Below the pieces are notes generated by a model. The model did not search any database, was not told where the DNA came from, and saw only the letters and a program-made list of their open reading frames with translations. From IMG/VR virus record IMGVR_UViG_3300044731_002337, positions 1 through 64,000 of that record: a stretch of 64,000 nucleotides of DNA. The stretch is one strand, 5' to 3'. A program made the translations under genes and the position numbers. This document shows, one piece after another, positions 1 to 64,000 of the stretch (positions are counted from its first letter, which is position 1; every line of letters starts with the position of its first letter).

Positions 1-113
1 AGTTACCTCTTCGAATGAACAATAAGAAGTTACCTCTTCGAATGAACAATAAGAAGTTACCTCTTCGAATGAACAATAAGAAGTTACCTCTTCGAATGAA
101 CAATAAGAAGTTA
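1..113 (+). repeat. Tandem array, 27-bp unit GAAGTTACCTCTTCGAATGAACAATAA, about 4 copies (truncated by window start); dispersed core family 1
   Basis: Exact 27-nt periodicity read directly (units start at 1, 28, 55, 82). Confidence 0.97.
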
Positions 114-632
114 ATCGGATTCATACCATCGGTCACCAAACACTTTGATGCCAGGACGGGGGACGAATGCGTAGCGTCTATCTCCGACACGTAGGTCACC
201 TGGTACTTCCCGGTCAGTCATGTCGTGAAGAACATATGCGGCATGATCAAGACGATTCGCATGGAATTCTGGTGTATTTTGTTTGATACGGAATTTGTTT
301 TCTTGACGTCTTCGCATAGCATCATTAAACATTCGAATCATATTCGATTCACGCCATAAATCATCAGGATCTTGGTAACGTCTTGCAGAGGCCACTACAA
401 GTGAATCTCTCTTGGGTCTTAGGTCGTAAGGATTATTCGTATTGAGTTCTTCGGCGCCATCATGAAATACTTCATAGTAATACGGATATTGTCTTGGGTT
501 AGTCTGAGGTGTATAAGAACAATAGGTATCACTGCTCTTACTATTATTATTTCCCCATACGGCAACAATGAGTAAGAAACATACAATGGTAAATGTTGCA
601 ACTAAAATAATATTTTCCCACAGTTGGCTCAT
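111..632 (-). CDS. Hypothetical protein with N-terminal transmembrane helix
   Basis: 173-aa ORF, hydrophobic IILVATFTIVCFLLIVAVW, A-rich context before ATG. Confidence 0.7.
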   Translation of the reverse strand: MSQLWENIILVATFTIVCFLLIVAVWGNNNSKSSDTYCSYTPQTNPRQYPYYYEVFHDGAEELNTNNPYDLRPKRDSLVVASARRYQDPDDLWRESNMIRMFNDAMRRRQENKFRIKQNTPEFHANRLDHAAYVLHDMTDREVPGDLRVGDRRYAFVPRPGIKVFGDRWYESD

Positions 633-692
633 TTTTTTTTTGTCTTTCCTCCTTTTTTTTGTAAGGGTAGAGAAAAAATAATTTTTTTTATT

Positions 693-1154
693 TTATTCAG
701 CTTCTTGCTTGGAAGTGGAAGAAGTGGAATCAACTGGTGGAGTTTTGGTTACCTTGGATTCGAACATGTTTACCAAAGTTTCCTTCATGGCGTCATCACA
801 TGTAATGTTGAGGAATTGGACCATGTGTTGTCTAAAGAACAAATTGGTACAATCTCCCAAGGTAGAGCGATTAAAGCTTCTCCAACGTGTAAGACGCCAT
901 TTTTCATATGATTTACATTGCAATTGATGTTCATGTCTTATATCTAAAGGTTCATCCATGATTTCGCCTTCGTCATCACGTTCTTTGTAGGCATGGTTAC
1001 ATTCGCGACATTTGTAATTACCCTTTTTATCGAGTCGAACAGGGCATCCATATCCAATCCAGCCAAAGGCAAGTTCATAATCGCTGAGAGGGATACCTTG
1101 AGGAACAGCGAGATCAAGACGGGTAGATGGCTTCTTATTAGTTTCGGTAGTCAT
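693..1154 (-). CDS. Hypothetical Cys/His-containing protein
   Basis: 153-aa ORF with CRECNH and HEHQLQC; AATAAA right after the stop. Confidence 0.65.
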   Translation of the reverse strand: MTTETNKKPSTRLDLAVPQGIPLSDYELAFGWIGYGCPVRLDKKGNYKCRECNHAYKERDDEGEIMDEPLDIRHEHQLQCKSYEKWRLTRWRSFNRSTLGDCTNLFFRQHMVQFLNITCDDAMKETLVNMFESKVTKTPPVDSTSSTSKQEAE

Positions 1155-1351
1155 GGAATGATGATGATGATGATTGGTTTTCTTCTTGTTTTCTTTTGAG
1201 GTGTTTTTTGGGTTATTGGGTATGCATTGAAACTCAAAATCAAGAAAAAATTTGAAATTTGAAAAAAAATTGAGTTTTGGTAAAATAAGTTGGGGTCAAA
1301 AAAAATTTTAGATAGGGGTAATAAAAAAAAGAAGAAGGGCAATCATCAAAA

Positions 1352-4123
1352 ATGGTAAACAGTTCATTATTATCGAGTACGAATTTGGCTTTCAGGTCAG
1401 GGATAGCGAAGGAGTTGATGTGTAGTTTGTCAGCACATGCTAATAATCAGTTTAGAGTGCAAGGTCAGGAGGATGCTAGATGTGATATTTTAAATGTGTC
1501 AAATATAGCGTGTCAACAATTGGATGGTACACCTCTATCTGATTATACAACAACTACATGGTTAGCAAACAATGCGGTTGCTTTACATGCGAATAGTACG
1601 GCTGGGGGTTCACCTATTGTCACTGAGGGTAATATTGGTTCCTTGTCATTGAGTTTGGGGGCGTCTGCAACAGTGGATGGCCATCCCATTGCAAGTTATG
1701 TTGGGTTAGCTTCGAATCAAGTAGATTTGCATAGTAATAGTACATTAGCCACTAGTCCTATTCTTTCGGTGGCTACCGCAGCGAGCCGTGGTGATATCGA
1801 CTTTAATTCAGATACGAGGATTGGTGGAGAATTGATTGCCTCTAGGCCGTATGTGGATAATGCGATCCAAGGTATTGATTGGAAGCAAGAGGTGGTAGTG
1901 CGTGTAGATTGTACGGATAGTGCTATTACTGTATCTAACCCAGGAACAGATTCCTTTGATGGGGTGACATTGGTGGTGAATGATCGTTTGTTGATTGTGA
2001 ATAATGGTGTGAATTCTGGTATTTATGTGTTCAAAGGTAGTTCTACAGCCATGGTTCGGGCGGATGATTGTAGTGTTGCATCAGAGTTTCATGGTGCATC
2101 TGTCTTTGTGAAGCGTGGTTCTCATGCGGCGAGTGCATGGACGTGTCATAGCTTTACAACGACTTCGAGTACTACTCCTCTTACGGATTTTGATTTGCCG
2201 TTTGTGTTGGGTACTCATATCCCACTGTTTTCTCAATTTGCGGGTGCTACATTGTTCAATGCGGGACATGGTATTGTTCGAAATGGTCAAATTTTGTCGG
2301 TGGACCAGGCAGTGGACTACACCTGGACCGGACATCATACTTTCGGTGGTGCATGGGAACAGAGTTTAGTTAATACCGCTGGAGACCCAAGAACTTCATC
2401 TCCTACATGGAATAGTGCACGATTTTCTGGGTTTACGGGAACGATTACTGATACTAATACGTCTCATACCGGAATTCAGTTTGCGGCGTTCAATCACTTT
2501 ACAGGTGGTACTTTGGTGAGTGGTGATTCTAGTGCTTCCTATGTTGCTACATCTGCGTATTTCGCTGAGCCTACGATTTCTGGTACTGTTGCTCAATCCA
2601 TGAAGTTTGCGTTGGTGTCTGGCGGCAAGGCTTTGTTGAAGTCGGCTGTGACCATGTCTGATACGTTAAATGTGTTGGGTGCATCAACGTTGCATTCGTT
2701 GACTGTTGGGTCTGGTCCCGGATGTGCAATCGATTCTTCAGGTAATGTTACATTGGGTACACTTGGCATGTATGGGGACTTGAATGTGCAAACTGGATTA
2801 TTTGAGACAACGACCAATACAGGTATTTCAACGAATCAAATGTTGACGGTTACTAAAGGCATTGTGGCAAGTGGTACAGATTTTAGTGTCTCGACTACTG
2901 GGGGTAATGTAGAGTGTGGAACGCTTACTGGTAGCGATATATCTGGTACTACTGGCTCATTCAGTTCAACTCTTGGTGTTACGGATGTTATCACCACGAA
3001 TGCTGGGTTGCAAGTTATTGTGTCGTCCAATAGTGTATTTTCGGTGAGTAACGTTGGTGAAGTGGTCGCGGCAAGTACAGGTGATTTTGGAGGTGACTTA
3101 ACTGTAGGTGATAATTTTAGTGTAACTGCCACAACTGGTGCGTTATCTGCAGCGAATAGTTTATTCCAGGTAGCAGCCTCAGGTGTTATCACGCATTGTC
3201 CTTCAGCGACATTTTCCAACTCATTGACTGTGAACAATAGCAGCACCTTCCATGTGGCGTCTGATGGTGACACGTTATTGCACGACTTGACGTTTTCTAC
3301 TGCATCTAACCATGATAATGCATTTCAAATTGATTATAATGGTGCGATTACTCATTGTGCTGGAATCCAAGTCACTGGTACTGTAGTGGCATCTGGAAAT
3401 GTCACGGGTGCATCGTTGATTGGTACCTCTGGTGTGATTAGTGGTGGCCTTAAGGTATCCAATATTAGTGGAAGTGACTATCGTTTCAACGTGGATGGCG
3501 GAAACGGTACATTGACGGGTATCAATGCCAATTTGACTGGTATCTTACAAACAGGTACTCCAACATTGAGCGTTTATCCTTTCGTGGTGGATGCGAATGG
3601 TGATGTGACGGCTGCTTCTATTGCTACAGAAAGTATCCACGTGAACACGGATAAGTTTGTGGTCAATTCTGATGGTGACGTGACTGCAGAAGGTACATGC
3701 GATGTGACTGGTGCTATTTCGGGTGCATCTCTCAGTGTGACTGGAAATGTTACTGCTACAAATGGTACATTTTCAGGTGATGTTGCGGCAAACTCTTATG
3801 AATCCACTTCAGATCAACGTTTTAAGACGGAAGTTGTGCCTATCTTGTCTGAAGGTGAACGCTTCGATCGTCTTAAGCCTGTAACTTTCGTGTGGAATGA
3901 GAAATCCCAGAGAACTAATGCGGTGGATGAACAGGGTAAGATTCAGAAGCAATGGGGTTTCTTGGCTCAGGAAGTGGGTGAAGTGTATCATGATCTCTTA
4001 CGTGGTTCTGAAGAGACCAACTACGCCTTGAACTATGATGGTTTCTTTTCCATTTTGGTGGCTGAAGTGCAAGCCTTGAGAAAGCGAACGGCTGAATTGG
4101 AAGCTAAGTTGGCTGCCCAATGA
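1352..4123 (+). CDS. Tail-fibre-like beta-rich protein with C-terminal peptidase S74 intramolecular chaperone domain
   Basis: Phage tail-fibre motif YVDNAIQGIDWKQEV..DGVTLVVNDRLLI..NSGIYV; long G/T/S/V-rich shaft; S74 signature SDQRFK..LKPVTFVW..GFLAQEV..LNYDGF..LVAEVQAL. Confidence 0.85.
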   Translation: MVNSSLLSSTNLAFRSGIAKELMCSLSAHANNQFRVQGQEDARCDILNVSNIACQQLDGTPLSDYTTTTWLANNAVALHANSTAGGSPIVTEGNIGSLSLSLGASATVDGHPIASYVGLASNQVDLHSNSTLATSPILSVATAASRGDIDFNSDTRIGGELIASRPYVDNAIQGIDWKQEVVVRVDCTDSAITVSNPGTDSFDGVTLVVNDRLLIVNNGVNSGIYVFKGSSTAMVRADDCSVASEFHGASVFVKRGSHAASAWTCHSFTTTSSTTPLTDFDLPFVLGTHIPLFSQFAGATLFNAGHGIVRNGQILSVDQAVDYTWTGHHTFGGAWEQSLVNTAGDPRTSSPTWNSARFSGFTGTITDTNTSHTGIQFAAFNHFTGGTLVSGDSSASYVATSAYFAEPTISGTVAQSMKFALVSGGKALLKSAVTMSDTLNVLGASTLHSLTVGSGPGCAIDSSGNVTLGTLGMYGDLNVQTGLFETTTNTGISTNQMLTVTKGIVASGTDFSVSTTGGNVECGTLTGSDISGTTGSFSSTLGVTDVITTNAGLQVIVSSNSVFSVSNVGEVVAASTGDFGGDLTVGDNFSVTATTGALSAANSLFQVAASGVITHCPSATFSNSLTVNNSSTFHVASDGDTLLHDLTFSTASNHDNAFQIDYNGAITHCAGIQVTGTVVASGNVTGASLIGTSGVISGGLKVSNISGSDYRFNVDGGNGTLTGINANLTGILQTGTPTLSVYPFVVDANGDVTAASIATESIHVNTDKFVVNSDGDVTAEGTCDVTGAISGASLSVTGNVTATNGTFSGDVAANSYESTSDQRFKTEVVPILSEGERFDRLKPVTFVWNEKSQRTNAVDEQGKIQKQWGFLAQEVGEVYHDLLRGSEETNYALNYDGFFSILVAEVQALRKRTAELEAKLAAQ

Positions 4124-4196
4124 AGAGCGAAACAAAATTTTTTTAAATAAAAAGCTAGATTTCCTCATGTAAAGAAAGAAAAAAAACTATACGTGA

Positions 4197-4592
4197 ATGT
4201 TACATAACGGTATAATTACGTCTGATATGTTACCACAAAGTACAAAGCAAAAAAGTGTTGATCTTGTAAATGTACCTTCAACTCCTCCACCTGTTCGATG
4301 GTGGCATAGACCATATGTATATAATACGATGATATTTTTAGGTATAGTCATATCCATCTTTTGTGTAACGTCTACCTTATTTCTATGGACAGCTCCAGAA
4401 GTTATTGTACCATTACATGATAAGGTAGTCGAGCAAATTGATGATCGCATTGAAAACCGGTTAGGAAAAGTGATTGATATGTTGGTAGATAAAACTAAGG
4501 ATATACATCCTGATGAAACTTCTGTATCTATATATACGGAAACGTCTTCGATTATTGTTGCTCCTGAAGGGCTAGAGGTGATAGAGCGATGA
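4197..4592 (+). CDS. Hypothetical single-pass membrane protein
   Basis: 131-aa ORF with hydrophobic MIFLGIVISIFCVTSTLFLW. Confidence 0.65.
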   Translation: MLHNGIITSDMLPQSTKQKSVDLVNVPSTPPPVRWWHRPYVYNTMIFLGIVISIFCVTSTLFLWTAPEVIVPLHDKVVEQIDDRIENRLGKVIDMLVDKTKDIHPDETSVSIYTETSSIIVAPEGLEVIER

Positions 4593-4652
4593 ACAGAAAA
4601 TAAATGTTCCGATCACAAATAAAGTTTCAAAAATCAAAAATCAAAAAGAAAG

Positions 4653-5108
4653 ATGAGTAGTTCATCATTGATAAGGGCCCGTATTCATCATGTTAAAGCT
4701 TCGACGATACAATTTCAGACGGAGAAGACTTTTCATGATCAGGAAATGATGTATTTGCGAAAGTTGTTGGAAGAATTGAAGGAGACTCGAAGAGGAATTT
4801 CGGCGAGCATATCACAATTCAGACACTCGGAATCCTCATTGAGTGAAAGGGAAGAATTGTGTGAGGCGTTATGTGACAATTCGGACGAGGTATTAGCGAG
4901 TGCAGTACGTCTTCAACAATTACAAGAGTTGCGTCATGACATTGAACATGAATACCGATCGATTGATAAGAGGTTGAAATCGGAAGAGGATAGTAGTAGT
5001 AGTGATGATGAAGAAAGAGGGCAAGAGTTTAAACCTTTATGTTCGAATTGTCGTTTTACCATTCAAAAACTTTTTGCAAAACTTCCGGCAACTCCATTCT
5101 CTAAATAA
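4653..5108 (+). CDS. Hypothetical coiled-coil protein
   Basis: 151-aa ORF rich in E/L/R heptads, acidic patch. Confidence 0.7.
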   Translation: MSSSSLIRARIHHVKASTIQFQTEKTFHDQEMMYLRKLLEELKETRRGISASISQFRHSESSLSEREELCEALCDNSDEVLASAVRLQQLQELRHDIEHEYRSIDKRLKSEEDSSSSDDEERGQEFKPLCSNCRFTIQKLFAKLPATPFSK

Positions 5109-5129
5109 TAACAATAAATAGATATTTAT

Positions 5130-6029
5130 TTATTTAACTGTCAATTGATTAATTTTTACTTGTACTAATTCACAGTGATGTTTGAATGCCATATACTGTG
5201 GCTCGTACAACATGACAAAAAAACTCACTTTGGTAATCTCGGGGAATTCAGGTTTACCGTATTGGGTTCTTTTAGTATGGTGTTTGCTGAGATATTTTTC
5301 TAAGTAAAAAAGAGTATCCGCTTGACTTAAACGGCTGATTGAATGCGTAGTGCTTTTGACATCGATTTCCCGAATAATATGCCATGCCTTGGGAGCTTGA
5401 ACTTGTTTGATCTGTTGGTATAAATCTTTACGTACACGAAGCTCTCTTTGGAAATTACTTTCACCTGGTTTAGCCTGGAAATCCTTATCAAACATGAATT
5501 CTTGAATAAGTTTCTCCACTTCCATTTGCGAATTGAGGAGACGGAATAATCGTGCAAATTCTGGTTTTTGGTGATAAAGGGATTGCTTGGCATATTTGCG
5601 AAGCCATGTCGTTTTTTGGGAATAGTTTGTCACAATTTCCGTTTTTGTGTAATCGTATCCAAAAGAGTCCTTTTCACTGTCAAAATTTTTTGGATAGTCA
5701 TCAAATGTCAAGTAGATAGCTTCGGCAATGGCTGCGTTATATTCCTCTTCATTCATAGTCAATTTATCAGGAATGGATTTACGCCCTTCCGCGGCTATAT
5801 TCGCTAACCAACGTTTTTGTTCCGCATTTTGAACCATTCGCTCCGCATATTCTTTTTCATCAAATGTATGCGGCTTTCTGGATAAAACATTATAACGTGG
5901 TAGCGATTTCGGTGGGATGTATGGGGCTGATGAGGTGGATGAAACTTCTATCACTTCTCGTGGTAAAGGTCCTAGGTTCGAATGAGATGATTCAAGTTCA
6001 GTCCCTGAGGATTTAGATTTTCTACTCAT
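5130..6029 (-). CDS. Hypothetical protein
   Basis: 299-aa ORF, no recognised motif. Confidence 0.75.
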   Translation of the reverse strand: MSRKSKSSGTELESSHSNLGPLPREVIEVSSTSSAPYIPPKSLPRYNVLSRKPHTFDEKEYAERMVQNAEQKRWLANIAAEGRKSIPDKLTMNEEEYNAAIAEAIYLTFDDYPKNFDSEKDSFGYDYTKTEIVTNYSQKTTWLRKYAKQSLYHQKPEFARLFRLLNSQMEVEKLIQEFMFDKDFQAKPGESNFQRELRVRKDLYQQIKQVQAPKAWHIIREIDVKSTTHSISRLSQADTLFYLEKYLSKHHTKRTQYGKPEFPEITKVSFFVMLYEPQYMAFKHHCELVQVKINQLTVK

Positions 6030-6092
6030 GGTTTTTTTTTCTCATGGTGTAAAAGAATTTCCAGGGGTTAAAGGAAAGAGGTGTTTGTATAA

Positions 6093-6132
6093 TCATTCGA
6101 AGAGGCAACTTCTCGTTTAATCGAAAAGGTAA
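6093..6132 (-). repeat. Two degenerate 24-bp units of core family 1 in a divergent intergenic region
   Basis: + strand TCATTCGAAGAGGCAACTTCTCGT-TTAATCGAAAAGGTAA matches the 42.2-42.5 kb array units. Confidence 0.7.
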
Positions 6133-6176
6133 TTGTAAGAAAATAAAGTAAAAAAGAAAGAAAGAGAACAAGGTGG

Positions 6177-7259
6177 ATGAATACGATAGAGTATATTGCA
6201 CGTGTTGGTTTGAGTGGGTTGCATAATGAGTTACATGTAAAGTATAAGAAGCATGCTGAATGGCCAATTGTGATTTTGAATTATGATCAAGGTAGATCGC
6301 CTAAGAAGCATGTGGTGGTGAGAGAATGCCGTCAATTACTTTTGGAGTTTGTGAATGGGGTGTTTACAATGGATCCATGTATGACTAGAGTTATTGGGAG
6401 ATCATTTACACGTTTTTTCAATGTGAATGAGGATCAAGAGGAGACAAGTTATGTAGTGAATCATATGGGGGAAGCAACATTTGAGACAAAGCATGATGGG
6501 TCATTGATTCAATTGTTTAGGTATGGGAATCAGTGGAATGTGGCGACACGTAATTCCTTTGGGGAGGGAAGTATTGTCGAAGAAGGTAGTACAACTTGGA
6601 TTCAAATGGTGTTGACCTTATTACCCATTACCAAACACTTTTTCATGAATCCAGATTATTCGTATTGTTTTGAATTATGTTCTCCTTTGAATAAGGTGGT
6701 ACGAGAGTATAAACAGGATCAATTATTTTTATTGGCCGGCTTCAAATTGTCGAATGGTGAGGAGTTGAATGACTATGCGTTGGATGTATTGGCTGCCGAA
6801 TTATGTGTTGGTCGACCTGTTGTCTATATGGTGGGAACCATGAAAGAAGCTATGGAAGTAATTAAAATGGAATCATGCGACTTTGAAGGAATGGTGGTTA
6901 AAATTTCAGCGCCTAATGATCAACACGTATTGCGAGTAAAAATCAAAAATCCTACTTATTTGGAATTACATCATCGTATGGTAGGACCAATGACATGGAA
7001 AAGATTTGTACCCATTTATTTGGAGAATGAACAAGATGAGTACCATCAAGAATGGACCATAAAAATGAATGTATTGTTGGAAGATGTGATGCGTGAATGG
7101 GAAAAGTTCAAGTCCATCCAGACTAAATCAGAATTGGCCAAAAGTATTAAGGAACATCCATACAAGTATGTGTTCTTTAGCCTATTTGGAAGAACTTTAC
7201 CGGTCGATTTACATTTTTGGAATTCCCAAACAAAATGGTTATTGTTGCAGTATGAATAA
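6177..7259 (+). CDS. T4 Rnl1-like ATP-dependent RNA ligase
   Basis: Nucleotidyltransferase motifs I (ETKHDGSLI), III (YCFELCSPLN), IV (FEGMVV), V (RVKIKNPTY). Confidence 0.9.
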   Translation: MNTIEYIARVGLSGLHNELHVKYKKHAEWPIVILNYDQGRSPKKHVVVRECRQLLLEFVNGVFTMDPCMTRVIGRSFTRFFNVNEDQEETSYVVNHMGEATFETKHDGSLIQLFRYGNQWNVATRNSFGEGSIVEEGSTTWIQMVLTLLPITKHFFMNPDYSYCFELCSPLNKVVREYKQDQLFLLAGFKLSNGEELNDYALDVLAAELCVGRPVVYMVGTMKEAMEVIKMESCDFEGMVVKISAPNDQHVLRVKIKNPTYLELHHRMVGPMTWKRFVPIYLENEQDEYHQEWTIKMNVLLEDVMREWEKFKSIQTKSELAKSIKEHPYKYVFFSLFGRTLPVDLHFWNSQTKWLLLQYE

Positions 7260-7282
7260 AAAAAAAAAGAGTCAAACTAAAA

Positions 7283-8455
7283 ATGTCAAGTGAATATAAA
7301 AGTAAAAGGGAGAGTATAGTAGTTGAACGAGATATAAGCGATTCGCCGGAAGAACGAGAAGAAGAGGAGGGAGAATCACAAGAATCGGGTGGAAGTTCAG
7401 TTAATGTATTACATAAATGGAAGTATCGAGAAAAGGATAATTTAGTGAATAAGACCCCGTACGAATCGAATCGTCATCGAACAATGATTCAACAGCAAGT
7501 GTCTGCTTATATCAAGTATGCAAAGGAATATGAAGATTCGACTATTTTGAATGAGGTATTACGTTCGGTAAATAGTTCTAGTTGGAAGTATGTGCAAGAT
7601 AATGGGAAGAATTTTCAAGTGAATCGATTTCGTGCCCATAAGAGACGTATGGCCAAATATATTCATGTCATGATGAGAAAGGCAACTTGTTTACAGTCGT
7701 ATGGGGAGTTGAACTATTTGTCTTGTGGTGCATCCGGTATAGCATGTACTGTTGTAATGAGGGATGATCATAAAACAACCTATGTAGTAAAATTTCAATT
7801 GGCGGATAATGCGTTTCTTCATGAGTTGGAAGCTATGAAGAGGTTTTGTGATTTGGGTATAGGAGTAAAGTTGGTGGAGCATTGTTATGTGAATATACAA
7901 GGGTTGACTCGAATGGTTGGGATAACAATAATGGAACGGGTACAAACAACTTTGGATAGCCTTACAGAGGTATTGAATCGTCAGCAAGTTGAAAGTATTG
8001 GAATGCAGCTTATCGCATGTATTGATAAGATGGAAAAGGAGAATGTGGGGCATTACGATTTATTACCGGGTAATATTGGATTGAATGTGGATGATCATGG
8101 AAACTATCATGTGGTATTGATTGACTTTGGGCTTAGTTTGATTGATACATGTATACGTGAGTATGTGGTTATGTGCTTATTACGCGGATTTGGGTATGAT
8201 GATGATGGAACCATTGATGAAGAGGATGTACAAGATGATGTATGGGGTCAAAATATGATTTCATTTCAGAGGTTTTGTTATCATCATCAAAAGGAGTTGA
8301 GATTACCTCTACGTAACAATTATTTTCATCCAGATACCAAGTTAATTGTAGGTAGGATTCCACAAAAGATGTATGTAGATTGGAGTACTAGTACATTTAA
8401 ACCTCTGCGTGACCGAGAAATCAAACAAATATCTCAAGGGACGAAATTTACCTAG
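7283..8455 (+). CDS. Divergent protein kinase (family shared with 34230 and 35286)
   Basis: GASGIAC loop, YVVKF, HYDLLPGN, LIDFG. Confidence 0.8.
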   Translation: MSSEYKSKRESIVVERDISDSPEEREEEEGESQESGGSSVNVLHKWKYREKDNLVNKTPYESNRHRTMIQQQVSAYIKYAKEYEDSTILNEVLRSVNSSSWKYVQDNGKNFQVNRFRAHKRRMAKYIHVMMRKATCLQSYGELNYLSCGASGIACTVVMRDDHKTTYVVKFQLADNAFLHELEAMKRFCDLGIGVKLVEHCYVNIQGLTRMVGITIMERVQTTLDSLTEVLNRQQVESIGMQLIACIDKMEKENVGHYDLLPGNIGLNVDDHGNYHVVLIDFGLSLIDTCIREYVVMCLLRGFGYDDDGTIDEEDVQDDVWGQNMISFQRFCYHHQKELRLPLRNNYFHPDTKLIVGRIPQKMYVDWSTSTFKPLRDREIKQISQGTKFT

Positions 8456-8493
8456 TTGAGAATAAATAAAAAAAAGAGAGAGAATAAGTAGTC

Positions 8494-8745
8494 ATGGCTG
8501 AGGATATAGTACCTGAGGAGACAACGTGGGATAATATACGTGATTGGATAAGCACAAATCAATCTACCTCATTTTATATCTTTTTCCTTATTTTTTGTCT
8601 GTTGTATGTATGTGTTGCCGCATTTCTCTTAAGTTATTGGAAGGAGACAGATGCGGAAAGAGTCAGACGGTATATGAGAGAAGATTCAGATCGTATACTT
8701 AAAGAACAAGAAGAGGAAGAAAAGAGGAGTAAGAAGAATCCGTAA
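8494..8745 (+). CDS. Small membrane protein
   Basis: 83 aa, FYIFFLIFCLLYVCVAAFLL helix, charged tail. Confidence 0.6.
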   Translation: MAEDIVPEETTWDNIRDWISTNQSTSFYIFFLIFCLLYVCVAAFLLSYWKETDAERVRRYMREDSDRILKEQEEEEKRSKKNP

Positions 8746-8818
8746 TGGTGGAGTTTAAACATACTATTTTTTGATAAATTCCAAGGGCTCCTCATTACCC
8801 CCCTGGCAGTGTAAAAGG

Positions 8819-10012
8819 TTAAGGGAATGGACATTGATGAGATCGAGCATAATCTAGCATATCAAGTTTGTCTCGGTAAGCGAACATTCGACATGCTTTG
8901 GCACTCCAAGGACATCCATGTTCATGGGCATACATTAGGATTTGTAGGTTGGCTGCATCAACGCATGTATCTTCATTCCAAGGGCATCCATGTTCATGTG
9001 CATAGATAAGCATGTCTAGGTTACCGAAAAAAGCGGCATTAGAGCATGTTTTAGCGTTCCATGGGCAATGATGTGCATGTAGATATTGTAATATAGCAAG
9101 ACTAGAGGCGTTGGAACAGGCTTCTTCATTCCAAGGGCATCCATGTTCATGTGCATACTTGATGATACGTAAGGTCTTGGCTTTTCGAAATAGTTGTTCA
9201 TTCCAAGGACATTGTTGTTCATGAAGGTATTGCAACACCTCTAATTGATCATATTTGGCTGCAAGTGTGGTCATATCTTCATTCCAACCGAGTGGCGGTG
9301 ATGAAATAAATTGTAAGATAGGTAATGCTCCATATCGTATAGCTATAGGGATGTAGTGATGATGGGGTAGATAGGTAGTATTGTTTGGTGATGATGATAA
9401 TAATTGGAACATGGGTAAATCATGTTGACGAATAGCCATTTCACATAATGGCATGATGTATTTATGTATACGTGTAGGTTGTTGTTGTAGAATGTATTGA
9501 CAAATAGAGACATGGCCTTTTTTGACTGCATATTGGGCTAGTTCCTTTCCATTCCACATGTAGTGATGTTCTCTTATGAATTGTAGTGAGCCTAATTGAT
9601 TGTATTCTACTGCCCAGCGACCCATTTGATTCGTGTGAGGTGTTAATTCATGGGGGTAATGATGGTGGAGATGAAGAAGTGCATTAATGTGTCCGTGTCG
9701 AATAGCTTGTTGGGCGAGATCAGGAACTTGTAACCATGGTGGAAATGGGAGTTCGTTTTGCAATAAGCGATACCATGATGAATAGTCACGTCGATGAAAA
9801 TAGGCTTCAATTAAAGGAATGTCCAAGTACCTATCTAAATATTCCAGTGGAGATTGAAGTGATGAAAAATCAACGTGATGAGTATGGTGGAAAAAGAAGA
9901 AACATAACATATGATATTGCTTAGGTGTAATCATATCTCGAACTTGAATAGGGCCATCTTCACATGATACAAATATAGGTGAATGTTTACCAAGATGTAT
10001 TCGCATATCCAT
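8819..10012 (-). CDS. Ankyrin-repeat protein (giant-virus EHGCPW type) with shared N-terminal YLDIP domain
   Basis: Repeated YAHEHGCPWNE units; N-terminal HSP..LEYLDRYLDIPLIE. Confidence 0.88.
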   Translation of the reverse strand: MDMRIHLGKHSPIFVSCEDGPIQVRDMITPKQYHMLCFFFFHHTHHVDFSSLQSPLEYLDRYLDIPLIEAYFHRRDYSSWYRLLQNELPFPPWLQVPDLAQQAIRHGHINALLHLHHHYPHELTPHTNQMGRWAVEYNQLGSLQFIREHHYMWNGKELAQYAVKKGHVSICQYILQQQPTRIHKYIMPLCEMAIRQHDLPMFQLLSSSPNNTTYLPHHHYIPIAIRYGALPILQFISSPPLGWNEDMTTLAAKYDQLEVLQYLHEQQCPWNEQLFRKAKTLRIIKYAHEHGCPWNEEACSNASSLAILQYLHAHHCPWNAKTCSNAAFFGNLDMLIYAHEHGCPWNEDTCVDAANLQILMYAHEHGCPWSAKACRMFAYRDKLDMLDYARSHQCPFP

Positions 10013-10033
10013 TGTTTTGGATTTGTTTTTTTA

Positions 10034-13000
10034 TTACTTTGCATGAATGATAAATTTGGTATGTAATTTCTGAATCATTTGTGAGCTTAGTCGTTTGAAT
10101 TGACTTTTAGAATGGGTGATGATGTAGTGGCCCATTTCGCGTCTTGTGTTTTCATCCACGTTGGGGAAATGATGAGAGACTAAATGAGAAATTTTCTGTA
10201 ATGAATCATCCAATAGTCCAGCTGCAAGTTTCATGGCGGTAGTTAAGCGTGTACAAGTAGAATGGGTAGAAAACATTTGTTCAACAGTTCGAATCATATG
10301 GTGAGTAATGAGTTGATCAGTATACTTTGACAGTAATTTCTCAACTTTTTTACGTCGTTTTCTACTGTGGTATAATTCTTCTTCATCAATGTAGTCGTAT
10401 ACATTAGTTTGCTCTAGATTATATTTGGTAATCAGAGTATCATGTATCATGCGTTGAATGATTGTAGTCAAGACATGAGTTGTTTCTTCAGGTAAGGAAT
10501 GCATTACATATTGACAAATTAGTTTTTGTAGTTTGGCATTTACGACAACTCGACCATTCTTACGGTGATATGTGATAGTTTTCTTTTTCTTCTTAGTTTT
10601 CGTCTTTAGTATCATTTCTTGTTCTACTTCAGTTTCAGTAGAGGTTTTGGAGGGTGAGGAAGGACTTGGTTGATAGGGTGGTGAAGGTATGTCATCTGAC
10701 TTGAGATCAGAATTATCAAGATTATCATCAAAGTGATCATCGAAATGTTCATGTGGGATGAATTTGGGGGAAGGTGTAGAGGCCATTTCGTCTGCATGCC
10801 GTGTAAGAATATCTGTGGTAGTATAGGATAGTTTGTTTCCATGAAATCGTTGAAATCGAAATAAAATGGTGTCATGTACTGGTCGTGCATCTAGCCATTT
10901 ATTTACCATTTTACAAAAATGTTTGGGAGAATCGATAAGAGTGATCACATGTTGAAGATCTTGTTTGGTGACTTTCTCTAGATTCAACATACAAGGTAAT
11001 AAATGATTCGATTCAGTAGCTGATGGATGAGGATATAAGAGATGACCTTCTGCATGAAATACTCGATGAAGGGTTGGATGGAGTTTACCCCATAAAGAGT
11101 ATAATTCATCATAATGTATAATAATCATCTTTTGTGGATGTGTAAGTAGAAACATATCAAACCATTTGGCAGGATTGTAACGTATAAATTGTTGGCAATA
11201 GTTGGATACGAATACATGTGGACCTAATGGTGTATCTATACCTGTTTGTTCATTGATTATACCATGGGAATTGATTTGAGTGTATGGATAATTGTTATCG
11301 ACAAACTGATCCGGATTATAAAGTATATCTACCTGTACTTCATTTTCCACTTCGATTTCTCGTTCTTGTTCTTGTTCCTGGTCGAGGATGGTCGAATGGG
11401 CGAGTGAGACTCGGTAACTACCTTGTTTAAGTTTGGTTGCGTAACGTATCAATTGTGTCTTTAAGTATTTTCGATTTGTTTCCATATCTTGCTGTTGTAA
11501 CTTATGCCATTGGTCGGGTAGTTGGTTGTTTGATTTGGGTTGTGTAGATGATAACTCATAAACAATGTGAAGAGAATGTTTATGTTCAGGTAAATGTATT
11601 CCTCGAATGCGATACATGGCTTGTACAACTTGATATTCTCGCATAGATTCATGGGCCATGAGTAATACGCGAAGGCTATGTGGATGTTTGATGTCTGTTC
11701 CTACAATGTGTGCATTATCGAAATAATAGAAATAGTGATGATCCTCATTGTTGAAGCTATTCGAGTTATTGGTGATAGAATAAAGGTGTTGATTTGGGTA
11801 TACCTTAGTCGTGTGTTTTGCATCAACATAGACAATGGGGCGCTTAGTGTGTTTATGTAATAAGTCAAGAACTTGAGAGGGTGTATATTGTTTACAGTAT
11901 CCACACGCATCAATAAATACGTCGTAATGGTGAATTGATGGCCAAATGTGTTGTATAGGTTTGATGTGTGGCGCTTGATCTTGTAGCAGTTTCACCACGT
12001 GACGGTATGAGCTATCACCTGTGACACATGTAATGTTAAGTTCATCACTGGAAGGAATTGCAATGGTTCCAGAAAATGCATATGTGATACATTGTTTTTG
12101 CTTAAGTATATCAACCATGGAGATCGTCTTGACAATATCAGTGTAGCATAGTTTGGGGAATAAACATTCAGATACATAGGCGCAAAGGAGATTTTTATGG
12201 GGTGCCACTAACTCTAGATCGCGACGTCGAGAGATGGTTCGTGTTAGCAGTTGTCGTTGGTCATGAGTGAGTGTCTTGGCGTGACGTAAAGCAATGCATG
12301 TTCCAATATATTTTACATCATTTGACGTGAATTCAGATGTGTCGTGGGGTACATCCATGGCGATATAAGGGACAATAAATAATGAATGATCGCGGAAGCC
12401 ATATTTAACGCGGTAAAGCCATTCATGTTCAATGGTGTGAATACAATGTCGCCAATGTTGAAATAAATACTCATAACCTTGATCACAGTATTGTAATTGA
12501 TCTTTATCCCAATGAGGGTAGTTTTCATGACAGATAATGATTTCGGGTAAGATGTGTTGGAACCAATGCATCATCTTTTCGGATAGCTTGAATGGGCCAT
12601 AACCTAGTCTTTCTTTCACTACTTGATTGTAATCAGATTTACAAGGCATACATACGCTATCATATTCATCGATGATCATCATGTCTGGTGTAAATGCGCC
12701 TGGTTTGTAGAGTAGATATAGTCGTTTGAGGTCAGCATCACTTACGACGTGAATAATGGAGAAACCAGGTCGCCGTGAAAGTTTGGCGGGGTGAAATCCG
12801 GTTCGAATAATAACCCATGGAATTAGTTGAAGGGCCATGACTTTTTGAAGTGCGTCCTTAACTAGGTGGCGTGGTTGGATCACGAGAATGTATATCCCAT
12901 GAGTGGTTAGTTGTGGGGAATGACGAATAGATTCTAGATAGTCTACAATTAAGTAAGGCATGATAATGGAGGATTTTCCCATGCCCATAAGGAGTTGAAT

Positions 13001-16000
13001 AGCACAATTATGTTTGGTCCCAGCATGTCTCTGTAATGCTTGTAGTATCTCGGTTTGATCAGGTCTGGGTTTCAATAGGTATACACGTTCCCAAAATGTA
13101 CGAATGGATTCATGGGGCGAAAAACGTCTCACGTAATGCTGGTCCCAATATGCAATCCAATCATCATAAATTAGACGTTGATCTATTGTATCTTTATTGA
13201 GATAATCCAACATAAATGACCCACTATATAGTAAAGGATTGATAGCGCTTACAACTTCATATACAAAGGGGCTATTTTCATTGAGGTTCATGGATAGAAC
13301 GGTGTATAGGGCAATCATATCTGTGACTGATATATTGATAAACCAGGAAAAGTCTGGTAAAAATTCAAGAATTGCAAAATGAGGGTCAATCACGATCTTG
13401 TCTCGAAGTGATGGGTCATGATGGCGATACATATCAAAACGTTTATGATGAAATAATCTGACTAATAATGCTCTTCTGTTTGGATTATCAGTGTGGAACA
13501 TGAGGCATACACTTGCAGTAGAATCATGACATGACCAGTGAAGTAGAGGATCTTTAATAACTTGATCATAATTCGTGTACCAACCATCATTTGGATTGTT
13601 GAGATGCCATCGATTCTGTATGCGGTACCAGGTATGGGAAGGAAGTTTCTGTTGTACGGAAATAAAACGAGCGGTAACTTGAGGTTCATTCGAAGAGGTA
13701 ACCTGTTGAGTAGATGTATCTTTAGTTTGAATCGAGTATCCATGTTCTCGCCATTGTGATGAATGCAAATCGAAGAATGTAATGAATTCACATACTGGTA
13801 ATGTCTTTTGATACATCCAATGTGATGTTATAGGATCCAAGGTGAGTTCAGGGTTTTCCATTGTAGTGATGGTTTGACCTGATGCTTTTATATGTAAATA
13901 GCGAAAGTGGCTGCTAGCATTACAATAGTTAATCAGTGGTTGGAATAATGTGGCGTCTTGACCTTGTAATGCGTAAATATAATAAATGAAGAGTTCTTTG
14001 TGAAAGGTTGGCGAGGTATTGAGAAATTGTTGGATGATCCAAGGTTCTGGATATTGTGGGTCTCGACATAATAGGAGGGCCAAATAATAATAGGCGAGAT
14101 TATCTTGTATATCAGGTCGAAATACGTGTTGAAGTTGTAATGTGACGCGGTAAGCTACACAGATGCCTAAATACAAGTGTAGATGTTCTGTAGGGATGGT
14201 GTGGTACTGGAGATGCCAAAAATGGTTACGTACCGTTTGGGCGTATTCGTCACGCTGTTGTAGGTTAAGTGTGGTGCAAGGTGAATGACGAAATGAAGTG
14301 ACAATGTCTCGAAATTGAATAGAGGCAAAAGAAAGATTACAGTTTAGGTTACCTTGAACGGGGATCATGATGGGTGATGTGGTAATGGTTTGGGATGGTT
14401 CCAATACAATAAAGTGTTGTATAAATTTGTCGAGCTCCTTCTTGTTTGTGGTGATGGGTTTATGTTTATGATTAATTTGGTTACGTAATTTAAAAGTAAT
14501 GAGTAAAGCGGTGAATGCATCAAGTTCAGAATGGAGTTGTAGTTTATGTTTCACGCTGAGTAGATCAGAAACCTTGGTTCGACTTTGAAAGAGTAGTTTG
14601 AGATATTGGTCTAAGGAGGCGCGTGATACCTTGGACACTACATAATTATACCATAGGAAGCCAAATGTATAATTAATCATACCGAAAATGTCAGTATTAA
14701 GATCTGGCTCGACAATGATTCTTCCTGTCAGGTAATAGGTGAGAAAACTGAACACATATGGAAATTGTTGTGCAGAAATGGTCTCTTTGGTTTGCCAGTA
14801 TAGACATGCTTCTTTACAATATTTAGCATCGATAATAAGTTTGAGATGATTATTGTATTGGTATGGCATTCGAGCGTGATTTAGCCATGGAAAGGTTTCA
14901 AATTCTTGGTTTGGAATCCAGTGAGTGTTGGTTGGAACAGTAAAGTATTCATATGCGGGATAAGAAGTATCTTTGGAATTGATATCATAATAATCAATGT
15001 GGAATGTACGAATTAATTTTTGATAAGTGTTTCGGTCGCATATTGCACCTTCTTTGCAGACGACATGTTGTAGAGCATGACCCATAGATAAGGTTTCGTT
15101 GGAGTCGATTTTGGTTGGTGCTTCGACATGTTTTTTCATGTAATTAAAAAAATCGGTAAAGTAGTGACAAACTTCTTGGAGGTGTTTTTGGTGTTGGGTG
15201 ATGAGCTGGTAGACGACATACCACAAGGTGCAATAAAAAGCGCATGTTCCTCCTAATTGGGGAGAGGCGTAAAGTCGACCTTCATGCCAGGTACATGCCA
15301 TTCTACCCATAGCATAGATGGTATAACGAGTTGGATGTTGTGGGATTTCAGGTGGAACGGTATGAAACTGTTGATACATTTCATCGGTATCATGGAATCG
15401 AATGGACTTGTCACCAGAAATGAGGAATTGTTTTAATTGGTCTTGAGATGGTTTGATGGGTTGTACAACATTGTACATGCCTTCAAGTTCATTATGGAAT
15501 TGTAATCCATCACCACTATTACATACAAACACTTGTTCACCAGGCCGAGTAAAGAGTATTGTTGCATGTCCAATCGTATTAAAAAGACGAACTGATGTAT
15601 ATGTTTCGTCTAATATATGGCAATAACTCTCGATAATTAGTTTATACATGTGCGGATCAGTACGATTAGCTAAAAAATGATAAGTCATCGCTCTGAGAAG
15701 ATCTTTGGTCATGATCTTGGTTTCACTGCCGTTACCATTTACCAATAAGTCTTGTAATGCAACTACATTCGCTAATTCTGATTGATTTAACAATAGACGG
15801 AATCGATTTAATGAGTCATACATTTCTTCGAGTGAAAGCAGCCATGGGAAATGTTCGGTAGGATGTACTTGGTATGCCCAAATATGTACCCCTAATTTGT
15901 TTACCTTTTTCATACTATGAAATTCTTTTATATCGTCATGAAGAATCAAGTTGGCGTAAGTAGTATCTACCATAACATTTACAAAGAATGGATTTTTCCA

Positions 16001-16027
16001 AAAGGTAATGGGGATATTATTTATCAT
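10034..16027 (-). CDS. ~2000-aa DUF3638/DUF3645-like protein: putative N-terminal Cys-peptidase plus SF2-like P-loop NTPase (paralogue 1)
   Basis: QLLMGMGKSSIIMP Walker A, IIDEYD Walker B, EQEQEREIEVENEV; N-terminal GHA..CNSG..QLGGTC. Confidence 0.75.
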   Translation of the reverse strand: MINNIPITFWKNPFFVNVMVDTTYANLILHDDIKEFHSMKKVNKLGVHIWAYQVHPTEHFPWLLSLEEMYDSLNRFRLLLNQSELANVVALQDLLVNGNGSETKIMTKDLLRAMTYHFLANRTDPHMYKLIIESYCHILDETYTSVRLFNTIGHATILFTRPGEQVFVCNSGDGLQFHNELEGMYNVVQPIKPSQDQLKQFLISGDKSIRFHDTDEMYQQFHTVPPEIPQHPTRYTIYAMGRMACTWHEGRLYASPQLGGTCAFYCTLWYVVYQLITQHQKHLQEVCHYFTDFFNYMKKHVEAPTKIDSNETLSMGHALQHVVCKEGAICDRNTYQKLIRTFHIDYYDINSKDTSYPAYEYFTVPTNTHWIPNQEFETFPWLNHARMPYQYNNHLKLIIDAKYCKEACLYWQTKETISAQQFPYVFSFLTYYLTGRIIVEPDLNTDIFGMINYTFGFLWYNYVVSKVSRASLDQYLKLLFQSRTKVSDLLSVKHKLQLHSELDAFTALLITFKLRNQINHKHKPITTNKKELDKFIQHFIVLEPSQTITTSPIMIPVQGNLNCNLSFASIQFRDIVTSFRHSPCTTLNLQQRDEYAQTVRNHFWHLQYHTIPTEHLHLYLGICVAYRVTLQLQHVFRPDIQDNLAYYYLALLLCRDPQYPEPWIIQQFLNTSPTFHKELFIYYIYALQGQDATLFQPLINYCNASSHFRYLHIKASGQTITTMENPELTLDPITSHWMYQKTLPVCEFITFFDLHSSQWREHGYSIQTKDTSTQQVTSSNEPQVTARFISVQQKLPSHTWYRIQNRWHLNNPNDGWYTNYDQVIKDPLLHWSCHDSTASVCLMFHTDNPNRRALLVRLFHHKRFDMYRHHDPSLRDKIVIDPHFAILEFLPDFSWFINISVTDMIALYTVLSMNLNENSPFVYEVVSAINPLLYSGSFMLDYLNKDTIDQRLIYDDWIAYWDQHYVRRFSPHESIRTFWERVYLLKPRPDQTEILQALQRHAGTKHNCAIQLLMGMGKSSIIMPYLIVDYLESIRHSPQLTTHGIYILVIQPRHLVKDALQKVMALQLIPWVIIRTGFHPAKLSRRPGFSIIHVVSDADLKRLYLLYKPGAFTPDMMIIDEYDSVCMPCKSDYNQVVKERLGYGPFKLSEKMMHWFQHILPEIIICHENYPHWDKDQLQYCDQGYEYLFQHWRHCIHTIEHEWLYRVKYGFRDHSLFIVPYIAMDVPHDTSEFTSNDVKYIGTCIALRHAKTLTHDQRQLLTRTISRRRDLELVAPHKNLLCAYVSECLFPKLCYTDIVKTISMVDILKQKQCITYAFSGTIAIPSSDELNITCVTGDSSYRHVVKLLQDQAPHIKPIQHIWPSIHHYDVFIDACGYCKQYTPSQVLDLLHKHTKRPIVYVDAKHTTKVYPNQHLYSITNNSNSFNNEDHHYFYYFDNAHIVGTDIKHPHSLRVLLMAHESMREYQVVQAMYRIRGIHLPEHKHSLHIVYELSSTQPKSNNQLPDQWHKLQQQDMETNRKYLKTQLIRYATKLKQGSYRVSLAHSTILDQEQEQEREIEVENEVQVDILYNPDQFVDNNYPYTQINSHGIINEQTGIDTPLGPHVFVSNYCQQFIRYNPAKWFDMFLLTHPQKMIIIHYDELYSLWGKLHPTLHRVFHAEGHLLYPHPSATESNHLLPCMLNLEKVTKQDLQHVITLIDSPKHFCKMVNKWLDARPVHDTILFRFQRFHGNKLSYTTTDILTRHADEMASTPSPKFIPHEHFDDHFDDNLDNSDLKSDDIPSPPYQPSPSSPSKTSTETEVEQEMILKTKTKKKKKTITYHRKNGRVVVNAKLQKLICQYVMHSLPEETTHVLTTIIQRMIHDTLITKYNLEQTNVYDYIDEEELYHSRKRRKKVEKLLSKYTDQLITHHMIRTVEQMFSTHSTCTRLTTAMKLAAGLLDDSLQKISHLVSHHFPNVDENTRREMGHYIITHSKSQFKRLSSQMIQKLHTKFIIHAK
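13673..13703 (-). repeat. Single in-frame unit of core family 1 inside the 1997-aa CDS
   Basis: GGTAAC-TTGAGGTTCATTCGAAGA-GGTAAC encodes VTSSNEPQVT; not present in the paralogue. Confidence 0.8.
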
Positions 16028-16045
16028 TTTTTTTTTGTTTTTATT

Positions 16046-19000
16046 TTACATAAGAAAACTTTTGATTAGTTTTTGTTTCATAGTAGAACTGAGTCGAGAA
16101 AATAGACAACCACTTTTAGCATGCGTAACTACAAATTTGGCCATATTACGTTTTATGTTATCCTCCACATTGGGGAAATGATGAGAGACTAAATAGAAAG
16201 ATTTTTGTAATGAATCGTCTAGTAGTCCAGCTGCAAGTTTCATGGTGGTTGTTAGACGAGTAAATGTAGAGTGAGAGGAGAACATGTGTTCAATGGTACG
16301 AATCATGTGATGGGTAATAGGTTGATCTGTATATTTCTCTACAAGTTTTTTAACCTTTCTTCTTCGTTTTCGACTTTGAACTAATTCTTCTTCGTCAATG
16401 TATCCATACACATTGGTTTGGTCAAGATTGTATTTGGTCAGTGTAAGATCATGACTCATGTTATGGATGAGTATAGTCGTGACTCGAATAGTTTCTTCAG
16501 GTAGACATTCCAAAACATATTTTCGGATACGTTTTTGCATGGATGGACTGACGACAAGTTGACCGTCAATGCGATGAACTTTGGGTATTCTGGATTTGGG
16601 AATAGTATAGTAATGAGTCAAGTCTGGTTCTGGTTCAGTTTTGGATGATGATGAGGAAGAATTTATAATGATTGGTGAGGCTTTACTTACAATGGGTGGT
16701 ATCATTGTCATGGCAACTTGCGGTAATGTAATTGGTGCTTCCGCTGGTGGTGGTGGTGGTGGTGAAGCAGGTTTGAGGATAGAGGATGATGGATAGATGT
16801 ATTTATGAGTATACTCTTTTGATGTTTGGGAAATGGTATAAAAAAGTCGTTTTCGATCGGCATTCGATGAAAAGAGTATGGTGTGGCTTAAAGGGCGAGA
16901 CATATGACATAGACTTTCCATGTTTTTGAATTCGGAAGGAACAGAAATTTGTTTGGCAATTTCAGTGAGGTGTGTAGAGGTTACACTGGATAAATAAAGC
17001 ATTGTGGCAATCATGGGGTGAAAGGCTTTAGTTGACGCGGTTGGATAGATAAGATGACCTGTAGCATGAAATACCTTGTGTTTGTTAGGTAATAGTTTGC
17101 CCCATAATGTATATAATTCATCATAATGGATAATAATTGATTTAGGATAATGCTCAAGGATAAATAGATCATACCATGTTATATAATTTTCACGAACAAA
17201 TTCTTTACAATATTTGGAAAGAAAAGTATGGGGACCAAATGAAATTTCGTTGGATGAAGCATTGTAGTTGATACGCCCTTGATTATCAATATGGGTATGA
17301 TTTTGGCGAATAACACGTTTGATAGTTAGTTTTACATGATAGGTATCTATTTCTACTTCATTTTCAACTTCTTTTTCATTTTCCTTTTCCTGTTCCAATT
17401 CAAGCATAGATGCTGGTTGATCATTACAATCCTCATGCATTATTTGATAAGACTTTTTAGCAATTTTCTTGTCATTCCTTAGTAGTAATATGTCTAAATA
17501 TTTGGCGTTAGTTTGTATATCTCTGTGTTGAGCATCTCTCCAAATGGTGACTAATGAGTTGTTGGGGGTTAACGATTCGTAAGCGAAAGTAATATCATGT
17601 TCGTTAGTGGGTACATCAATACCTCGAATGCGATACATGGCTTGTACGACTTGATATTCTCGTAATGATTCATGTGTCATGAGTAGAATGCGTAGTTTTC
17701 GAGGATGTTTTATGTCTGTACCTACAATGTGGGTATGATCAAAGAAGTAAAAATATGATTTGGACATATCAAACGTATTCGAGGTTCTGGTTTCAGAATA
17801 CACATGATTTTCTGGGTACACCATAGTAATGTGTTGTGAATTAACATAGACGATAGAGCATTTCACGTGTTCATGAAGCAATTCAATGATTTCCTGTTGT
17901 GAGTGATCTTTGCAATAGCCGCACGCATCAATAAAGACGTTGTAATGTTTGAGGTCAGCCCATAGATTCGTCTTGGGTGAAATGCATCTCATCTTGTGTC
18001 GGTTAGATTCGAGAATGTGTATTACTTTGGAGTAGGATTGATCCTTGGTGACGCAGGTGACATTTAATTGAGGGCTGGAAGGGATGGCTACAGTACCGGA
18101 GAAAGCATAGACGATACCGTGTTTTTGTCGTAATATATCTACCATGGTAATATTATTGACAATGGTACTGTAATGGAGTTGTGGGAATAAACATTCGGAT
18201 GCGTAGGTGCATAAGGGATTATTCTTGTCATCACTAGGTTGAATAATGCGTAATTTGAGGCGTCGATGAGTGGTTGCTTTGAGTAGTCGTTGTTGTTCTC
18301 GAGTGAGGTGACCTTCATGTCGTAGAGCCATACAGGTAGCAATGAAATTGACATCATTGGACGAAAATTCAGAGGATTCATGTGGTATGTCCATGGCAAT
18401 ATAAGGGACAACAAATAAGGAAGCTTTAGGTCCCGTATGTCGAAATCCATACTTGACTCGATAAATCCATTGATGATGAATCGTATGTACACATGTTTTC
18501 CAATGGGTAAATAATCGTTCTTGACCTGGATCACAATATTCGGATTGTTCTGTATCCAGTAAATCATATCGTTGGGTCATGATGATTTGGGGTAATCGAT
18601 GTTGAAACCAATGTAACATTTTGGGGGAAAGTGATGTATTACAACTATAGCCTCTTTGTTCTGCTACCACTTCATTATAGTCTGATTTACAAGGCATACA
18701 GATGCTATCATATTCATCGATGATCATCATATCAGGAATGAATTCATTGGGTTTTAATTTGAGATAGAGTCTCTTGAGATCGGTATCGCTTACTACGTGT
18801 ATGACAACATGGGATTTACGTCGAGTTAAGAGTTGGTCGGTGATGCCATAACGAACAATGACCCAAGGAATAAAGTTGAATGTAATAATTTTCTGTAGGG
18901 CGTCTTTGGTTAGGTGGCGAGGTTGAACGACTACAATGTATAGGCCTTGTTGATGCAGTTGTGGTAATGTGGTGGCATTTTGTAAATAGTTGACGAGTAG

Positions 19001-22000
19001 ATAGGGCATGATGATGGATGATTTTCCCATGCCCATGAGGAGTTGAATTACGCAATTGGGTCCTTTGGCTGCACCTTTCTCTAGTGCTTCTATTACATCC
19101 TTTTGGGCTGGTGTTGGAGTGAGGGGATATATACGCCCCCAAAAAGAGGAAACTGTATCTCGGGGTGTAAAAAGGCGTATATAATGTGTATCCCAATAGG
19201 TAATCCAGTCTTGTGGTAATATTCTCTTTGGGGAGTCCTTATTCAAGTAGTCGATCATGTAGGAGCCGCCATACATAAGTGGATCATAAGCAGAGGCAAC
19301 TTCATAAACTCGATTAGCATTAATGTTATGGTTTTCGGCGAGAATACGGTAAAGAACAACTATGTCCGTGATGGATAAGTCCTTAAACCATGTGTAATCT
19401 GAAGTAAATTCAATGATACCAAAATAAGGGTCAGTATGGATTTGGGATCGATAGGTTTCGTTTTGGTGTATATAGGAATCGTGACAATAGGAGTTGGTAT
19501 AATAGAGTAACAAGCCTCTTCTGGAAGGGTGGCTGGTATGATACATGAGACATATGGATGCGGCTTCAGCGTGACATGACCAGTGTAGTAAAGGATCAGA
19601 AATGACTTGAGAATAGTTGGTGAACCATCCTTCAGTGGGGTGATGTAAATGCCATTGTTGAGGTGTCACACTATACCAATTATGAGAAGGAATGCTTGGA
19701 GTAGTGGATCTATATCTCACAATACTGACATTATTTTTTTGGGTTCTTATCATGTATCCATACTTACAAAAGGGATCTTCTGGGAAACGAAAGAAGCTAT
19801 TTAATGGTTCGACTTTATCCCCATCATAGAACCATGTTCGAGTATTTTTGACTAATTGGAGAAGTGGTTCCTCAACCGTCGAGGTAGCGTCAGACGTCAT
19901 ATGTAGTTTTCGAAAAGCTGAGCTACATGAACACTGTTGCCATAATAATGTGATGGAGGATGATTTGCGAGTAGCATACAAATAGTATAAATAAATCTCT
20001 TGGGACTTGTTACGTGGGAGTGTTAAACGAATAAACTGGTCCATTATCCATTCTTCTGTATATTGTTTATCATCTCGACATAAAAGTAATGCTAGATAAT
20101 AATAGGGCAATGTAGAAAGAGGCAATTGCTTGTGTAGATTAGGGATGAGTACGTTGGATAATTGTAGTGTGACATTATAGGCTATACAGATACCCATATA
20201 AAGGTGGAGGTTGGATTCAGGGATATCATGAAATTTTAGATATTCAAAATGGTGACGAACACAGGACATTTCGATATCTTGTTGTTCTTTGGGTAGTAAC
20301 ACAACTTGACCGAATTCTATGCTTACCATTTTGGTGTTAAACTTCATGTCACCATATACGGGTATCAGTAAAGGAGAGAATTCAGTAACTTGTGTCGTCG
20401 GTGAAGCTTTATATTGGGACAGTAGTTTGCCAATGTCTTCATTTTTCACTAGAGGAGGAATAAACATATTGTTATAGCCTAATTGTTGATGTAACTTGCC
20501 AGCAATAACGAATGTGGCAAAAGTATCATGGTACAATTTTAGTTGTAACTTAACTGATGCATCGATAATATCTTCTTTGTTGACATCATTCCTCAAAATA
20601 TCACTTATGATATTGGTAACGAGAACAGTCCCCACTTTTGAGGTAATGTAATTATGCCACAGGCTACCGAAAGTGAGGTGTAACATTCTGAATAAGTCCG
20701 CCTGATGTGAACTAAGGGCCATAGCCATACTCGTGCAAAAATAACGTAAAAAACGCAACACTAAAGGAAATTGGGTGTCTGTAATCATCGATTTAGATTG
20801 CCAATGATGACATGCTTGTTTCACATATAATCCATTCATCAGTAATCGTAAGTCAGCTCCCATTCGTAATCTGGAATCTTCATGGTGAAACAGCCATGCA
20901 AATGTTTCGAATTCATTTGTTTGATCCCAGATTTGATCAAGACCTAACTTGGGATCTTCCCTAATTAAGTAATCTGTCTTGGTCAAGTTATGTCCATATA
21001 TCCTTCTATGATAATCGAGAACTAGCTTGTCATAGGTTTTATCACATTGTCGATTCTCTTTGCATAGTACATGTTGTAATGTGTACCCTTTGGAAGCAAT
21101 TGGGGTAGAAACAACTTGAATGGGTGATGCAACATGTTGTCTCATGTATTTTAAAAATTCCTCTATATACAACCCAATTTTTACTGCGCCGTGTTGACTG
21201 GTAGTAAGTAAACGGTATACGAGCAACCACACATTACAATAAAACGTACATGTGCCACCCAACTGTGGACTAGCATAAAGACATTGAGCGTCTTGATGAT
21301 AAGAGAAAATCATACGCGACATGCTGTACACGGTATATTTCTTAGTGGTAGCTGGTGGTGGTGGGGATACTAAATTAAGTTGTTCATAAATATCATCTAC
21401 TCTAGAAAAACTTATGGTTTTGGTGTTTTTACGTACAAGTGACATGAATTCATGATCTGGAATAATTTCTTGAATGACATTGTACATAGACTCGAAAGTA
21501 GCATGATTTTGTAGTCCACTTCCACTATTACTAATAAACCATTTCCTATTTTTCTCATCATGGAATAACAGCATAGCATGACCAGATGAATTCAATTCTC
21601 GTACTTTCATTTCATTAGGGTCCAATACTTCCAATAAGAATAACATAATATGAAAATACATTTGATGATCTGTATCTGCTTCATTTCCTCCCATCATCCC
21701 AAAGTCATGTAAATGGCGCATTGTCATGGCGTGAATCAATTCTTTGGCCATGCGTGCAGTTGTACTTCCGACATTAGGTTTGATTAATTCCTCCATAGCA
21801 ACAATATGGGCTAATTCGGAATCATTAAGTCGCAATTTATAGTTATCAATTCTTTTGATAATCTCTTTTTCAGAAATTTGCCAGGGAAGTCGTTTCTTAG
21901 GGTAATGTAGATGAGCCCATACAAATAATAGTAATGGAGTTTGTTCATTTGTTTTATAAACTTCTAGACTTGAAAGATCATGGCGTAATACATTCATTGC

Positions 22001-22060
22001 TATAGTTTCCATGAATATTTCCAAAAACTGTAAATTTCTCCATAATGCTTTTGGGATCAT
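16046..22060 (-). CDS. ~2000-aa DUF3638/DUF3645-like protein (tandem paralogue 2)
   Basis: Colinear with 10034..16027 along its whole length: GHA..SNSG..QLGGTC, QLLMGMGKSSIIMP, IIDEYD, shared C-terminal domain. Confidence 0.75.
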   Translation of the reverse strand: MIPKALWRNLQFLEIFMETIAMNVLRHDLSSLEVYKTNEQTPLLLFVWAHLHYPKKRLPWQISEKEIIKRIDNYKLRLNDSELAHIVAMEELIKPNVGSTTARMAKELIHAMTMRHLHDFGMMGGNEADTDHQMYFHIMLFLLEVLDPNEMKVRELNSSGHAMLLFHDEKNRKWFISNSGSGLQNHATFESMYNVIQEIIPDHEFMSLVRKNTKTISFSRVDDIYEQLNLVSPPPPATTKKYTVYSMSRMIFSYHQDAQCLYASPQLGGTCTFYCNVWLLVYRLLTTSQHGAVKIGLYIEEFLKYMRQHVASPIQVVSTPIASKGYTLQHVLCKENRQCDKTYDKLVLDYHRRIYGHNLTKTDYLIREDPKLGLDQIWDQTNEFETFAWLFHHEDSRLRMGADLRLLMNGLYVKQACHHWQSKSMITDTQFPLVLRFLRYFCTSMAMALSSHQADLFRMLHLTFGSLWHNYITSKVGTVLVTNIISDILRNDVNKEDIIDASVKLQLKLYHDTFATFVIAGKLHQQLGYNNMFIPPLVKNEDIGKLLSQYKASPTTQVTEFSPLLIPVYGDMKFNTKMVSIEFGQVVLLPKEQQDIEMSCVRHHFEYLKFHDIPESNLHLYMGICIAYNVTLQLSNVLIPNLHKQLPLSTLPYYYLALLLCRDDKQYTEEWIMDQFIRLTLPRNKSQEIYLYYLYATRKSSSITLLWQQCSCSSAFRKLHMTSDATSTVEEPLLQLVKNTRTWFYDGDKVEPLNSFFRFPEDPFCKYGYMIRTQKNNVSIVRYRSTTPSIPSHNWYSVTPQQWHLHHPTEGWFTNYSQVISDPLLHWSCHAEAASICLMYHTSHPSRRGLLLYYTNSYCHDSYIHQNETYRSQIHTDPYFGIIEFTSDYTWFKDLSITDIVVLYRILAENHNINANRVYEVASAYDPLMYGGSYMIDYLNKDSPKRILPQDWITYWDTHYIRLFTPRDTVSSFWGRIYPLTPTPAQKDVIEALEKGAAKGPNCVIQLLMGMGKSSIIMPYLLVNYLQNATTLPQLHQQGLYIVVVQPRHLTKDALQKIITFNFIPWVIVRYGITDQLLTRRKSHVVIHVVSDTDLKRLYLKLKPNEFIPDMMIIDEYDSICMPCKSDYNEVVAEQRGYSCNTSLSPKMLHWFQHRLPQIIMTQRYDLLDTEQSEYCDPGQERLFTHWKTCVHTIHHQWIYRVKYGFRHTGPKASLFVVPYIAMDIPHESSEFSSNDVNFIATCMALRHEGHLTREQQRLLKATTHRRLKLRIIQPSDDKNNPLCTYASECLFPQLHYSTIVNNITMVDILRQKHGIVYAFSGTVAIPSSPQLNVTCVTKDQSYSKVIHILESNRHKMRCISPKTNLWADLKHYNVFIDACGYCKDHSQQEIIELLHEHVKCSIVYVNSQHITMVYPENHVYSETRTSNTFDMSKSYFYFFDHTHIVGTDIKHPRKLRILLMTHESLREYQVVQAMYRIRGIDVPTNEHDITFAYESLTPNNSLVTIWRDAQHRDIQTNAKYLDILLLRNDKKIAKKSYQIMHEDCNDQPASMLELEQEKENEKEVENEVEIDTYHVKLTIKRVIRQNHTHIDNQGRINYNASSNEISFGPHTFLSKYCKEFVRENYITWYDLFILEHYPKSIIIHYDELYTLWGKLLPNKHKVFHATGHLIYPTASTKAFHPMIATMLYLSSVTSTHLTEIAKQISVPSEFKNMESLCHMSRPLSHTILFSSNADRKRLFYTISQTSKEYTHKYIYPSSSILKPASPPPPPPAEAPITLPQVAMTMIPPIVSKASPIIINSSSSSSKTEPEPDLTHYYTIPKSRIPKVHRIDGQLVVSPSMQKRIRKYVLECLPEETIRVTTILIHNMSHDLTLTKYNLDQTNVYGYIDEEELVQSRKRRRKVKKLVEKYTDQPITHHMIRTIEHMFSSHSTFTRLTTTMKLAAGLLDDSLQKSFYLVSHHFPNVEDNIKRNMAKFVVTHAKSGCLFSRLSSTMKQKLIKSFLM

Positions 22061-22088
22061 GTTTCTTTTTTTTTCTACTTATTCCGAA

Positions 22089-22784
22089 ATGGTATGGAAA
22101 AAAAAAAGAAATGATTTGAATTCCATTGGAATTATGAATCATAAGTGGAAAGGGTTTGTGGAACAGGAAAGTGTGGAAGTTGAATTGAAAAGTATTCACA
22201 AGAAGTTGGATGAGTATTATAAACATCAAAAAATAGTTCCTCCACGTGAAGTTGTATTTCGTATCTTTGATGATTTGGCTCCACATGATATTCGTGCTGT
22301 AATTATTGGTCAAGATCCATATATCAATCTTGGAGAAGCGGATGGATATAGTTTTAGTGTTCCTGTGGGTATGAAGATTCCACCATCACTACAACGTATT
22401 GGAAAAGTTTTGGGTATCAATTTTGCAACCCGTAAACAAGGTGGATGTTTGGAATCATGGGTGGATCAAGGTGTATTCTTGGTGAATGCTTCGTTAACGA
22501 CATTGCAAGGACAATCCAAGAAGCATACTTTACTCTGGAATAAGTTTTTTGTGGAATTCATGAAATGGATGGCCATTCATACTGAGCATATTGTTTATTT
22601 CTTGTGGGGAAACGATGCCAAGTCATATCAACACTTGATTAACAAGGATAACAATTTGGTTCTTACTTCACGTCATCCATCACCATTGGCTGGAAATGGC
22701 TTTGAAAGGGACGCTAAATTTCATTTCCAAGATGCGAATGCCTATTTGCTCAAGCATAACAAAGACCCTATTGATTGGGTTTAG
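22089..22784 (+). CDS. ung: Uracil-DNA glycosylase (family 1)
   Basis: GQDPY catalytic motif, FSVP, GVFLVNASLT, SRHPSPL; start moved to an ATG (22089, or 22134) that does not overlap the upstream gene. Confidence 0.95.
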   Translation: MVWKKKRNDLNSIGIMNHKWKGFVEQESVEVELKSIHKKLDEYYKHQKIVPPREVVFRIFDDLAPHDIRAVIIGQDPYINLGEADGYSFSVPVGMKIPPSLQRIGKVLGINFATRKQGGCLESWVDQGVFLVNASLTTLQGQSKKHTLLWNKFFVEFMKWMAIHTEHIVYFLWGNDAKSYQHLINKDNNLVLTSRHPSPLAGNGFERDAKFHFQDANAYLLKHNKDPIDWV

Positions 22785-22837
22785 AAAAAAACATTTTTAC
22801 TCAAGTACACATTAATAAAAAAAAAGAAAGAAAAAAC

Positions 22838-23380
22838 ATGCAAGTGATACCGTCATCTCATGTGACATATGATATTTTGGAGGAATGTGCAACTTTATTT
22901 TCTACCCAATATGGGGTATGGAGGATATCACAAAAACCAGTAACTATTATCCCAGATCGATTACGAAAAGATTTTCTTCATTCTCCAACGTCAGGTATTG
23001 CATTGATGCCCCATGTAGGCCATGCATGTTTTGTGATTGTACAAGATTTATGTTGGATAACTCAACTAGTAGTTCGAAAAGAGTATCGTAGAAAAGGTTA
23101 TGCAACATCATTAATTAAGGCGATTGCAACAACTTATGCTTGTTCCATGTTTGGTATTGTTTCTTCTAATCCATATTCACTAAGGGCATTACAGAAAGCT
23201 ATACCTGGCTCTACTCCTCAAGTTTGTACCATGGAGATGTTGAAAGCGAGTGGTATACCTTATTTGATGGATGCAACTGATTTGTCATCAACTCAAGTGA
23301 ATACTCATTTTGATATTCAACATCCAACCGATCAATTACCTAATGGCTATGAATATATCCTTGTAGTAAAAAAAACATGA
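22838..23380 (+). CDS. GNAT-family acetyltransferase
   Basis: Acetyl-CoA motif A ITQLVVRKEYRRKGYATSLIK. Confidence 0.8.
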   Translation: MQVIPSSHVTYDILEECATLFSTQYGVWRISQKPVTIIPDRLRKDFLHSPTSGIALMPHVGHACFVIVQDLCWITQLVVRKEYRRKGYATSLIKAIATTYACSMFGIVSSNPYSLRALQKAIPGSTPQVCTMEMLKASGIPYLMDATDLSSTQVNTHFDIQHPTDQLPNGYEYILVVKKT

Positions 23381-23398
23381 AATAAAAAAAAAAAAGGT

Positions 23399-23924
23399 TT
23401 ATTCTTGATCGTCTTCCTCTTCTTCTTCCTCCTCCTCTTCTCCTACTTCGAGTGGAGTTAACAGTCGTGTAAGAAATTGTTGGGCATCATGAGCGAGATC
23501 ATTGTTCATGGCCAGATGATGGAATCGAAACAGATTTCGGATAAAGTCTGGGAGATCGTCTACATAGTACATGGACCAATCTCCTGAATCACCACAATGT
23601 TCAATGCTGTTGGGTGGATGAATGAACATTGCATCATTGACAGCGTCCACTCCCACTTGCAACTCGACATGGTCATCAAATCGATCCACATCCAAGTGTC
23701 GTCCATTCACATTGGTAATCACAGTGATATTGGAATTGACCCCCAAACAAATGTCTACAATTCCGCTCACAAATGCCCTTGTATCTACACATAAAAAATA
23801 AAGTTAGGACATGGTTGAGAAAAGGATTTAAAGAAAGCCAACTTGGATCAGCATTCGCGTATTGAGATTCCCATTGTTCCATTTCCGTTTCAGGTAAGTT
23901 GTCGGGGTACTCTTGCATCACCAT
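23399..23924 (-). CDS. Spliced hypothetical protein, complement(join(23399..23784,23843..23924)), 155 aa; paralogue of 40165
   Basis: 58-nt GTTGGC..CTAAC..GTAG intron joins two ORF-track frames; product aligns to 40165 (RAFVSGIVDICLG vs KAFMISVQDICFG; LPxFIRNLFRFH). Confidence 0.6.
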
Positions 23925-23962
23925 TTCTGCTTGTGACTGTATAATTGTTACCCAAATCACGT

Positions 23963-23976
23963 CCGGAAAATCCAAA
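23963..23976 (-). promoter_or_regulatory. Putative promoter motif TTTGGATTTTCCG
   Basis: 39 nt upstream of ATG 23924; an inverted partner at 24018..24030 serves the divergent gene. Confidence 0.6.
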
Positions 23977-24017
23977 AAAAAAAAATGTTTTTCGACAGAA
24001 ATAAATAAACTTTTTTT

Positions 24018-24030
24018 TTTGATTTTCCGC
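24018..24030 (+). promoter_or_regulatory. Putative promoter motif TTTGATTTTCCGC
   Basis: 45 nt upstream of ATG 24075. Confidence 0.6.
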
Positions 24031-24074
24031 GGAATCGGTTTTCATAGCGGTAACAAGACAAGGTATCAGTCTTG

Positions 24075-25023
24075 ATGGCTTCTGAGGAAATGACTGGTTT
24101 GCTTTCTTTACCATGTGATGGAGTTCATCATAAGGAGGATGTGTTACGCAATGTGCCGTCTGACGTGTATTTGGACATGGATGACATTAAGGGGTATATG
24201 GAGGGTGAAACACGTGAGTGGCCGTGCAAGGAATGTCTCTGCGCCATGATTGAGCGATTACATCCGTAAGTAGAGATTATTGGTATGTGTATTCACTTGG
24301 CATGGTTAGGCGTGATGAGAAATATCGAAACATGTTTTTCTATGAGCGTTGGCTTTCTGGGATATTCCATCAGATCAAATTTTTGAATTTTAGTATGAAG
24401 CAAATGTATCAAAGCTTTGTGAACCGTGGAGACATTTACTTGACATACGATGTACGAAAAAAGCTTGCGAATGGAATAGGATCAAAACTCTGTGGTGACA
24501 AGCATGTACCCGAGAAGACGATGCTACTACAACGACTTGATATGCCGCCTGAAGACATTCGTGATGACAACAAGTGCAAGGAATGTCTCGAGTACTTTTT
24601 CAAGGAAAATCTCACGTAAGAATAGTTTTTTTTTTATTTCCTATTGATACCATGATTTATGGTAGATCATGGGCCTTGTTGCAACAGTATTGTGAGGAGG
24701 GTCGATTTGCGATGGCGGTCAAGTTGGTATCGTTTACACCAAGCAATCGATTGAAGCTGAACCAATTTCCAACGAGTGTACTCAATGTTCCACATGAAGC
24801 GATGGCGAATTCTGCTTTTCACCAGATTCGGTGGCTGATCCTTCATGGGAAACATCTTGGTATTCATGATTGTGAGTTTTGCAAGACTGAAGCCAGCATC
24901 AATTATGATCCGGACAATGAGGAGGATGAGGAGGAGGAAGAAGAAGAAGAAGAAAAAAGTTGCCTAGGAAAGAGAAAACATGAAGACGTGTTTCCATGCA
25001 TGGATGTTGTGAGTAATAAATAG
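24075..25023 (+). CDS. Spliced three-exon Cys/His (putative Zn-binding) module protein, join(24075..24265,24310..24615,24666..25023), 284 aa
   Basis: Introns of 44 nt (GTAAGT..TTAG) and 50 nt (GTAAGA..GTAG), both phase 2, restore one frame across three ORF-track fragments. Confidence 0.85.
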
Positions 25024-25047
25024 ATAATAAGAAAACGACTTGCTCTC

Positions 25048-26454
25048 ATGTCTTTTTTTGGTAAGCATTCTCCACTTAGGGTTACATGTTATGATAAACC
25101 AGTACAAATGGAGGATATGGTATCCAAAGAGGATAGTGTATTATTGCAACGTTTTTTTAGTCGATATGGGCAAGAAAGTTTTGAGGAGGAAAGGTTAAGT
25201 TTGGAGCGACTCGATTCGTATTTGGATATTCCATTAGTGCAAGTTGTGTTTACTCCATGTTATGAAGCATTACGCCGGGTAGTAGAGTTGGTGGATGGAG
25301 ATTTTATTCGTGTCATTGGATTAACGCATGGACAGGATAGTAAACAACAACAGCCGCCAGTTGAGGTGGAGGGACAAATGAAATGCTATGAGAAATTGTT
25401 TACAGAAGAGATATTGTTAGAGGCGATTGAAAAGGGAGATATGGATGTTGTGGATTTGGTGTGGAAATTAGGGTACGCGTATGATATCCAAGCATTTTAT
25501 TACACTGCTGTATCACATAAGCACGAAATGATAGCAGAGTATTTACTGGAACATGATGCACCTTTAGATCATGATGTGTTGCTGCATACGATACAAATGG
25601 GGTATCTCAAGTGTGTACAAACCATCTATTTACGAAACTCTAATTTATTTGATGACAAGTGTATGTTGACGGCAGTAACGTATAATCAGATAGCCATGAT
25701 GGATTTTGTGTATCAGATAGTTCCAGAAGTGGATATGGAATGTTTTTCGGTGGCTGTAAAAGAGGGCTTCGTAGAGGTATTGCGAAAATTATGTACCTGG
25801 AAAACTGTGAATGTATATGATATGAGAGACTTACAAAATGAGGCGATCATGTACGGGCATGTACCCATCATTGACTACTTATTGCAATTTGGGTCACATT
25901 TTATGTTACATTCATTAAACGTGGCCGCATGTCATAACGATCTAGATATGGTGCGGTTTATGTATTCTAAAGGAGTTCGACTATATCTTCATACCCATTT
26001 TTTGAGGGATCTCATGTCAAAGCCCAACTGTTTGGATGTATTGAGGGTTATTCATGAAGAGTATCATGAGCCATTAACAGAGGGAGTACTAGATGCGGCA
26101 ATACGATATTCCACGGTCGATGTTGTAAAGTTTGTACATGAAAGTGGTGTACCATTAACCTCATCATTATGGATGGAATTTCTTCAAACGTTTGACAGAG
26201 ATAATACTCATTTTTATGAATATTTGTTTGATAAGGCTTGTCCATGGCCAATTGAACTGTTTGTGGAGAAAGCATGTATCTGTGGTAGGTTATCATTGGT
26301 GAAATTTGCGATCAAACATCAGTGCCCTTATAGTCTGAACACGTGTATTGAACTGTGTAAGCGACATAAACGAAAAAAAGTGCTTGATTTTCTCTTGTCA
26401 TTATGTCCAAATTCAGGGAATATGCTTCGAAAGAGGCTATACCGAACCTGTTAA
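25048..26454 (+). CDS. Ankyrin-repeat protein with shared N-terminal YLDIP domain
   Basis: FGKHSPL..LERLDSYLDIPLV; ankyrin-like helical repeats, CPW; basic C-terminus. Confidence 0.85.
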   Translation: MSFFGKHSPLRVTCYDKPVQMEDMVSKEDSVLLQRFFSRYGQESFEEERLSLERLDSYLDIPLVQVVFTPCYEALRRVVELVDGDFIRVIGLTHGQDSKQQQPPVEVEGQMKCYEKLFTEEILLEAIEKGDMDVVDLVWKLGYAYDIQAFYYTAVSHKHEMIAEYLLEHDAPLDHDVLLHTIQMGYLKCVQTIYLRNSNLFDDKCMLTAVTYNQIAMMDFVYQIVPEVDMECFSVAVKEGFVEVLRKLCTWKTVNVYDMRDLQNEAIMYGHVPIIDYLLQFGSHFMLHSLNVAACHNDLDMVRFMYSKGVRLYLHTHFLRDLMSKPNCLDVLRVIHEEYHEPLTEGVLDAAIRYSTVDVVKFVHESGVPLTSSLWMEFLQTFDRDNTHFYEYLFDKACPWPIELFVEKACICGRLSLVKFAIKHQCPYSLNTCIELCKRHKRKKVLDFLLSLCPNSGNMLRKRLYRTC

Positions 26455-26597
26455 CCTTCTAAACTGCCAGGGGTAATGAGAAATGGTGCAATGCAGAACT
26501 TATTATTCCGTAATAAAATCTGGCGGTCATCATGGATGTCGACATTAGGAGAATCTTCCGATACATAACAACATGCGATGATCTTGAGTGAAAAACT

Positions 26598-27995
26598 ATG
26601 GAGGAGGAAATGTTATCTTATTTTGGAAACTTGTCGCCACTACATATTCAATGTGAAGACGAATCAGTTACACTTTCGGAGTTGATACAGAGTAATGAGG
26701 AAGCATTGTTGAGGGATTTTTTGAAGAATTATCAAACAAAGGATTTCAGTGCATGTAGAGCTGAGTTGGAGCATCTGGATAAGTTTTTGGACATTCCATT
26801 GGTAGAAGCTTATTTTCAACCGAGTCATGTATCTTTGCAGCGTATGGCGACCCATCACTATGGTCACAAAGTCATGCCAACTTGCGGTAACAAAGTCATT
26901 ATCCCGGAAGATTGTTTTACGGAGGACATATTGACAAATGCGATTAAGATGGGGTATGTGGAGTCGGTACAGGCTGTACATGACTATGGTTACGTCTTTG
27001 ATAATGGATTATTTCTGGAATTGGCATTGGAAAAACCTCACGAGTCAGTGGCGACATTTATGATGGGGTGTGATGGAGTTGTAATTTCGGAAAGGGCGGT
27101 AACTTTAGTCATCGAGCATGGTCTAATGCAATGTGTAACTCAATTCCCATTCGACTTTGTGTTTACAAGTGATCATTTTCGCAGTGCTGTGAAGAGTAAT
27201 CAATTGGGCATGATTGATTTCTTTCATCAACGGAACATACCGATAGGAATTCATTTGTATATGTGGATTTGCCCCGATTTACGAACAGTCATTCATATGC
27301 TAGGGTTGGGATATGAAATCAGTATTGGAGATATTGCTCGAAGTGTTCATTTCAAGAAAATAGAATTGTTACGATACATGCATGAAAAGAAGGTGTTCAA
27401 TGTGTTGGTGCATGAGATTTATCAAGCAGCAGTTCACTCTGGAGAGATAGACATTGTGAAATATTTGGTGGACATTGGTGGAACATTTCAGCCGGAGCAT
27501 ATGCGTGATGCGTTAAACTCAAACAATATTGCCATTGTGGAGTTTCTATTGGACCAACATGTGTCAATACCGCAATTAAATGGAATATTTCGGATGAAGC
27601 ATCTAATGCTAAGGTTACTACACTCAAGGGGCTATGTGTTTTCCGAACAAATGTATCAGTTTACTATGCGAGAAGGGACTGTTGAAGCAGTTCAAGTCAT
27701 GGTGGAAAATGGTTATCAGCTGACATCGAAAGTATGGGCTCTTGTGATCTATGGTAATTCGAGGGATATACTTAGGATTCTTCAATTTTTGGTGGATCAA
27801 AAATGTCCTTGGGATCCTGATGTATGTCTATATGCTATTAACAAGCGAGCATTGGATATTTTTCAATTTGTAATTGAACATGGTTGCCCTTATAGCATGG
27901 CAACATGTAAAATCTTAGCCCACGATCATCCCGAAATAATGGTCTACTTATCATCCCTCCAATCACAAAAGTTACGACTTCGCAAACGAAAATAA
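26598..27995 (+). CDS. Ankyrin-repeat protein with shared N-terminal YLDIP domain
   Basis: FGNLSPL..LEHLDKFLDIPLV; KCPWDP, EHGCPY; C-terminal LRLRKRK. Confidence 0.85.
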   Translation: MEEEMLSYFGNLSPLHIQCEDESVTLSELIQSNEEALLRDFLKNYQTKDFSACRAELEHLDKFLDIPLVEAYFQPSHVSLQRMATHHYGHKVMPTCGNKVIIPEDCFTEDILTNAIKMGYVESVQAVHDYGYVFDNGLFLELALEKPHESVATFMMGCDGVVISERAVTLVIEHGLMQCVTQFPFDFVFTSDHFRSAVKSNQLGMIDFFHQRNIPIGIHLYMWICPDLRTVIHMLGLGYEISIGDIARSVHFKKIELLRYMHEKKVFNVLVHEIYQAAVHSGEIDIVKYLVDIGGTFQPEHMRDALNSNNIAIVEFLLDQHVSIPQLNGIFRMKHLMLRLLHSRGYVFSEQMYQFTMREGTVEAVQVMVENGYQLTSKVWALVIYGNSRDILRILQFLVDQKCPWDPDVCLYAINKRALDIFQFVIEHGCPYSMATCKILAHDHPEIMVYLSSLQSQKLRLRKRK

Positions 27996-28005
27996 ATTAG
28001 AAATG

Positions 28006-28019
28006 TTTGGATTTTCTGC
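28006..28019 (+). promoter_or_regulatory. Variant promoter motif TTTGGATTTTCTGC
   Basis: One mismatch to consensus, 37 nt upstream of in-frame ATG 28056. Confidence 0.45.
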
Positions 28020-28055
28020 GTGGATCTATTGGTAATTTTTTGTATTTTGTGGGCA

Positions 28056-28499
28056 ATGTTTTTTCTACTTTCTAATAAGGGATCTTCGTCAAAGCCAAGA
28101 GCAAACCAGGCCAATTTAATTCGTCATGTAAGGTGGAAAGGTTTTGATATGAACAAGACATTGGAGTTATTACCATTTGAAATGAATGGGGAAGTAAGAC
28201 ACAGTATTTTCAAGATTGTGGCATTGGAGAATTGCTCATCGTCACATGTGCATGCCAAGGACATAATACTAGAACGTTTGGGATTATCCATGACACCAGA
28301 ATTGATCATGGAATTTTTGGAAAACAATGCCCATCCATGTGAAGGATGTGTTGAGTACATGATCTTGATGTTACGAGATCCAGAGACATGTTATTCCATT
28401 TTTTTGGAACATGGACATGAAGAGGCGGCTTTACGAACATTACATATCCATCAATGTGATGTAAAGCCTTCCTCATTTGAAAGGATTTTTCAGTCATAA
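28056..28499 (+). CDS. Intronless member of the Cys/His module family
   Basis: CSSSHVHAKDIILERL..PCEGCVEYMILMLRDP aligns with exon modules of 24075 and 44196 genes. Confidence 0.7.
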   Translation: MFFLLSNKGSSSKPRANQANLIRHVRWKGFDMNKTLELLPFEMNGEVRHSIFKIVALENCSSSHVHAKDIILERLGLSMTPELIMEFLENNAHPCEGCVEYMILMLRDPETCYSIFLEHGHEEAALRTLHIHQCDVKPSSFERIFQS

Positions 28500-28506
28500 A
28501 ACATGT

Positions 28507-29373
28507 TTATTTTTCTATGATGAGTGATAATTTAAGTATGGAACGTAGAACATCACGGGTGTATAATGGATGACAAGTAAAAGGGTTTGGTTGACGATTA
28601 AATACGAGAAAGGGTATCCATCCACAATAACTTGAGAAATGACGAATGAAATGAATGGATTCTTGTAGTTTTTCCTTGACTACATTTTCTAATGGGGACA
28701 TAAACTGCAATTAAAGTTGGATAAATAATAAAAATAATAATAATACCATGTTTTCTACATTTTTGAATTCGAGTCTTGGTGAAGCTCCCATAGAGAGAAG
28801 GGTATTGACGTATTTTCGTGACATGGGATCTCTAATCGCTAGTTCAAGTGGCGTTCCATCCAGAGAGGGGCAATTCAAGTCCATGTTCGGTATTTGTAAG
28901 GCGATTGGAACCAATGCATAGAATTTGGAAAAAAGTGCGGTAGTTAACAGGTTATGTCCCTAATGTAACTAAGTTTTGGTTGTTCATCAGTATAAATTTA
29001 CCATGTAGCCTTTGAGATGTGGGTTGGCGTTGTAATGTAGAAGTAGGTGAATGATAGAGAGACGTGTAGTAATAAACTCTGGATATCGACTGGTTAGGTT
29101 GGCAGCAAGTAAAAGTGGAGTTAGTTGTCGAGTATCCTTGGCGTCGACATTTGCATTATGAGATAGTAATTCCGTAACTGTATGGAGATGATTGGTAATG
29201 ACAGCAGCATGTAAAGGTGTTCTTTGAAGGTTTGTGCCAGGAGGTTCAAATATTCCAACATGCATTTGATCATTCCATTGGATACATTGATCATTGGTAA
29301 AATTCACATTGGCACCCAAATGGAGGAAATGGGTGATTGATTCTCCTTTCGCAATGTTCAAATATAGATCCAT
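28507..29373 (-). CDS. Spliced ankyrin-repeat protein, complement(join(28507..28704,28747..28959,29002..29373)), 260 aa
   Basis: Two 42-nt phase-0 GT..AG introns; TPLHAA, TPLLLAA, GTPLELA ankyrin motifs; C-terminal HPLYTRDVLRSILKLS. Confidence 0.85.
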
Positions 29374-29418
29374 GACAATATATACAGGTTATTTATGTAA
29401 AGTAGTACATCGGATTAT

Positions 29419-30120
29419 TTATTGTTCATCGAGAATGAGATGACGTTTGTCTGGACCGGGAATAAGTTTGGTAATGTCTGGTGTGTTGGGTGGACATTTA
29501 TTGTCACAGCAGATGAGAAGAGTGGATTTGCGACGAAGATGGTTATGTATACGTTTGACAAAGTCAATACATGACCATTGTTGTTCAGGAGTGAGAGTAG
29601 GTAGAAACCAATAGACTTGTACTTGTCGAGAGTATTCCGCAAATTGTGTGGCACCATGTTCAAGCTGACTATCGTTAACTTTGGTAAGGGAAATAGTTAG
29701 GTGATGAACGTGAATGTATTTCATCATGGTGATAAATCGTATCCACTGTATGGTTCGATCCCAAGAAAGGTACCAAATACCAGGCGTTGGCTCTCGTATC
29801 AGGGTCATGAACTGCTGTTGCCATGGTTGGGGTTTCTCAATGTAGCCCGCCAAATCATGGAAACAATACATGGGCATATTAGGACTTGTATAAGGGCCTT
29901 CAATACATATCTTTTGAGTAGTGAGCGGCATAAAGTAACGACATGCATATTCGTCTGTACGTCTAGTATTCCATGATAGATTATGACGTGTTCCAGCATA
30001 GACAACTCGAATATCATTTGCTTCCACTTGATATATCCACATCGCTGTGTTTGACTCCAACCATTGCCGTATCATCTTATGAGACGAATCCTTGTGAAGA
30101 TGACAAGTATAATAATACAT
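29419..30120 (-). CDS. Hypothetical protein resembling a degenerate CRESS-virus (nano-like) Rep
   Basis: Ordered similarity: YYYTCH (motif I), WLESNTAMWIYQVE, IEGPYT, PWQQQF, LLICCDNKCP; HUH, catalytic YxxK and Walker A not intact. Confidence 0.45.
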   Translation of the reverse strand: MYYYTCHLHKDSSHKMIRQWLESNTAMWIYQVEANDIRVVYAGTRHNLSWNTRRTDEYACRYFMPLTTQKICIEGPYTSPNMPMYCFHDLAGYIEKPQPWQQQFMTLIREPTPGIWYLSWDRTIQWIRFITMMKYIHVHHLTISLTKVNDSQLEHGATQFAEYSRQVQVYWFLPTLTPEQQWSCIDFVKRIHNHLRRKSTLLICCDNKCPPNTPDITKLIPGPDKRHLILDEQ

Positions 30121-30178
30121 TCTTATGATACAATAATTTGTATGAATGAAAAGTATACAAATCGGATTATTATTATTA

Positions 30179-30811
30179 TTATTTATATGAAGAGAGTTTC
30201 ATAATGGATCGAAGAATATCTCTTGTATACAATGGATGTTCAATCTTTTTGCTCCATATCAATAATGGTATGCATAACTCTTCTGTCATGACTTGTTTCT
30301 GTAGATAAATAAATGAGGATAAATACACACATTAATATATACCATGAGAGCAATAGTGGAATGACAGGAATAATTTTGAGCAACATCTAAAGGGGTTTTG
30401 TGCTGTATTAAAACCAAAAAGAAAAGAAAGATTATGGGATGATGAGGTGACAATGTTACATTATGTGGGGTGGTTGAAAATGGGTTGGCTTTGTAATGTA
30501 GGAGACGTTTGATGATGTCGATGTGACCCATACTGCATGCATCATGTAATACGGTATATCCATCCATATAGCTGGAATGAACATTCGCCTTGTGTTCAAG
30601 TAATATGTCGACGCAAAGTACAGAGTTATACCGAACAGCTACTCGTAACGAACCATCATCTGGCTGAAATGATTTTGTAATGATTTATTTTTATTCAATA
30701 TGAATGTACCTTGATTCCTTGGTTAAGTAGAGCAAATAGAGTATATATATTATTGGTGCGTGCAGCATAGTGCAATAATGTTTCTCCTGGTTGTTGTTGT
30801 TGTTGGTTCAT
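30179..30811 (-). CDS. Spliced ankyrin-repeat protein, complement(join(30179..30298,30343..30402,30460..30663,30710..30811)), 161 aa
   Basis: Three phase-0 introns of 46, 57 and 44 nt; GETLLHYAA, GYTVLHDAC, KTPLDVA; C-terminal HPLYTRDILRSIMKLS shared with 28507 gene. Confidence 0.85.
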
Positions 30812-30834
30812 TTTTTGGGAAAGAAAAGAGTTAT

Positions 30835-31326
30835 TTATCGGACAAAAGGGGCGATGACGAGGTAAAGAAACCAAAAGTAGATGATGAAGGAGAATGGGAA
30901 TGGTAAATGAGCTACGGTCCCATGATGAAGTGGAATAAGGTTGGAAGTGTTCCATGGAATAGTATACCAACAAGGTTGAAGGGTTGAAATATTCGATTCG
31001 GTAGTCTCCAACGTAGCAAATGCATTGGTATGATTAAATGGTGAAAAGCGTGGGCGTAATAGTTCCACTTCATACACGGATACATTGTAATGAGATCGTT
31101 CACAGATTTGTTGACGTAACGAGCGTTTACAGCATTTACCATCATGTTGCATGGTATAGCATTCCGGGAGATGGCATTCAGTAATTGGAAAGCAGTACAT
31201 CGTGTAGTAATGTTTGTAAACTCGAGTTACTTTCGTGGAATGAACATGGCATTGATCTTGGTATTGCCATAAGTATTGGGCGCTGAGTAAGAGAATGGCG
31301 GAAACAAAAAACTTGGTAAGGATCAT
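30835..31326 (-). CDS. Cys-rich membrane protein with hydrophobic segments at both ends
   Basis: 163-aa ORF, N- and C-terminal hydrophobic segments. Confidence 0.65.
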   Translation of the reverse strand: MILTKFFVSAILLLSAQYLWQYQDQCHVHSTKVTRVYKHYYTMYCFPITECHLPECYTMQHDGKCCKRSLRQQICERSHYNVSVYEVELLRPRFSPFNHTNAFATLETTESNISTLQPCWYTIPWNTSNLIPLHHGTVAHLPFPFSFIIYFWFLYLVIAPFVR

Positions 31327-31341
31327 GTTGTGTGATGGGGA

Positions 31342-32820
31342 TCAATGGGAGGTTGGATCGGGGATATTAGGACAAAATGGAATTCGGGAGGCATGATAAA
31401 ACATATGACATGTTCCATCACATTGGAAACCATTCTCATGAATATATTGGAGCATGGCAAAATGATTGCGTTGTGCAGCAAGTTGTTTCTTGGGCCATGA
31501 ACAACCTAAACTTTGTAAATAACGTACGACTTTCATTTGATTATTGTTAATGGCTTGTTCTAGTAGACTATAATGGGGCGATTGTAATCCTAAGCGAGTA
31601 CAAATATCAGTGTGTCCACGAGCTAATAAGCCGGAATACGATATGTAATTGATGGGTGCTTTCCGTCCATTATCAATGTGTGTCATGGTATCATCTGAAG
31701 TAACAAAAGGATGAGATTCCAAGTAGGTGATTAAATGTTCACAATGAGGTAATGAGGAAATGCCCATCAAGTCATTCCAACGCCATGATTTTAGGTTACC
31801 GCAGGTTTGCATGACAGTGTTACCGCAGGTTTGCATGACAGTGTTACCGCAGGTTTGCATGACGTTGTTACCGCAGGTTTGCATGACATTGTTACCATGT
31901 GAAAGTAAATGCTTAATCATTTCGTGTCGCGGCTCATCATGGGAAAATAATCGTTTGACAAATTCTTCATTAATCATTCTGGGTGTCCATAAATGAATAA
32001 ATAAATCAATGACGTTATATTGTATAGCATTGTGAATGTAAATGTGGGTATACTCTTGGAAACGGTTCGGCTGTGTGGGATACATTTCTTCGTAGTGGTC
32101 TCTGAAAAATTGGTAAACACCAAGTGAGGTAATGTGTTGTGCAATAGTTTTGAATTCTTGTTCTATAGTATCATTGTACCCATTCAAAGTGCCAAGGTTA
32201 CTCTTCATGAACTTGAGCATTTCCAGACTATTATGTTTAGCCGCTTCCACATAGCAGTTAAATGTGAATGGTTGACTTTCAGGTTGAAAAGGGAGTAGCT
32301 TGCAAAGAATAGTCATGTCATTGGCACGGACACAATATTTCATATCAATGTGTAATTGACCATGATGATCGATGACGAATTGAATCATGTCTATATTTCG
32401 ATGATGAATGGCATATTGTACTACCGAATTATCCCAGAAACATCCTTTTTCATATGCTTTTTGGAGAGTATCTACATGATTCCTGGCGGCGGCTTCACGA
32501 CAAAAATCAACCTGTTCCAAGTTGTATGGTGGGAAAATGGTGCATTGATTGTGAACAAGACGGTGAAACGCGGCGTAAGAGGTGGGGTTGAGGTATGATT
32601 CTACAAAGGGGATATCCAAGTATTTATCTAATGCTTCTAATGCTTTTCGTTCATGATGTACATTGCGACCACTAAACAGATCGAGTAATAGTTCTTTATG
32701 AGTAGGATTAAACGAAATCAAGTCATCTAGAGTAGTGGTGGTATCTATACATTGTACTCCTAGAGGTGTGTGATTACCAAATTCGAGTGTAACATGATGA
32801 ATACAAATAGTAAAGACCAT
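31342..32820 (-). CDS. Ankyrin-repeat protein with shared N-terminal YLDIP domain and internal GNxVMQTC repeats
   Basis: FGNHTPL..LEALDKYLDIPFV; EKGCFWD, LGCSWP. Confidence 0.82.
   Translation of the reverse strand: MVFTICIHHVTLEFGNHTPLGVQCIDTTTTLDDLISFNPTHKELLLDLFSGRNVHHERKALEALDKYLDIPFVESYLNPTSYAAFHRLVHNQCTIFPPYNLEQVDFCREAAARNHVDTLQKAYEKGCFWDNSVVQYAIHHRNIDMIQFVIDHHGQLHIDMKYCVRANDMTILCKLLPFQPESQPFTFNCYVEAAKHNSLEMLKFMKSNLGTLNGYNDTIEQEFKTIAQHITSLGVYQFFRDHYEEMYPTQPNRFQEYTHIYIHNAIQYNVIDLFIHLWTPRMINEEFVKRLFSHDEPRHEMIKHLLSHGNNVMQTCGNNVMQTCGNTVMQTCGNTVMQTCGNLKSWRWNDLMGISSLPHCEHLITYLESHPFVTSDDTMTHIDNGRKAPINYISYSGLLARGHTDICTRLGLQSPHYSLLEQAINNNQMKVVRYLQSLGCSWPKKQLAAQRNHFAMLQYIHENGFQCDGTCHMFYHASRIPFCPNIPDPTSH
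31795..31896 (-). repeat. Tandem 24-bp unit GGTAACAMYGTCATGCAAACCTGC x4 (family 2), in frame
   Basis: 24-nt periodicity; encodes GN(N/T)VMQTC. Confidence 0.95.
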
Positions 32821-32854
32821 TTTATTGTTGTAGAGTTTTTTCTTGTGCTTGTGT

Positions 32855-33286
32855 TTATTGAGTCGCAGCTAATTTGAGATACCAGTTTGTGACGGATTTG
32901 AATGCCTTGAGAAATTTGTATTTTTTCTGGGAAGCTTGATTGATTTGTTGTAATAAAGGGTTATGTTCAACAACATGTACTAGTTTGTTCTCATCATAGT
33001 GTTCAAACGCTTTGAATATCGCAAGTCGAGCCTCATCAGAGGGAAGGCTGTGTACCAGTTCAACACAATAAGGGTTTGATCTAACGAGTTCCCAAACAGG
33101 TGATGACCAAGGATCCTCGTCCACAAGCATGGAGGGTTCAAAGTCGTCTACATGAAGAGGTATTGTCTTTTTGTTGGACTTTTTTCGCTTAACCACTGTG
33201 AAACCATCTTCATCATCATCAACTGGTATATCCGCCCAAGAAGACATTTTTTTGGGTTCGGATGGTTTCGCAAATTCACATCCCAT
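32855..33286 (-). CDS. Hypothetical protein
   Basis: ORF with SWADIPVDDDEDGFTVVKRKK; start at the second ATG avoids divergent overlap. Confidence 0.65.
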   Translation of the reverse strand: MGCEFAKPSEPKKMSSWADIPVDDDEDGFTVVKRKKSNKKTIPLHVDDFEPSMLVDEDPWSSPVWELVRSNPYCVELVHSLPSDEARLAIFKAFEHYDENKLVHVVEHNPLLQQINQASQKKYKFLKAFKSVTNWYLKLAATQ

Positions 33287-33315
33287 ATTACTTATCGGAA
33301 AAAACAAAGAGGTAA

Positions 33316-33630
33316 ATGGATCCAAACTTAATGGTGGAATTGTTGAAAAGTACTAGTATATTATATGAGACATGTATCGAATTCCACTTTGCAGATTATT
33401 CCGTAAGATATTCGTATGAGGATGTAAGAAAGATTTTGAGGTGTTTGAAACATATTCAGTGTGAACAGATTGCAATGAAGCATTCGGTGGTAGGATATAA
33501 TATTTTATTAATTTCATCAGTAATTGTGAAGCATGATATGGAATTTGCTAAACCTTTAAATTGTTTACAAAAGTTATTTTCTTCCGAGTCATCCCATTTA
33601 ACTCGATTGTTTATGGATCCATCGTATTGA
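33316..33630 (+). CDS. Hypothetical protein
   Basis: 104-aa ORF filling the gap; start uncertain. Confidence 0.45.
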   Translation: MDPNLMVELLKSTSILYETCIEFHFADYSVRYSYEDVRKILRCLKHIQCEQIAMKHSVVGYNILLISSVIVKHDMEFAKPLNCLQKLFSSESSHLTRLFMDPSY

Positions 33631-34171
33631 ATAGTATACAATAATGACAAGGGATATCTAAGATGAGTACTAGCCGGTGATTCCGTTGTAATCCATGAAC
33701 ATCAATTTTCTTATCTTGGGAGGAGATGAGACATACACTTTGAAAACCTTTGAGAGTACCTTGTCGAAAAGCTAAAGGTTCACGGTCCTTGAAAAGATGA
33801 TACATTCCATCTCGAAGAAATATTTTAGACTTGAGGATTCGACTAAAGATATATAAACAATCGTCTTGTTCATAATAAAAAATACCATCATTTCGTTTTG
33901 GATTTGATATGATATGTACGCGTCTACAAGGATAGTGTGATTGTAGAATACAAGGCATGTCTGGATGGGAGTTTTCAAATCGTAGTGTGCGATTTACAAA
34001 TAGAATGGCGGTGGAAGGTCTTATTAAATGGTTATAATAGGCAACATTGGTAGTATATGTTTCATCATCTGCTTCTCCTTGTTGATGTAAAACATAATTT
34101 AGTAACGTTTGTTTGATGTGTAATTTTTCTTGCATTTCAGAAAGTCGTTTCGTAAGATAAGATTTGGACAT
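33611..34171 (-). CDS. Hypothetical protein
   Basis: ORF from MSKSYLTKRL, no recognised motif. Confidence 0.6.
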   Translation of the reverse strand: MSKSYLTKRLSEMQEKLHIKQTLLNYVLHQQGEADDETYTTNVAYYNHLIRPSTAILFVNRTLRFENSHPDMPCILQSHYPCRRVHIISNPKRNDGIFYYEQDDCLYIFSRILKSKIFLRDGMYHLFKDREPLAFRQGTLKGFQSVCLISSQDKKIDVHGLQRNHRLVLILDIPCHYCILFNTMDP

Positions 34172-34229
34172 GTAGATTTTTTTTTGGAATTCATAAACTA
34201 GAAAAAGAAAAAAAAACAGTAGAGTGATC

Positions 34230-35249
34230 ATGAAAGATCGGATAAACTTTTCAGATGAGGATTATTTTCGGGATGCAGCAAATAGTGTGAATAAACATCC
34301 TATAGGTACAGATACGACAAAGACACTGATTCGTAAGAAAATAGAAGCTTACATCACATTAGATCCAAAATATGAAACTCGTGATATATTAGAAAAGTTA
34401 AAGGGTTCACATTGGAAATATACTAAGAAGGATAAAGAGAATCCTATTCAAGCGAAACCCAAAGCTCATCGACGGATCATGGTAAAATATATTCGCCGTA
34501 TGCTAGAGGTAGCTACCTGTCTCCATGGATATGAGCATTTAGAATTCTTGAATAATGGTATGTATGGTGTAGCTTGCATTGTGAAAAAGGAAGGTAAAAC
34601 CTATGTGGCGAAATTTACATTGGCGAATGACAAGTTACTTCACGAATTAGCCATTTTGAAAAAGTTTAGTGAGGCGGGAATTGGAGTACGAATGATTGAA
34701 TATTGCTTTGTATCGATTCAATATATGATCCATGTTGTTGGTATTATTATCATGGAAAAAGTGGATACAACTATGGATCGATGGTGTGCAGAAGTGGCAT
34801 TAACAGCTCATCAAGTGAATGATTATGTGTTACAACTATTACATGCATTGGAGGTAATGCGTGAGAAGAGTATGGGCCATCATGATTTGCATATTGGTAA
34901 TATTGGAATTAATAAGGGCCAAGGTGATGCATTTAAAATTATGTTGATTGATTTTGGACGTGGATCTTTATCCCATTTCTTAGATTTGAATGCCTTGTCA
35001 ATTATTCGTTCTGTAGCGTTTGAACCTATAGATGAGCCCATGAAATCGAATGTTGCCATGTTACAAAAGTGTATGATTCATCATTATGCCAAGTTCAAGT
35101 TACCTTATCCTATTGAGCAATTTATCTATAAAGATTCTAAACGACTAAACTATACGCCAATCAATGAGTTGTTCGAACAATTGAGTGATAAGTATTCTGT
35201 TTCTACTGAAAGGCGACGTGAAATAGAAATGGTCTCTAATGCAACTTGA
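34230..35249 (+). CDS. Divergent protein kinase
   Basis: GMYGVAC, YVAKF, HHDLHIGN, LIDFG. Confidence 0.82.
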   Translation: MKDRINFSDEDYFRDAANSVNKHPIGTDTTKTLIRKKIEAYITLDPKYETRDILEKLKGSHWKYTKKDKENPIQAKPKAHRRIMVKYIRRMLEVATCLHGYEHLEFLNNGMYGVACIVKKEGKTYVAKFTLANDKLLHELAILKKFSEAGIGVRMIEYCFVSIQYMIHVVGIIIMEKVDTTMDRWCAEVALTAHQVNDYVLQLLHALEVMREKSMGHHDLHIGNIGINKGQGDAFKIMLIDFGRGSLSHFLDLNALSIIRSVAFEPIDEPMKSNVAMLQKCMIHHYAKFKLPYPIEQFIYKDSKRLNYTPINELFEQLSDKYSVSTERRREIEMVSNAT

Positions 35250-35285
35250 AAAAAAAAGAAAGATAGATAGAAAGAAAAAACAAAA

Positions 35286-36368
35286 ATGGGTGATTTATTT
35301 GATGAGGATTTTGGGAATAAGACTTCAACATATGTTCCATCACCTGACAAGCCAAGACCAAAGTTTGAGTTGATGCCTCGTATAACTATCGAATCTCCAA
35401 TGGAAACGACTCGTGTGTATGGGCAAGTGAGTGCAAAGATTCGTCTCAATTCGAGAGATGAAAGTGTTCGAGTACTGAAATATTTATCTCCAAATGCCCG
35501 TGCATGGAATATTCGAGATGGAATGAGTGCTGAGGAGTATTCAGAGGTGATTAGTAAACGGACCATGGCAATGTATATTGAGCACATGTTAAAAGTGGCT
35601 ACGTGTTTAAATGGTTATTCGAAAATGTCCTTTGTAGCGCATGGTAGGTACGGAATAGTATGTAGTGTATGGAAGGATGATAAAGAGTATGCTGTGAAAT
35701 TTCAATTGGCTGATGAGCAATTGTTACATGAAGTAGCGATCATGAAAAAGTGCGATAAAATTGGTGATGTCAGTGCCAAGTTATACGAAGTTTGTTTTGT
35801 CGAGATTGAAACGTTAACAAGTTTTGTGGCGATTATGATTATGGAAATGATTCCAACCACTTTGCGTAATTTATTTATGGAATCAGCATTGGATATACAT
35901 CAGTTGAACTACATTGGATTTGAATTACGGCGACTTTTGGATACCATGCGTAAGGAAAGTTTTGGTCATCACGATATGCATTTGGCAAATATTGGGTATA
36001 GAACCAGTGATTCGAAATTTATATTACTCGATTTTGGACTAGGTTCGTTGAATCACTATACCATTGTGAATTCATTATCATTACTGAGAGGTTTATGTAT
36101 ACCCGTTCAAGATGCAACTAATTTTTATAAACGAAATTGTGGTCTATTGTTAAAGTACATCGCTGATAATAGTGAAAAGTTTGGATTGGCTAAAACACCA
36201 CAGGATTTTTATAACAACTTTGGTGGCGTAGGTGCAAAGAATGTCGAATTCAAGATCATTGATAAGATATACCACAAACACTACAAGAGATACGAATTGA
36301 GTGCAGAAAAACAAGAGGAGATTGAGGTGGTGAATCGAAATGCTGAACTTTATTTTGCAGATGAATAA
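35286..36368 (+). CDS. Divergent protein kinase (tandem paralogue)
   Basis: GRYGIVC, YAVKF, HHDMHLAN, LLDFG. Confidence 0.82.
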   Translation: MGDLFDEDFGNKTSTYVPSPDKPRPKFELMPRITIESPMETTRVYGQVSAKIRLNSRDESVRVLKYLSPNARAWNIRDGMSAEEYSEVISKRTMAMYIEHMLKVATCLNGYSKMSFVAHGRYGIVCSVWKDDKEYAVKFQLADEQLLHEVAIMKKCDKIGDVSAKLYEVCFVEIETLTSFVAIMIMEMIPTTLRNLFMESALDIHQLNYIGFELRRLLDTMRKESFGHHDMHLANIGYRTSDSKFILLDFGLGSLNHYTIVNSLSLLRGLCIPVQDATNFYKRNCGLLLKYIADNSEKFGLAKTPQDFYNNFGGVGAKNVEFKIIDKIYHKHYKRYELSAEKQEEIEVVNRNAELYFADE

Positions 36369-36374
36369 AAAAAA

Positions 36375-37019
36375 ATGTCAAAGAAAGCCAAAAAGGAAAA
36401 ACAGGAGGAAAAGGAGTTTTTAAAAAGTTATTTCCCCCATGTATATATACGTAAACAAAATGTAGATGCTTCATCCATTATTGTTAGACATATTAATGAT
36501 ATCATGGAAGCAGCAGGGGAATCTTGTGAAGGGTATGACCAAGTAAAGCATGTAGTGACAGGAAAGTTGGATGCCGAATTTTCTATGCGACACATCAATA
36601 CAAATGAAATTGTATGTATGCGTGTTCGTCAATTTGAGACGGTAGATGAGGGTGAAGAATGGGTAAAAGCTATGTATAATCTTAGAAAACTTTCGGATAT
36701 GAACATTGCATGTCGAATTGACTCTTACTGTTTGAAGAAAATAGATACACCTGAATTATTCTTGCTCTTTGGCATGTGCATTATGGAGCGTATTACGGAT
36801 ACACCAGTACTGAGATGGTTTGAAGGGCTACCCAAGCAGGAGGTGGATAAAATGATATTGTTATGTGAACGTCACGAGCAATCCAAATTAGTGTTATTAC
36901 ATAATTTCAATGTTCCAGATCAATTGGTGGTGAATGTTTGTGGCGGTATGATTCAGACTTTTAAAACTCCAAAAGGGATCCGTAGTGTACTCATTCCTAA
37001 GCTGGATTTTGAATTATAA
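36375..37019 (+). CDS. Degenerate kinase-fold paralogue (probable pseudokinase)
   Basis: N-lobe similarity (CEGYDQVKHV, GMCIMERI) but no HxD or DFG. Confidence 0.55.
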   Translation: MSKKAKKEKQEEKEFLKSYFPHVYIRKQNVDASSIIVRHINDIMEAAGESCEGYDQVKHVVTGKLDAEFSMRHINTNEIVCMRVRQFETVDEGEEWVKAMYNLRKLSDMNIACRIDSYCLKKIDTPELFLLFGMCIMERITDTPVLRWFEGLPKQEVDKMILLCERHEQSKLVLLHNFNVPDQLVVNVCGGMIQTFKTPKGIRSVLIPKLDFEL

Positions 37020-37872
37020 ATAAAGCTTCTACCCCAGAATGATCTGATAACATGTCTACATGATTAACTTGACAATGAAGACATGTCATATGATAAGTAA
37101 TAATATAATCTACACTTCTAGCTATACCTTCCTCTGTATAATTAGTAGCTGGTCTTGAAACTAGTAGTAATATATCTGTACCTTTGATGATTTGATGCAG
37201 ATAGTGATGTTGAACTTGATCAAATGCATCACCGTTCAAATCGCCACACAGAATGACATGTTGAAGTTGGTGCAAACTAATATAGTCTTGAATTTGTTTC
37301 CATTGATGACATTTGATTAGTGTAGCTCTAGTATCATTGGCAGAGTAGTCAGATTGCACATGTGTGTTAATGATATGAACCTGATTTTGGATGGTGATGT
37401 GTTGAAATCCTTTATCTGCGAATTGGTCGCTGTAGATTCCGGGGTGAGTAAAACTGATATTGGTATGATACGTGATGGGTTGTTTGGAGAGGATGACAAG
37501 TCCACTATCTACCAGTTTACGAGAAAAAAATGGTGGATCATTTGGAATGGCAAAGTAAGGGAAGCCGGAATGGGAAATAAGATAATGTGTTCGTAAAGCA
37601 AATGTGGAAAATACTTCTTGTAAACATACGATATCATAATGAGGAAAGTGATGAGTCATAAGTTCTTCAAGTCGTTCATTTTTGGAATCCCACGTTTCAT
37701 ATTCGTCTACAATGCCCCAACTTCGCATAAAACAATTCAAGGTGAGAATGGATAGGGTAGGTTTATTATTATAGGAAGGTAATGGCCTAGGTTTACGAAA
37801 GAAAGGAATGGTAAAAGCAATCCAAAACTTGAACAATAATACTGGAAAACCAAGAAGGTACAGCCAAAACAT
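36997..37872 (-). CDS. Endonuclease/exonuclease/phosphatase family, neutral sphingomyelinase-like, N-terminal membrane anchor
   Basis: LTLNCF, DIVCLQEVF, DSGLVILSK, DQFADKG, NTHVQ, CGDLN, DYI, SDHSGV. Confidence 0.85.
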   Translation of the reverse strand: MFWLYLLGFPVLLFKFWIAFTIPFFRKPRPLPSYNNKPTLSILTLNCFMRSWGIVDEYETWDSKNERLEELMTHHFPHYDIVCLQEVFSTFALRTHYLISHSGFPYFAIPNDPPFFSRKLVDSGLVILSKQPITYHTNISFTHPGIYSDQFADKGFQHITIQNQVHIINTHVQSDYSANDTRATLIKCHQWKQIQDYISLHQLQHVILCGDLNGDAFDQVQHHYLHQIIKGTDILLLVSRPATNYTEEGIARSVDYIITYHMTCLHCQVNHVDMLSDHSGVEALFIIQNPA

Positions 37873-37937
37873 GTTTTTTTCTTTTCTTCTCTTCTAAACT
37901 GCCTGGGATCTTGTGGGTTTATGACTTTTATTTAATG

Positions 37938-39179
37938 TTAAGGAACATGAATGGAAAGTGTTTGATCGACGTGAAGTTTGCAGATGATGCATGTAGGATG
38001 TGTATGAAGGGCGGAGCAAGAGGGACAAGATACGAGATGTTTGCACGGAAGATTTAGGATGGTTCTTGGGGCATCACAGCAGATGAGACATGCAATGGAG
38101 TTGGAAGAGTGGTTATAAGCGTGTTGTCGAGTGAATATTTGGTGTAGTAGGGTTGCAAATGGTTGTTGTTGTAGTCTTTCGTGAGAGGGTGGATCAGGTG
38201 ATTGTAAGAGTTCATAAATTTCGTGTTGATAAATGTGTGTGGCTGGTAATGAAATGGATATATTCCATCTTTTTTGGAAATATGTTTGAATATCTAATGG
38301 AGTAAAAATGGTAGAAAGTGGGTTGGACTTGTGTCGAGTCATATCATAAATAACCATATCATGACACTTTTGTTGAAACGGCGTAGGATTACCACTTATT
38401 ATAACATGTTCTTCCACTTGTGGTCCATAACCATAATGAGCCAACACCATTCGAAGATGCTGTAGAAATCCTGAAAATGATGGATACTCAATAGAAGAGA
38501 GCCAGATTGTTCCTTGTGCATCCCGGTTGAATTTGACAACATAGCTAAATAGGTTGATAAGTTCAAGAGGTAGCGTATAGATGTATTTGTCAATGTAGGT
38601 GAGCAGAAAAAGGTAGTCAGAAGTGCAACAAAGTATAATTGCCCATATGCATGCCAAAGTAGTGGAAATATATTTTCTTTGGGCAAAGAGGTATCCTAAT
38701 AAATGAAATTCTGGATGCATGATGAACGCGTGAGCAAATATGTAACGAGGGGCCACGGGAGGTATATTCAAATGGTAATTGATCAAAAGTAAACCTCGTC
38801 GCATATAATGAAAACGTGGTGAATTGACGAGTAAAGATATTAGTTGAACAAAGTTGGAGAATCCTAATATGTGTAAAGGCTCATACGGATATGACCATAA
38901 TTGGAACATGGTAGATGATTCAGAAACATCCAACATCATCGTTATGAATATAACATATAGAGGCAAGTACTTTAATGCTACCAGTCCAATGATAAGTTGT
39001 TTGAGTAATAGTATCATGATTCTTGTATTCTTGGAAAAAGGTAATTGGAAGCAATAAAGGGAAAGGAACCGTAGTAAGATAATAACTCCAAAGGGAATGA
39101 TTGGTTCTCTAATGGGTACCGCATCATAATAAGGAATAATTGAATATCGTACGCATGATAACCAAGAGTTGCAATGCAT
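37938..39179 (-). CDS. Multi-pass membrane protein with C-terminal RING finger (putative E3 ligase)
   Basis: CLICCDAPRTILNLPCKHLVSCPSC..CIIC; hydrophobic N-terminal half. Confidence 0.8.
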   Translation of the reverse strand: MHCNSWLSCVRYSIIPYYDAVPIREPIIPFGVIILLRFLSLYCFQLPFSKNTRIMILLLKQLIIGLVALKYLPLYVIFITMMLDVSESSTMFQLWSYPYEPLHILGFSNFVQLISLLVNSPRFHYMRRGLLLINYHLNIPPVAPRYIFAHAFIMHPEFHLLGYLFAQRKYISTTLACIWAIILCCTSDYLFLLTYIDKYIYTLPLELINLFSYVVKFNRDAQGTIWLSSIEYPSFSGFLQHLRMVLAHYGYGPQVEEHVIISGNPTPFQQKCHDMVIYDMTRHKSNPLSTIFTPLDIQTYFQKRWNISISLPATHIYQHEIYELLQSPDPPSHERLQQQPFATLLHQIFTRQHAYNHSSNSIACLICCDAPRTILNLPCKHLVSCPSCSALHTHPTCIICKLHVDQTLSIHVP

Positions 39180-39241
39180 TTTTATGTCATCAAAGTTTTA
39201 GAGTAGAGTGACAATGTATACTCATTAGAAAGTTTTTTTAT

Positions 39242-39637
39242 TTATTTTCTTGGTCGTAGTTTCATTCCATGACGCATCATGCTTCTTGTGAGCATTTTAC
39301 TTGGTGTATTCTTCTTCCTCCTTTGTTTTGCCTTGGGGAATAAAAGTTCAAGAATGAGTAATGGGGCCTTGAATTGAACTGCCAAATGGTGATGAATTGA
39401 CTTGTCCACCTCATCCATGAATACATCCGGACGTAGAGTGATGACACGCTGTAAGAGTCTCCACCAACGTTTTCCAATCAAGTAGTTGACCAAATTTAAA
39501 GAGCGTCCTTTTGTTGCAACCTTGTAGTGTTGAATGTCATCTTCACATCGAATGACTCGATCAATCATTTGGTAGTCCGTTTCTGGTTTCCTGTGGTAGT
39601 ATTGTCTCCATACACGCAAAAGTTCATTATTGGCCAT
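39242..39637 (-). CDS. Hypothetical protein with basic C-terminus
   Basis: ORF from MANNELL, ends MKLRPRK; promoter motif 40 nt upstream. Confidence 0.65.
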   Translation of the reverse strand: MANNELLRVWRQYYHRKPETDYQMIDRVIRCEDDIQHYKVATKGRSLNLVNYLIGKRWWRLLQRVITLRPDVFMDEVDKSIHHHLAVQFKAPLLILELLFPKAKQRRKKNTPSKMLTRSMMRHGMKLRPRK

Positions 39638-39676
39638 AATGGATGCAAATGGTGGACGAATCAACAAAAGATCTCA

Positions 39677-39690
39677 GCGGAAAATCCAAA
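39677..39690 (-). promoter_or_regulatory. Putative promoter motif TTTGGATTTTCCGC
   Basis: 40 nt upstream of ATG 39637. Confidence 0.6.
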
Positions 39691-39704
39691 AAAATTTTCA
39701 AAAG

Positions 39705-39777
39705 TACACAAGACGAGACTCGAACTCGTGACTTTTGGCTCATAAGACCAACACTCTACCAACTGAGCTACTTGTGT
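39705..39777 (-). tRNA. tRNA-Ile (anticodon UAU), intronless
   Basis: 73-nt cloverleaf: acceptor ACACAAG/CTTGTGT, TAGCTCAGTTGGTAGA, anticodon arm TTGGT-CTTATGA-GCCAA, GTTCGAGTC; T-runs downstream. Confidence 0.95.
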
Positions 39778-39782
39778 CTCTC

Positions 39783-40044
39783 TCACGTCCAATCATGATT
39801 ATGGATGATGGATTTGTCACATAGCTTATAGTCAATTAAAAACTGTTCGATGCGATTACCATGTGATCCTTGAAGTTGAATCACAGTTTGATTCATGTCG
39901 TTTTTAAGTAAAGCGCCACCCACATTTAACACTAGTTTTAAGCATTTCAAAATCTTCTTGTAATCCATATCGTCTGGTAAGTGTTACACATTTTTTTCCG
40001 TTACGTTGTTGAACACGAATATGAACTCGGGCGGTATGATTCAT
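39783..40044 (-). pseudogene. SUI1: eIF1/SUI1 split by a frameshift
   Basis: VHIRVQQRNGKKCVT in one frame, LPDDMDYKKILK..VIQLQG in another; about 4 conserved residues missing at the junction. Confidence 0.8.
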
Positions 40045-40114
40045 GTTCTTGGTTTATTGATTTTCTTTATTCTGGGGAAATTTACAATCGGAGTTAATTA
40101 ATTAATTTTTTTTT

Positions 40115-40127
40115 TTTGATTTTCCGC
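40115..40127 (+). promoter_or_regulatory. Putative promoter motif TTTGATTTTCCGC
   Basis: 38 nt upstream of ATG 40165. Confidence 0.6.
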
Positions 40128-40164
40128 TGGGGCTGGTTCTTCGTGTTGAAAAATAAGTTTTAGA

Positions 40165-40707
40165 ATGTATCCGAAAGAGCAAGGTGATAGGTTGAGGGAA
40201 TGGATGTGCCATTTTCAAATTCGACTGGATCATGTGGCAAGGCATCAAGAGGAAGAAGAGGAAATGGGTCGTCGCGCAAGAAGAAAATTTTGGGAATGGG
40301 TCAAGAAACGATTTCCTTCTTTTGGTACAGAATCAAGTGAACTTTCTGGGTTTTTAAGGAAGCGAAAGGCATTCATGATCTCTGTACAAGACATTTGTTT
40401 TGGATCCCAAGATGATAGCATGACATTAGTTGCTGCAAATGGAAATTGTACCTTCATGGAAAAAACAAGAACACGATTTGAATTATCTTGTCCAGAAGAA
40501 AAAGAAGAAGAAAAAGGGGACGAATGGTTTGTGTTGGATGAAGATATACATGTGAGTAAAGGCCAAGATGGATCTGAAGCTGCAAGAGCACAATATCGTC
40601 GTCGACATTTACCGCTATTTATTCGTAACCTATTTCGGTTCCATGAGTTACCCTATGAGAAGAAATTGGCTATGGACGCCTTGTACTTTTTGGAAGCATG
40701 TTTATAA
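40165..40707 (+). CDS. Hypothetical protein, paralogue of the 23399 gene
   Basis: Shared DICFG and LPLFIRNLFRFHEL..LAMDA..FL. Confidence 0.75.
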   Translation: MYPKEQGDRLREWMCHFQIRLDHVARHQEEEEEMGRRARRKFWEWVKKRFPSFGTESSELSGFLRKRKAFMISVQDICFGSQDDSMTLVAANGNCTFMEKTRTRFELSCPEEKEEEKGDEWFVLDEDIHVSKGQDGSEAARAQYRRRHLPLFIRNLFRFHELPYEKKLAMDALYFLEACL

Positions 40708-40768
40708 AAATGACTCATTACCATTTCATGTATTGTGTTTTCACTCCAAGGTTACTGGGTAAATCCAT

Positions 40769-41584
40769 GTGGAAAAAATCAAAATGTGGTTAACACTTGC
40801 TCATGTCTACGGTATTTTACTTATGCCAAATCAATGGATTAGTTTTGTAGTGGTACTACTGAATGCATGGATGATTAGGACCCCCTATTTGTGTTTTGTA
40901 AATTGTGTGTTGAATATGGTTGGTAACATGTCATGGTGCGGTGTAGTATTTTCAATGCTATGGTTATTGGATTCTCAAAATTTGGTCATTGGTGAGTTAC
41001 CTGGGAAATTTAGAAAAGAGGTCGAATACATTGTAAGTGTAAGTAAAGATTTGAAACCAGATAATTCAGAGATTTTTTGGACGAGTGTATTTGCAGATAA
41101 TGGTCAGACAACCAATATTCCTTACTCTCAAGGGCTATATGATTACATATCTGGTTTACGGTGGCAAATCATGGAGTTTTGGTGTAAGCGAATTAATGGG
41201 TTTGGTACGCTCATCAATCCATCCAATTCAGTAGAACAAGATTGGCATATTGATTATACATGGTCATACACAAGTCTATTTATACCCATTGAAAATTGTA
41301 CATCATCCAACATGACTCAGATTATGACAAGTTCAATTGTATGGGGATATTTCCATAATTCACGTAATATCAAAGAAAAAGAACAAGAGAATGTTATGGC
41401 CACCATCATTGTACCAAGGAAATGGTCATTGTTGTTATTGCCACCAAGTACATTTCACCGTGGCGTAAAGAACAACTCTGATATGGATCGAACATTGTTT
41501 TGGATATCCTATCAGAGTCGAACCGATCCAATCGAACATGAACATGCAGTGCAAGACTTTACCAAGAAATCAATAGACTTGTGA
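40769..41584 (+). CDS. Membrane-anchored 2OG-Fe(II) dioxygenase-like (PhyH-like) protein
   Basis: QDWHID (HxD), FHRGVKNNSDMDRT (distal His and Arg); hydrophobic N-terminus. Confidence 0.6.
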   Translation: MEKIKMWLTLAHVYGILLMPNQWISFVVVLLNAWMIRTPYLCFVNCVLNMVGNMSWCGVVFSMLWLLDSQNLVIGELPGKFRKEVEYIVSVSKDLKPDNSEIFWTSVFADNGQTTNIPYSQGLYDYISGLRWQIMEFWCKRINGFGTLINPSNSVEQDWHIDYTWSYTSLFIPIENCTSSNMTQIMTSSIVWGYFHNSRNIKEKEQENVMATIIVPRKWSLLLLPPSTFHRGVKNNSDMDRTLFWISYQSRTDPIEHEHAVQDFTKKSIDL

Positions 41585-41675
41585 CGCTAGTTCATTCAAA
41601 GAGGTAACGCTAGTTCATTCAAAGAGGTAACGCTAGTTCATTCAAAGAGGTAACGCTAGTTCATTCAAAGAGGTA
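41584..41675 (-). repeat. Tandem array, 23-bp unit (+ strand ACGCTAGTTCATTCAAAGAGGTA) x4, core family 1
   Basis: Exact 23-nt periodicity, intergenic between convergent genes. Confidence 0.97.
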
Positions 41676-41700
41676 GTAAAAAGGTCATGATGAAAATATT

Positions 41701-42501
41701 TTATTTTTCAATAGGAAAAAAAATAGGCATTACAATTTTTGCTTTCACTGAAGGACAAGAACGAGGTTGCGGGGTTGGTTTTCTTTGTTTCTTGAGTGGG
41801 GCTAGTGAAAAATCAGAAGAGGAGTTGTCTTGCCTTGATCTTTTTCTTGGTAAGGCATAGAATAGAGCAGTTTCACCATTCTTGTTTCGAAGGTTCACAT
41901 CGGCCCCATAGTTAACCAGAAACTTGATTCCAATTCCCGAGTTTTTCTCAGAAGCACACATGAGAAGAGAACAGCCATCATTCTTGTCCGAGACTGAATT
42001 GATATCGCACTTGGCCGTCTTGATCAACCAATCAAACATGTCCACATCCATTGAGTGAAAATTATGATTCATCACTTTGAAAAAAACAGCAAACAAGATG
42101 AAATAACCCAATTCGTTTTCTTGGGTCAGCACCTCAGGCTTCTTCACAATCAACTCCTTCAACTCATAGTATTGCCCTTGTGCAAGCAACTCAAATGGAT
42201 CGGTAACCTCAGTTTCATTCAAAGAGGTAACTTTTGATTCATTCGAAGAGGTAACTTCTGGTTCAATCGAAGAGGTAACTTCTGGTTCAATCGAAGAGGT
42301 AACTTTTGGTTCAATCGAAGAGGTAACTTCTGGTTTAATCGAAGAGGTAACTTTTGGTTCAATCGAAGAGGTAACTTTTGGTTCAATCGAAGAGGTAACT
42401 TTTGGTTCAATCGAAGAGGTAACTTCTGGTTCATTCGAAGAGGTAACTTTTGGTTCAATCGAAGAGGTAACTTCTGGTTCATTCGAAGAGGTGGTAGACA
42501 T
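41701..42501 (-). CDS. Ankyrin-repeat protein with N-terminal (VTSSI/NEP[E/K])x12 repeat tract
   Basis: GCSLLMCAS..LVNYGADVNLRNKNGETALFYA. Confidence 0.8.
   Translation of the reverse strand: MSTTSSNEPEVTSSIEPKVTSSNEPEVTSSIEPKVTSSIEPKVTSSIEPKVTSSIKPEVTSSIEPKVTSSIEPEVTSSIEPEVTSSNESKVTSLNETEVTDPFELLAQGQYYELKELIVKKPEVLTQENELGYFILFAVFFKVMNHNFHSMDVDMFDWLIKTAKCDINSVSDKNDGCSLLMCASEKNSGIGIKFLVNYGADVNLRNKNGETALFYALPRKRSRQDNSSSDFSLAPLKKQRKPTPQPRSCPSVKAKIVMPIFFPIEK
42202..42493 (-). repeat. Tandem array, 24-bp unit x12, core family 1, in frame
   Basis: 24-nt periodicity with variant units. Confidence 0.97.
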
Positions 42502-42541
42502 GGTTGCAAATGTGTATTTTTGAAAAACCTAGCCCGGCGTA

Positions 42542-42555
42542 GCGGAAAATCCAAA
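42542..42555 (-). promoter_or_regulatory. Putative promoter motif TTTGGATTTTCCGC
   Basis: 41 nt upstream of ATG 42501. Confidence 0.6.
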
Positions 42556-42591
42556 AAAAAAACAAATTTCCGAAACGAACCTATAAAATAA

Positions 42592-43221
42592 ATGGAATGG
42601 TTGTATTGGTTTTTATTTTTATCGTTGATTGTTATATTTATATTTGAGATACCCATGAAGACATGCTATGGATTACCAGGTTATAAGTTGAAGGACAATA
42701 TAATCAATAGGCCCATAAAGAGTTATTATGCAACACATCCATTACCATTAGATATTGTATTGGAGAATTATGAAGTATGGAAAGGGTTTGCGGACAAGTA
42801 TGCTATTCGATGGTGGTTTAGTGAAGGAACAGCTTTGGGTCTTTATAGAGGAAATGATTTTAATTTGAATGATGATGATGTGGATCTTTGTGTTGATGGT
42901 GATTGGTTACTATGGTTTGGTAGGTATGGATATCTTGAGTTAATAGATTTGGGGTTTCGACATGTTCATACGAATCCGTATTATATGTTGAGTTTTATTC
43001 GTAAAGGAGTAAAGTTGGATGTTGCATTCCAGGTACGTGGTCCAGGATTATTGTGTATTGCCAATTATGGGGAATGTGAGGGTACCTATCCATTAACTCG
43101 TCAACTCAAATGGGTTCAAGGGAAATATCCTGTTCCAGACCATGTTGAATATTATGAAAAACTCTATGGTCCTGAATGGATGATACCCAAGAGAAATAGC
43201 AAACCCATTCCAAATAAATAA
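42592..43221 (+). CDS. LicD-family nucleotidyltransferase-fold protein with N-terminal membrane anchor
   Basis: WWFSEGTALGLYRG..NDDDVDL signature. Confidence 0.8.
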   Translation: MEWLYWFLFLSLIVIFIFEIPMKTCYGLPGYKLKDNIINRPIKSYYATHPLPLDIVLENYEVWKGFADKYAIRWWFSEGTALGLYRGNDFNLNDDDVDLCVDGDWLLWFGRYGYLELIDLGFRHVHTNPYYMLSFIRKGVKLDVAFQVRGPGLLCIANYGECEGTYPLTRQLKWVQGKYPVPDHVEYYEKLYGPEWMIPKRNSKPIPNK

Positions 43222-43225
43222 GTTT

Positions 43226-44196
43226 TTATTCTAGTTGAATTGGATGATTCTTGTTGTGGTTGCAAAATCGACATGCATTATTCTTCATGGTAATAGGAAC
43301 ACGACGTCTCAACGCATTCAAGAGTTTGTGGAAGTCAGAGTTTTCTTCCTCCTTGTGTTTCACGTCTAGATCTGATTCCTTCAGAGTCACCTTACGAATC
43401 CGAAACAACCTTGATGCCCAGTTGAACCTTCCATGACAGACCAAAAATCGGAATTCCAGTGTTGGGCTAGATAACCATGAGTTGTACCAAAAAAAAACAC
43501 AAACTTACTCTAAAACGTTTTCCATAATGTGTTGAATGCAGTCGAGACACCTGAGTTGTGGGCTGATATGGGTTGGATACATTTCCAAAAGTTCAAACAT
43601 GTCCGACTTGGATTTAGAATGTTTGATTCCGCATGCATGGGTACAGACTCGTTCAAATAGAAAACGTCTTTCCTTTTGCGTCTTGTAGGCTGAACATGCC
43701 AAGTACTTGCGGTGCAATGTCTTGATGTTGAAATCGTTCCTGGCCGCGTATTGAAGTAATTCCCTCTTTTGTGGCTCTTGTGTGAACCATTCCTTGATCC
43801 CAGTATCACTAGCCAAAAATGAGAATGATTACATACAATGTAAAATTACGGGTCAAGAACTTTGATGAGGTACTTCATGCACACTTGGCATGGCGATTCC
43901 GTGTCTTCCAAATAGGCAGCAATCATGTCATTTTCTACGTAGACATTCATTTTGCGAATCAATTCAACCTTGGGGTGAGATTCGCCGTCACATGGAGCAG
44001 CAACAAGGCGTTCAAGAAATTCAACTTTTTCGTCATTGCGCAGGTCGTGCTCCAAACTTCGGTAGACTCGGTTCGCTTCCTTCACGTCCTCAACTGTTTC
44101 CAAAGGATTCTGTTGCAAGTCCGGTTCCAAAAGTTCTAATCCAGCAGCTATTTCCCTATGAAGTTCATTTGTTTTGGCAATCATTTGCGAGTCCAT
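43226..44196 (-). CDS. Spliced three-exon Cys/His module protein, complement(join(43226..43466,43509..43808,43850..44196)), 295 aa; paralogue of 24075
   Basis: Phase-2 introns of 41 nt (GTAATT..CTAG) and 42 nt (GTAAGT..CTAG) at positions equivalent to those in the 24075 gene. Confidence 0.85.
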
Positions 44197-44231
44197 GGTT
44201 TTGTAATGTGATGAAATGGTGAAAAGTCCCA

Positions 44232-44245
44232 GCGGAAAATCCAAA
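44232..44245 (-). promoter_or_regulatory. Putative promoter motif TTTGGATTTTCCGC
   Basis: 36 nt upstream of ATG 44196. Confidence 0.6.
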
Positions 44246-44527
44246 AAAAAAAGTTTATTCCGATTCCAAATGTTGTTATTTGTTCAGATCTCATGTGTCT
44301 CACATCACCATTTTTATTCCCCTATTATCGACATGAAGAACCTTTTTTATTCCAATTGAAAATACTTCTTGCCAAATAAAATACTTTTTCATCACAAGAA
44401 GAACATTTTTATTCCAACAGAAAACACTTTTTACCTCTTTTGCAAAATAAAAAACTTTTTCTGATAATTGAAAACTTTTTCGTCTCTTTTATCAACATGG
44501 AAAGCGTTTGATAATTAGGAGTTTGTA

Positions 44528-44702
44528 GTTCATTCGAAGAGGTAACTTCTTGTTCATTCGAAGAGGTAACTTCTTGTTCATTCGAAGAGGTAACTTCTTG
44601 TTCATTCGAAGAGGTAACTTCTGGTTCATTCGAAGAGGTAACTTCTGGTTCATTCGAAGAGGTAACTTCTGGTTCATTCGAAGAGGTAACTTCTTGTTCA
44701 TT
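44528..44702 (-). repeat. Tandem array, 24-bp unit GAAGTTACCTCTTCGAATGAAC(A/C)A x7, core family 1, probably non-coding
   Basis: 24-nt periodicity in a ~500-bp divergent intergenic region. Confidence 0.97.
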
Positions 44703-44739
44703 TGGAAAATAAATCAAGTCGACGAAAATAAAAATATAC

Positions 44740-45015
44740 ATGGGTAATAAAGAGCAAAAATCGTATGCCTTGGTTGAGGAGATAACGGAAGAGTTGGATC
44801 CTACCCATGTACAGTTTATGTGTAAGGAGATTGTTGGCTACAAGGTGGAAAATAGATATCATGTAGTAATAGAGTGGTCGGATGGAGATCATACAGCATA
44901 TGATATAGAGGTGCTGAATTCGATTTTTGATCAATTATCCAAAAAGACAAGAGAAGGATTTATGGCGTGGAATTTATTACAATTATCCATATTGTTTACT
45001 ATGGCGTATATTTAA
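44740..45015 (+). CDS. Hypothetical protein
   Basis: 91-aa ORF with A-rich ATG context. Confidence 0.6.
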   Translation: MGNKEQKSYALVEEITEELDPTHVQFMCKEIVGYKVENRYHVVIEWSDGDHTAYDIEVLNSIFDQLSKKTREGFMAWNLLQLSILFTMAYI

Positions 45016-45620
45016 AACTGTAGTAGGTATTTGATGAGGTGGGTTGGTAATTTTCGTAAGAGAATATTATAAGGGAATAGTGAGGCCTGTTCGTGAAGAT
45101 AAAATTGGAGTTCAGGGAGGTGAGAGCAGTCCCAGCCGATAAATTCAATGCAAAAAATACGGATGAAGAACTGAATGAGTTCAACATGGGAGCAAGGGAA
45201 AGTGTGATGTGTTAACATGGTCTTACATCGAATTGAGAGTTGTTTTTGCATGAAATTTCGATATTGAAGTGTAATGAAACGTGAGGTGTCGAATGGGTGG
45301 TGAAGGATGAAGGGGTGTGATGGAAGTTCGATGAACCAATTACCACATTGAAATAATAAGTAATCAAAAAGAGGGGCTAATGCGTGAAAGCGGTAAATTA
45401 AAGCGGGGATGATTGTAGTGAAAGCGCAAGGATTATATTGTGGGGTATTGAGTTGATGTATTTGAGATTGAAGACGTTTAATACTCCGTCTAGATATTTT
45501 GGGTAAGCGTATACGTGAAACTAAATGGTGATCTCGTGTTTTTAAATATAATGTATCTTTGTATTTGTGTAAGAGTAAAGGGGTCGTATGTTGTGATATA
45601 ATGGTCGAAATGATATCCAT
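45012..45620 (-). CDS. Hypothetical protein with F-box-like extreme C-terminus
   Basis: 202 aa; ends LRKLPTHLIKYLLQF. Confidence 0.65.
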   Translation of the reverse strand: MDIISTIISQHTTPLLLHKYKDTLYLKTRDHHLVSRIRLPKISRRSIKRLQSQIHQLNTPQYNPCAFTTIIPALIYRFHALAPLFDYLLFQCGNWFIELPSHPFILHHPFDTSRFITLQYRNFMQKQLSIRCKTMLTHHTFPCSHVELIQFFIRIFCIEFIGWDCSHLPELQFYLHEQASLFPYNILLRKLPTHLIKYLLQF

Positions 45621-45631
45621 ATGATATTGTT

Positions 45632-48600
45632 TTATTTTAGTTTAATCGTTTTTTGATCTTCTTCAAGTGCTGGAGCTATTTGATTTTCATAAGGTTGGCG
45701 ACCACTATTACCAGATACAAGTTCCCCATTAACTTCATGTGAAATAATGGATACATAATCGACTAGACGTACATTGAGACCATGTCCATATTTACTGTGA
45801 GCCCAATTGATGGCTTTAATAATGTCTGATATTGAGTTACCAAAAGCACCACCTCCCACAAGTGTTAACCATAAATCCTTGGCCTTGAGAGCATGTGCAG
45901 CCAAATAAGTAGATGCATACGCTGCTTGAAGAAGAAAGTAAGCCTTTTCATTACCATTTTCGTGGGTTTTATTATATTGTCCAGAAGTACCTTGGAACAT
46001 GTTTGCTGCGGCTACAAATACTTGATGAACTGGGAATGAAGTAGATAACAGTTGAATTTGTTCATTGTTTGGGGCCCCATAATAAACCATTGCATTTTCA
46101 TTGTATAAAACACGTACAAGACCAAGTAAATCTGTGTATTCGGTCGTATCTTCTGGTGGTAATAATTGGAGTTTCCCACCTGGTAATTTAGTACGTTTAT
46201 CTTCAAACTGTTGTTTATATTCTTCACCTCGTTGTGGAAATGTGTTGGGGTCAAGCTCTTTAGGTACGTTGTCAATGTCATTAATGTCATATTTTACATA
46301 TCCGTTATCTACATTGAAATAGTCAGATAGACCCTCGAGGTAGTTAAGGTCACCTAAAGCTTTATTATCTTCCGTCTGTGATTTTCTTTTGTTGTATTCG
46401 TTTTTAGGTAAGTTATGAAGGCGCCCAATAGCATCTACTGGTGCCATAATACTACAAAACGGACCTTGTGTTTTATCATTTGCATAATTCAATAAGAATT
46501 TGTTATAATCTGCTCGAATAAAATCAACAGGGCATTCAAGCCCATTAAATTGACTTGCGGCTTGAAATACATGTCCTTGATGTTTAGGATCAGTCATGAT
46601 TTCCCATATATTTCCTAAATTATCTCCGGAATGTATTCGAATCTGTAAAAGTGGCTGTGATGTATCTATGGATGATGATACTCTATATAGTAGATCCTGA
46701 ATTGATTCATAATGTGCCTGTCCACCTTGTAGTTGTGAACCATTTTCACAAATAAGGTAATTTCCTTTAAACTTACCAAATAACTCTTGTTCAGTATCAT
46801 AGCCCGAAATATGTTTAACCCAATCGACTCGTCTTATTGGATCTCCCGTGAACTTGTCTTTTGGTTTGTTATCCTCTACTTTGTGGGTAATGGGTCCTCC
46901 AGGTTGGGGACTAATTAAATGTTTATGATTTTCAGAACTCTGGGTAGCTTCAACCCTAGACGTCCGTGATTGGGTGCTTGGTTTAGTAGTTATACCATAA
47001 TTTCCTTGTTTTATGGATTCGATGTATAACCCAAATCGATTATCTCCGGTGCGTTTCTTTCGTAAATCAACACTCTCCTCATCTTTCGAATAGTCATACC
47101 TTTTAGATATTTCATATTCTTCTTGTGTCAATGGCGTTATAAGTAATTCTTTCCATTGAACTCCTAATTCGTATGAGGTTTGGCTTGTATCTCCCACAAA
47201 TAACTTATGGCGACTAAAATCTGAATGTCCTGTGTGTGACAGTTTACACACGTAATCATGTTTATAATAAATGTTAAAGTATATCGTGTTCAAATCTCTA
47301 GTCTTATATAGTTTAAATGTGTCTTTCCATAATGTAGCATGGGTATCGAGAAATGGTATAATACCTGGTTTTTCTTTATTCCCTATTAACTTGCTATAGT
47401 ATTGATTAACATCATTAAAACGTTCATTTCGAATCCAATACTTGCATGTGTCATAGTGTAACATGATGTAGTATGCCTTGTTGAATGAAACAAAATATTC
47501 GCCACGTACACCTGTAACCCATGGTGGGAAATCACATTTTTTATCTTTATGGGTTTTTTCACCCGATCTCAAATCAATGACTTGGTAGTAGAGTAACATC
47601 TCAATAAGTAAGTCTGGTGTCATGTAGTAACTATTTTTTGAGTTTTCGAACCTATATATGCATGCTTTAGTATATTTCCATTCCTTTTTCATGATGTTTT
47701 TTACAGCATTATCATAATTTTTTTCTATGTTTGTTGTATAACTTATTAAACCATCTTTTTGCATGATGTCAGTAGTAAAATGTTTGTCCCAGTCAAATTC
47801 TTCTTTTCCTTGCGGACTAGTATTGGAATGTGGAGGATTTTTCTTAGGTTTTATCTTGGTCATGGTTTGTGGTGCTGGTGTTTGACAATACAACAGAATA
47901 CGTCGATCACCAGTGACATATGGATCTGGTTTGTAATTGTTTACATCATTTCTTAACTTTGTGTTTTGGTGAATATCTTCTTCGGTTATTGGCGTGTCCA
48001 GTAATTGTCTCCATTTAACTCCTAATTGGTATGAAGTTTTCATAGGATGTGTACCTTCCACATAAAGCGTATGGTCTTTGAAAATTTCGTTACCGGTATG
48101 ACGTAGCTGAGCGATGAGTAAATGATTAGGATATATTTTCACATATATTTCTTTCAATGAGTGACTGTTTGTTTTTTGAATTGTATCTTCCCACAGTTTT
48201 GCATGGGTATCGACAAATGGTATATGACCTGGTTGTTTGTTGTTCCCTATTAACTGGTTATAATATCGATTAACATCATCAAAACGTTCATTCCGAATCC
48301 AATACTTGTTTTTGTCATAGTGCACCATTACATAAATTGCCAAGTTGCGATATTCGTACATGCCTTCTGGGATTTTTAATTGTTCGTCTGTATGGGTTTT
48401 TTCACCCGATCTCAAATCAATGACTTGGTAGTAGAGTAACATCTCAATAAGTAAGTCTGGTGTCATGAAGTAACTATTTTTTGATTTTTCGAACCTATAT
48501 ATGCATGCTGGATTATAATTCCATTCCTCCACCATGATTTTATCTACAGCATTATCATAATTTTTTTCTATGTTTGTTGTATAACTTATTAAACCCTTGT

Positions 48601-48802
48601 CTTCCATTATATCAGTAGTAAAATGTTTGGTCCAGTCGAATTCTTCTTTTCCTTGCGGACTAGTATTGGAATGTCCATGATGTATCTCAGATGTATCATT
48701 CACTTCCGTAATCGTCTTTGATTGTACATTGGATGTTATAAGTAGGGTACATAGGTAAAGGAGTATAAATACTAAGGCGATAGCAAATAATGTATTATCC
48801 AT
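45632..48802 (-). CDS. Membrane-anchored protein with duplicated ~280-aa domain and C-terminal macrodomain/PARG-like domain
   Basis: N-terminal TM; 843-bp internal duplication; FQAASQFNGLE..DKTQGP..LTLVGGGAFGN. Confidence 0.6.
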   Translation of the reverse strand: MDNTLFAIALVFILLYLCTLLITSNVQSKTITEVNDTSEIHHGHSNTSPQGKEEFDWTKHFTTDIMEDKGLISYTTNIEKNYDNAVDKIMVEEWNYNPACIYRFEKSKNSYFMTPDLLIEMLLYYQVIDLRSGEKTHTDEQLKIPEGMYEYRNLAIYVMVHYDKNKYWIRNERFDDVNRYYNQLIGNNKQPGHIPFVDTHAKLWEDTIQKTNSHSLKEIYVKIYPNHLLIAQLRHTGNEIFKDHTLYVEGTHPMKTSYQLGVKWRQLLDTPITEEDIHQNTKLRNDVNNYKPDPYVTGDRRILLYCQTPAPQTMTKIKPKKNPPHSNTSPQGKEEFDWDKHFTTDIMQKDGLISYTTNIEKNYDNAVKNIMKKEWKYTKACIYRFENSKNSYYMTPDLLIEMLLYYQVIDLRSGEKTHKDKKCDFPPWVTGVRGEYFVSFNKAYYIMLHYDTCKYWIRNERFNDVNQYYSKLIGNKEKPGIIPFLDTHATLWKDTFKLYKTRDLNTIYFNIYYKHDYVCKLSHTGHSDFSRHKLFVGDTSQTSYELGVQWKELLITPLTQEEYEISKRYDYSKDEESVDLRKKRTGDNRFGLYIESIKQGNYGITTKPSTQSRTSRVEATQSSENHKHLISPQPGGPITHKVEDNKPKDKFTGDPIRRVDWVKHISGYDTEQELFGKFKGNYLICENGSQLQGGQAHYESIQDLLYRVSSSIDTSQPLLQIRIHSGDNLGNIWEIMTDPKHQGHVFQAASQFNGLECPVDFIRADYNKFLLNYANDKTQGPFCSIMAPVDAIGRLHNLPKNEYNKRKSQTEDNKALGDLNYLEGLSDYFNVDNGYVKYDINDIDNVPKELDPNTFPQRGEEYKQQFEDKRTKLPGGKLQLLPPEDTTEYTDLLGLVRVLYNENAMVYYGAPNNEQIQLLSTSFPVHQVFVAAANMFQGTSGQYNKTHENGNEKAYFLLQAAYASTYLAAHALKAKDLWLTLVGGGAFGNSISDIIKAINWAHSKYGHGLNVRLVDYVSIISHEVNGELVSGNSGRQPYENQIAPALEEDQKTIKLK

Positions 48803-48853
48803 GGGTTTTTTTTTCTTGGTTTGAGGAAAATAAAGTAGATAAGGAAAAAGATA

Positions 48854-49786
48854 ATGATGGAGGATGAGATGTGTGCGGGCTTTACAAAGAAGGGAACGAG
48901 GTGCGCTAAGAAGAGACGTAAATATTCTTTATTTTGTGTATTGCATCGTCAAATGGGTGAATGGAGTTCCTTGAAAGACAATGTATGTACCTTGACTCAG
49001 TTTCTAAGGAATAATGAAAAGTTACAACCACATTATGAGGTTAAGGAAAGAATAGCGTATGGAATGTCAGGACACATATTCGAGGCAGTTCACAAGGCGA
49101 GTCAATTAGCGGTAGTCATGAAGGTTGTAATAGGTCAACCAAAGATAGACGAAGTAAGCATTGTAAAGAGGTTTCATCCAAAAAAAGACAATCATTTAGT
49201 TCACTTGATTGATTCATTTGTGGATTTAACTTACAGTGATGAGCATAACATTCAACAGAGTGCAACAATATTGGTGTTGGAAAAGCTTCACAAGACGATT
49301 ATACATTATACCTATACGCCTGAGATAAGGGGGCAATTGATTTGTATGATGCAGCAGTTACATGGACATGGTATTGTATCGAATGATGTGAAATTGGAGA
49401 ATATCATGATGGATGAGGTGCGAAGAAGGGTTGTGTTGATTGACTTGGCATCAGCTATAGATGTGAATCAATGGGAAGGGCATTATCAATCAAGAGTTGC
49501 AGGGAATATGATCTATAAGAGTTTGGGTCTAATGTGTAATAGTGATAAAAAACCAACATACGCAGATGATTTGGAATCACTGGCCTATGTGATGTGGGAA
49601 TTACAAGTAGGAGCTGTTCCATGGGAAAAGGAATCCTTAGTTGAAAAAATGATTGAAAAGAAGAAGAAACTACCTAAATGTCCTCCTTTATTACTTCAAC
49701 TCATTTCTTATTGCCGTTCACTCGGGTCAGAATTACCTGATTATGAGAAAGTTAAACATATTTTTTTGTTTTGCGAGAGGGAATGA
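48854..49786 (+). CDS. Casein kinase 1/VRK-like Ser/Thr kinase
   Basis: GMSGHIF, VVMK, NDVKLENIMM, LIDLA, DDLESLAYVM..PW. Confidence 0.88.
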   Translation: MMEDEMCAGFTKKGTRCAKKRRKYSLFCVLHRQMGEWSSLKDNVCTLTQFLRNNEKLQPHYEVKERIAYGMSGHIFEAVHKASQLAVVMKVVIGQPKIDEVSIVKRFHPKKDNHLVHLIDSFVDLTYSDEHNIQQSATILVLEKLHKTIIHYTYTPEIRGQLICMMQQLHGHGIVSNDVKLENIMMDEVRRRVVLIDLASAIDVNQWEGHYQSRVAGNMIYKSLGLMCNSDKKPTYADDLESLAYVMWELQVGAVPWEKESLVEKMIEKKKKLPKCPPLLLQLISYCRSLGSELPDYEKVKHIFLFCERE

Positions 49787-49811
49787 GCCGTAAAATAAAA
49801 AGCAAGCAGTT

Positions 49812-50051
49812 ATGGATTTGATATTTACGTGTCCACATTGTGAGGATTATATTATTGTAGGTGAGAAGGATGTGAATTGTGGTATTTTTCGTCATGGAGC
49901 AAATCCGGATGGAAGTCATATAAGTCCACATTTGTCTATGGAAGAATGTGAACGATTACGTGCAGTACCAAATCATCAAGGATGTGTAAAGCCTTTTCGT
50001 ATTGTGTCTACTAACCCTGGATATCGCATTGAAGTATGTGATTATGTGTAA
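49812..50051 (+). CDS. Small Cys/His protein of a type common in giant viruses
   Basis: CPHC..NCGIFRHG..PH..CE.L..GCVKPFRI. Confidence 0.75.
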   Translation: MDLIFTCPHCEDYIIVGEKDVNCGIFRHGANPDGSHISPHLSMEECERLRAVPNHQGCVKPFRIVSTNPGYRIEVCDYV

Positions 50052-50068
50052 GAAATAAAGGGAGAAAA

Positions 50069-51208
50069 ATGGAAAACGTAATTCATTGTGCTACAGGTAA
50101 AGTGGAGGTGTATAAAGATTATGTGTTGAAATATAGTAACGCAGCCTATGTAGATGATTTTTTAACTGAATGTATGGTCATGCTAAATTCCAATCATCAT
50201 CCACATTTGGGTGAGATTTTAGAATTGTCGCATAATGGGGATTCGTATACGATGAAAATGCCTCGATATGCAAAGGTATTATTTGAGTCGATGGAGTTAA
50301 CGTTCCAAGTGGTATGGGATGTAGTGTCAGCATTGGTATATATGCATGAAGAGTTGGATATGGTACATTTGGATATTCATGATGCGAATATTTGCATTAC
50401 TGAACAAGGGCGTGGTGTATTGATTGATTATGGTCATGCGAATAGTAGGGAGGTAAACGATATGGGGGGCATGTATGTCATATCATTCCGTCCACCAGAA
50501 ATGTATCCACCTTCTTTTGATCAAGGATATAGTACATCAGATATATGGGCATTAGGTATGATGTGGCTCGAATATATGGGAATTTATGTAGTCACTACCA
50601 TATTACCCATTTTGTATCAGCATCTCAAATCCAATTGCACCTCTTCTTGTTTCCGCAAAAAATCATGGGGCAAGTTGATCGACAAGGCGGTGAAAACGTC
50701 TCCAACTCGTGGCAAGGGTGATTTTGGATGGGTGATTTATGAATTGTACAAGGATAAAGAAGAAATGTATTTAGAGTTTTTGGATAGAGTGATTGATCAA
50801 CATTCAAGTGATGTGAGAGAAGTATATTACGAGGTCATCCGACATATGATTCGATATGATGTTGGCATACGATTCACATCAAGGCAATTATTTGAATGTT
50901 TACGGGCGTTTAAGAATACACATCAATTTGAGTGTCACGAACCTGTGTTATATGTAAAACCTGATGAACGAGATAGGATAGAATGTGACTTGACACCAGA
51001 GCAAATGTGTATCATGTCAGCAGTGAGACATGAGCGAGCAGATAAGCCGTTTATGAGTCATTTTATTCGATTAGGGTTATTAACGGCGGAGAATGGTCGA
51101 CAATACTTGGCAGCTTATATGGCGTTAAAAGGACGTAAATCAGAATTCATTAATAAGTCATGTGTCATTAACGTGATACTACATTGGTTTGCCAAAGGAT
51201 TGGAATAA
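50069..51208 (+). CDS. Ser/Thr protein kinase
   Basis: HLDIHDANI, LIDYG, FRPPE, SDIWALG. Confidence 0.88.
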   Translation: MENVIHCATGKVEVYKDYVLKYSNAAYVDDFLTECMVMLNSNHHPHLGEILELSHNGDSYTMKMPRYAKVLFESMELTFQVVWDVVSALVYMHEELDMVHLDIHDANICITEQGRGVLIDYGHANSREVNDMGGMYVISFRPPEMYPPSFDQGYSTSDIWALGMMWLEYMGIYVVTTILPILYQHLKSNCTSSCFRKKSWGKLIDKAVKTSPTRGKGDFGWVIYELYKDKEEMYLEFLDRVIDQHSSDVREVYYEVIRHMIRYDVGIRFTSRQLFECLRAFKNTHQFECHEPVLYVKPDERDRIECDLTPEQMCIMSAVRHERADKPFMSHFIRLGLLTAENGRQYLAAYMALKGRKSEFINKSCVINVILHWFAKGLE

Positions 51209-51254
51209 GATTTTTCTCCGACTGAACCATAATAAATCAGAGTGTTATTGACAA

Positions 51255-51814
51255 ATGGATGTGTGTAAGTTTTATGCGGTCAAGAGTGAATTGGAAAGTG
51301 TGGTGACGGATTGGGAAGCGATAAGGCGGATTCTTGTAAGGTCACCTTTAGCTGAAACGATTTGGAAGAAACAATTGTTTTTGGGGGCAATAAGGACGTG
51401 TTGTGATCATTCTGTCACTCAATATGAAGTCATGCCTTTATTGGCTACTCATATTACGGAAGAAGAGTTTGAATCCATTACTAGCACTTGTCCTTGGTGT
51501 TTCAAAATGGCAATTCAATGGCTATATGAGTAAGTTGTTGTGGAAAAAAAACATAGAAATGATTCTAATTTTTTTTTTTATGAAATAGACCTGAAAGAGT
51601 ATTGGAGAGTATGATTACAAAAGAACGTTATGACTTGGCATTGCTCATCTTGAAGCATACGACATTTCACTTGGATTGTCACTTTGTCATGACGCATTTT
51701 CAAAAACATCCTTATCCCAATAAGCAAGGGCTATTAGTATTGCATCAATGTATATTACGTTTCAAGATTCCAGAAGAAGAGGAAGAGGAAGAGGAGGAGG
51801 AGGAAGAAGAATGA
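51255..51814 (+). CDS. Spliced two-exon Cys/His module protein, join(51255..51529,51589..51814), 166 aa
   Basis: 59-nt phase-2 intron GTAAGT..CTAAT..ATAG; exon 2 PERVLESMITKERYDLAL matches exon 3 of the 24075 and 44196 genes. Confidence 0.8.
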
Positions 51815-51823
51815 TGAAATGGA

Positions 51824-51868
51824 TTGGATTTTCCGGATAAAGAAAAAATATTTTATTTGATTTTCCGG
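51824..51868 (+). promoter_or_regulatory. Two copies of the GATTTTCCGG motif (51824..51836, 51856..51868)
   Basis: Upstream of ATG 51947 (79 nt from the second copy). Confidence 0.5.
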
Positions 51869-51946
51869 TGGGCTTGAGACGGGCTGTAAGCATAACCAAT
51901 TGTTAGCGTGATCATGAATCAACCACAGACACCTCACTGAAACAGA

Positions 51947-52990
51947 ATGGCTCAATTTGATTTTCTGGAGAAACAATGCGATGCCTTGTGTGAGGCTTTA
52001 CAGATATTTGAACATACAGACTTTGGTTTTCCAGATAAACCAGATGAGTTTTGTGCAAAAGTATACCAAGGAAATCCAGCCATTCAATGTTGTCGAAGGA
52101 TAAAAGGCAAACGTTCATATCATGTGTATAAAGACACTACTGGGGCCAATAGTGAAGAGATCGACAAGCTTACCAAACAAGAAAAGTTCACAGTCTTGCA
52201 AGAATTCCTCAGAAAAGAATTGAATCCGGTTATTCGCGAGTTTACCAGAAAAAGTTATAAATATCGATGGTTTTCAAAGGAAGATTCTGAAGATGATTCC
52301 GATGACGATTCCGATGAACAAGGAAACAAGAAGAAGAAGAGAAAGCTAAAACATATTGAAGTTTACGATCCAATTTATGAAGACGTAGTGTATCTGAAAA
52401 CCGCTTGTTCAATTGAGACAGAATCCCAGAAAATCAAATATGATCCAAATGCAACAGCCATTGATGAAGACATGAAGACACGTATTCAAAGACACAATCG
52501 ACGAGAGGATGAACGAAATGGAACTATTTCTCAGATTTGTGGAGAATCATTGGAAACTTTGCCTGAAGAGACTTTTGAACGGGCAAGAAAGAAACAAGCC
52601 ATTGTCAAGCATATTTCTATTTCTTTATTTGGTGATGAAAAGGAAAACGATTCTGATTACGAAAATGACGAGTATAGTACTTGCAAATCATATTATGCTC
52701 ATATCCACATCAAACGACTAGTCACTTATCGAGGGAATGTCATTACCATTCTCGGTGGTCATGAAGGACTCTTGGTAAAGCATCATCATACAGGCAATAA
52801 TGATTCGGATAGCGATGACGACACGGAATCAAGCTCTTCAAATGATGAGGATACTAATGACAAGAAACCAAAGATTAGACCCAATGAAGAAATATATCCA
52901 CCACATCGATTTCGAGAATTGGCTGAATATATATTTCAATACAATTCAGGTACTTGTTTATTATTTGATTACAATAAGGAAACTAAGTAA
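51947..52990 (+). CDS. Hypothetical acidic/basic low-complexity protein
   Basis: 347-aa ORF. Confidence 0.75.
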   Translation: MAQFDFLEKQCDALCEALQIFEHTDFGFPDKPDEFCAKVYQGNPAIQCCRRIKGKRSYHVYKDTTGANSEEIDKLTKQEKFTVLQEFLRKELNPVIREFTRKSYKYRWFSKEDSEDDSDDDSDEQGNKKKKRKLKHIEVYDPIYEDVVYLKTACSIETESQKIKYDPNATAIDEDMKTRIQRHNRREDERNGTISQICGESLETLPEETFERARKKQAIVKHISISLFGDEKENDSDYENDEYSTCKSYYAHIHIKRLVTYRGNVITILGGHEGLLVKHHHTGNNDSDSDDDTESSSSNDEDTNDKKPKIRPNEEIYPPHRFRELAEYIFQYNSGTCLLFDYNKETK

Positions 52991-53261
52991 TATCAGGGCC
53001 ACAAGGTTCCAAATTTGCGGAATATTGGCCAAGAGCTGTGGAAGAATTAGAAAAGGTATTTCACGATCCAAGTCGTGGAACCCATTACAAAATCAAGTAC
53101 CAAGTCAAGCTAAAACAACAAAAAGACAAGGTTAAACAATGTTTCCAAGAATTGGGATTACTTTGGGATGCGTTCAACTCAGTGTTGGATTATATAGTTG
53201 AGCCTCTATATATTGACTCGTATTTTGATGTTTGCTACATTGGAAAACGAAACTTTATTTA

Positions 53262-54092
53262 TTAAATACTATAAATTGCAATGATTTCCCATATATCTTT
53301 TAATATATAAGAATGTAAAGGTGCAATACAATGACGAATAGAATAGATAAGAGGATGATACTTGTTAACCAAGGCATCTATAAATTGATCAAGATAATCA
53401 GCATCTAAATTACATCCAAAGTATTTCATACAATAAAATTCACCAATAATCATACGAATAAAGAATTGAAATCCAAAACCTGATTGGTTACATAGACTAG
53501 AACAGAATTTGATTTCATTTGTAAACATAAAAGTATTGTTATGATTATTATTTATACATTGTAGAAAACATTTTCGATCAGGCATATTGTCATCCACCAT
53601 TTCTAATTTCTTTTCATCATGTTTCCATTTCAAATCAAATCCAAATACTTTTATATCTTGATCTAAAGGTGTAATTACTTTACTCATCAGAAATTTGGAT
53701 AAGTGATAAATCAGTGCACTCGCTTGAGCAATATGACTACGTTTTCTAGAGTTATCATCAGGTATGAACTCATGATGCCACAAATCCATAACTTTTGACC
53801 TAAATTCTTCCTTATCATAACAATTATCTAACAATTCTTCATATGTATGACCCAATCTCATTTCAGTGACCATCACATTGGTATCTAATACAACTTCTTC
53901 ATTGTCTTCTTGTACAAGTCGTGAAGTATAAAGTATTCCATCTAATCCGATAATACCATAATAACTGGTCAAGGTCCATAACCAATGTCTCTTTCTTGTT
54001 TGATTTTCATCATCATCATTCAAAAAACCAGACCATGATACTTGATGATATGGACTTTTCCATAAATCAACATAATGATAACTATGAATCAT
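53262..54092 (-). CDS. Hypothetical protein with F-box-like extreme C-terminus
   Basis: 276 aa; ends YILKDIWEIIAIYSI. Confidence 0.7.
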   Translation of the reverse strand: MIHSYHYVDLWKSPYHQVSWSGFLNDDDENQTRKRHWLWTLTSYYGIIGLDGILYTSRLVQEDNEEVVLDTNVMVTEMRLGHTYEELLDNCYDKEEFRSKVMDLWHHEFIPDDNSRKRSHIAQASALIYHLSKFLMSKVITPLDQDIKVFGFDLKWKHDEKKLEMVDDNMPDRKCFLQCINNNHNNTFMFTNEIKFCSSLCNQSGFGFQFFIRMIIGEFYCMKYFGCNLDADYLDQFIDALVNKYHPLIYSIRHCIAPLHSYILKDIWEIIAIYSI

Positions 54093-54149
54093 TTTATTTT
54101 TATTATTGGTTTTTCCATTATTCTATACCAAACCAATTACGAAGAAAAG

Positions 54150-54944
54150 TCAAAAAAATCTTCTGGATAATTCAATCATTTTTTGATAGTTTGCATCAAA
54201 ATAGTTGACTTTTTGTTCAGATACAAGACGACGATTTATTTTTCGAGTGACTTCCAAAAGTTTACTCCAAGCATCCATATATTCTTGTCGTTCTTCAAGT
54301 GTCATTCGATGACTTGAAAGAATCATTTCCATCGAATCAAACATTTCATCTTCATCATCAATCACTTCTCTCGGTTTGTCTTCCGAAATGATATTTGGAA
54401 AGAAAGTAGATAACTTGAAATAACGTTCCTTATCACACTTTTCAGTCAATAATATCTTGAATGGTTCTTCTTCGTTGTTGATAGAAGAACGAATATATAA
54501 TATATACGCTAGAACTAAATCACATTGCTTTGTACCATCCACCGTAAAGGTTGTCACTTTTGTATCATGTAGCTTTTCCAGCATGCAAGAGATGGTGGTT
54601 TCCTCATCGACATCATCCAATAGAGGTCCCAAAAGTCGTATCATTTGGTATGGATTCAATGATACGGTAAAGAGATTTAACAAATCTGAACTGATATAGG
54701 CATCCTTTTTATCCTGAAAATAAACCTTTTGATACTTTCGAAAAGTAAAAGGATCCCATGTTGGGATTTCATCACGCTTCTTTTTCAAATATTCAATGAA
54801 CTCATCAGTTTCATTACCATCCATAAGTTCATCAAACGTTTCTTGGTCGAATCGAATCTTGGGCAATGAAAACCCAATCTTTTCCACAAAGGCAAGAAAC
54901 TTTTCATCATTCAACATAGGAATATATAAGAATGGATCTGACAT
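54150..54944 (-). CDS. Hypothetical protein
   Basis: 264-aa ORF. Confidence 0.75.
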   Translation of the reverse strand: MSDPFLYIPMLNDEKFLAFVEKIGFSLPKIRFDQETFDELMDGNETDEFIEYLKKKRDEIPTWDPFTFRKYQKVYFQDKKDAYISSDLLNLFTVSLNPYQMIRLLGPLLDDVDEETTISCMLEKLHDTKVTTFTVDGTKQCDLVLAYILYIRSSINNEEEPFKILLTEKCDKERYFKLSTFFPNIISEDKPREVIDDEDEMFDSMEMILSSHRMTLEERQEYMDAWSKLLEVTRKINRRLVSEQKVNYFDANYQKMIELSRRFF

Positions 54945-55231
54945 TTTTTTTAATCTTTAATTTAATTAAATCACATTAATGAAATAATATGTTCGGGAAT
55001 TGTTATAAAATAGTTTTTATTGTCAAGTTATGTGAAAACGTACCGCTAATTCTATTATATGATTTTTGACAAAAATTTATAGCTGCTTGTTTATCTTTGA
55101 TGTGATGAAACCAATGAAATATTGCTGTTTTGAAACGTTTTATATCATTCCAACGAAGACCATTTTTATGTTTGGTGGTATCTGTCTGAAATACACCAAC
55201 GATGTACTTGTTATTAGAACATTCTTCGATT

Positions 55232-55711
55232 TCACACTGTTTCCAAATTATATTTGGGGTCCCATCGGTTTGAAAAGTATAGTAGAAAGTGATCGATGTT
55301 ATTCTTTTCGTTATAATCTTTTATCATGAATAACCACCATATATGCTGAGCTTCTCTACAAGAATTTGTATTATTAATTATACGGTAACCATCAGAATAT
55401 TTATTTTGATGAGATACTTGAAGTTCCTTTACTTTTTTATGCATATTATATAATTCAATATCTTGCAAGATAAATTCATTAATTGCGTCTGGTATGTCTA
55501 ACTGCTTTGTATATTTTTTATGTATAGCTGTGTTAGTATAACAATCTTCAGTTTGAGTTGATTGATCTATCATTACTTTTGGGATTATAATATCATCGTC
55601 ATCCTCCTCTTCAATCTCACAGTCACAAACTCCATTCAAAAATGATGGTAAATCATTGTGATCAAATATACAATCACGTCTTCTTTTTCGTGATTTCTTA
55701 CGTTGACTCAT
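55232..55711 (-). CDS. Hypothetical protein
   Basis: ORF from MSQRKKSRKRRR (NLS-like). Confidence 0.6.
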   Translation of the reverse strand: MSQRKKSRKRRRDCIFDHNDLPSFLNGVCDCEIEEEDDDDIIIPKVMIDQSTQTEDCYTNTAIHKKYTKQLDIPDAINEFILQDIELYNMHKKVKELQVSHQNKYSDGYRIINNTNSCREAQHIWWLFMIKDYNEKNNIDHFLLYFSNRWDPKYNLETV

Positions 55712-55988
55712 TTTACAATATATTTTATAATTCACATTTTGAAAAGTAAAGCGCGACTACAAAACTAATTTAGAAAATGGATTCTTTCACCCATTATTCA
55801 AAGTAATTTCAGTAGAAAAAACATTGAATAACTCTATATTTTACGTTACCTATGGGTTTGGAGGGATTTGCTAATAGAGGGGTTCCGAGAAACCATCACT
55901 TTCAAGGCATAAAATAAATGTCTTGGAGGGATCGATTGACATCCCTCCATAGGTTTTTCACAAACTAAAAACCCAAAATATTTTCAAA

Positions 55989-56056
55989 CCAGTATTCGAA
56001 GAATCCAGTTTCCTTGGAAATCCAGTATTCGAAGAATCCAGTTTCCTTGGAAATCC
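55989..56056. repeat. 33-bp tandem duplication CCAGTATTCGAAGAATCCAGTTTCCTTGGAAAT x2
   Basis: Read directly, intergenic. Confidence 0.9.
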
Positions 56057-56268
56057 AATTTTCCATTGCCAATACAATGAATTTTTTAGTTTCAAACACC
56101 ATTCGAATCGGTTTCAGTAGAAAAAACATGAAATAACTCGATCTTTTTGGAGATTCCGATATTTCATTATTCAAGAGAGTTTATCAAAGCAAAGATGGAT
56201 TTTAAAAAAGCGAGTCATTTTGAGAATTATGGGCAAAGGAAACGTTTCCTGAAAGTCAAAAGTGTGAA

Positions 56269-56790
56269 ATGCAATTAAATATCAAGCTGGATCATTCTGA
56301 TTTTTATGAATGGACCAAACATATTTTTGTAAAGAGAACATCAAATGACATGACTTATTTCCAAATGGTAGAACATTATGGTTCTGAATGTCGCGAGAAT
56401 GCTTCTTTTCAATACTTTCAAAAAAGTTCTGATGACGTTGAAGAATTGTTGGATCTTCTAAAACCAACAAAAGAAGAAATTCCATACATTCGCAAAGTAC
56501 TAGAACTTTCTGCAAATCTTTATGGTTTTTGTCCACTCAATGATGCTTTATTCATTGTGATTATTGAACCAATTGACGAACCAATTGAACCTGAAACTAA
56601 TGATCAATCAGAAAAAGAATTAGAAGCAATCGTTGATCGTATTTATCAAGATCCCAACAAGTTTGCTTTGGAAAACAAATGGGATTTAAATCAGTTATTT
56701 TCCAATTCAACCATTTATGTAGAAAAAAAAGGAAATATTCTTTTATGTGTTGACAATACCAAGCATAATCCTGGGTTATCCAAAATGTGA
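56269..56790 (+). CDS. Hypothetical protein
   Basis: 173-aa ORF. Confidence 0.7.
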   Translation: MQLNIKLDHSDFYEWTKHIFVKRTSNDMTYFQMVEHYGSECRENASFQYFQKSSDDVEELLDLLKPTKEEIPYIRKVLELSANLYGFCPLNDALFIVIIEPIDEPIEPETNDQSEKELEAIVDRIYQDPNKFALENKWDLNQLFSNSTIYVEKKGNILLCVDNTKHNPGLSKM

Positions 56791-56921
56791 TCGTACTTAC
56801 TGCTATGCTCGGCTTCTATATGAGGTCATCATCTCAAAGCGGGACAAGCAAGTGCGAGGGAAGTACAAGAGAATGGTCAAGGCAATGAAAAATAAAAAAC
56901 CTTATTGAATATTGTGTATTA

Positions 56922-57464
56922 TTATTTGTCATACACTTGGAAAAGACGTTGCATGAATGGGTAGCCACTTTCATAGGTTGAGATGTACTTGTAAAAAGGG
57001 GCCAAGGAAACTTTGTTACATTGGTGCACTTGAATCGATTCTTCAATGAGACGAAGATAACGTTTACGAATAGCCTTGACCATAATAATAAAATGAATTC
57101 TTCGATTGTTCGTAAAGTGTGTTAGGTCTATGAGATAGTCTTCTTTTAGGAAACTCATGAGTGCTTCAGAAGCTTCGTTGCCAGAGATGAAGGGTCGAAT
57201 TTGTTGATAAACATTCTGATCTAGGTACTGACAGAGCTGTTCGAACAAGTTTAGTAAATACTTGTATCGTAGAGTTTCATCTTGTGTTAACGGATCTGTG
57301 TCGCTCCATTCGTGGTCTTCATCACATGTACTTGTTAGATAATGAATGAATAGTTGAGTCGCTTTTGTTGAAGAGAGGGAATGAGTTTGGAGGTATTGTA
57401 TTAGTTCCTGTGTATAGGGTAGATTATAAATGGTGGATAAGTTTGCTGGAGGTTTGTTGCCCAT
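56922..57464 (-). CDS. Hypothetical protein
   Basis: 180-aa ORF. Confidence 0.7.
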   Translation of the reverse strand: MGNKPPANLSTIYNLPYTQELIQYLQTHSLSSTKATQLFIHYLTSTCDEDHEWSDTDPLTQDETLRYKYLLNLFEQLCQYLDQNVYQQIRPFISGNEASEALMSFLKEDYLIDLTHFTNNRRIHFIIMVKAIRKRYLRLIEESIQVHQCNKVSLAPFYKYISTYESGYPFMQRLFQVYDK

Positions 57465-57599
57465 AGATTCTTTTTATAAACAAGTTGCAGGACTCTGAAC
57501 AAAACAAAATGCGTTATAGGTGTATCAAGGTTTGTCTTTTACGAAATCGGGTTTTATTCAACAAAAAATTATGCTTTGCACCAAACTGTGTTATTGAGG

Positions 57600-60500
57600 T
57601 TATGTAATATTATGTCGAGTTAGCTTTTCTTCTGCGATGGCGAGCCGTGATTGTACAGCGGATAGAGTAGTAGATAGTTCTTGTATGGCTTTGATCATGG
57701 GGGAGATAAATTCGGTGTAGGAGAGACTATAGGAATCTTTTTCAGGGTCGTATGAAATTCCAGCAAAGTCATTCAAAGACAATCCACTATTAGTAACGGT
57801 GGATTGGACTTGTTGGGCTAGTAAACCATAGTTGGTCTTGGTATAAGTGTGATGTATAGTCTCTGTGTTGTTGTTAGCATCTGGTGGTCCCTCGACATTA
57901 TAATCTTTGAATTTATAGCTTACAGGTCGTAGTGCATTGATAAAACTTAGCCCAAGTGGTGAATCAGTAATATTCTCTTTTAACCTTTCATCAGAGCTTT
58001 GGTATACTGTTTCACAATAAATTTGTTTGAATTGAAGTCCTGATAATCCAATGTTAGACGTATTATTGGACAAGGGGAGAATGTTAACACCTACATACAT
58101 ATATCCTATATAAGAATCCAAGTATCTATTGGAGGGAGCACCTAAACGATAGGTATTTGTCGCTAGTGGATATAAGCTACGAGTATTCATATCCCCAGTA
58201 CTAGTGGTAGTAAATACAAAACCAGCAAAACTGCCACCATTTCTTCCGCCAGTAGAGTTATCACAATAAAGATAAGGTGTATATTGACCGCCACCATTAT
58301 CAAGCCCAAATTCCATAAAACTTTTACCACTGGTATGAATAACTACATTGGTTTTCACATTCGGGTCTGTTCCCGGAGAATATACATTGAGAGAACCTTG
58401 GCCACCAGTAACGGATAACGAGCCTGTTACACTTGTACTACCCGAATTCGTGACAGAAAATCTTTCCACGGCAGACGAATCTTGCACCGCCATCTTACCA
58501 TTAGTACCCAATACAGAGATATCATTCATGGGTGTAATTGGACCACCATTTGATTTGGATAGACGTATATTCCTTATATCATGAGTGGTACTAGCCCCAC
58601 CAGTGAATGACCCAAACCCATAATAATCATTAGCTTGTGATAATGTTCGACGAGTATCAGTAAAAGGGTAGAATCCTGGAACCGCCCATTCATTGATGGT
58701 GATCCAAAACTGATTGATACAGAATACTATTTTAATTCGCATCCATGAATTACTAGATAGTCCAGCATTAGAACTACTAGTGGATAAATTGGTTGTCGCT
58801 AATAAAAGACTGGGGCTACCACCATTCCAATATAGATTTAATTCATCGTCTTGATATTCATCAATTACTACAGAGTAACCGCCACAGTTTGCTGTATTAG
58901 CAGTGAGGTTAGTAGGTACGCTGCTATTGTTAAAAAAGAACCAAGTAGCATCAGCTCCAGCAATATTACCAATCATTAACTCAAATTCCATCGTAAATGA
59001 ATTTCCTGGATGCCCTCTATACACCAATTGACCTTGTTGGTTCTGCAAGTTAGGGGTTAATTGCACGTAACCAGATTGTTTAGAAGCTGATCCTTGTACA
59101 TATCCTCCTCTTAAGGTTGATCCGGCACCTAAACCGTCTTCCATTTGAATAACACTATTGTACGCACTAGGGTTCAAAATCGTTCCCATGGCCGAATTAT
59201 CAGAGGGAGTAATATTCAAGGAACCGGTAGACAAGGTAATGTATCCATTGGAATTGTTATGGTACTGTAACATTTCATTTGATGTACCATATGAACACCT
59301 ATTTCCCAACATGGATAAATATCGATTTGTACCATCCAAGCGAAATACGGTAGTGATGACAGAGGAAGCCCCTTCTGATTGGAAATCAATATTTCGCCCT
59401 AACCCTGATACCATACAATTGGTAGTTGAACCATCATGAAACATCCACAAATCACTACTATCACCTAAACTTAATCTCACATTATCAAAACACTTGACTC
59501 CATTCTGGGTTAATGAACATCTTGTAATTGTGGAATCAGTCAACAATAAGCTATTGGATCCCAACACAAACCTCATATCACATGAATTCAAAGTTACGGT
59601 AGTCAAACCAGATCCAGCTGAAATACTCGATCTGGTGTTAGAACTTTCTTTAAAGGTAATACCAGACACACTACATGCTCCATTACTATCTCTGGTTATA
59701 ATAGTAGATACCGTATTATCAGAAGAGACAGCAGCCAATTTTGCAGTAGTTATCGTACCATCCGTAATGTCTGCATTCACAATCAACGATGTACTACATT
59801 CACCTGATCCATTCGAAGCGGTATGCACTACCCCAGCAGAGCTAAGACTTGAAACGGTCAATGCATTTGTTATTAAAGTACCCGAAATGGTATCCCCAGT
59901 TTTCAATACATTTAACGAAGCCGCTCCTGTCAGACTGGCGGTAATCGTTCCAGCAGAGAAATTACCAGAAGAGTCTCGAACAACGAGGTGACTGGCGGTA
60001 TTACTGGAGGATACAGCAGCTAGTTTTGCATTGGTAATCGTAGCATCAGTAATGTCAACGTTATCAATGAGGGAGGAGGAAAAAACACCAGATGTGAGGT
60101 GAGCAATGCCTGTACTAGATGAGCCGGATAGTGTTAGACCAGTAAATGTTGGCGAATCAGTTTCAGCAAGATCTTGGGGAAGACCACCTGCAGGACCTGA
60201 AGTGATCACACCATTACTTGCAATTGATAATGAACCACTTGAAAGTCCAGTGAGAGTTAATCCTGCAAATGTAGGTGAAGCTCCAGTATGAATGTTTTGA
60301 GGTAATGATAAGGTAATGTGTCCTGTAGTAGCAGATACTAGCACTTGATTACTAGTTTGAGTGAGAGATAAGACGCCATCATTGGTAATCGCATCAGAGG
60401 TGAGACTTATACCCGTACCCACATTTAGTTTAGCAGTTAAGGTAGCTTGGGTTGTCGCGTTAGAGAGATAGGATAATGCACTTGTGACATCTGTAGCACC

Positions 60501-60902
60501 AATATAGAGATTATTCGTATATGTAGTATTGAATCGTTTGGTAAGTGACCCTATATTAATGGTATTGGTAGTGGAAGGTACAAGGGTTGCAGTATCTTCT
60601 AGTGTGATGGTACCACTTGCATTTATAGCTGTAGTGTGAAAAGTTGTCCATCGATGGGTTGAATCGCCAAGAGCAACAGACGAATTAGGTAGGAGACCAT
60701 CAGATTGAATTCCTAGATTCCAAATTCGTAGTTCACCAGCACTATCGCGTAGAGTTCCAGAGCAATTGGTAAAGGATAAAGTACCATCAACCTCTGTGTT
60801 GTTTCTAATCTGAATGATAGAACCTGTAGACGAAAGACTTGGAGTAAAGATGCCATCAGATCCTACTCTGACTTCGGTTTGTGACATGCGAGAATTAGAC
60901 AT
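57600..60902 (-). CDS. Tail-fibre-like protein with lectin-like (ConA-type) insert and C-terminal peptidase S74 chaperone
   Basis: DITDATITNAKLA and ASLNVLKTGDTISG shaft motifs; VQLTPNLQNQQGQL..GADATWFF lectin-like segment; SSDERLKENI..LRPVSYKF..GLLAQQV..SYTEFISPMIKAIQEL. Confidence 0.85.
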   Translation of the reverse strand: MSNSRMSQTEVRVGSDGIFTPSLSSTGSIIQIRNNTEVDGTLSFTNCSGTLRDSAGELRIWNLGIQSDGLLPNSSVALGDSTHRWTTFHTTAINASGTITLEDTATLVPSTTNTINIGSLTKRFNTTYTNNLYIGATDVTSALSYLSNATTQATLTAKLNVGTGISLTSDAITNDGVLSLTQTSNQVLVSATTGHITLSLPQNIHTGASPTFAGLTLTGLSSGSLSIASNGVITSGPAGGLPQDLAETDSPTFTGLTLSGSSSTGIAHLTSGVFSSSLIDNVDITDATITNAKLAAVSSSNTASHLVVRDSSGNFSAGTITASLTGAASLNVLKTGDTISGTLITNALTVSSLSSAGVVHTASNGSGECSTSLIVNADITDGTITTAKLAAVSSDNTVSTIITRDSNGACSVSGITFKESSNTRSSISAGSGLTTVTLNSCDMRFVLGSNSLLLTDSTITRCSLTQNGVKCFDNVRLSLGDSSDLWMFHDGSTTNCMVSGLGRNIDFQSEGASSVITTVFRLDGTNRYLSMLGNRCSYGTSNEMLQYHNNSNGYITLSTGSLNITPSDNSAMGTILNPSAYNSVIQMEDGLGAGSTLRGGYVQGSASKQSGYVQLTPNLQNQQGQLVYRGHPGNSFTMEFELMIGNIAGADATWFFFNNSSVPTNLTANTANCGGYSVVIDEYQDDELNLYWNGGSPSLLLATTNLSTSSSNAGLSSNSWMRIKIVFCINQFWITINEWAVPGFYPFTDTRRTLSQANDYYGFGSFTGGASTTHDIRNIRLSKSNGGPITPMNDISVLGTNGKMAVQDSSAVERFSVTNSGSTSVTGSLSVTGGQGSLNVYSPGTDPNVKTNVVIHTSGKSFMEFGLDNGGGQYTPYLYCDNSTGGRNGGSFAGFVFTTTSTGDMNTRSLYPLATNTYRLGAPSNRYLDSYIGYMYVGVNILPLSNNTSNIGLSGLQFKQIYCETVYQSSDERLKENITDSPLGLSFINALRPVSYKFKDYNVEGPPDANNNTETIHHTYTKTNYGLLAQQVQSTVTNSGLSLNDFAGISYDPEKDSYSLSYTEFISPMIKAIQELSTTLSAVQSRLAIAEEKLTRHNIT

Positions 60903-60937
60903 TTGTTTGTTTCCTTCTTTTTTTAATATGTTTTATT

Positions 60938-61862
60938 TTATTCTTGGTTTGGAAACGAGGAAGAATGGAGTTTACGAAAAGTCTCCTTGTATTTAGGTAA
61001 CCCACCATTTGCTTCAGTATATTCAAACAAGGCCTCAGCTTCGATATCTGAACTGGGAAGATCAATTTCCATAGGATCCATCCATTCTTTAAATTGCATA
61101 TTGATAATGCATTGCCTCATGTCCCCATTAGTTTGGGCGATTAGGTGATCAAGGTCCAAGTCCACCTTTTCTTGTAGGGCAATGAATTGAAGCCGTTGCT
61201 TAATGTGATCATGTCGTAATGGTGCAAATCGAAAGGCCAAACATCTGGATTTGATGGGGTCAATGATCTTGTGTAGATAATTCACGATGAAAATAAAACG
61301 ACAATTCTTCACGTAGGTTTCCATAACTCGTCGTAACAAGAGTTGAGCATCTGATGACAATCCATCCGCTTCATCAAGTATCACTAGTTTAAGACCTTGG
61401 CTACAAATAAAAATAAAACCAAAGTATTAAACATAAATAATCACCCATCAAAGTGGGGTCTTGAAGAAGCAAAAGGTACAACCCTTTGACGCATAATATC
61501 AATTCCATTTTCATCTGAAGCATTAATCTATTGCCAGGTAAGTGTTGATAGCAAAAGAAGAAAAAAAAATACCTCTAGTGTTTCGACAAAATGTTTGGAA
61601 ATAATGTGGGCTGCTGAGGTTTTTCCTATTCCATTCGAGGTGAATAGGGGCGATTACGAATATGGAGAACAACCTGTGCCTGGAGGACCATGGAGGAGCA
61701 TGTGTGGAATATTACCTTTTTCAATCATGCGAGTAACTAGATATAGGTGTATAAAAAAAAACATATGAACATGAATTTACTTGCATGTATGATATCATCT
61801 TGTGAGACCATATCTGAAAAAGTCTTGGGTCGATAAACTTCGGTCCAAAGTCGACAATCCAT
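60938..61862 (-). CDS. RFC: Replication factor C small subunit, complement(join(60938..61400,61445..61527,61573..61625,61674..61736,61781..61862)), 247 aa
   Basis: Four introns (44, 48, 45, 44 nt) restore LWTEVYRPKTF, HMLLHGPPGTGKTS, LEINASDENGID, KLVILDEAD, SRC. Confidence 0.93.
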
Positions 61863-62040
61863 GGGTTTATTAGTATTTTTACCCCGAAAATTGCCCGATC
61901 GGAGGATTAACCCGTAAGTCGGGATAAAAGATTGGGTCGATTCTCGGGCTTGAGTTGGGAATGATGTAGAAAGTCGAAAGTCGGACTTGACATGAATCCC
62001 GGATTTCGGACTAGATGTAAATCCCGGATTTCGGGCTGGA

Positions 62041-62791
62041 TCACAAGAAGTCATCAAGCGCGTGTAAAAGCCGATAATCGCATAAAGGTGATTGTCTCAA
62101 TGTGATGATGGCTTTAAGACGATGGGCTGATTTGAAGGCCGCCTACAATAACTTAATACCGTAAAAAAAATGAAAAAGAAAAAGTAGTACATGATCATAT
62201 TGAAGGGAAGTTTGATGAAGAAAATTGGTCGCTGAGGGTAAAATCCATGCCATGTGTAATAAATCAAGGCGTGTAAGAAGATGATGTAAGAGTAATGAAA
62301 AATCTTCCGGATAATATGTATCAGTATGATTGACTACAATTCCATATCGTCCACCTAAGAAACTATGAATAACGAAAAAAGGACAAGGTTCATTAAGAAA
62401 AAATACCTTGAAGAAGATCACCAGAATGAAGAGTGATGTGTGATGTGCGACGAAATGTTAATAGAGGATAGACAAGAAGTTGGTGTAGTTTCAAGTCGCG
62501 CAGATAAATGTGTTGAAGAGATTCTTTAGAGTGAGTGGCAACGTAATTGTAAAGGGCGTTAGTAAGGTCTTGACTATGTTGTGTAGCATAGTCTGGTAAA
62601 GGTTCAGGTTGACAACATTTCAAATAAATGGCGGTAACAAATTCTTGAATGCTATACTTGGTAAGTAGTTCATTATTCCCAAAATGGATGAATTGGAATT
62701 CACGATAAACATGAATGTCTAGCTTCACCATAAACTTCTCATGTTCTACTGCGAAAAAAAGTTCCGAACACACATCAAAGAAGTGAAACAT
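62041..62791 (-). CDS. Spliced hypothetical protein, complement(join(62041..62142,62191..62354,62407..62791)), 216 aa
   Basis: 52-nt (GTATTT..TTAG) and 48-nt (GTACTA..GTAG) T-rich introns give one continuous frame; no homology support. Confidence 0.6.
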
Positions 62792-62860
62792 GGTTTTTGA
62801 AACATAAACCCAAAAAAAAAGTAAGTTGAGACATCGGAAAGAAAAAAAAAGGAGAAGAAG

Positions 62861-63097
62861 ATGTCGGGAATGCAAATTTTTGTCAAGACGTTAACTGGGA
62901 AAACCATTACATTGGATGTGGATTCAGCGGATACTGTTGCATCGATAAAGCAAAAAATTCAAGATAAGGAAGGGATTCCACCTGACCAACAGAGATTGAT
63001 ATTTGCAGGGAAACAATTGGAAGATGAACGTACTCTTGCCGATTACAATATTCAGAAGGAGTCGACTCTCCATCTAGTATTACGTTTACGAGGCTAA
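62861..63097 (+). CDS. Ubiquitin ending at Gly75 (LRLRG*), with a short MSG leader
   Basis: Near-canonical ubiquitin sequence; codons CGT TTA CGA GGC TAA. Confidence 0.95.
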
Positions 63098-64000
63098 TTT
63101 GCCTACAAGACTTGAAATAAAAAGTAATCCATAAATTGGTAAAATGGTCCATAAATAACTATTGTCCGTGTGGATTGGCTTTGCACCTTGTTCATTCGTA
63201 GAGGTATTATAATCATTCGTAGAGGTATCTTGTAGTTTCTTACGACGACGAGGTAGTGGGTTTTGATTATTCGTAGAGGTATCTTGTGGTCTTTGAACAG
63301 AATTTGGTCTTGTTTGTGGTCTGTTGTTGTCGTCAAGCCTTGTTTGTGGTGCATGAGAATCACGTTCAATCACCTTCATATCCTTTTCTGCAATTCTCTG
63401 TTCTATGGCGAAGATTTTGGTAAATTCTTCGAAAAAAATGGTATAATTAGAACTTTTTTTGTTCAAATCTGAGTAGATAATGGTGTCAAAGTAGTTGGAA
63501 TACTGTTCAAGCATTTCCCTAATGATTCTCGCCATGAGTGCGCGGTATCTATCTTGTCGTTCTATTTTGCCATCAAACCAAGCAAATGCGCCACATCCAA
63601 TAGGACCAATAAAAAAATGTTTTGTACGTCGTGCTATAGCGGTGAGAAATATGGTAGTCCACATATCGACAATAGCCCATCTCGTTTCCTGTGTAACACA
63701 GCCTTTTTGGCGTTCGTCAAATTGACCCATTTTCACAACATAATCGATATAAGGTTTTTTATCATGAGCGAAGCATGGTGCAGCTGCAGCAATCATGGGT
63801 AGTTTCATAATAGGGTTTTCCGGATCTAAATGAAGGTGAGTCTTGTTTTTACCTTGGTATTCATACTTTCCATATACAGTCACATTAGGACTTACAATAC
63901 ATCTTTTAAAAGGAATAAACTTACGACTATTTGCATACACTGCCTTTTCAAAGTCTTGTTCATGATACAGTCCTTCACGCTGAATAAACTCTTTAGCGTT
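63086..64000 (-). CDS. Bacterial-type PARG/macrodomain-like (TIGR02452/DUF2263-like) protein, 5' partial, C-terminal membrane anchor
   Basis: [22 protein letters not shown]; frame open to the window end; hydrophobic C-terminus. Confidence 0.6.
63191..63281 (-). repeat. Three degenerate core-family-1 units (TACCTCTACGAATRA), in frame (TSTN[E/D/N])
   Basis: + strand ATTCGTAGAGGTA occurs three times; first spacing 21 nt. Confidence 0.7.

What the first reader, a model, noticed from the sequence alone, without database searches (positions are those of the whole stretch)
26862..31896. Second 24-bp unit shared by two genes at non-equivalent positions, also jointed at GGTAAC
GGTAACAMYGTCATGCAAACCTGC occurs x4 at 31795-31896 (about residue 310-340, GNxVMQTC). 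About 1.6 copies occur at 26862-26900 (GHKVMPTCGNKV, about residue 90) of another ankyrin paralogue. The 18-nt body differs from family 1, but the unit length and the GGTAAC junction are the same. This hints at one mechanism acting at GGTAAC sites.
Basis: partly seen in the sequence, partly recalled or inferred. Interest (0 to 1): 0.6.

Follow-up and report, generated by a model that had tools for sequence, protein, structure and literature searches.

The report
Dispersed 24-bp repeat modules inside giant-virus genes
An uncultivated lake giant virus carries a family of 24-base repeat modules, all joined at GGTAAC, that have been copied into many unrelated genes in different reading frames and vary in copy number between strains, so they behave as DNA-level mobile minisatellites and not as protein motifs.

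Summary
At 31795-31896 (minus strand) four 24-bp units plus a closing GGTAAC encode GNxVMQTC x4 in an ankyrin paralogue. At 26862-26900, 1.6 degenerate units form a 12-residue insertion in another paralogue, at a non-homologous position. The window is the first 64 kb of a 295-kb giant-virus (NCLDV) contig from lake metagenomes.

Genome-wide there are about 66 units at about 20 loci. There are three bodies (F1, F2, F3) and one 21-bp F2/F1 hybrid, all starting with GGTAAC. Most arrays are (GGTAAC-N18)n-GGTAAC, and mixed F1/F2 arrays switch at GGTAAC.

The same DNA unit is read in three different frames or orientations in different genes. Periods of 23 and 25 bp occur only outside ORFs. Orthologues and paralogues show the arrays are insertions. 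Other assemblies show 4/2/1, 3/2 and 2/1 copies. A related virus (genes 66-70% identical in nucleotides) carries F2 units that are 92-100% identical, in other genes.

Best reading: a lineage-specific, selfish, coding-tolerant minisatellite family. It is seeded by GTAAC-anchored copy-paste (inferred), expanded by slippage, and filtered for open frames. No transposase, nuclease or reverse transcriptase was found, units form no hairpins, and free GGTAAC sites are at chance level.

The parts
31795..31896 (-). F2 array: four 24-bp units (GGTAAC + AAT/AAC/ACT/ACT + constant 15 nt) plus a closing GGTAAC. Read as GNxVMQTC x4.
31342..32820 (-). Ankyrin-repeat paralogue (492 aa) carrying the F2 array at residues 309-342. 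The array starts at the glycine of an ANK LLxxG motif.
26862..26900 (+). Degenerate F2 relic, 1.58 units. It forms a 12-residue insertion (HHYGHKVMPTCG) before the conserved N-x-x-x-I-I-P.
26598..27995 (+). Ankyrin-repeat paralogue (465 aa) carrying the F2 relic at residues 89-101.
25048..26454 (+). Ankyrin-repeat paralogue (468 aa) without either unit. Used as a comparison copy.
1..113 (-). F1 array with a 27-bp period, 4.2 copies, at the very start of the contig. The assembly breaks inside it.
13673..13702 (+). Solitary F1 unit flanked by GGTAAC on both sides. It lies antisense in the 1997-aa ORF 10034-16027(-), is read as VTSSNEPQVT, and is absent from paralogue 16046-22060(-).
41584..41677 (+). 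F1 array with a 23-bp period, 4.0 copies. Intergenic, with no open frame across it.
42202..42495 (+). F1 array, 24 bp x about 12, antisense in ORF 41701-42501(-). Read as VTSS[NI]EP[EK].
44528..44702 (+). F1 array, 24 bp x 7.3, antisense in ORF 44409-44741(-). Read as VTSSNE[PQ]E.
6092..6133 (+). Degenerate F1 relic of about 1.5 units, outside long ORFs.
63191..63229 (+). Two diverged F1-like copies, antisense in ORF 63086-64435(-). Read as [13 protein letters not shown].
16698..16721 (+). Possible decayed F2-like unit inside ORF 16046-22060(-). Weak.

Best explanation
The 24-bp unit in the two ankyrin genes belongs to a lineage-specific family of modular minisatellites in an uncultivated freshwater giant virus (NCLDV).

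Structure: each module is GGTAAC, then a short variable zone (3 nt in F2; 4-8 nt in F1), then a constant body of 12-15 nt. There are three bodies (F1, F2, F3).

Shown: modules are joined head to tail at GGTAAC, giving arrays of the form (GGTAAC-N18)n-GGTAAC. They lie at about 20 loci, in both orientations. Where an orthologue or paralogue exists for comparison, they are insertions. They change copy number between strains. They are nearly identical in a related virus at different loci.

Inferred: a new locus is seeded by a DNA-level copy-paste event, most simply a double template switch or gene conversion during recombination-dependent replication, anchored on GTAAC microhomology. Arrays then grow and shrink by replication slippage. 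Selection removes arrays that break genes. Inside ORFs this leaves only periods divisible by three, and stop-free, fairly hydrophilic registers. The same DNA therefore yields GNxVMQTC, VTSSCKPA or VTAGVHDx (F2), and VTSSNEPE, LPLRMNEK or VTSGSFEE (F1). The constant body and GGTAAC stay conserved because only units that keep them continue to be copied (selfish persistence), or because a factor binds them.
For: Dispersed families: TRF on the whole 294,773-bp record and a fuzzy core search give 66 units, 60 of them in this record and 6 in the relative's contigs L018 and L019 (F1 with periods 21, 23, 24, 25 and 27; F2 with 24; F3 with 23).

Frames: translations of every host ORF show three registers or orientations used per family. 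Arrays of period 23, 25 and 23 have no open frame across them, while all eight arrays inside ORFs have period 24 (Fisher P 0.006-0.018).

Insertions:
- The solitary F1 unit is a 10-residue gap in paralogue 16046-22060.
- ANK site 1 is a 12-residue insertion.
- The L019 ORF is 42% identical to its G000 orthologue 193337-193918, which has a 19-residue gap exactly at L019's F2 array. The empty site reads ATTACG-TAC where the filled site reads GTTACC-TAC.
- The L018 ORF compared with G000 33611-34231 shows a 13-residue gap.
- The array in the two-TM protein lies in a loop that the syntenic L026 homologue lacks.

Phase: boundary statistics. Switches are in phase at GGTAAC in the mixed arrays 175315-175554 and 266472-266566 and in the adjacent F2+F1 pair at 140419-140463. 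One hybrid is joined at the shared TCAT.

Copy-number variation: 4/2/1 units (P0013/P0014/P0015), 3/2 (P0019/P0020), 2/1 (P0025/P0026).

Conservation: units are 92-95% identical between viruses, with one identical 24-mer, against 66-70% for genes.

Identical 24-mers, including the variable zone, are shared between distant loci (72851 and 293601; 42418, 44613 and 175477).

The virus is real and recurrent: lake metagenomes from 11 studies hold it.
Against: The seeding step was not observed. Only one empty site is close enough to read at the DNA level, and it matches GTTACC at 4 of 6 positions. Free GGTAAC sites are neither enriched nor depleted. No enzyme candidate was found, although the record is estimated only 55% complete. 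Near-identity of units between two diverged viruses is hard to explain by neutral selfish turnover alone, and would also fit a selected DNA function or exchange during co-infection. The copy-number differences come from short-read assemblies, which can collapse repeats. Logan contigs break inside the array, so reads could not confirm n = 4.
Confidence: 0.55

Rival explanations
1. The units are cis-acting DNA signals kept by selection, for example iterons or binding sites for a viral DNA-binding protein (replication, packaging or enhancer elements like baculovirus hrs). They happen to be tolerated inside genes.
For: The constant body plus GGTAAC (19-21 bp) has the size of a protein-binding site. 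It is 92-100% conserved between viruses whose genes are 66-70% identical. Conservation is independent of reading frame and holds in intergenic arrays. The units are tandem and dispersed over the genome.
Against: Most units lie inside ORFs, and they are not enriched between genes. There is no dyad symmetry or fold: z-scores range from -0.4 to +2.2. Copy number varies freely between strains, down to one unit. Loci differ between the two related viruses. This reading would still need a copy-paste process to explain the spread.
Confidence: 0.15
2. This is an enzyme-driven mobile element. A sequence-specific nuclease, nickase or recombinase (viral, host or virophage-borne) cuts at or next to GGTAAC, and repair copies units from another array (homing-like). 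Alternatively, a templated polymerase adds units at GGTAAC ends.
For: There is strict phase at GGTAAC at array ends and at F1/F2 joints, also in non-coding arrays. The variable zone lies immediately 3' of GGTAAC in all families. The left boundary often lacks the first G, while all internal copies have it. This fits a defined cut or join point.
Against: No GIY-YIG, HNH_3, TnpB, Y1 transposase, resolvase or RVT_1 domain was found in the 295 kb. About 19 free GGTAAC sites per 64 kb are unoccupied and at the chance level. The units have no terminal inverted repeats or hairpins for a transposase to hold.
Confidence: 0.15
3. The repeats are protein-level motifs: 8-residue peptides selected for a function such as Cys-spaced or Ser/Thr-rich linkers, moved between genes by ordinary recombination.
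For: V-T-S-S appears in several readings (VTSSNEPE, VTSSCKPA). Arrays sit in linkers, loops and termini. The most hydrophobic open registers (GNFWFIRR, QVCMTMLP) are not used in long ORFs.
Against: The same DNA is read in three registers and both orientations, giving unrelated peptides. Variation is not concentrated at third codon positions. Intergenic arrays of period 23 and 25 keep GGTAAC and the body without coding.
Confidence: 0.07
4. The arrays are assembly artefacts or chimeric joins at low-complexity sequence.
For: The contig starts inside an array. Logan contigs break inside the 31795 array, and fragments from other F2 loci pile up there.
Against: Array-bearing proteins occur identically or with unit-number variants in JGI, NCBI, ENA and Logan assemblies. 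ORFs stay open across the arrays. A different virus carries the same units.
Confidence: 0.02

Closest known systems
Hypervariable minisatellites with a shared core (Jeffreys-type) and bacterial dispersed VNTR families such as mycobacterial MIRUs (own knowledge)
   Same: Head-to-tail units of tens of bases at many loci. Several unit families share a short core. Copy number is polymorphic between strains. Variant repeats are interspersed within one array.
   Different: Here the host is a giant virus. Most arrays lie inside protein-coding genes and are translated in several frames. The core sits exactly at the array boundaries and at joints between families.
Rickettsia palindromic elements (RPE): selfish repeats inserted in frame in protein genes (own knowledge; mentioned in PMC1779305 and PMC10969869)
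   Same: A DNA-level repeat family inserted within ORFs without breaking them, adding peptide segments to unrelated proteins. Present or absent between related genomes.
   Different: RPEs are 100-150 bp, palindromic, single-copy insertions. These units are 21-27 bp, are not palindromic, and form tandem arrays of 1-12 copies and mosaic arrays.
Mosaic extragenic repeats of bacteria (BIMEs/REP) and mobile GC clusters or double-hairpin elements of fungal mitochondria (own knowledge)
   Same: Short modules combined in mosaic arrays. Some GC clusters and double-hairpin elements sit in frame inside genes.
   Different: Those elements rely on hairpins or palindromes and are mostly extragenic. No hairpin is found here, and the composition is ordinary (about 40% GC).
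Baculovirus / WSSV homologous regions (hrs) and iridovirus tandem repeats (own knowledge; DIV-1 repeats in PMC5873915)
   Same: Dispersed tandem repeat clusters in a large DNA virus genome. Tandem repeats occur in coding and non-coding regions of lake-dwelling large DNA viruses.
   Different: hrs are intergenic, have palindromic cores and are longer. No shared 6-bp joint or multi-frame coding use has been described for them, to my knowledge.

Membership tests
Minisatellite / VNTR family with shared core | Head-to-tail tandem units of about 10-100 bp | tested here: met
   TRF finds periods 21-27, 1-12 copies, 94-100% matches.
Minisatellite / VNTR family with shared core | Copy number polymorphic between individuals or strains | tested here: met
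   4/2/1, 3/2 and 2/1 units in proteins from other assemblies, two of them with extra substitutions. Caveat: these are short-read assemblies.
Minisatellite / VNTR family with shared core | Different unit families share a short core | tested here: met
   F1, F2 and F3 all carry GGTAAC. 11 of 49 arrays carry it against 0.6 expected.
MITE / RPE-type in-frame selfish element | Terminal inverted repeats or a palindromic, hairpin-forming sequence | tested here: not met
   ssDNA folds of F1, F2 and mixed arrays have z-scores from -0.42 to +2.2.
MITE / RPE-type in-frame selfish element | Insertion inside ORFs that keeps the frame open, and is absent from orthologues | tested here: met
   Five filled/empty comparisons. 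ORFs stay open across the arrays.
MITE / RPE-type in-frame selfish element | Target-site duplication | tested here: inconclusive
   Arrays are flanked by (G)GTAAC on both sides. The only readable empty site has ATTACG where the filled site has GTTACC. The sequences are too diverged to decide.
IS200/IS605-type insertion at TTAC | Y1 HUH transposase or TnpB present, and subterminal hairpins | tested here: not met
   PF01797 and PF07282 give no match in the 295 kb. There are no hairpins. The record is only about 55% complete.
Protein-level peptide repeat (ankyrin-associated or other) | Same reading frame and peptide at all occurrences | tested here: not met
   Three registers or orientations are used per family. 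Pfam sees only ANK repeats beside the array.
hr-like replication/enhancer repeats of large DNA viruses | Intergenic location with imperfect palindromic core | tested here: not met
   Most arrays are inside ORFs, and there is no dyad. Function was not testable.
Homing-endonuclease-driven element | Associated endonuclease gene | tested here: not met
   No GIY-YIG or HNH_3 was found. A Hint domain exists only inside the RNR large subunit. Other nuclease families were not searched.

The most novel reading that the evidence does not exclude
A dedicated, sequence-anchored copying process writes 8-codon cassettes into viral genes. An example would be nicking or priming at GTAAC, followed by templated synthesis from another array or from a small template. 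This would be a new kind of mobile element, without a transposase-type structure, that giant viruses use or tolerate to diversify proteins. Its constant body would be kept because it is the recognition site.
Probability: 0.15. Interest if true: 0.85.

Novelty: new variant of a known kind. Interest (0 to 1): 0.6.

Why it matters
If the reading holds, short non-palindromic minisatellite modules can spread between genes of a giant virus and be expressed in several reading frames. This would be a cheap source of new linker or loop peptides, and of strain-level protein length variation, in ankyrin paralogues, a kinase-like protein, membrane proteins and a 2000-residue protein.

It extends the 'selfish DNA inside protein-coding genes' phenomenon, known from Rickettsia RPEs, to eukaryotic large DNA viruses and to tandem arrays.

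It also gives practical VNTR markers for tracking this virus in lakes. The GGTAAC-phased joints make a concrete, testable case for microhomology-anchored template switching in viral factories.

Tried and rejected
- Exact and degenerate scans of IMG/VR for the F2 core and the F1 core found nothing. A looser F1 pattern gave six single hits in unrelated contigs with no similarity to this genome. That is the number expected by chance, so they were rejected.
- Laying Logan contigs of four lake runs on 26500-32400 could not confirm the copy number, because contigs end inside the array. It only showed that the virus recurs and that site 1 is identical in three runs.
- Hairpin or cruciform idea: rejected by the folds.
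- Tiny-intron idea (GT...AG within F1): rejected, because F2 contains no AG and the arrays are read through in long ORFs (by inspection).
- Type IIS restriction-site coincidences (ACCTGC, GAAGAG) gave no consistent cut position relative to GGTAAC (by inspection only).
- Variable triplets do not match the right-flank bases of the arrays (by inspection).
- Capsid Pfam PF04451 gave no hit in the record. The virus was placed among NCLDV by Rpb1, Rpb2, PolB, RNR and a D5-like helicase instead.
- A word search for homologues of the 492-aa ankyrin paralogue found none in the 270-860 aa range, so no orthologue could show its empty site.
- The whole record behind relative L026 is not held, so its repeats could be checked only in 22.9 kb. 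That stretch has no F1, F2 or F3 units.
- Literature searches for giant-virus mobile or in-frame tandem repeats, and for GGTAAC repeats, found no description of such a family.
Full report
**What is at the coordinates.** TRF reports 31795-31896 as a 24-bp repeat, 4.2 copies, 96% matches. Read on the minus strand, it is four units of GGTAAC + AAT/AAC/ACT/ACT + a constant 15 nt, closed by a fifth GGTAAC. It lies in ORF 31342-32820(-), a 492-aa protein with ankyrin repeats, and encodes GNxVMQTC four times at residues 309-342. At 26862-26900(+) one unit with three mismatches is followed by 14 perfect bases of a second (1.58 copies). This is residues 89-101 of ORF 26598-27995(+), a 465-aa ankyrin paralogue. 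With up to 3 mismatches the 21-nt core occurs 5 times in the window against 0.00 in shuffles.

**The two sites are not homologous.** The genome has six paralogues of this family. In their alignment (A2), four copies run directly from '...RL..' into N-Q-C-T-I-I-P. The 26598 gene has 12 extra residues (HHYGHKVMPTCG) there. The array in the 31342 gene starts about 220 residues later, at the glycine of an ANK 'LLxxG' motif. No orthologue of the 492-aa protein was found in the 270-860 aa range.

**What the genome is.** The window is bases 1-64000 of a single 294,773-bp IMG/VR record. The record is linear and estimated 55% complete. It encodes Rpb1, Rpb2, family-B DNA polymerase, ribonucleotide reductase with a Hint domain, and a D5-like helicase, so it is an NCLDV. 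Its PolB is at most 60-64% identical to anything else held. Lake-water metagenomes from 11 studies contain it.

**The unit is one member of a dispersed, modular family.** Whole-record TRF and fuzzy searches find 66 units: 60 at about 20 loci in this record and 6 in the relative's contigs L018 and L019.
- F1 is GGTAAC + 4-8 variable nt + a constant body of about 13 nt. Periods are 24 (30 units), 23, 25 and 27.
- F2 is the unit of this finding, period 24 (23 units).
- F3 has period 23, at 288808.
- One 21-bp unit has an F2 head and an F1 tail, joined at their shared TCAT.
- F1 and F2 alternate as a 48-bp higher-order repeat at 175315-175554. They abut at 266472-266566 and 140419-140463. Every switch is at GGTAAC.
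- F2 and F3 also share ATGCAA at nearly the same offset. The bodies are therefore probably diverged relatives and not unrelated sequences.

- Of 49 non-redundant arrays with period 9 or more, 11 carry GGTAAC in the unit against 0.6 expected from composition. 24 is the modal period, in 8 arrays.
- Local alignment of 17 loci to their own tandem consensus puts the array start at phase -1 to +2 of GGTAAC in 13 of 17 (binomial P about 9e-8).
- It puts the array end 4-8 nt into the unit, just after GGTAAC, in 11 of 16 (P about 5e-5).
- The general form is (GGTAAC-N18)n-GGTAAC. Five left boundaries lack the first G, while every internal and right-hand copy keeps the G that precedes GTAAC.
- GGTAAC as such is not special outside units. 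55 sites occur in the window against 19.2 expected, but 36 of them are inside units, leaving 19.

**DNA-level, not protein-level.** The same unit is translated differently in different genes:
- F2 as GNxVMQTC in the two ANK genes and in 223265-224134.
- F2 as VTSSCKPA in 219553-219984 and 174764-175783.
- F2 on the opposite strand as VTAGVHDx in 230216-231397 and 265554-267113.
- F1 as VTSSNEPE in four genes, as LPLRMNEK in 72820-73545, and as VTSGSFEE in 174764-175783.

Each family has four stop-free registers, and three are in use. The two unused ones are the most hydrophobic. Arrays with periods 23, 25 and 23 have no open frame and lie between genes, whereas all eight multi-unit arrays inside long ORFs have period 24. 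That is the signature of a DNA repeat filtered by selection on the host genes.

**They are insertions.**
1. The solitary F1 unit at 13673-13702 corresponds to a 10-residue gap in the adjacent 43%-identical paralogue.
2. ANK site 1 is described above.
3. A metagenome scan found F2 arrays in two contigs, L018 and L019, of a related virus. Its genes are 66-70% identical in nucleotides to this one. The L019 ORF is the 42%-identical orthologue of 193337-193918(-). The present genome has a 19-residue gap exactly where L019 has three F2 units. The empty site reads ATTACG-TAC against GTTACC-TAC at the filled one.
4. The L018 ORF reads GNNVMQTC twice where its homologue 33611-34231(-) has a 13-residue gap.
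5. The array in the 143-aa two-TM protein sits in the loop between the helices. The syntenic homologue in L026, a relative with 64% PolB identity, has no such loop.

**They are dynamic and unusually conserved.**
- Proteins in the same 90% clusters from other assemblies differ by whole units: 4, 2 and 1 units of LPLRMNEK; 3 and 2 of VTSSCKPA; 2 and 1 of VTAGVHDY. Two of these variants also carry point substitutions, so they come from other strains.
- A strain variant of the finding's own array keeps four units but changes one variable codon (P0007).
- F2 units in the related virus are 92-95% identical to those here. One 24-mer is identical (266525 here, twice in L019), far above the 66-70% of the surrounding genes.
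- Identical 24-mers, variable zone included, link distant loci within the genome (72851 with 293601; 42418, 44613 and 175477).

**Mechanism.** Shown: modular units, GGTAAC-phased boundaries and joints, insertion status, multi-frame use, copy-number change, and cross-virus conservation at non-orthologous loci.

Inferred: new loci arise by copy-paste anchored on GTAAC microhomology, for example a double template switch or gene conversion during replication. Arrays then expand and contract by slippage. Selection keeps only arrays that leave the host frame open.

I found no enzyme to drive this. There is no GIY-YIG, HNH_3, TnpB, Y1 transposase, resolvase or RVT_1 in the 295 kb. The units do not fold, so they are not MITE- or RPE-like in structure.

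Two readings remain open rivals. In one, a sequence-specific enzyme acts at GGTAAC. In the other, the constant block is a selected binding site. The high conservation between viruses is the main observation that the simple selfish-slippage picture does not explain well.

**Comparison with known systems.** Functionally the family behaves like minisatellite or VNTR families with a shared core, and like in-frame selfish repeats (Rickettsia RPEs). It fails the structural definition of MITEs and RPEs, having no palindrome. It also fails the definition of hr-type viral repeats, being neither intergenic nor palindromic. Full-text searches found no description of such a family in giant viruses. I rate it a new variant of a known kind.

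**Limits.**
- The copy number of the 31795 array rests on the source assembly, because Logan contigs end inside it.
- Host ORFs are mechanical calls, though nine of the ten looked up are gene calls in public collections.
- Only one empty site is readable at the DNA level.
- The host is unknown.

Noticed in passing
whole record G000 (window = bases 1-64000); switch near 282,536: Strong strand asymmetry that does not depend on gene direction. The record has G 66,006 against C 46,128. At four-fold sites, + strand genes have GC skew +0.24, and - strand genes have -0.52 on their coding strand. Cumulative skew peaks sharply at about 282.5 kb, and the last 12 kb are reversed. The relative L026 shows the same sign in the syntenic orientation. 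This suggests very asymmetric (unidirectional or strand-displacement-like) replication, with an origin or terminus near 282.5 kb.
   Followed up: partly
L006:508-1830 (-) = G000 160508-161830, and 161884-161965: A 440-aa protein made of about 15 ten-residue LPxKEE(L/I)xxx repeats (30-bp units). Its coding strand reads a TTTACCTTCGAAGGAAG-type string that resembles F1 antisense. An F1 array of period 25 sits just upstream of its ATG, and a solitary F1 unit lies inside it. This may be the source of F1.
   Followed up: no
window 10034-16027 (-) and 16046-22060 (-): Two adjacent paralogues of about 2000 aa, 43% identical, with weak DUF3638/DUF3645 P-loop matches. Function unknown.
   Followed up: partly
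window 1352-4123 (+) and 57600-60902 (-): Two large proteins end in a Peptidase_S74 (endosialidase chaperone) domain. One also has a legume-lectin-like domain. This looks like fibre or tail-spike-style self-cleaving assembly modules in a giant virus.
   Followed up: no
L005:6780-10124 (-) = G000 146780-150124: The ribonucleotide reductase large subunit (1114 aa) has a weak Hint-domain match (residues 307-354, below Pfam's cut-off) between its N-terminal domain and its barrel domain. Probably an intein.
   Followed up: no
G000 about 211-217 kb (genes listed): Kinesin motor, ATG8-like, LicD and PIF1-type helicase genes lie next to the DNA polymerase. These are eukaryote-like cytoskeleton and autophagy genes in this virus.
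   Followed up: no
G000 143975-144631: A 650-bp AT-rich non-coding block of nested 22/31/50/72/106-bp repeats (TTTTATCCAAATGAAAAAACA-type units), unrelated to the GGTAAC families. It could be a promoter array or a replication element.
   Followed up: no
L018:979-1511 vs G000 178025-178534: A 533-bp stretch is 90% identical between the two viruses, against a 66-70% background. L018 is also rearranged relative to G000, with pieces matching 178 kb, 43 kb and 64 kb. This hints at recent exchange or a conserved element.
   Followed up: no
window 28987-31326 (-): Several short overlapping ORFs with ankyrin-like sequence (for example 28987-29373 and 30286-30567) lie between the two paralogues. They may be fragments of decayed ankyrin genes.
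   Followed up: no

What the first reader, a model, noticed from the sequence alone, without database searches (positions are those of the whole stretch)
60938..61862. RFC small subunit interrupted by four micro-introns, one inside Walker A
Introns of 44, 48, 45 and 44 nt lie in the first ~95 codons, and one splits GPPGTG|KT. This is the strongest single proof of splicing in the window, because universally conserved motifs appear only after intron removal. Intron positions could show whether the gene came from a host with its introns or gained them in the virus.
Basis: seen in the sequence. Interest (0 to 1): 0.6.

Follow-up and report, generated by a model that had tools for sequence, protein, structure and literature searches.

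The report
Viral RFC5 gene keeps host introns
A giant-virus-like genome from a freshwater lake carries a shortened clamp-loader (RFC5-type) gene cut by four tiny introns that sit at the same places as ancient introns of the eukaryotic RFC5 gene, so the virus most likely took the gene from a host as genomic DNA and still depends on host splicing to express it.

Summary
On the minus strand, ATG 61862 to stop 60938 carries four GT..TAG introns of 44, 48, 45 and 44 nt. Removing them gives a 744-nt CDS (247 aa) with every RFC ATPase motif, and intron 2 splits the last Gly codon of GPPGTGKT.

- **Splicing (comparative evidence only, no RNA data).** A 98.6% variant differs at 12/184 intron columns but at 1/744 exon positions, and that one change is synonymous. 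Three diverged orthologues read straight through the sites of introns 1, 2 and 4. dN/dS in the spliced frame is 0.12-0.22.
- **Origin of the introns.** All four introns, plus a fifth found only in the relatives, lie at the same nucleotide offset and phase as introns of eukaryotic RFC5 orthologues (Capsaspora, Umbelopsis, Branchiostoma, sea urchin, Selaginella). Chance probability is about 1e-8 to 1e-10. The gene was therefore captured from a eukaryote with its introns, and the viral lineages differ by intron loss, not gain.
- **Truncation.** Homology to RFC5 stops exactly at another ancestral exon boundary. The collar domain is replaced by a conserved tail of about 50 aa.

Spliceosomal introns in giant viruses are already known. 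Host-inherited intron positions, four per gene and only 44-48 nt long, appear to be new. The virus's taxonomy, its host and the protein's function remain unresolved.

The parts
61781..61862 (-). Exon 1 (82 nt): ATG, MDCRLWTEVYRP (RFC box II) ... IIHA, ends in phase 1
   Evidence: model. RFC5 HMM positions 13-35 hit this ORF fragment.
61737..61780 (-). Intron 1, 44 nt, GTAAAT...CTAG, 23% GC, phase 1. It lies 47 nt upstream of Walker A.
   Evidence: The same offset and phase occur in Capsaspora, Selaginella, Umbelopsis, S. purpuratus, Branchiostoma and Mucor RFC5 genes. There is a 1-nt deletion in its poly-T tract in variant L002. It is absent from orthologues L003, L008 and L020.
61674..61736 (-). 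Exon 2 (63 nt): ITRMIEKGNIPHMLLHGPPGT + first base of Gly
   Evidence: HMM positions 35-58.
61626..61673 (-). Intron 2, 48 nt, GTTGTT...ATAG, phase 1, inside Walker A (16 nt after the start of GPPGTGKT)
   Evidence: Same offset and phase as a Capsaspora RFC5 intron. Variant L002 has 8 substitutions and a 3-nt insertion here, with GT and AG kept. Absent from L003, L008 and L020.
61573..61625 (-). Exon 3 (53 nt): (G)KTSAAHIISKHFVETLE
   Evidence: The only exon difference in L002 is GGA to GGG, which is synonymous in this frame.
61528..61572 (-). Intron 3, 45 nt, GTATTT...ATAG, phase 0, one codon before NASD (RFC box IV). CTTAC branch-like motif with its A 12 nt before the 3' end.
   Evidence: Shared with viral orthologues L003 (55 nt), L008 (40 nt) and L020 (46 nt), and with Capsaspora, Umbelopsis, sea urchin and Branchiostoma RFC5.
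61445..61527 (-). Exon 4 (83 nt): INASDENGIDIMRQRVVPFASSRPHFD + two bases of Gly
   Evidence: HMM positions 82-107.
61401..61444 (-). Intron 4, 44 nt, GTGATT...GTAG, 18% GC, phase 2, 25 nt before DEAD (Walker B)
   Evidence: Same offset and phase in Umbelopsis and Branchiostoma; Capsaspora is one codon away and Selaginella five codons away, both in the same phase. Absent from L003, L008 and L020.
60938..61400 (-). Exon 5 (463 nt including the stop). It carries Walker B ILDEAD, sensor-1 Asn, the SRC arginine finger and sensor-2 GDMR. A 51-aa tail follows (FKEWMD...ALFEYTEANGG...), which is not homologous to the RFC collar.
   Evidence: Tail against the RFC5 family: hhalign P = 0.13, no match. 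The tail motif A(L/M)(F/L)EYxxAxG is conserved in the four viral orthologues.
57600..60902 (-). Downstream neighbour: an 1100-aa fibre-like protein with a Peptidase_S74 chaperone domain. It starts 36 nt after the RFC stop, so no room is left for further RFC exons.
   Evidence: It is syntenic behind the RFC gene in L003, L008 and L020.

Best explanation
The locus is a functional, virus-encoded, truncated copy of the eukaryotic RFC5-type clamp-loader subunit (human RFC5, yeast Rfc3). An ancestor of this group of uncultivated freshwater giant viruses took it from a eukaryote as genomic DNA, that is, with its introns. The ancestral viral gene carried at least five of the donor's introns: Walker A -47, Walker A +16, NASD -3, DEAD -25 and DEAD +49. 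The window's lineage kept the first four and lost the fifth. The sister lineage (L008, L003, L020) kept the third and fifth and lost the other three. The retained introns are 40-55 nt long, except one of 238 nt that is filled by a tandem repeat. The pre-mRNA must be spliced by the host's major (GT-AG) spliceosome, which implies nuclear or spliceosome-accessible transcription. The product is a 247-aa AAA+ module (ATPase and lid domains) with an intact P-loop, Walker B, sensor 1, SRC arginine finger and sensor 2. The collar domain is replaced by a conserved tail of about 50 aa. Shown: the anatomy, the homology, the intron-position identity, purifying selection, and gene order shared with the three related contigs. 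Inferred: actual splicing, the direction and mode of capture, and the order of losses. Most speculative: because the trans-acting arginine finger is kept, the protein probably still works inside a multi-subunit AAA+ ring with host or other viral RFC subunits during viral DNA replication, rather than alone.
For: - **Gene model.** Exact exon/intron model and motifs. A collinear RFC5-HMM hit on every exon fragment long enough to be scanned (exons 1, 2, 4 and 5). hhalign E = 2.5e-69.
- **Population variant L002.** 12/184 intron columns differ against 1/744 exon positions (Fisher p = 3e-8). Intron 1 has a 1-nt indel and intron 2 a 3-nt indel, all GT/AG sites are kept, and the single exon change is synonymous.
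- **Orthologues L003, L008, L020.** They are continuous ORFs across the sites of introns 1, 2 and 4, which defines those exon junctions to the base. They share intron 3 and have an extra intron at LRR|VME.
- **Selection.** dN/dS is 0.115 (L003 against L020) to 0.22 in the spliced frame.
- **Intron positions.** Alignment-independent offsets to the Walker A, NASD, DEAD and GDMR anchors are identical in nucleotide and phase to introns of RFC5 orthologues. Those exon models reproduce the annotated proteins exactly. Chance probability is 3e-8 to 9e-10.
- **Phylogeny.** The four viral proteins form one clade (SH-aLRT 100) inside the group that holds all named RFC5 orthologues, apart from the RFC2/4 clade and the archaeal-type RFCS sequences.
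- **Truncation.** Homology ends at Capsaspora residue 230, which is exactly its phase-0 intron site GDMR +33.
- **Viral context.** IMG/VR contig; gene-dense; many ORFans, ankyrin, RING, kinase and Peptidase_S74 fibre genes. The fibre gene downstream is conserved in all relatives.
Against: - No RNA evidence: no spliced 247-aa product or junction read was found in any searchable collection.
- Placement inside the RFC5 group has only moderate support (SH-aLRT 82). An intronless, probably viral RFC (P0129, next to a family B DNA polymerase) is the weakly supported sister (84).
- The Walker A intron is shared with only one of six sampled eukaryotes (Capsaspora).
- Intron 4 lies in a length-variable stretch. 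It matches Umbelopsis and Branchiostoma exactly but is 3 nt away from Capsaspora's site.
- Without the collar domain, which holds all known clamp loaders together, a classical clamp-loader role is uncertain.
- The virus was not classified, and an endogenous (integrated) state cannot be excluded.
Confidence: 0.85

Rival explanations
1. The introns were gained inside the viral lineage, for example by introner-like elements or insertion at proto-splice sites. Under this view their coincidence with eukaryotic RFC5 intron sites is convergent.
For: Intron presence differs between viral lineages: three are unique to the window and one is unique to the relatives. Intron gain, including by introners, is documented in mirusviruses (PMC12768974). 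The Walker A site is shared with only one of six eukaryotes.
Against: All five distinct viral positions coincide in nucleotide offset and phase with RFC5 introns; chance is 1e-8 to 1e-10. Four of the five sites are present in three or more distant eukaryotes, so they are old. The introns show no similarity to each other by eye.
Confidence: 0.05
2. The window is not a free virus. It is an endogenous giant-virus element or another part of a eukaryotic genome, and the gene is a decaying or host-domesticated RFC5 fragment.
For: Introns in nucleocytovirus genes are typical of endogenised elements (PMC12768974, discussion). The gene is truncated. No hallmark virion or replication gene was seen in the 74 kb inspected.
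Against: dN/dS is 0.12-0.22 and all catalytic motifs are intact in four lineages. The truncation and the tail are conserved, so they are not decay. Near-identical contigs of 295-299 kb were assembled from several Lake Mendota samples, with no eukaryotic flank seen. Gene density is viral. Integration would not change the conclusion about the origin of the introns.
Confidence: 0.08
3. The segments are not spliced. The locus is a pseudogene, or it is expressed only as the last-exon ORF (148 aa from a GTG/ATG-like start), as automatic annotation has called it.
For: Public gene calls list only the 148-aa ORF (P0001 and P0003). There is no transcript evidence.
Against: Exons 1-4 are conserved at the protein level in four lineages and give collinear RFC5-HMM hits. 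Variation concentrates in the introns. GT..AG sites are conserved. A lid-only fragment would lack the P-loop.
Confidence: 0.02

Closest known systems
Eukaryotic RFC5 (human nomenclature; Rfc3 in yeast), PDB 6vvo_C, 9uiq_C, 7sgz_C
   Same: It has the AAA+ ATPase and lid domains with RFC boxes II-VIII. These include the P-loop GPPGTGKT, Walker B DEAD, the sensor-1 Asn, the SRC arginine finger and the GDMR sensor 2. Identity is about 45% over 192 residues. Five intron positions and phases are identical to those of RFC5 genes.
   Different: It is 247 aa instead of 320-350. There is no N-terminal extension and no C-terminal collar domain (Rep_fac_C), which is replaced by an unrelated 51-aa tail. 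The introns are 44-48 nt, against 50-1100 nt in the sampled eukaryotes.
RFC small subunits of Nucleocytoviricota (Mimiviridae-type; here L007 from GVMAG-M-3300012936-38, and P0129 next to a family B DNA polymerase)
   Same: They are virus-encoded RFC small-subunit homologues, presumably serving viral DNA replication.
   Different: The two inspected are uninterrupted ORFs. P0129 is of cellular length (321 aa); L007's full length was not determined. They are only 32-34% identical to the window protein (L007). The window's family is spliced and lacks the collar.
Spliceosomal introns of pandoraviruses, chloroviruses and mirusviruses
   Same: They are GT-AG introns in viral protein-coding genes that must be removed by the host spliceosome, which implies a nuclear phase (PMC5995976, PMC12768974).
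   Different: Pandoravirus genes average about 1.2 introns. Mirusvirus introns peak at about 80 bp and are enriched in virion genes, where they must be gains. Here one small gene has four introns of 44-48 nt, at positions inherited from the cellular donor gene.
Host-gene capture by poxviruses through LINE-1 retrotransposition
   Same: A cellular gene is transferred horizontally into a large DNA virus.
   Different: That route goes through spliced mRNA and yields intronless copies (PMC9578705, PMC9578709). The retained ancestral introns here point to capture of genomic DNA.

Membership tests
RFC small subunit / clamp-loader AAA+ ATPase (RFC2-5, archaeal RFCS) | N-terminal RFC box II (xWxEKYRP) | tested here: met
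   LWTEVYRP in exon 1. It aligns to PWVEKYRP of RFC5.
RFC small subunit / clamp-loader AAA+ ATPase (RFC2-5, archaeal RFCS) | Walker A GPPGTGKT and Walker B hhhhDEAD | tested here: met
   GPPGTGKT appears only after removal of intron 2. ILDEAD is in exon 5.
RFC small subunit / clamp-loader AAA+ ATPase (RFC2-5, archaeal RFCS) | Sensor-1 Asn, SRC arginine finger, sensor-2 GDxR | tested here: met
   FIFIVNY, KSRC and GDMRQ are conserved in all four viral orthologues.
RFC small subunit / clamp-loader AAA+ ATPase (RFC2-5, archaeal RFCS) | C-terminal helical collar domain (Pfam Rep_fac_C, PF08542) that assembles the pentamer | tested here: not met
   There is no Rep_fac_C hit. Matches to solved structures end at residue 101-119 of the 153-aa last-exon piece. 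The hhalign local alignment ends at RFC5 residue 230 of 348. The tail against the RFC5 family gives P = 0.13. No collar-like ORF is found anywhere in the window or the next 10 kb.
RFC5 orthologous group (as opposed to RFC2, RFC3, RFC4 or archaeal RFCS) | Groups with RFC5 orthologues in a tree and in sequence searches | tested here: inconclusive
   The best PDB hit is human RFC5, but archaeal RFCS is almost equal (7e-23 against 9e-23). The tree places the viral clade in the RFC5 group with SH-aLRT 82 and apart from the RFC2/4 clade (96).
RFC5 orthologous group (as opposed to RFC2, RFC3, RFC4 or archaeal RFCS) | Shares RFC5 gene structure (intron positions and phases) | tested here: met
   Five of five viral positions equal RFC5 intron sites. 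Intron positions of the paralogues RFC2, RFC3 and RFC4 were not examined, so specificity to RFC5 is not shown.
Spliceosomal (U2-type) introns | GT...AG termini | tested here: met
   All four window introns are GT..TAG. The six introns of the relatives are GT..AG. The termini are conserved in variant L002.
Spliceosomal (U2-type) introns | Branch-point-like motif and pyrimidine-rich 3' part | tested here: inconclusive
   By eye, CTTAC (intron 3), TTCAC (intron 2), and CTCAC, CTAAC, TTAAC or ATAAC in the relatives, with the branch A 10-12 nt (relatives, intron 3) or 16 nt (intron 2) before the 3' end. T-runs occur in introns 1, 3 and 4. No statistical test was done.
Spliceosomal (U2-type) introns | Removal from the transcript in vivo | not testable with these tools
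   No transcript data were reachable. No protein of spliced length is present in the protein collections.
Nucleocytoviricota (giant virus) genome | Hallmark genes (major capsid protein, family B DNA polymerase, A32 ATPase, VLTF3, D5 primase-helicase) | tested here: inconclusive
   None was found in the 64-kb window or the next 10 kb. This is the terminal quarter of a 295-kb contig; the rest could not be read.

The most novel reading that the evidence does not exclude
This uncultivated freshwater virus lineage obligately uses the host spliceosome. It has kept host-derived introns in a replication gene through long divergence (synonymous sites are saturated between lineages) because splicing itself is selected, for example for nuclear export or expression timing. 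The introns have been shrunk to the host's minimal spliceable length (about 40-50 nt), which would make intron length a predictor of the host. The collar-less RFC5 would act by inserting its AAA+ module into the host clamp loader, or competing with it, rather than forming a viral clamp loader. The truncation at an exon boundary would record capture or recombination inside an intron.
Probability: 0.25. Interest if true: 0.8.

Novelty: new variant of a known kind. Interest (0 to 1): 0.68.

Why it matters
How large DNA viruses acquire cellular genes is documented experimentally mainly for poxviruses, where capture goes through spliced mRNA and gives intronless copies. Here the gene structure itself records the route. 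Five intron positions shared with animals, fungi, a filasterean and a plant show that a multi-exon piece of a host replication gene entered a viral genome as DNA. They also show that its introns stayed functional while the virus diversified.

This gives three things:
- a clear marker that this virus group transcribes in reach of the host spliceosome;
- a natural series of intron loss and miniaturisation in a fast-evolving genome;
- a warning that prokaryote-style gene calling misses such genes, since public records list only a 148-aa fragment.

The conserved collar-less RFC5 also raises a testable question about how a virus uses a clamp-loader subunit that cannot join the pentamer in the usual way.

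Tried and rejected
1. **Gains in the window lineage.** After finding that relatives lack introns 1, 2 and 4, I first read them as gains in the window's lineage. Mapping eukaryotic RFC5 gene structures overturned this in favour of differential loss.
2. **Tail as a relic of the collar.** MAFFT placed the tail motif FEYxxAxG on IEYRLxxG of the RFC5 last exon. hhalign of the four tails against about 100 RFC5 sequences gave no support (P = 0.13, aligned elsewhere), so this was rejected.
3. **Separately encoded or trans-spliced collar.** No RFC5-profile hit beyond HMM position 213 was found in six frames of the window or the next 10 kb. No GT donor follows the boundary codon in any of the four genes (read).
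4. **Taxonomy.** Pfam scans of about 55 ORFs, a UDG homologue search and a 10-kb walk along the IMG/VR contig found no hallmark gene or named viral relative. The order is unresolved.
5. **More family members.** An exhaustive HMMER search of 1.84 billion representatives found only P0001 and P0077 carrying the tail. IMG/VR holds only the window's own contig.
6. **Lingula RFC5 gene model.** It could not be built because only two exons matched the fetched locus, so it was dropped.
7. **Rfam.** Only one tRNA was found; there is no self-splicing intron or snRNA.
8. **Structure and complex prediction.** Not run.

Full report
**Observation.** The gene lies on the minus strand. Reading 61920 to 60900 and rebuilding the model in a script gives an ATG at 61862 and five exons: 61862-61781, 61736-61674, 61625-61573, 61527-61445 and 61400-60938. 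The four introns are 44, 48, 45 and 44 nt (61780-61737, 61673-61626, 61572-61528, 61444-61401). Each starts GT and ends TAG, they are 18-44% G+C, and their phases are 1, 1, 0 and 2. The spliced CDS is 744 nt (247 aa). Intron 2 lies after the first base of the last Gly codon of GPPGTGKT.

The spliced product carries the RFC boxes in order: LWTEVYRP, GPPGTGKT, INASDENGID, ILDEAD, the sensor-1 Asn, KSRC and GDMRQ. An RFC5 profile HMM run against all six-frame ORF fragments of the window hits the exon fragments collinearly at HMM positions 13-35, 35-58, 82-107 and 106-213. It finds nothing else RFC-like in the window.

**Context.** The window is identical to positions 1-64000 of IMGVR_UViG_3300044731_002337, a 294,773-bp contig. 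A near-identical 299,086-bp contig lies in IMG 3300059473. That entry is the 20-year Lake Mendota co-assembly used to recover giant-virus MAGs; the paper describing it does not mention introns.

The window is gene-dense, about 37% G+C, and mostly ORFans. Recognisable genes are ankyrin, RING and kinase genes, UDG, an ExoIII-type nuclease, an RNA ligase, ubiquitin, two tandem 2000-aa paralogues, Peptidase_S74 fibre-like proteins and one tRNA. No hallmark gene was found in the window or the next 10 kb, so the order is unresolved. The gene repertoire is of the giant-virus type.

**Evidence that the segments are introns.**
- *A 98.6% variant.* L002 is a 1.8-kb contig from another Lake Mendota-series sample. 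It differs from the window at 12 of 184 intron columns but at 1 of 744 exon positions (Fisher p = 3e-8). Intron 1 has a 1-nt deletion in its T-run. Intron 2 has eight substitutions and a 3-nt insertion. All GT and AG termini are kept. The single exon change (GGA to GGG) is synonymous in the spliced frame.
- *Three diverged orthologues.* An exhaustive HMMER search of 1.84 billion representatives with the last exon found only one other cluster sharing the unusual C-terminal tail (P0077). Its contigs (L003-L005) and two metagenome contigs (L008, L020) carry orthologues 49-58% identical to the window protein. In all three, the reading frame runs uninterrupted across the sites of window introns 1, 2 and 4, which defines those exon junctions to the base. 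All three have an intron exactly at the site of window intron 3 (..LE|LNASD, phase 0). All three also have a further intron at LRR|VME (phase 1) that the window lacks.
- *Selection.* dN/dS in the spliced frame is 0.115 for the closest pair and about 0.2 for the others.
- *Synteny.* In every relative the fibre-like gene follows the RFC gene, and a Peptidase_S74 gene precedes it on the other strand. The four genes are therefore orthologues in a stable viral neighbourhood.

**Where the introns came from.** I fetched the genomic loci of named RFC5 orthologues: Capsaspora, Selaginella, Umbelopsis, Strongylocentrotus, Stentor, Branchiostoma and Mucor. I derived exon models that reproduce each annotated protein exactly. 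On a joint alignment, and independently as nucleotide offsets from invariant motifs, every viral intron coincides in position and phase with RFC5 introns:

| Viral intron | Offset from motif | Phase | Eukaryotic RFC5 genes with the same site |
|---|---|---|---|
| Window intron 1 | Walker A -47 | 1 | All six intron-bearing species |
| Window intron 2 | Walker A +16 | 1 | Capsaspora |
| Window intron 3 | NASD -3 | 0 | Capsaspora, Umbelopsis, sea urchin, Branchiostoma |
| Window intron 4 | DEAD -25 | 2 | Umbelopsis, Branchiostoma (Capsaspora one codon away, Selaginella five codons away, same phase, in a length-variable loop) |
| Relatives' extra intron | DEAD +49 | 1 | Five species |

With 9-11 eukaryotic sites among 576 possible positions, the chance of four out of four is about 3-7e-8, and of five out of five about 2-9e-10.

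The four viral proteins form one clade (SH-aLRT 100). That clade sits inside the group holding all named RFC5 orthologues, with modest support (82), and apart from the RFC2/4 clade and the archaeal-type sequences. The simplest reading is a single capture of an intron-bearing RFC5 gene as DNA, followed by differential intron loss. The window lineage lost DEAD +49. The L008/L003/L020 lineage lost Walker A -47, Walker A +16 and DEAD -25. All four lack the ancestral GDMR -49 intron.

**Truncation.** The profile-profile alignment of the viral family to RFC5 ends at Capsaspora residue 230. That residue is exactly the phase-0 intron site GDMR +33 found in Capsaspora, Selaginella, sea urchin and Branchiostoma. 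Beyond it, the viral proteins carry a 49-62-aa tail with a conserved A(L/M)(F/L)EYxxAxG motif. The tail has no detectable similarity to the collar domain.

The next gene starts 36 nt after the stop. No collar-like ORF exists nearby, and no GT donor follows the boundary codon. The family is therefore a collar-less RFC5: it fails one defining feature of RFC small subunits while keeping every ATPase motif, including the trans-acting SRC arginine finger. The coincidence of the truncation with an exon boundary suggests that capture or a later recombination ended inside an intron. That step is inference.

**Mechanism.**
- *Shown:* the gene structure, its homology to RFC5, introns at ancestral host positions, purifying selection, and gene order shared with the three related contigs.
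- *Inferred with high confidence:* the pre-mRNA is spliced by the host major spliceosome, so transcription occurs where spliceosomes are available.
- *Inferred with moderate to low confidence:* the product acts with other clamp-loader subunits (host or viral) in viral DNA replication. A decoy or regulatory role is equally open.

**Comparison with what is known.** Spliceosomal introns are documented in pandoraviruses (7.5-13% of genes, about 1.2 per gene; PMC5995976), in chloroviruses, and abundantly in mirusviruses (length peak about 80 bp, enriched in virion genes, dynamic gain and loss; PMC12768974). They are otherwise regarded as a sign of endogenised nucleocytovirus elements. Poxviruses capture host genes through LINE-1 retrotransposition of spliced mRNA (PMC9578705, PMC9578709).

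My literature searches found no report of a giant-virus gene whose introns sit at the donor gene's ancestral positions, nor of an intron-bearing viral RFC. Absence from this library is not proof of novelty. I rate the finding a new variant of a known kind.

**Limits.**
- There are no transcript data.
- The virus is unclassified and its host is unknown.
- RFC2, RFC3 and RFC4 gene structures were not examined.
- Only seven eukaryotes were sampled, and five of them are opisthokonts.
- The Walker A intron is shared with only one eukaryote.
- The tree is a quick search with moderate support.

Noticed in passing
window 24075-25023 (+) and 44196-43226 (-): Two paralogous Cys-rich genes (motifs PCDG, CxxC...L(H/D)P). 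Each is interrupted by two micro-introns: 24266-24309 and 24616-24665 in one, 43849-43809 and 43508-43467 in the other, 41-50 nt long. The introns fall at the same alignment columns and the same phase (2), so the introns predate the duplication.
   Followed up: partly
window 51530-51588 (+), 29001-28960 (-), 23842-23785 (-), 62406-62355 and 62190-62143 (-): Further candidate GT..TAG micro-introns of 42-59 nt, AT-rich and often with T-runs. Each joins open reading frames; one lies within an ankyrin-repeat gene. Micro-introns appear to be a genome-wide feature. None was verified by homology.
   Followed up: partly
window 1-64000: GC skew on the + strand is strongly positive (mostly +0.1 to +0.35) across almost the whole window, although genes lie on both strands. 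This points to a strand-wide mutational or replication asymmetry rather than a coding effect.
   Followed up: no
window 10034-16027 and 16046-22060 (-): Two adjacent paralogous ORFs of 1997 and 2004 aa with weak DUF3638/DUF3645 (P-loop) matches.
   Followed up: no
window 39704-39777 (-): A single tRNA-Ile with anticodon UAU. It is the only Rfam hit in the window.
   Followed up: no
window 61981-62030 (+ coordinates), upstream of the RFC start: A 25-nt tandem duplication containing AATCCCGGATTTCGG twice. It is G+C-richer than its surroundings and found nowhere else in the window.
   Followed up: partly
L008 1190-1427: In this relative, the intron at LRR|VME has grown to 238 nt and is filled with a short tandem repeat (..TTTCGGTCATGTTCCCTACGGTCAAC..). 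Its orthologues in L003 and L020 are 41 and 46 nt.
   Followed up: no
window 62861-63097 (+): An intronless ubiquitin gene with a three-residue N-terminal extension ([10 protein letters not shown]...) lies about 1 kb upstream of the RFC gene. A PARG-domain gene lies beyond it on the 299-kb contig.
   Followed up: no
window 60938-61384 (-); public proteins P0001, P0003: Public annotation (JGI, NCBI) calls only the last exon, as a 148-aa protein from a GTG start. The full gene is absent from the protein collections, an example of how prokaryote-style gene calling hides spliced viral genes.
   Followed up: yes
L093 5001-8930: The nearest non-family neighbour in the tree (P0129, 321 aa) is an intronless RFC small subunit lying directly upstream of a family B DNA polymerase on a gene-dense 14-kb contig. 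It is probably another giant virus.
   Followed up: partly

What the first reader, a model, noticed from the sequence alone, without database searches (positions are those of the whole stretch)
62861..63097. Ubiquitin lacking Gly76: a non-conjugatable decoy or chain cap?
The ORF ends CGT TTA CGA GGC TAA = LRLRG*. E1 activation needs the C-terminal Gly-Gly, so Ub(1-75) should not be conjugated. All seven lysines and the L8/I44/V70 patch are intact; G53 is E, and there is an MSG leader. It could act as a free acceptor or a competitor of ubiquitin-binding domains and DUBs. The 3' end overlaps a convergent gene by 12 bp, which may constrain or explain the truncation.
Basis: partly seen in the sequence, partly recalled or inferred. 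Interest (0 to 1): 0.78.

Follow-up and report, generated by a model that had tools for sequence, protein, structure and literature searches.

The report
Giant-virus ubiquitin missing its last glycine
A lake-water giant virus encodes an otherwise near-perfect ubiquitin that stops one glycine short, so it cannot be attached to other proteins in the normal way. The same kind of truncation is common, and kept by selection, in many giant viruses, including cultured ones.

Summary
Window 62861-63097 (+) encodes a 78-residue ubiquitin with an MSG leader and residues 1-75, ending CGA GGC TAA. It is 64/75 identical to human ubiquitin, with all seven lysines, L8/I44/V70 and G53E. The same DNA is 100% identical in four other assemblies, and no splice restores Gly-Gly.

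It is not a one-off. Fifty-three IMG/VR giant-virus contigs carry ubiquitin ending LRLRG-stop, including the CroV and Orpheovirus genes. At least 119 end LRLR-stop, including Megavirus and Marseilleviridae. In a tail-agnostic sample of 80 contigs, 13 lacked Gly-Gly.

The truncated genes are as conserved as complete ones. Close pairs show up to 12 synonymous and no non-synonymous differences.

Laboratory UbΔG76 cannot be charged by E1 and serves only as an acceptor. UbΔGG in yeast seeds Ubp14-resistant free chains that slow the proteasome. The best reading is therefore a selected, non-conjugatable, acceptor-only or decoy ubiquitin.

The 12-bp overlap with the convergent PARG-like gene does not explain the truncation. 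This virus has no close relative in the data, so selection after its own truncation is untested. Its function is inferred.

The parts
62861..63097 (+). Ubiquitin ORF: 78 codons plus TAA, made of an MSG leader and ubiquitin residues 1-75
   Evidence: identical in L001-L003 and L007
62861..62869 (+). ATG TCG GGA, the three-residue MSG leader ahead of canonical Met1. Which ATG is used is untested.
   Evidence: P0005 has the same leader. Short M/MS/MSS/MG leaders are rare in other viral ubiquitins.
62870..62872 (+). Second in-frame ATG, the canonical ubiquitin Met1 and a possible alternative start
   Evidence: read directly
63092..63097 (+). GGC TAA: the Gly75 codon followed directly by the stop. 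There is no Gly76 codon.
   Evidence: No GT/GC-AG splice starting inside the ORF yields an RGG end.
63086..64000 (-). 3' part of the convergent gene for a 449-aa microbial-type PARG-like protein. It runs off the window. Its stop and last three codons overlap the ubiquitin ORF by 12 bp.
   Evidence: the GGG...QEE motif aligns to solved bacterial PARGs
62792..62860 (.). 69-nt A-rich spacer between the ubiquitin gene and the divergent upstream ORF. Presumed promoter region (inferred only).
   Evidence: gene calls
62393..62791 (-). Divergent upstream ORF (132 aa as called) with no family match

Best explanation
This is an intact giant-virus (Nucleocytoviricota-like) ubiquitin gene whose product ends at Gly75. 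It belongs to a widespread, selectively maintained class of giant-virus ubiquitins that lack Gly76 or both terminal glycines.

Because the C-terminal tail is one residue short, the canonical E1 cannot adenylate it, so it cannot act as a donor. All lysines and the I44 patch are intact, so it can still be bound by ubiquitin receptors, E1, E2/E3 enzymes and DUBs, and it can still be ubiquitinated as an acceptor.

The most likely mode of action is that of a free, acceptor-only ubiquitin. It would seed unanchored chains whose proximal end lacks the free Gly-Gly that USP5/Ubp14-type enzymes recognise, and/or compete for ubiquitin-binding sites. Either effect would perturb host ubiquitin-proteasome signalling during infection.

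Shown here: the gene, the truncation, its reproducibility, its recurrence, and purifying selection on the class. Taken from the literature: the behaviour of UbΔG76 and UbΔGG. Inferred: that this viral protein acts this way in its unknown host.
For: - The gene and its stop are real and reproducible.
- No splice restores GG. Beyond the TAA the frame reads FAYKT-stop and the other two frames encode no Gly-Gly.
- Recurrence of the Gly75 end: 48+5 IMG/VR contigs end LRLRG-stop, about 45 of them as full ORFs. They include 'ubiquitin [Cafeteria roenbergensis virus BV-PW1]' and 'Ubiquitin [Orpheovirus IHUMI-LCC2]'.
- Recurrence of the Arg74 end: at least 119 contigs end LRLR-stop. They include the Megavirus, Marseillevirus, Cannes 8 and Tunisvirus/Insectomime genes.
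- Prevalence: 13 of 80 contigs in a tail-agnostic sample lacked Gly-Gly.
- Selection within the Gly75 class: clade L087/L102/L107/L114/L118/L128 shows up to 11 synonymous and 0 non-synonymous differences; L095-L098 shows 12/0; L126-L133 shows 4/0.
- Selection across classes: median dN/dS is about 0 for G75 pairs, 0.083 for R74 pairs and 0.035 for GG pairs.
- Conservation: identity to human ubiquitin and retention of the lysines, I44 and R42 are the same in truncated and Gly-Gly classes. This window's substitutions are all ordinary for viral ubiquitins.
- Biochemistry: UbΔG76 is not activated by E1 and is used as an acceptor only (PMC3814767). UbΔGG expressed in yeast is ubiquitinated, forms Ubp14-resistant free chains and impairs proteasomal degradation. 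USP5 recognises the free C-terminal Gly-Gly (PMC7659471).
Against: - There is no expression data. No RNA run holds the gene.
- This virus has no close relative in the data. Synonymous sites are saturated against every other gene, and all assemblies are identical. Selection after the truncation in this particular lineage is therefore untested.
- The most similar protein found, P0005, ends RGGH, so the loss may be recent here.
- CroV, whose only ubiquitin also ends at Gly75, encodes its own E1 and six E2s (PMC10583209). That fits a conjugating role at least as well.
- The host and its DUB repertoire are unknown.
- The cap/decoy activity has never been tested with any viral truncated ubiquitin that I could find.
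Confidence: 0.5

Rival explanations
1. The protein is still a conjugated modifier. A virus-encoded E1-like enzyme adapted to a 75-residue tail would activate the terminal Gly75. Alternatively, a route that does not use the C-terminus would attach it to targets, for example Arg42 phosphoribosyl-linked or transglutaminase-type ligation as in Legionella effectors. This would give an orthogonal viral ubiquitin system.
For: The Gly75 forms keep a terminal glycine, which other modifier/E1 pairs such as Atg8, Atg12 and UFM1 use (general knowledge). CroV's single ubiquitin ends at Gly75, and CroV encodes an E1 and six E2s (PMC10583209). R42 and Q40 are invariant. The adjacent gene is an ADP-ribose-hydrolase-type enzyme with an intact GGG...QEE motif.
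Against: No E1, E2 or DUB family was found among the window's ORFs of 120 aa or more; there is only one RING protein. The commoner Arg74-ending forms have no terminal glycine at all yet are equally conserved, which argues that conjugation through the C-terminus is not what is being selected. R42 and Q40 are invariant in all ubiquitins, so they do not discriminate. No gene neighbour is specifically linked to truncated ubiquitins. The ubiquitin-PARG adjacency was seen only in this virus.
Confidence: 0.15
2. The protein has a non-covalent or structural role unrelated to chain biology. Examples are a virion component, a binding partner of a viral protein in the manner of the non-conjugated Hub1/UBL5, or a competitive dead-end ligand of host E1.
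For: The ubiquitin surface is strongly conserved without a conjugatable tail. Truncation points vary (L73, R74, G75, LRLF), which suggests the tail is dispensable while the globular body is what matters.
Against: All seven lysines are retained at about 100% in the truncated classes. That is expected if acceptor function matters, though it is also simply how ubiquitin is constrained by its many binders. There is no direct data either way.
Confidence: 0.18
3. In this particular virus the gene was recently disabled by loss of the Gly76 codon and is drifting towards loss. Its conservation would simply reflect too little time having passed.
For: The most similar protein, P0005, shares the MSG leader but ends RGGH. 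All five assemblies are identical, so there is no within-lineage signal.
Against: The same and shorter truncations persist under strong purifying selection in many other lineages and across whole families such as the Marseilleviridae. No unusual substitution has accumulated. The frame, the start and the upstream spacer are intact.
Confidence: 0.12
4. The apparent truncation is an artefact: an assembly error, an unrecognised intron, read-through or a frameshift. The real product would end Gly-Gly.
For: The genome does use short spliceosomal-type introns. The RFC gene 1 kb away has four of them, 44-48 nt long.
Against: The sequence is identical in independent assemblies. No GT/GC-AG intron of 31-400 nt starting inside the ORF yields RGG. 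The codons up to Gly75 are canonical ubiquitin, so they are exon. Beyond the TAA the frame reads FAYKT-stop, and the other frames encode no Gly-Gly. More than 150 other viral genes show the same phenomenon.
Confidence: 0.02

Closest known systems
Ubiquitin of Cafeteria roenbergensis virus BV-PW1 (YP_003969983.1) and of Orpheovirus IHUMI-LCC2 (YP_009448267.1)
   Same: Both are monomeric giant-virus ubiquitin genes whose ORF stops directly after Gly75 (LRLRG-stop). All lysines and the I44 patch are kept.
   Different: They are 61/73 and 54/73 identical to the window protein over residues 1-73. Neither has the MSG leader. CroV is reported to encode its own E1 and E2s, and none was found in this window. 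I found no paper that comments on their missing glycine.
Ubiquitins of Megavirus (chiliensis, courdo11, vitis) and Marseilleviridae (Marseillevirus, Cannes 8, cajuinensis, Tunisvirus/Insectomime)
   Same: These are highly conserved giant-virus ubiquitins without a Gly-Gly end. The state is shared across a whole virus family.
   Different: They end at Arg74 (LRLR-stop), so they lack even the single terminal glycine kept here.
Laboratory reagents UbΔG76 (Ub1-75) and UbΔGG (Ub1-74)
   Same: They have the same C-terminal truncation. UbΔG76 is not activated by E1 and is used as an acceptor-only ubiquitin (PMC3814767). UbΔGG in yeast is ubiquitinated, forms Ubp14-resistant unanchored chains and impairs proteasomal degradation (PMC7659471).
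   Different: They are engineered from cellular ubiquitin. The window protein is natural, has 11 substitutions and a possible N-terminal extension, and has not been assayed.
Baculovirus viral ubiquitin (v-Ubi, AcMNPV)
   Same: It is a virus-encoded ubiquitin variant thought to alter chain biology (bioRxiv 10.1101/756791, seen).
   Different: By my own knowledge, not tested here, v-Ubi keeps Gly-Gly and is conjugated. Its peculiarity lies in linkage and DUB resistance, not in a missing C-terminus.
Hub1/UBL5-type non-conjugated ubiquitin-like proteins
   Same: These are ubiquitin-fold proteins that act without a Gly-Gly end, by non-covalent binding (general knowledge).
   Different: They are distant in sequence from ubiquitin. 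The window protein is 85% identical to ubiquitin itself.

Membership tests
Ubiquitin proper (PF00240, not merely ubiquitin-like) | Full-length match to the ubiquitin profile and very high identity to canonical ubiquitin | tested here: met
   PF00240 at E=1.7e-33 over profile positions 1-72. 64/75 identical to human ubiquitin.
Ubiquitin proper (PF00240, not merely ubiquitin-like) | Seven acceptor lysines, the L8/I44/V70 patch, and R42 and R72 | tested here: met
   Read directly from the translation. The same is true across the truncated classes.
Ubiquitin proper (PF00240, not merely ubiquitin-like) | C-terminus LRLRGG, either free or exposed by removal of an extension or fusion partner | tested here: not met
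   The ORF ends LRLRG-TAA. No splice, read-through or frameshift gives GG.
Conjugatable (type I) ubiquitin-like modifiers | C-terminal glycine that a cognate E1 adenylates, with thioester transfer to an E2 | not testable with these tools
   A terminal Gly is present, but the tail is one residue short for Uba1. The literature says UbΔG76 is not activated by E1. No E1 or E2 was found in the window. The rest of the roughly 299-kb genome was not readable.
Giant-virus ubiquitins lacking the diglycine (CroV/Orpheovirus type, Gly75 end) | Monomeric ubiquitin ORF on a giant-virus contig with a stop codon directly after Gly75 | tested here: met
   Same architecture as 53 IMG/VR contigs and the CroV and Orpheovirus genes. 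The window's gene content is Nucleocytoviricota-like.
Giant-virus ubiquitins lacking the diglycine (CroV/Orpheovirus type, Gly75 end) | Truncated state maintained under purifying selection | tested here: inconclusive
   Met for other lineages. For this virus there is no relative close enough: dS is saturated and all assemblies are identical.
Pseudogene | Frame disruption, loss of start, or accumulation of substitutions at constrained positions | tested here: not met
   The ORF is intact with a start codon and an upstream spacer. Every substitution is at a position variable in other viral ubiquitins, with a residue seen in at least 6% of them.

The most novel reading that the evidence does not exclude
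Ubiquitin truncated at its C-terminus (ending at Gly75 or Arg74) is a widespread, positively maintained giant-virus effector. As a natural UbΔG76/UbΔGG it caps the proximal end of unanchored chains, making them resistant to USP5/Ubp14-type disassembly, or otherwise jams host ubiquitin readers. In the Gly75 forms it might instead serve an orthogonal virus-encoded E1/E2 cascade. Either way it would be a previously unremarked host-manipulation strategy shared by the Marseilleviridae, Megavirus, CroV, Orpheovirus and many uncultured lineages.
Probability: 0.4. Interest if true: 0.8.

Novelty: new variant of a known kind. Interest (0 to 1): 0.6.

Why it matters
Virus-encoded ubiquitin is known and common; about 35% of giant-virus MAGs carry one (PMC11499249). 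It is usually assumed to feed the conjugation machinery.

Here, roughly one in six giant-virus ubiquitin genes in an unbiased sample cannot be a donor. These genes are as tightly conserved as the complete ones. The state is fixed in cultured model viruses: Marseilleviridae, Megavirus, CroV and Orpheovirus. This points to a selected function for free or acceptor-only ubiquitin, the natural counterpart of a standard laboratory reagent. It can be tested directly in existing amoeba and flagellate virus systems.

I found no paper in the searchable library that mentions this. The library is incomplete, so it may have been noted elsewhere. The window's own gene adds only one more member with a Gly75 end and an unusual MSG leader.

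Tried and rejected
- A protein search of the 5.8-billion-sequence set with the ubiquitin itself was swamped by di-ubiquitin fragments and gave nothing useful.
- The RNA-run search found only two soil metatranscriptomes holding 6% of the words, so there is no expression evidence.
- Read laying worked on assembler contigs only. One run spans the stop with no differences; the other three either leave it uncovered or match only in short diverged pieces.
- Synteny: no flanking gene of this virus has a homolog near the ubiquitin genes of the other loci. Clustering of neighbours found no gene specifically linked to truncated ubiquitins.
- Hidden intron: rejected, even though the genome has real 44-48-nt introns.
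- Read-through or frameshift: rejected, because no downstream frame encodes Gly-Gly.
- Overlap with the convergent gene as the cause: rejected, because there is no enrichment.
- 'Register-shifted polyubiquitin unit' (the G before Met1 being the missing Gly76): rejected, because P0005 has the same MSG leader together with an intact GG, and most Gly75 genes have no leader.
- G53E as part of the phenotype: rejected, because Glu, Asp and Asn at position 53 occur in all classes.
- Placing the virus: the RNA ligase has only four distant unnamed relatives at 31-37% identity. The Atlas places an EEP-family protein among Nucleocytoviricota clusters. No finer placement was obtained.
- I could not read the remaining ~235 kb of the parent contig, so the presence of E1, E2, DUB genes or a second ubiquitin gene in this genome is unknown.

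Full report
**1. The observation**

Window 62861-63097 (+) is an ORF of 78 codons plus TAA. It reads MSG followed by ubiquitin residues 1-75 and ends CGT TTA CGA GGC TAA, that is LRLRG-stop. It matches Pfam ubiquitin at E=1.7e-33 over the whole profile. It aligns without gaps to solved ubiquitin structures and is 64/75 identical to human ubiquitin.

A convergent ORF ends at 63086, giving a 12-bp overlap. In a longer copy of the locus that gene encodes a 449-aa protein with a microbial-type PARG catalytic domain. It keeps the GGG...QEE signature when aligned to solved bacterial PARGs.

**2. The truncation is real**

The exact protein is encoded on a 299,086-bp JGI/NCBI contig and in three other assemblies. 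Over 601 nt those three are 100% identical to the window. A 294,773-bp IMG/VR contig carries the same gene at the same coordinate. Eleven lake or freshwater metagenome runs from several studies (2020-2024) hold at least part of the stretch. Contigs laid from four of them show no variant, though only one spans the stop.

The genome does splice. The RFC small-subunit gene 1 kb upstream is interrupted by four GT...TAG introns of 44-48 nt. Once joined, it gives a 247-aa ORF with the GPPGTGKT, DEAD and SRC motifs. I therefore tested every GT/GC-AG intron of 31-400 nt starting inside the ubiquitin ORF. None yields an RGG end. Beyond the TAA the frame reads FAYKT-stop, and the other frames encode no Gly-Gly.

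**3. Context**

The window has the gene content of a giant virus. It holds many ankyrin-repeat proteins, several protein kinases, an RNA ligase, UDG, a GNAT acetyltransferase, an EEP-family hydrolase, a RING protein, RFC and two fibre-like proteins with the S74 chaperone domain. An Atlas search places the EEP protein among Nucleocytoviricota clusters.

The virus has no close relative in the data. Its RNA ligase finds only four proteins at 31-37% identity. No flanking gene matches the other ubiquitin loci. No E1, E2 or DUB family was found among the window's ORFs of 120 aa or more. The other ~235 kb of the genome could not be read.

**4. The truncation is recurrent**

Among the 80 IMG/VR loci most similar to the query, seven ubiquitin genes lack Gly-Gly. 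I then ran three DNA pattern scans:
- The pattern ...T-x-H-L-V-L-R-L-R-G followed by a stop found 48 (TAA/TAG) plus 5 (TGA) viral contigs. About 45 are complete ORFs, with GC content 0.20-0.51 and 54-74 of 75 residues identical to human ubiquitin.
These gave 112 full-length genes and 85 distinct proteins.
- A scan blind to the tail gave, for the 80 contigs listed, 67 Gly-Gly, 9 Arg74-stop and 4 Gly75-stop. That is about 16% without the diglycine.

Exact look-ups name cultured viruses:
- CroV and Orpheovirus ubiquitins end LRLRG.
- Megavirus chiliensis/courdo11/vitis, Marseillevirus, Cannes 8 virus, Marseillevirus cajuinensis and Tunisvirus/Insectomime ubiquitins end LRLR.

Two viral polyubiquitin genes have normal internal repeats and a truncated last repeat (L257, L312).

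**5. The truncated genes are under selection**

Median identity to human ubiquitin over residues 1-73 is 67 for Gly-Gly genes, 67 for Gly75-stop genes and 69 for Arg74-stop genes. The lysines, I44 and R42 are retained at about 100% in all three.

Among Gly75-stop genes, one clade found in six contigs shows up to 11 synonymous and no non-synonymous differences (dS up to 0.28). Two other pairs show 12/0 and 4/0, and deeper pairs have dN/dS around 0.1. For pairs with dS below 1, median dN/dS is about 0 (G75-G75), 0.083 (R74-R74) and 0.035 (GG-GG). At dS below 0.5 there are 35 separate clusters containing only Gly75-stop genes and 85 containing only Arg74-stop genes. The state is therefore either very old or arose many times.

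For the window's own gene the test cannot be made. Synonymous sites are saturated against every other sequence, with dN of 0.08-0.10. What can be said is that all 11 differences from human ubiquitin fall at positions variable in other viral ubiquitins, with residues seen in at least 6% of them.

**6. What the truncation does not depend on**

Overlap with a convergent ORF occurs in 3/41 Gly75-stop, 8/98 Arg74-stop and 13/122 Gly-Gly genes. The overlap therefore does not explain the truncation. Glu, Asp and Asn at position 53 occur in all classes. Short N-terminal leaders are rare and occur in all classes. No neighbouring gene family is specific to truncated ubiquitins.

**7. Mechanism**

[quoted passage not shown] That form is routinely used as an acceptor (PMC3814767) and as an 'unconjugatable' probe in cells (PMC9401080).

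A review summarises Amerik et al. 1997. UbΔGG expressed in yeast is itself ubiquitinated and forms unanchored chains with the mutant at the proximal end. Those chains resist Ubp14, and the cells show impaired proteasomal degradation and growth defects. USP5 recognises the free C-terminal Gly-Gly through its ZnF-UBP domain (PMC7659471).

The best-supported reading is therefore that this viral protein is a natural acceptor-only ubiquitin. It could seed long-lived free chains and/or occupy ubiquitin-binding sites, including the E1 adenylation site, in the infected cell. This step is inference, and I give it about 0.5.

**8. Rivals**

- An orthogonal conjugation route, 0.15. CroV has its own E1 and six E2s (PMC10583209), and the Gly75 forms keep a terminal glycine. 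Against this, the commoner Arg74 forms have none and are equally conserved.
- A purely non-covalent or structural role, 0.18.
- A recent neutral loss in this lineage, 0.12.
- An artefact, 0.02.

**9. Comparison and novelty**

The closest known things are the annotated CroV and Orpheovirus ubiquitins (same end), the Megavirus and Marseilleviridae ubiquitins (one residue shorter), and the engineered UbΔG76/UbΔGG. The window protein meets every defining feature of ubiquitin except the Gly-Gly end, so I file it as a ubiquitin variant rather than a conjugatable ubiquitin.

Reviews and surveys of giant-virus ubiquitin genes that I could read do not mention the missing glycines. Text searches for the idea returned nothing relevant. 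The library is incomplete, and the CroV genome paper was not held.

**10. Verdict**

The gene itself is one more member of an existing but apparently unremarked class. The class is interesting and can be tested directly in cultured giant viruses. I score interest at 0.6.

Noticed in passing
window 60938-61862 (-): The replication factor C small-subunit gene is split by four GT...TAG introns of 44, 48, 45 and 44 nt. Joined, it gives a 247-aa ORF with the GPPGTGKT, DEAD and SRC motifs. Spliceosomal-type introns suggest this giant virus depends on the host nucleus.
   Followed up: yes
window 1-64000: GC skew is positive in 29 of 32 two-kb bins (up to +0.35, about +0.17 on average) whatever the coding strand, at what appears to be the left end of the parent contig. 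This is an unusually one-sided strand composition.
   Followed up: no
window 63086-64000 (-), full gene in L001 6226-7575 (-): The convergent neighbour is a 449-aa microbial-type PARG-like protein. It has an intact GGG...QEE motif and a hydrophobic C-terminal stretch that looks like a tail anchor. Its adjacency to ubiquitin was seen only in this virus.
   Followed up: partly
window 10034-16027 and 16046-22060 (-): Two tandem paralogous ORFs of 1997 and 2004 aa have only weak, sub-threshold matches to DUF3638/DUF3645.
   Followed up: no
window 1352-4123 (+) and 57600-60902 (-): Two large Ser/Thr/Gly-rich fibre-like proteins carry the Peptidase_S74 intramolecular chaperone domain. The second also has a weak legume-lectin-like match.
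   Followed up: no
L257 and L312 (IMG/VR contigs): These are viral polyubiquitin genes whose internal repeats end RGG but whose last repeat stops at Gly75 (L257) or Arg74 (L312). Processing would release normal ubiquitin plus one non-conjugatable unit.
   Followed up: partly
L260-L379 (IMG/VR contigs); proteins P0154, P0156, P0159, P0170, P0171: Ubiquitin ending LRLR-stop (a natural UbΔGG) is about twice as common in giant-virus contigs as the Gly75 form. It is the state in Megavirus and across the Marseilleviridae.
   Followed up: yes
P0005 (2,047-nt contig of metagenome 3300059473): This is the closest protein relative. It has the same MSG leader, ends RGGH and lies next to a GIY-YIG nuclease gene in the same sample as the window's virus. 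Whether it belongs to a sister virus or is a second copy in the same genome could not be decided, because no DNA was served.
   Followed up: partly
L040, L042, L045, L047 and others; L010, L038, L048, L059: Many giant-virus ubiquitins are N-terminal fusions: to a short basic domain that looks like an HMG box by eye (not tested against a profile), or to very large fibre-like proteins. Of 197 viral Gly-Gly ubiquitin units examined in the first 259 loci, only 12 end exactly at Gly76 and 73 carry one extra residue.
   Followed up: no
L004-L006 (ENA GROS21 metagenomes): Another AT-rich contig family carries a 75-aa ubiquitin ending LRLRG-TAA. It was found through the same 90% cluster as the window protein.
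   Followed up: partly
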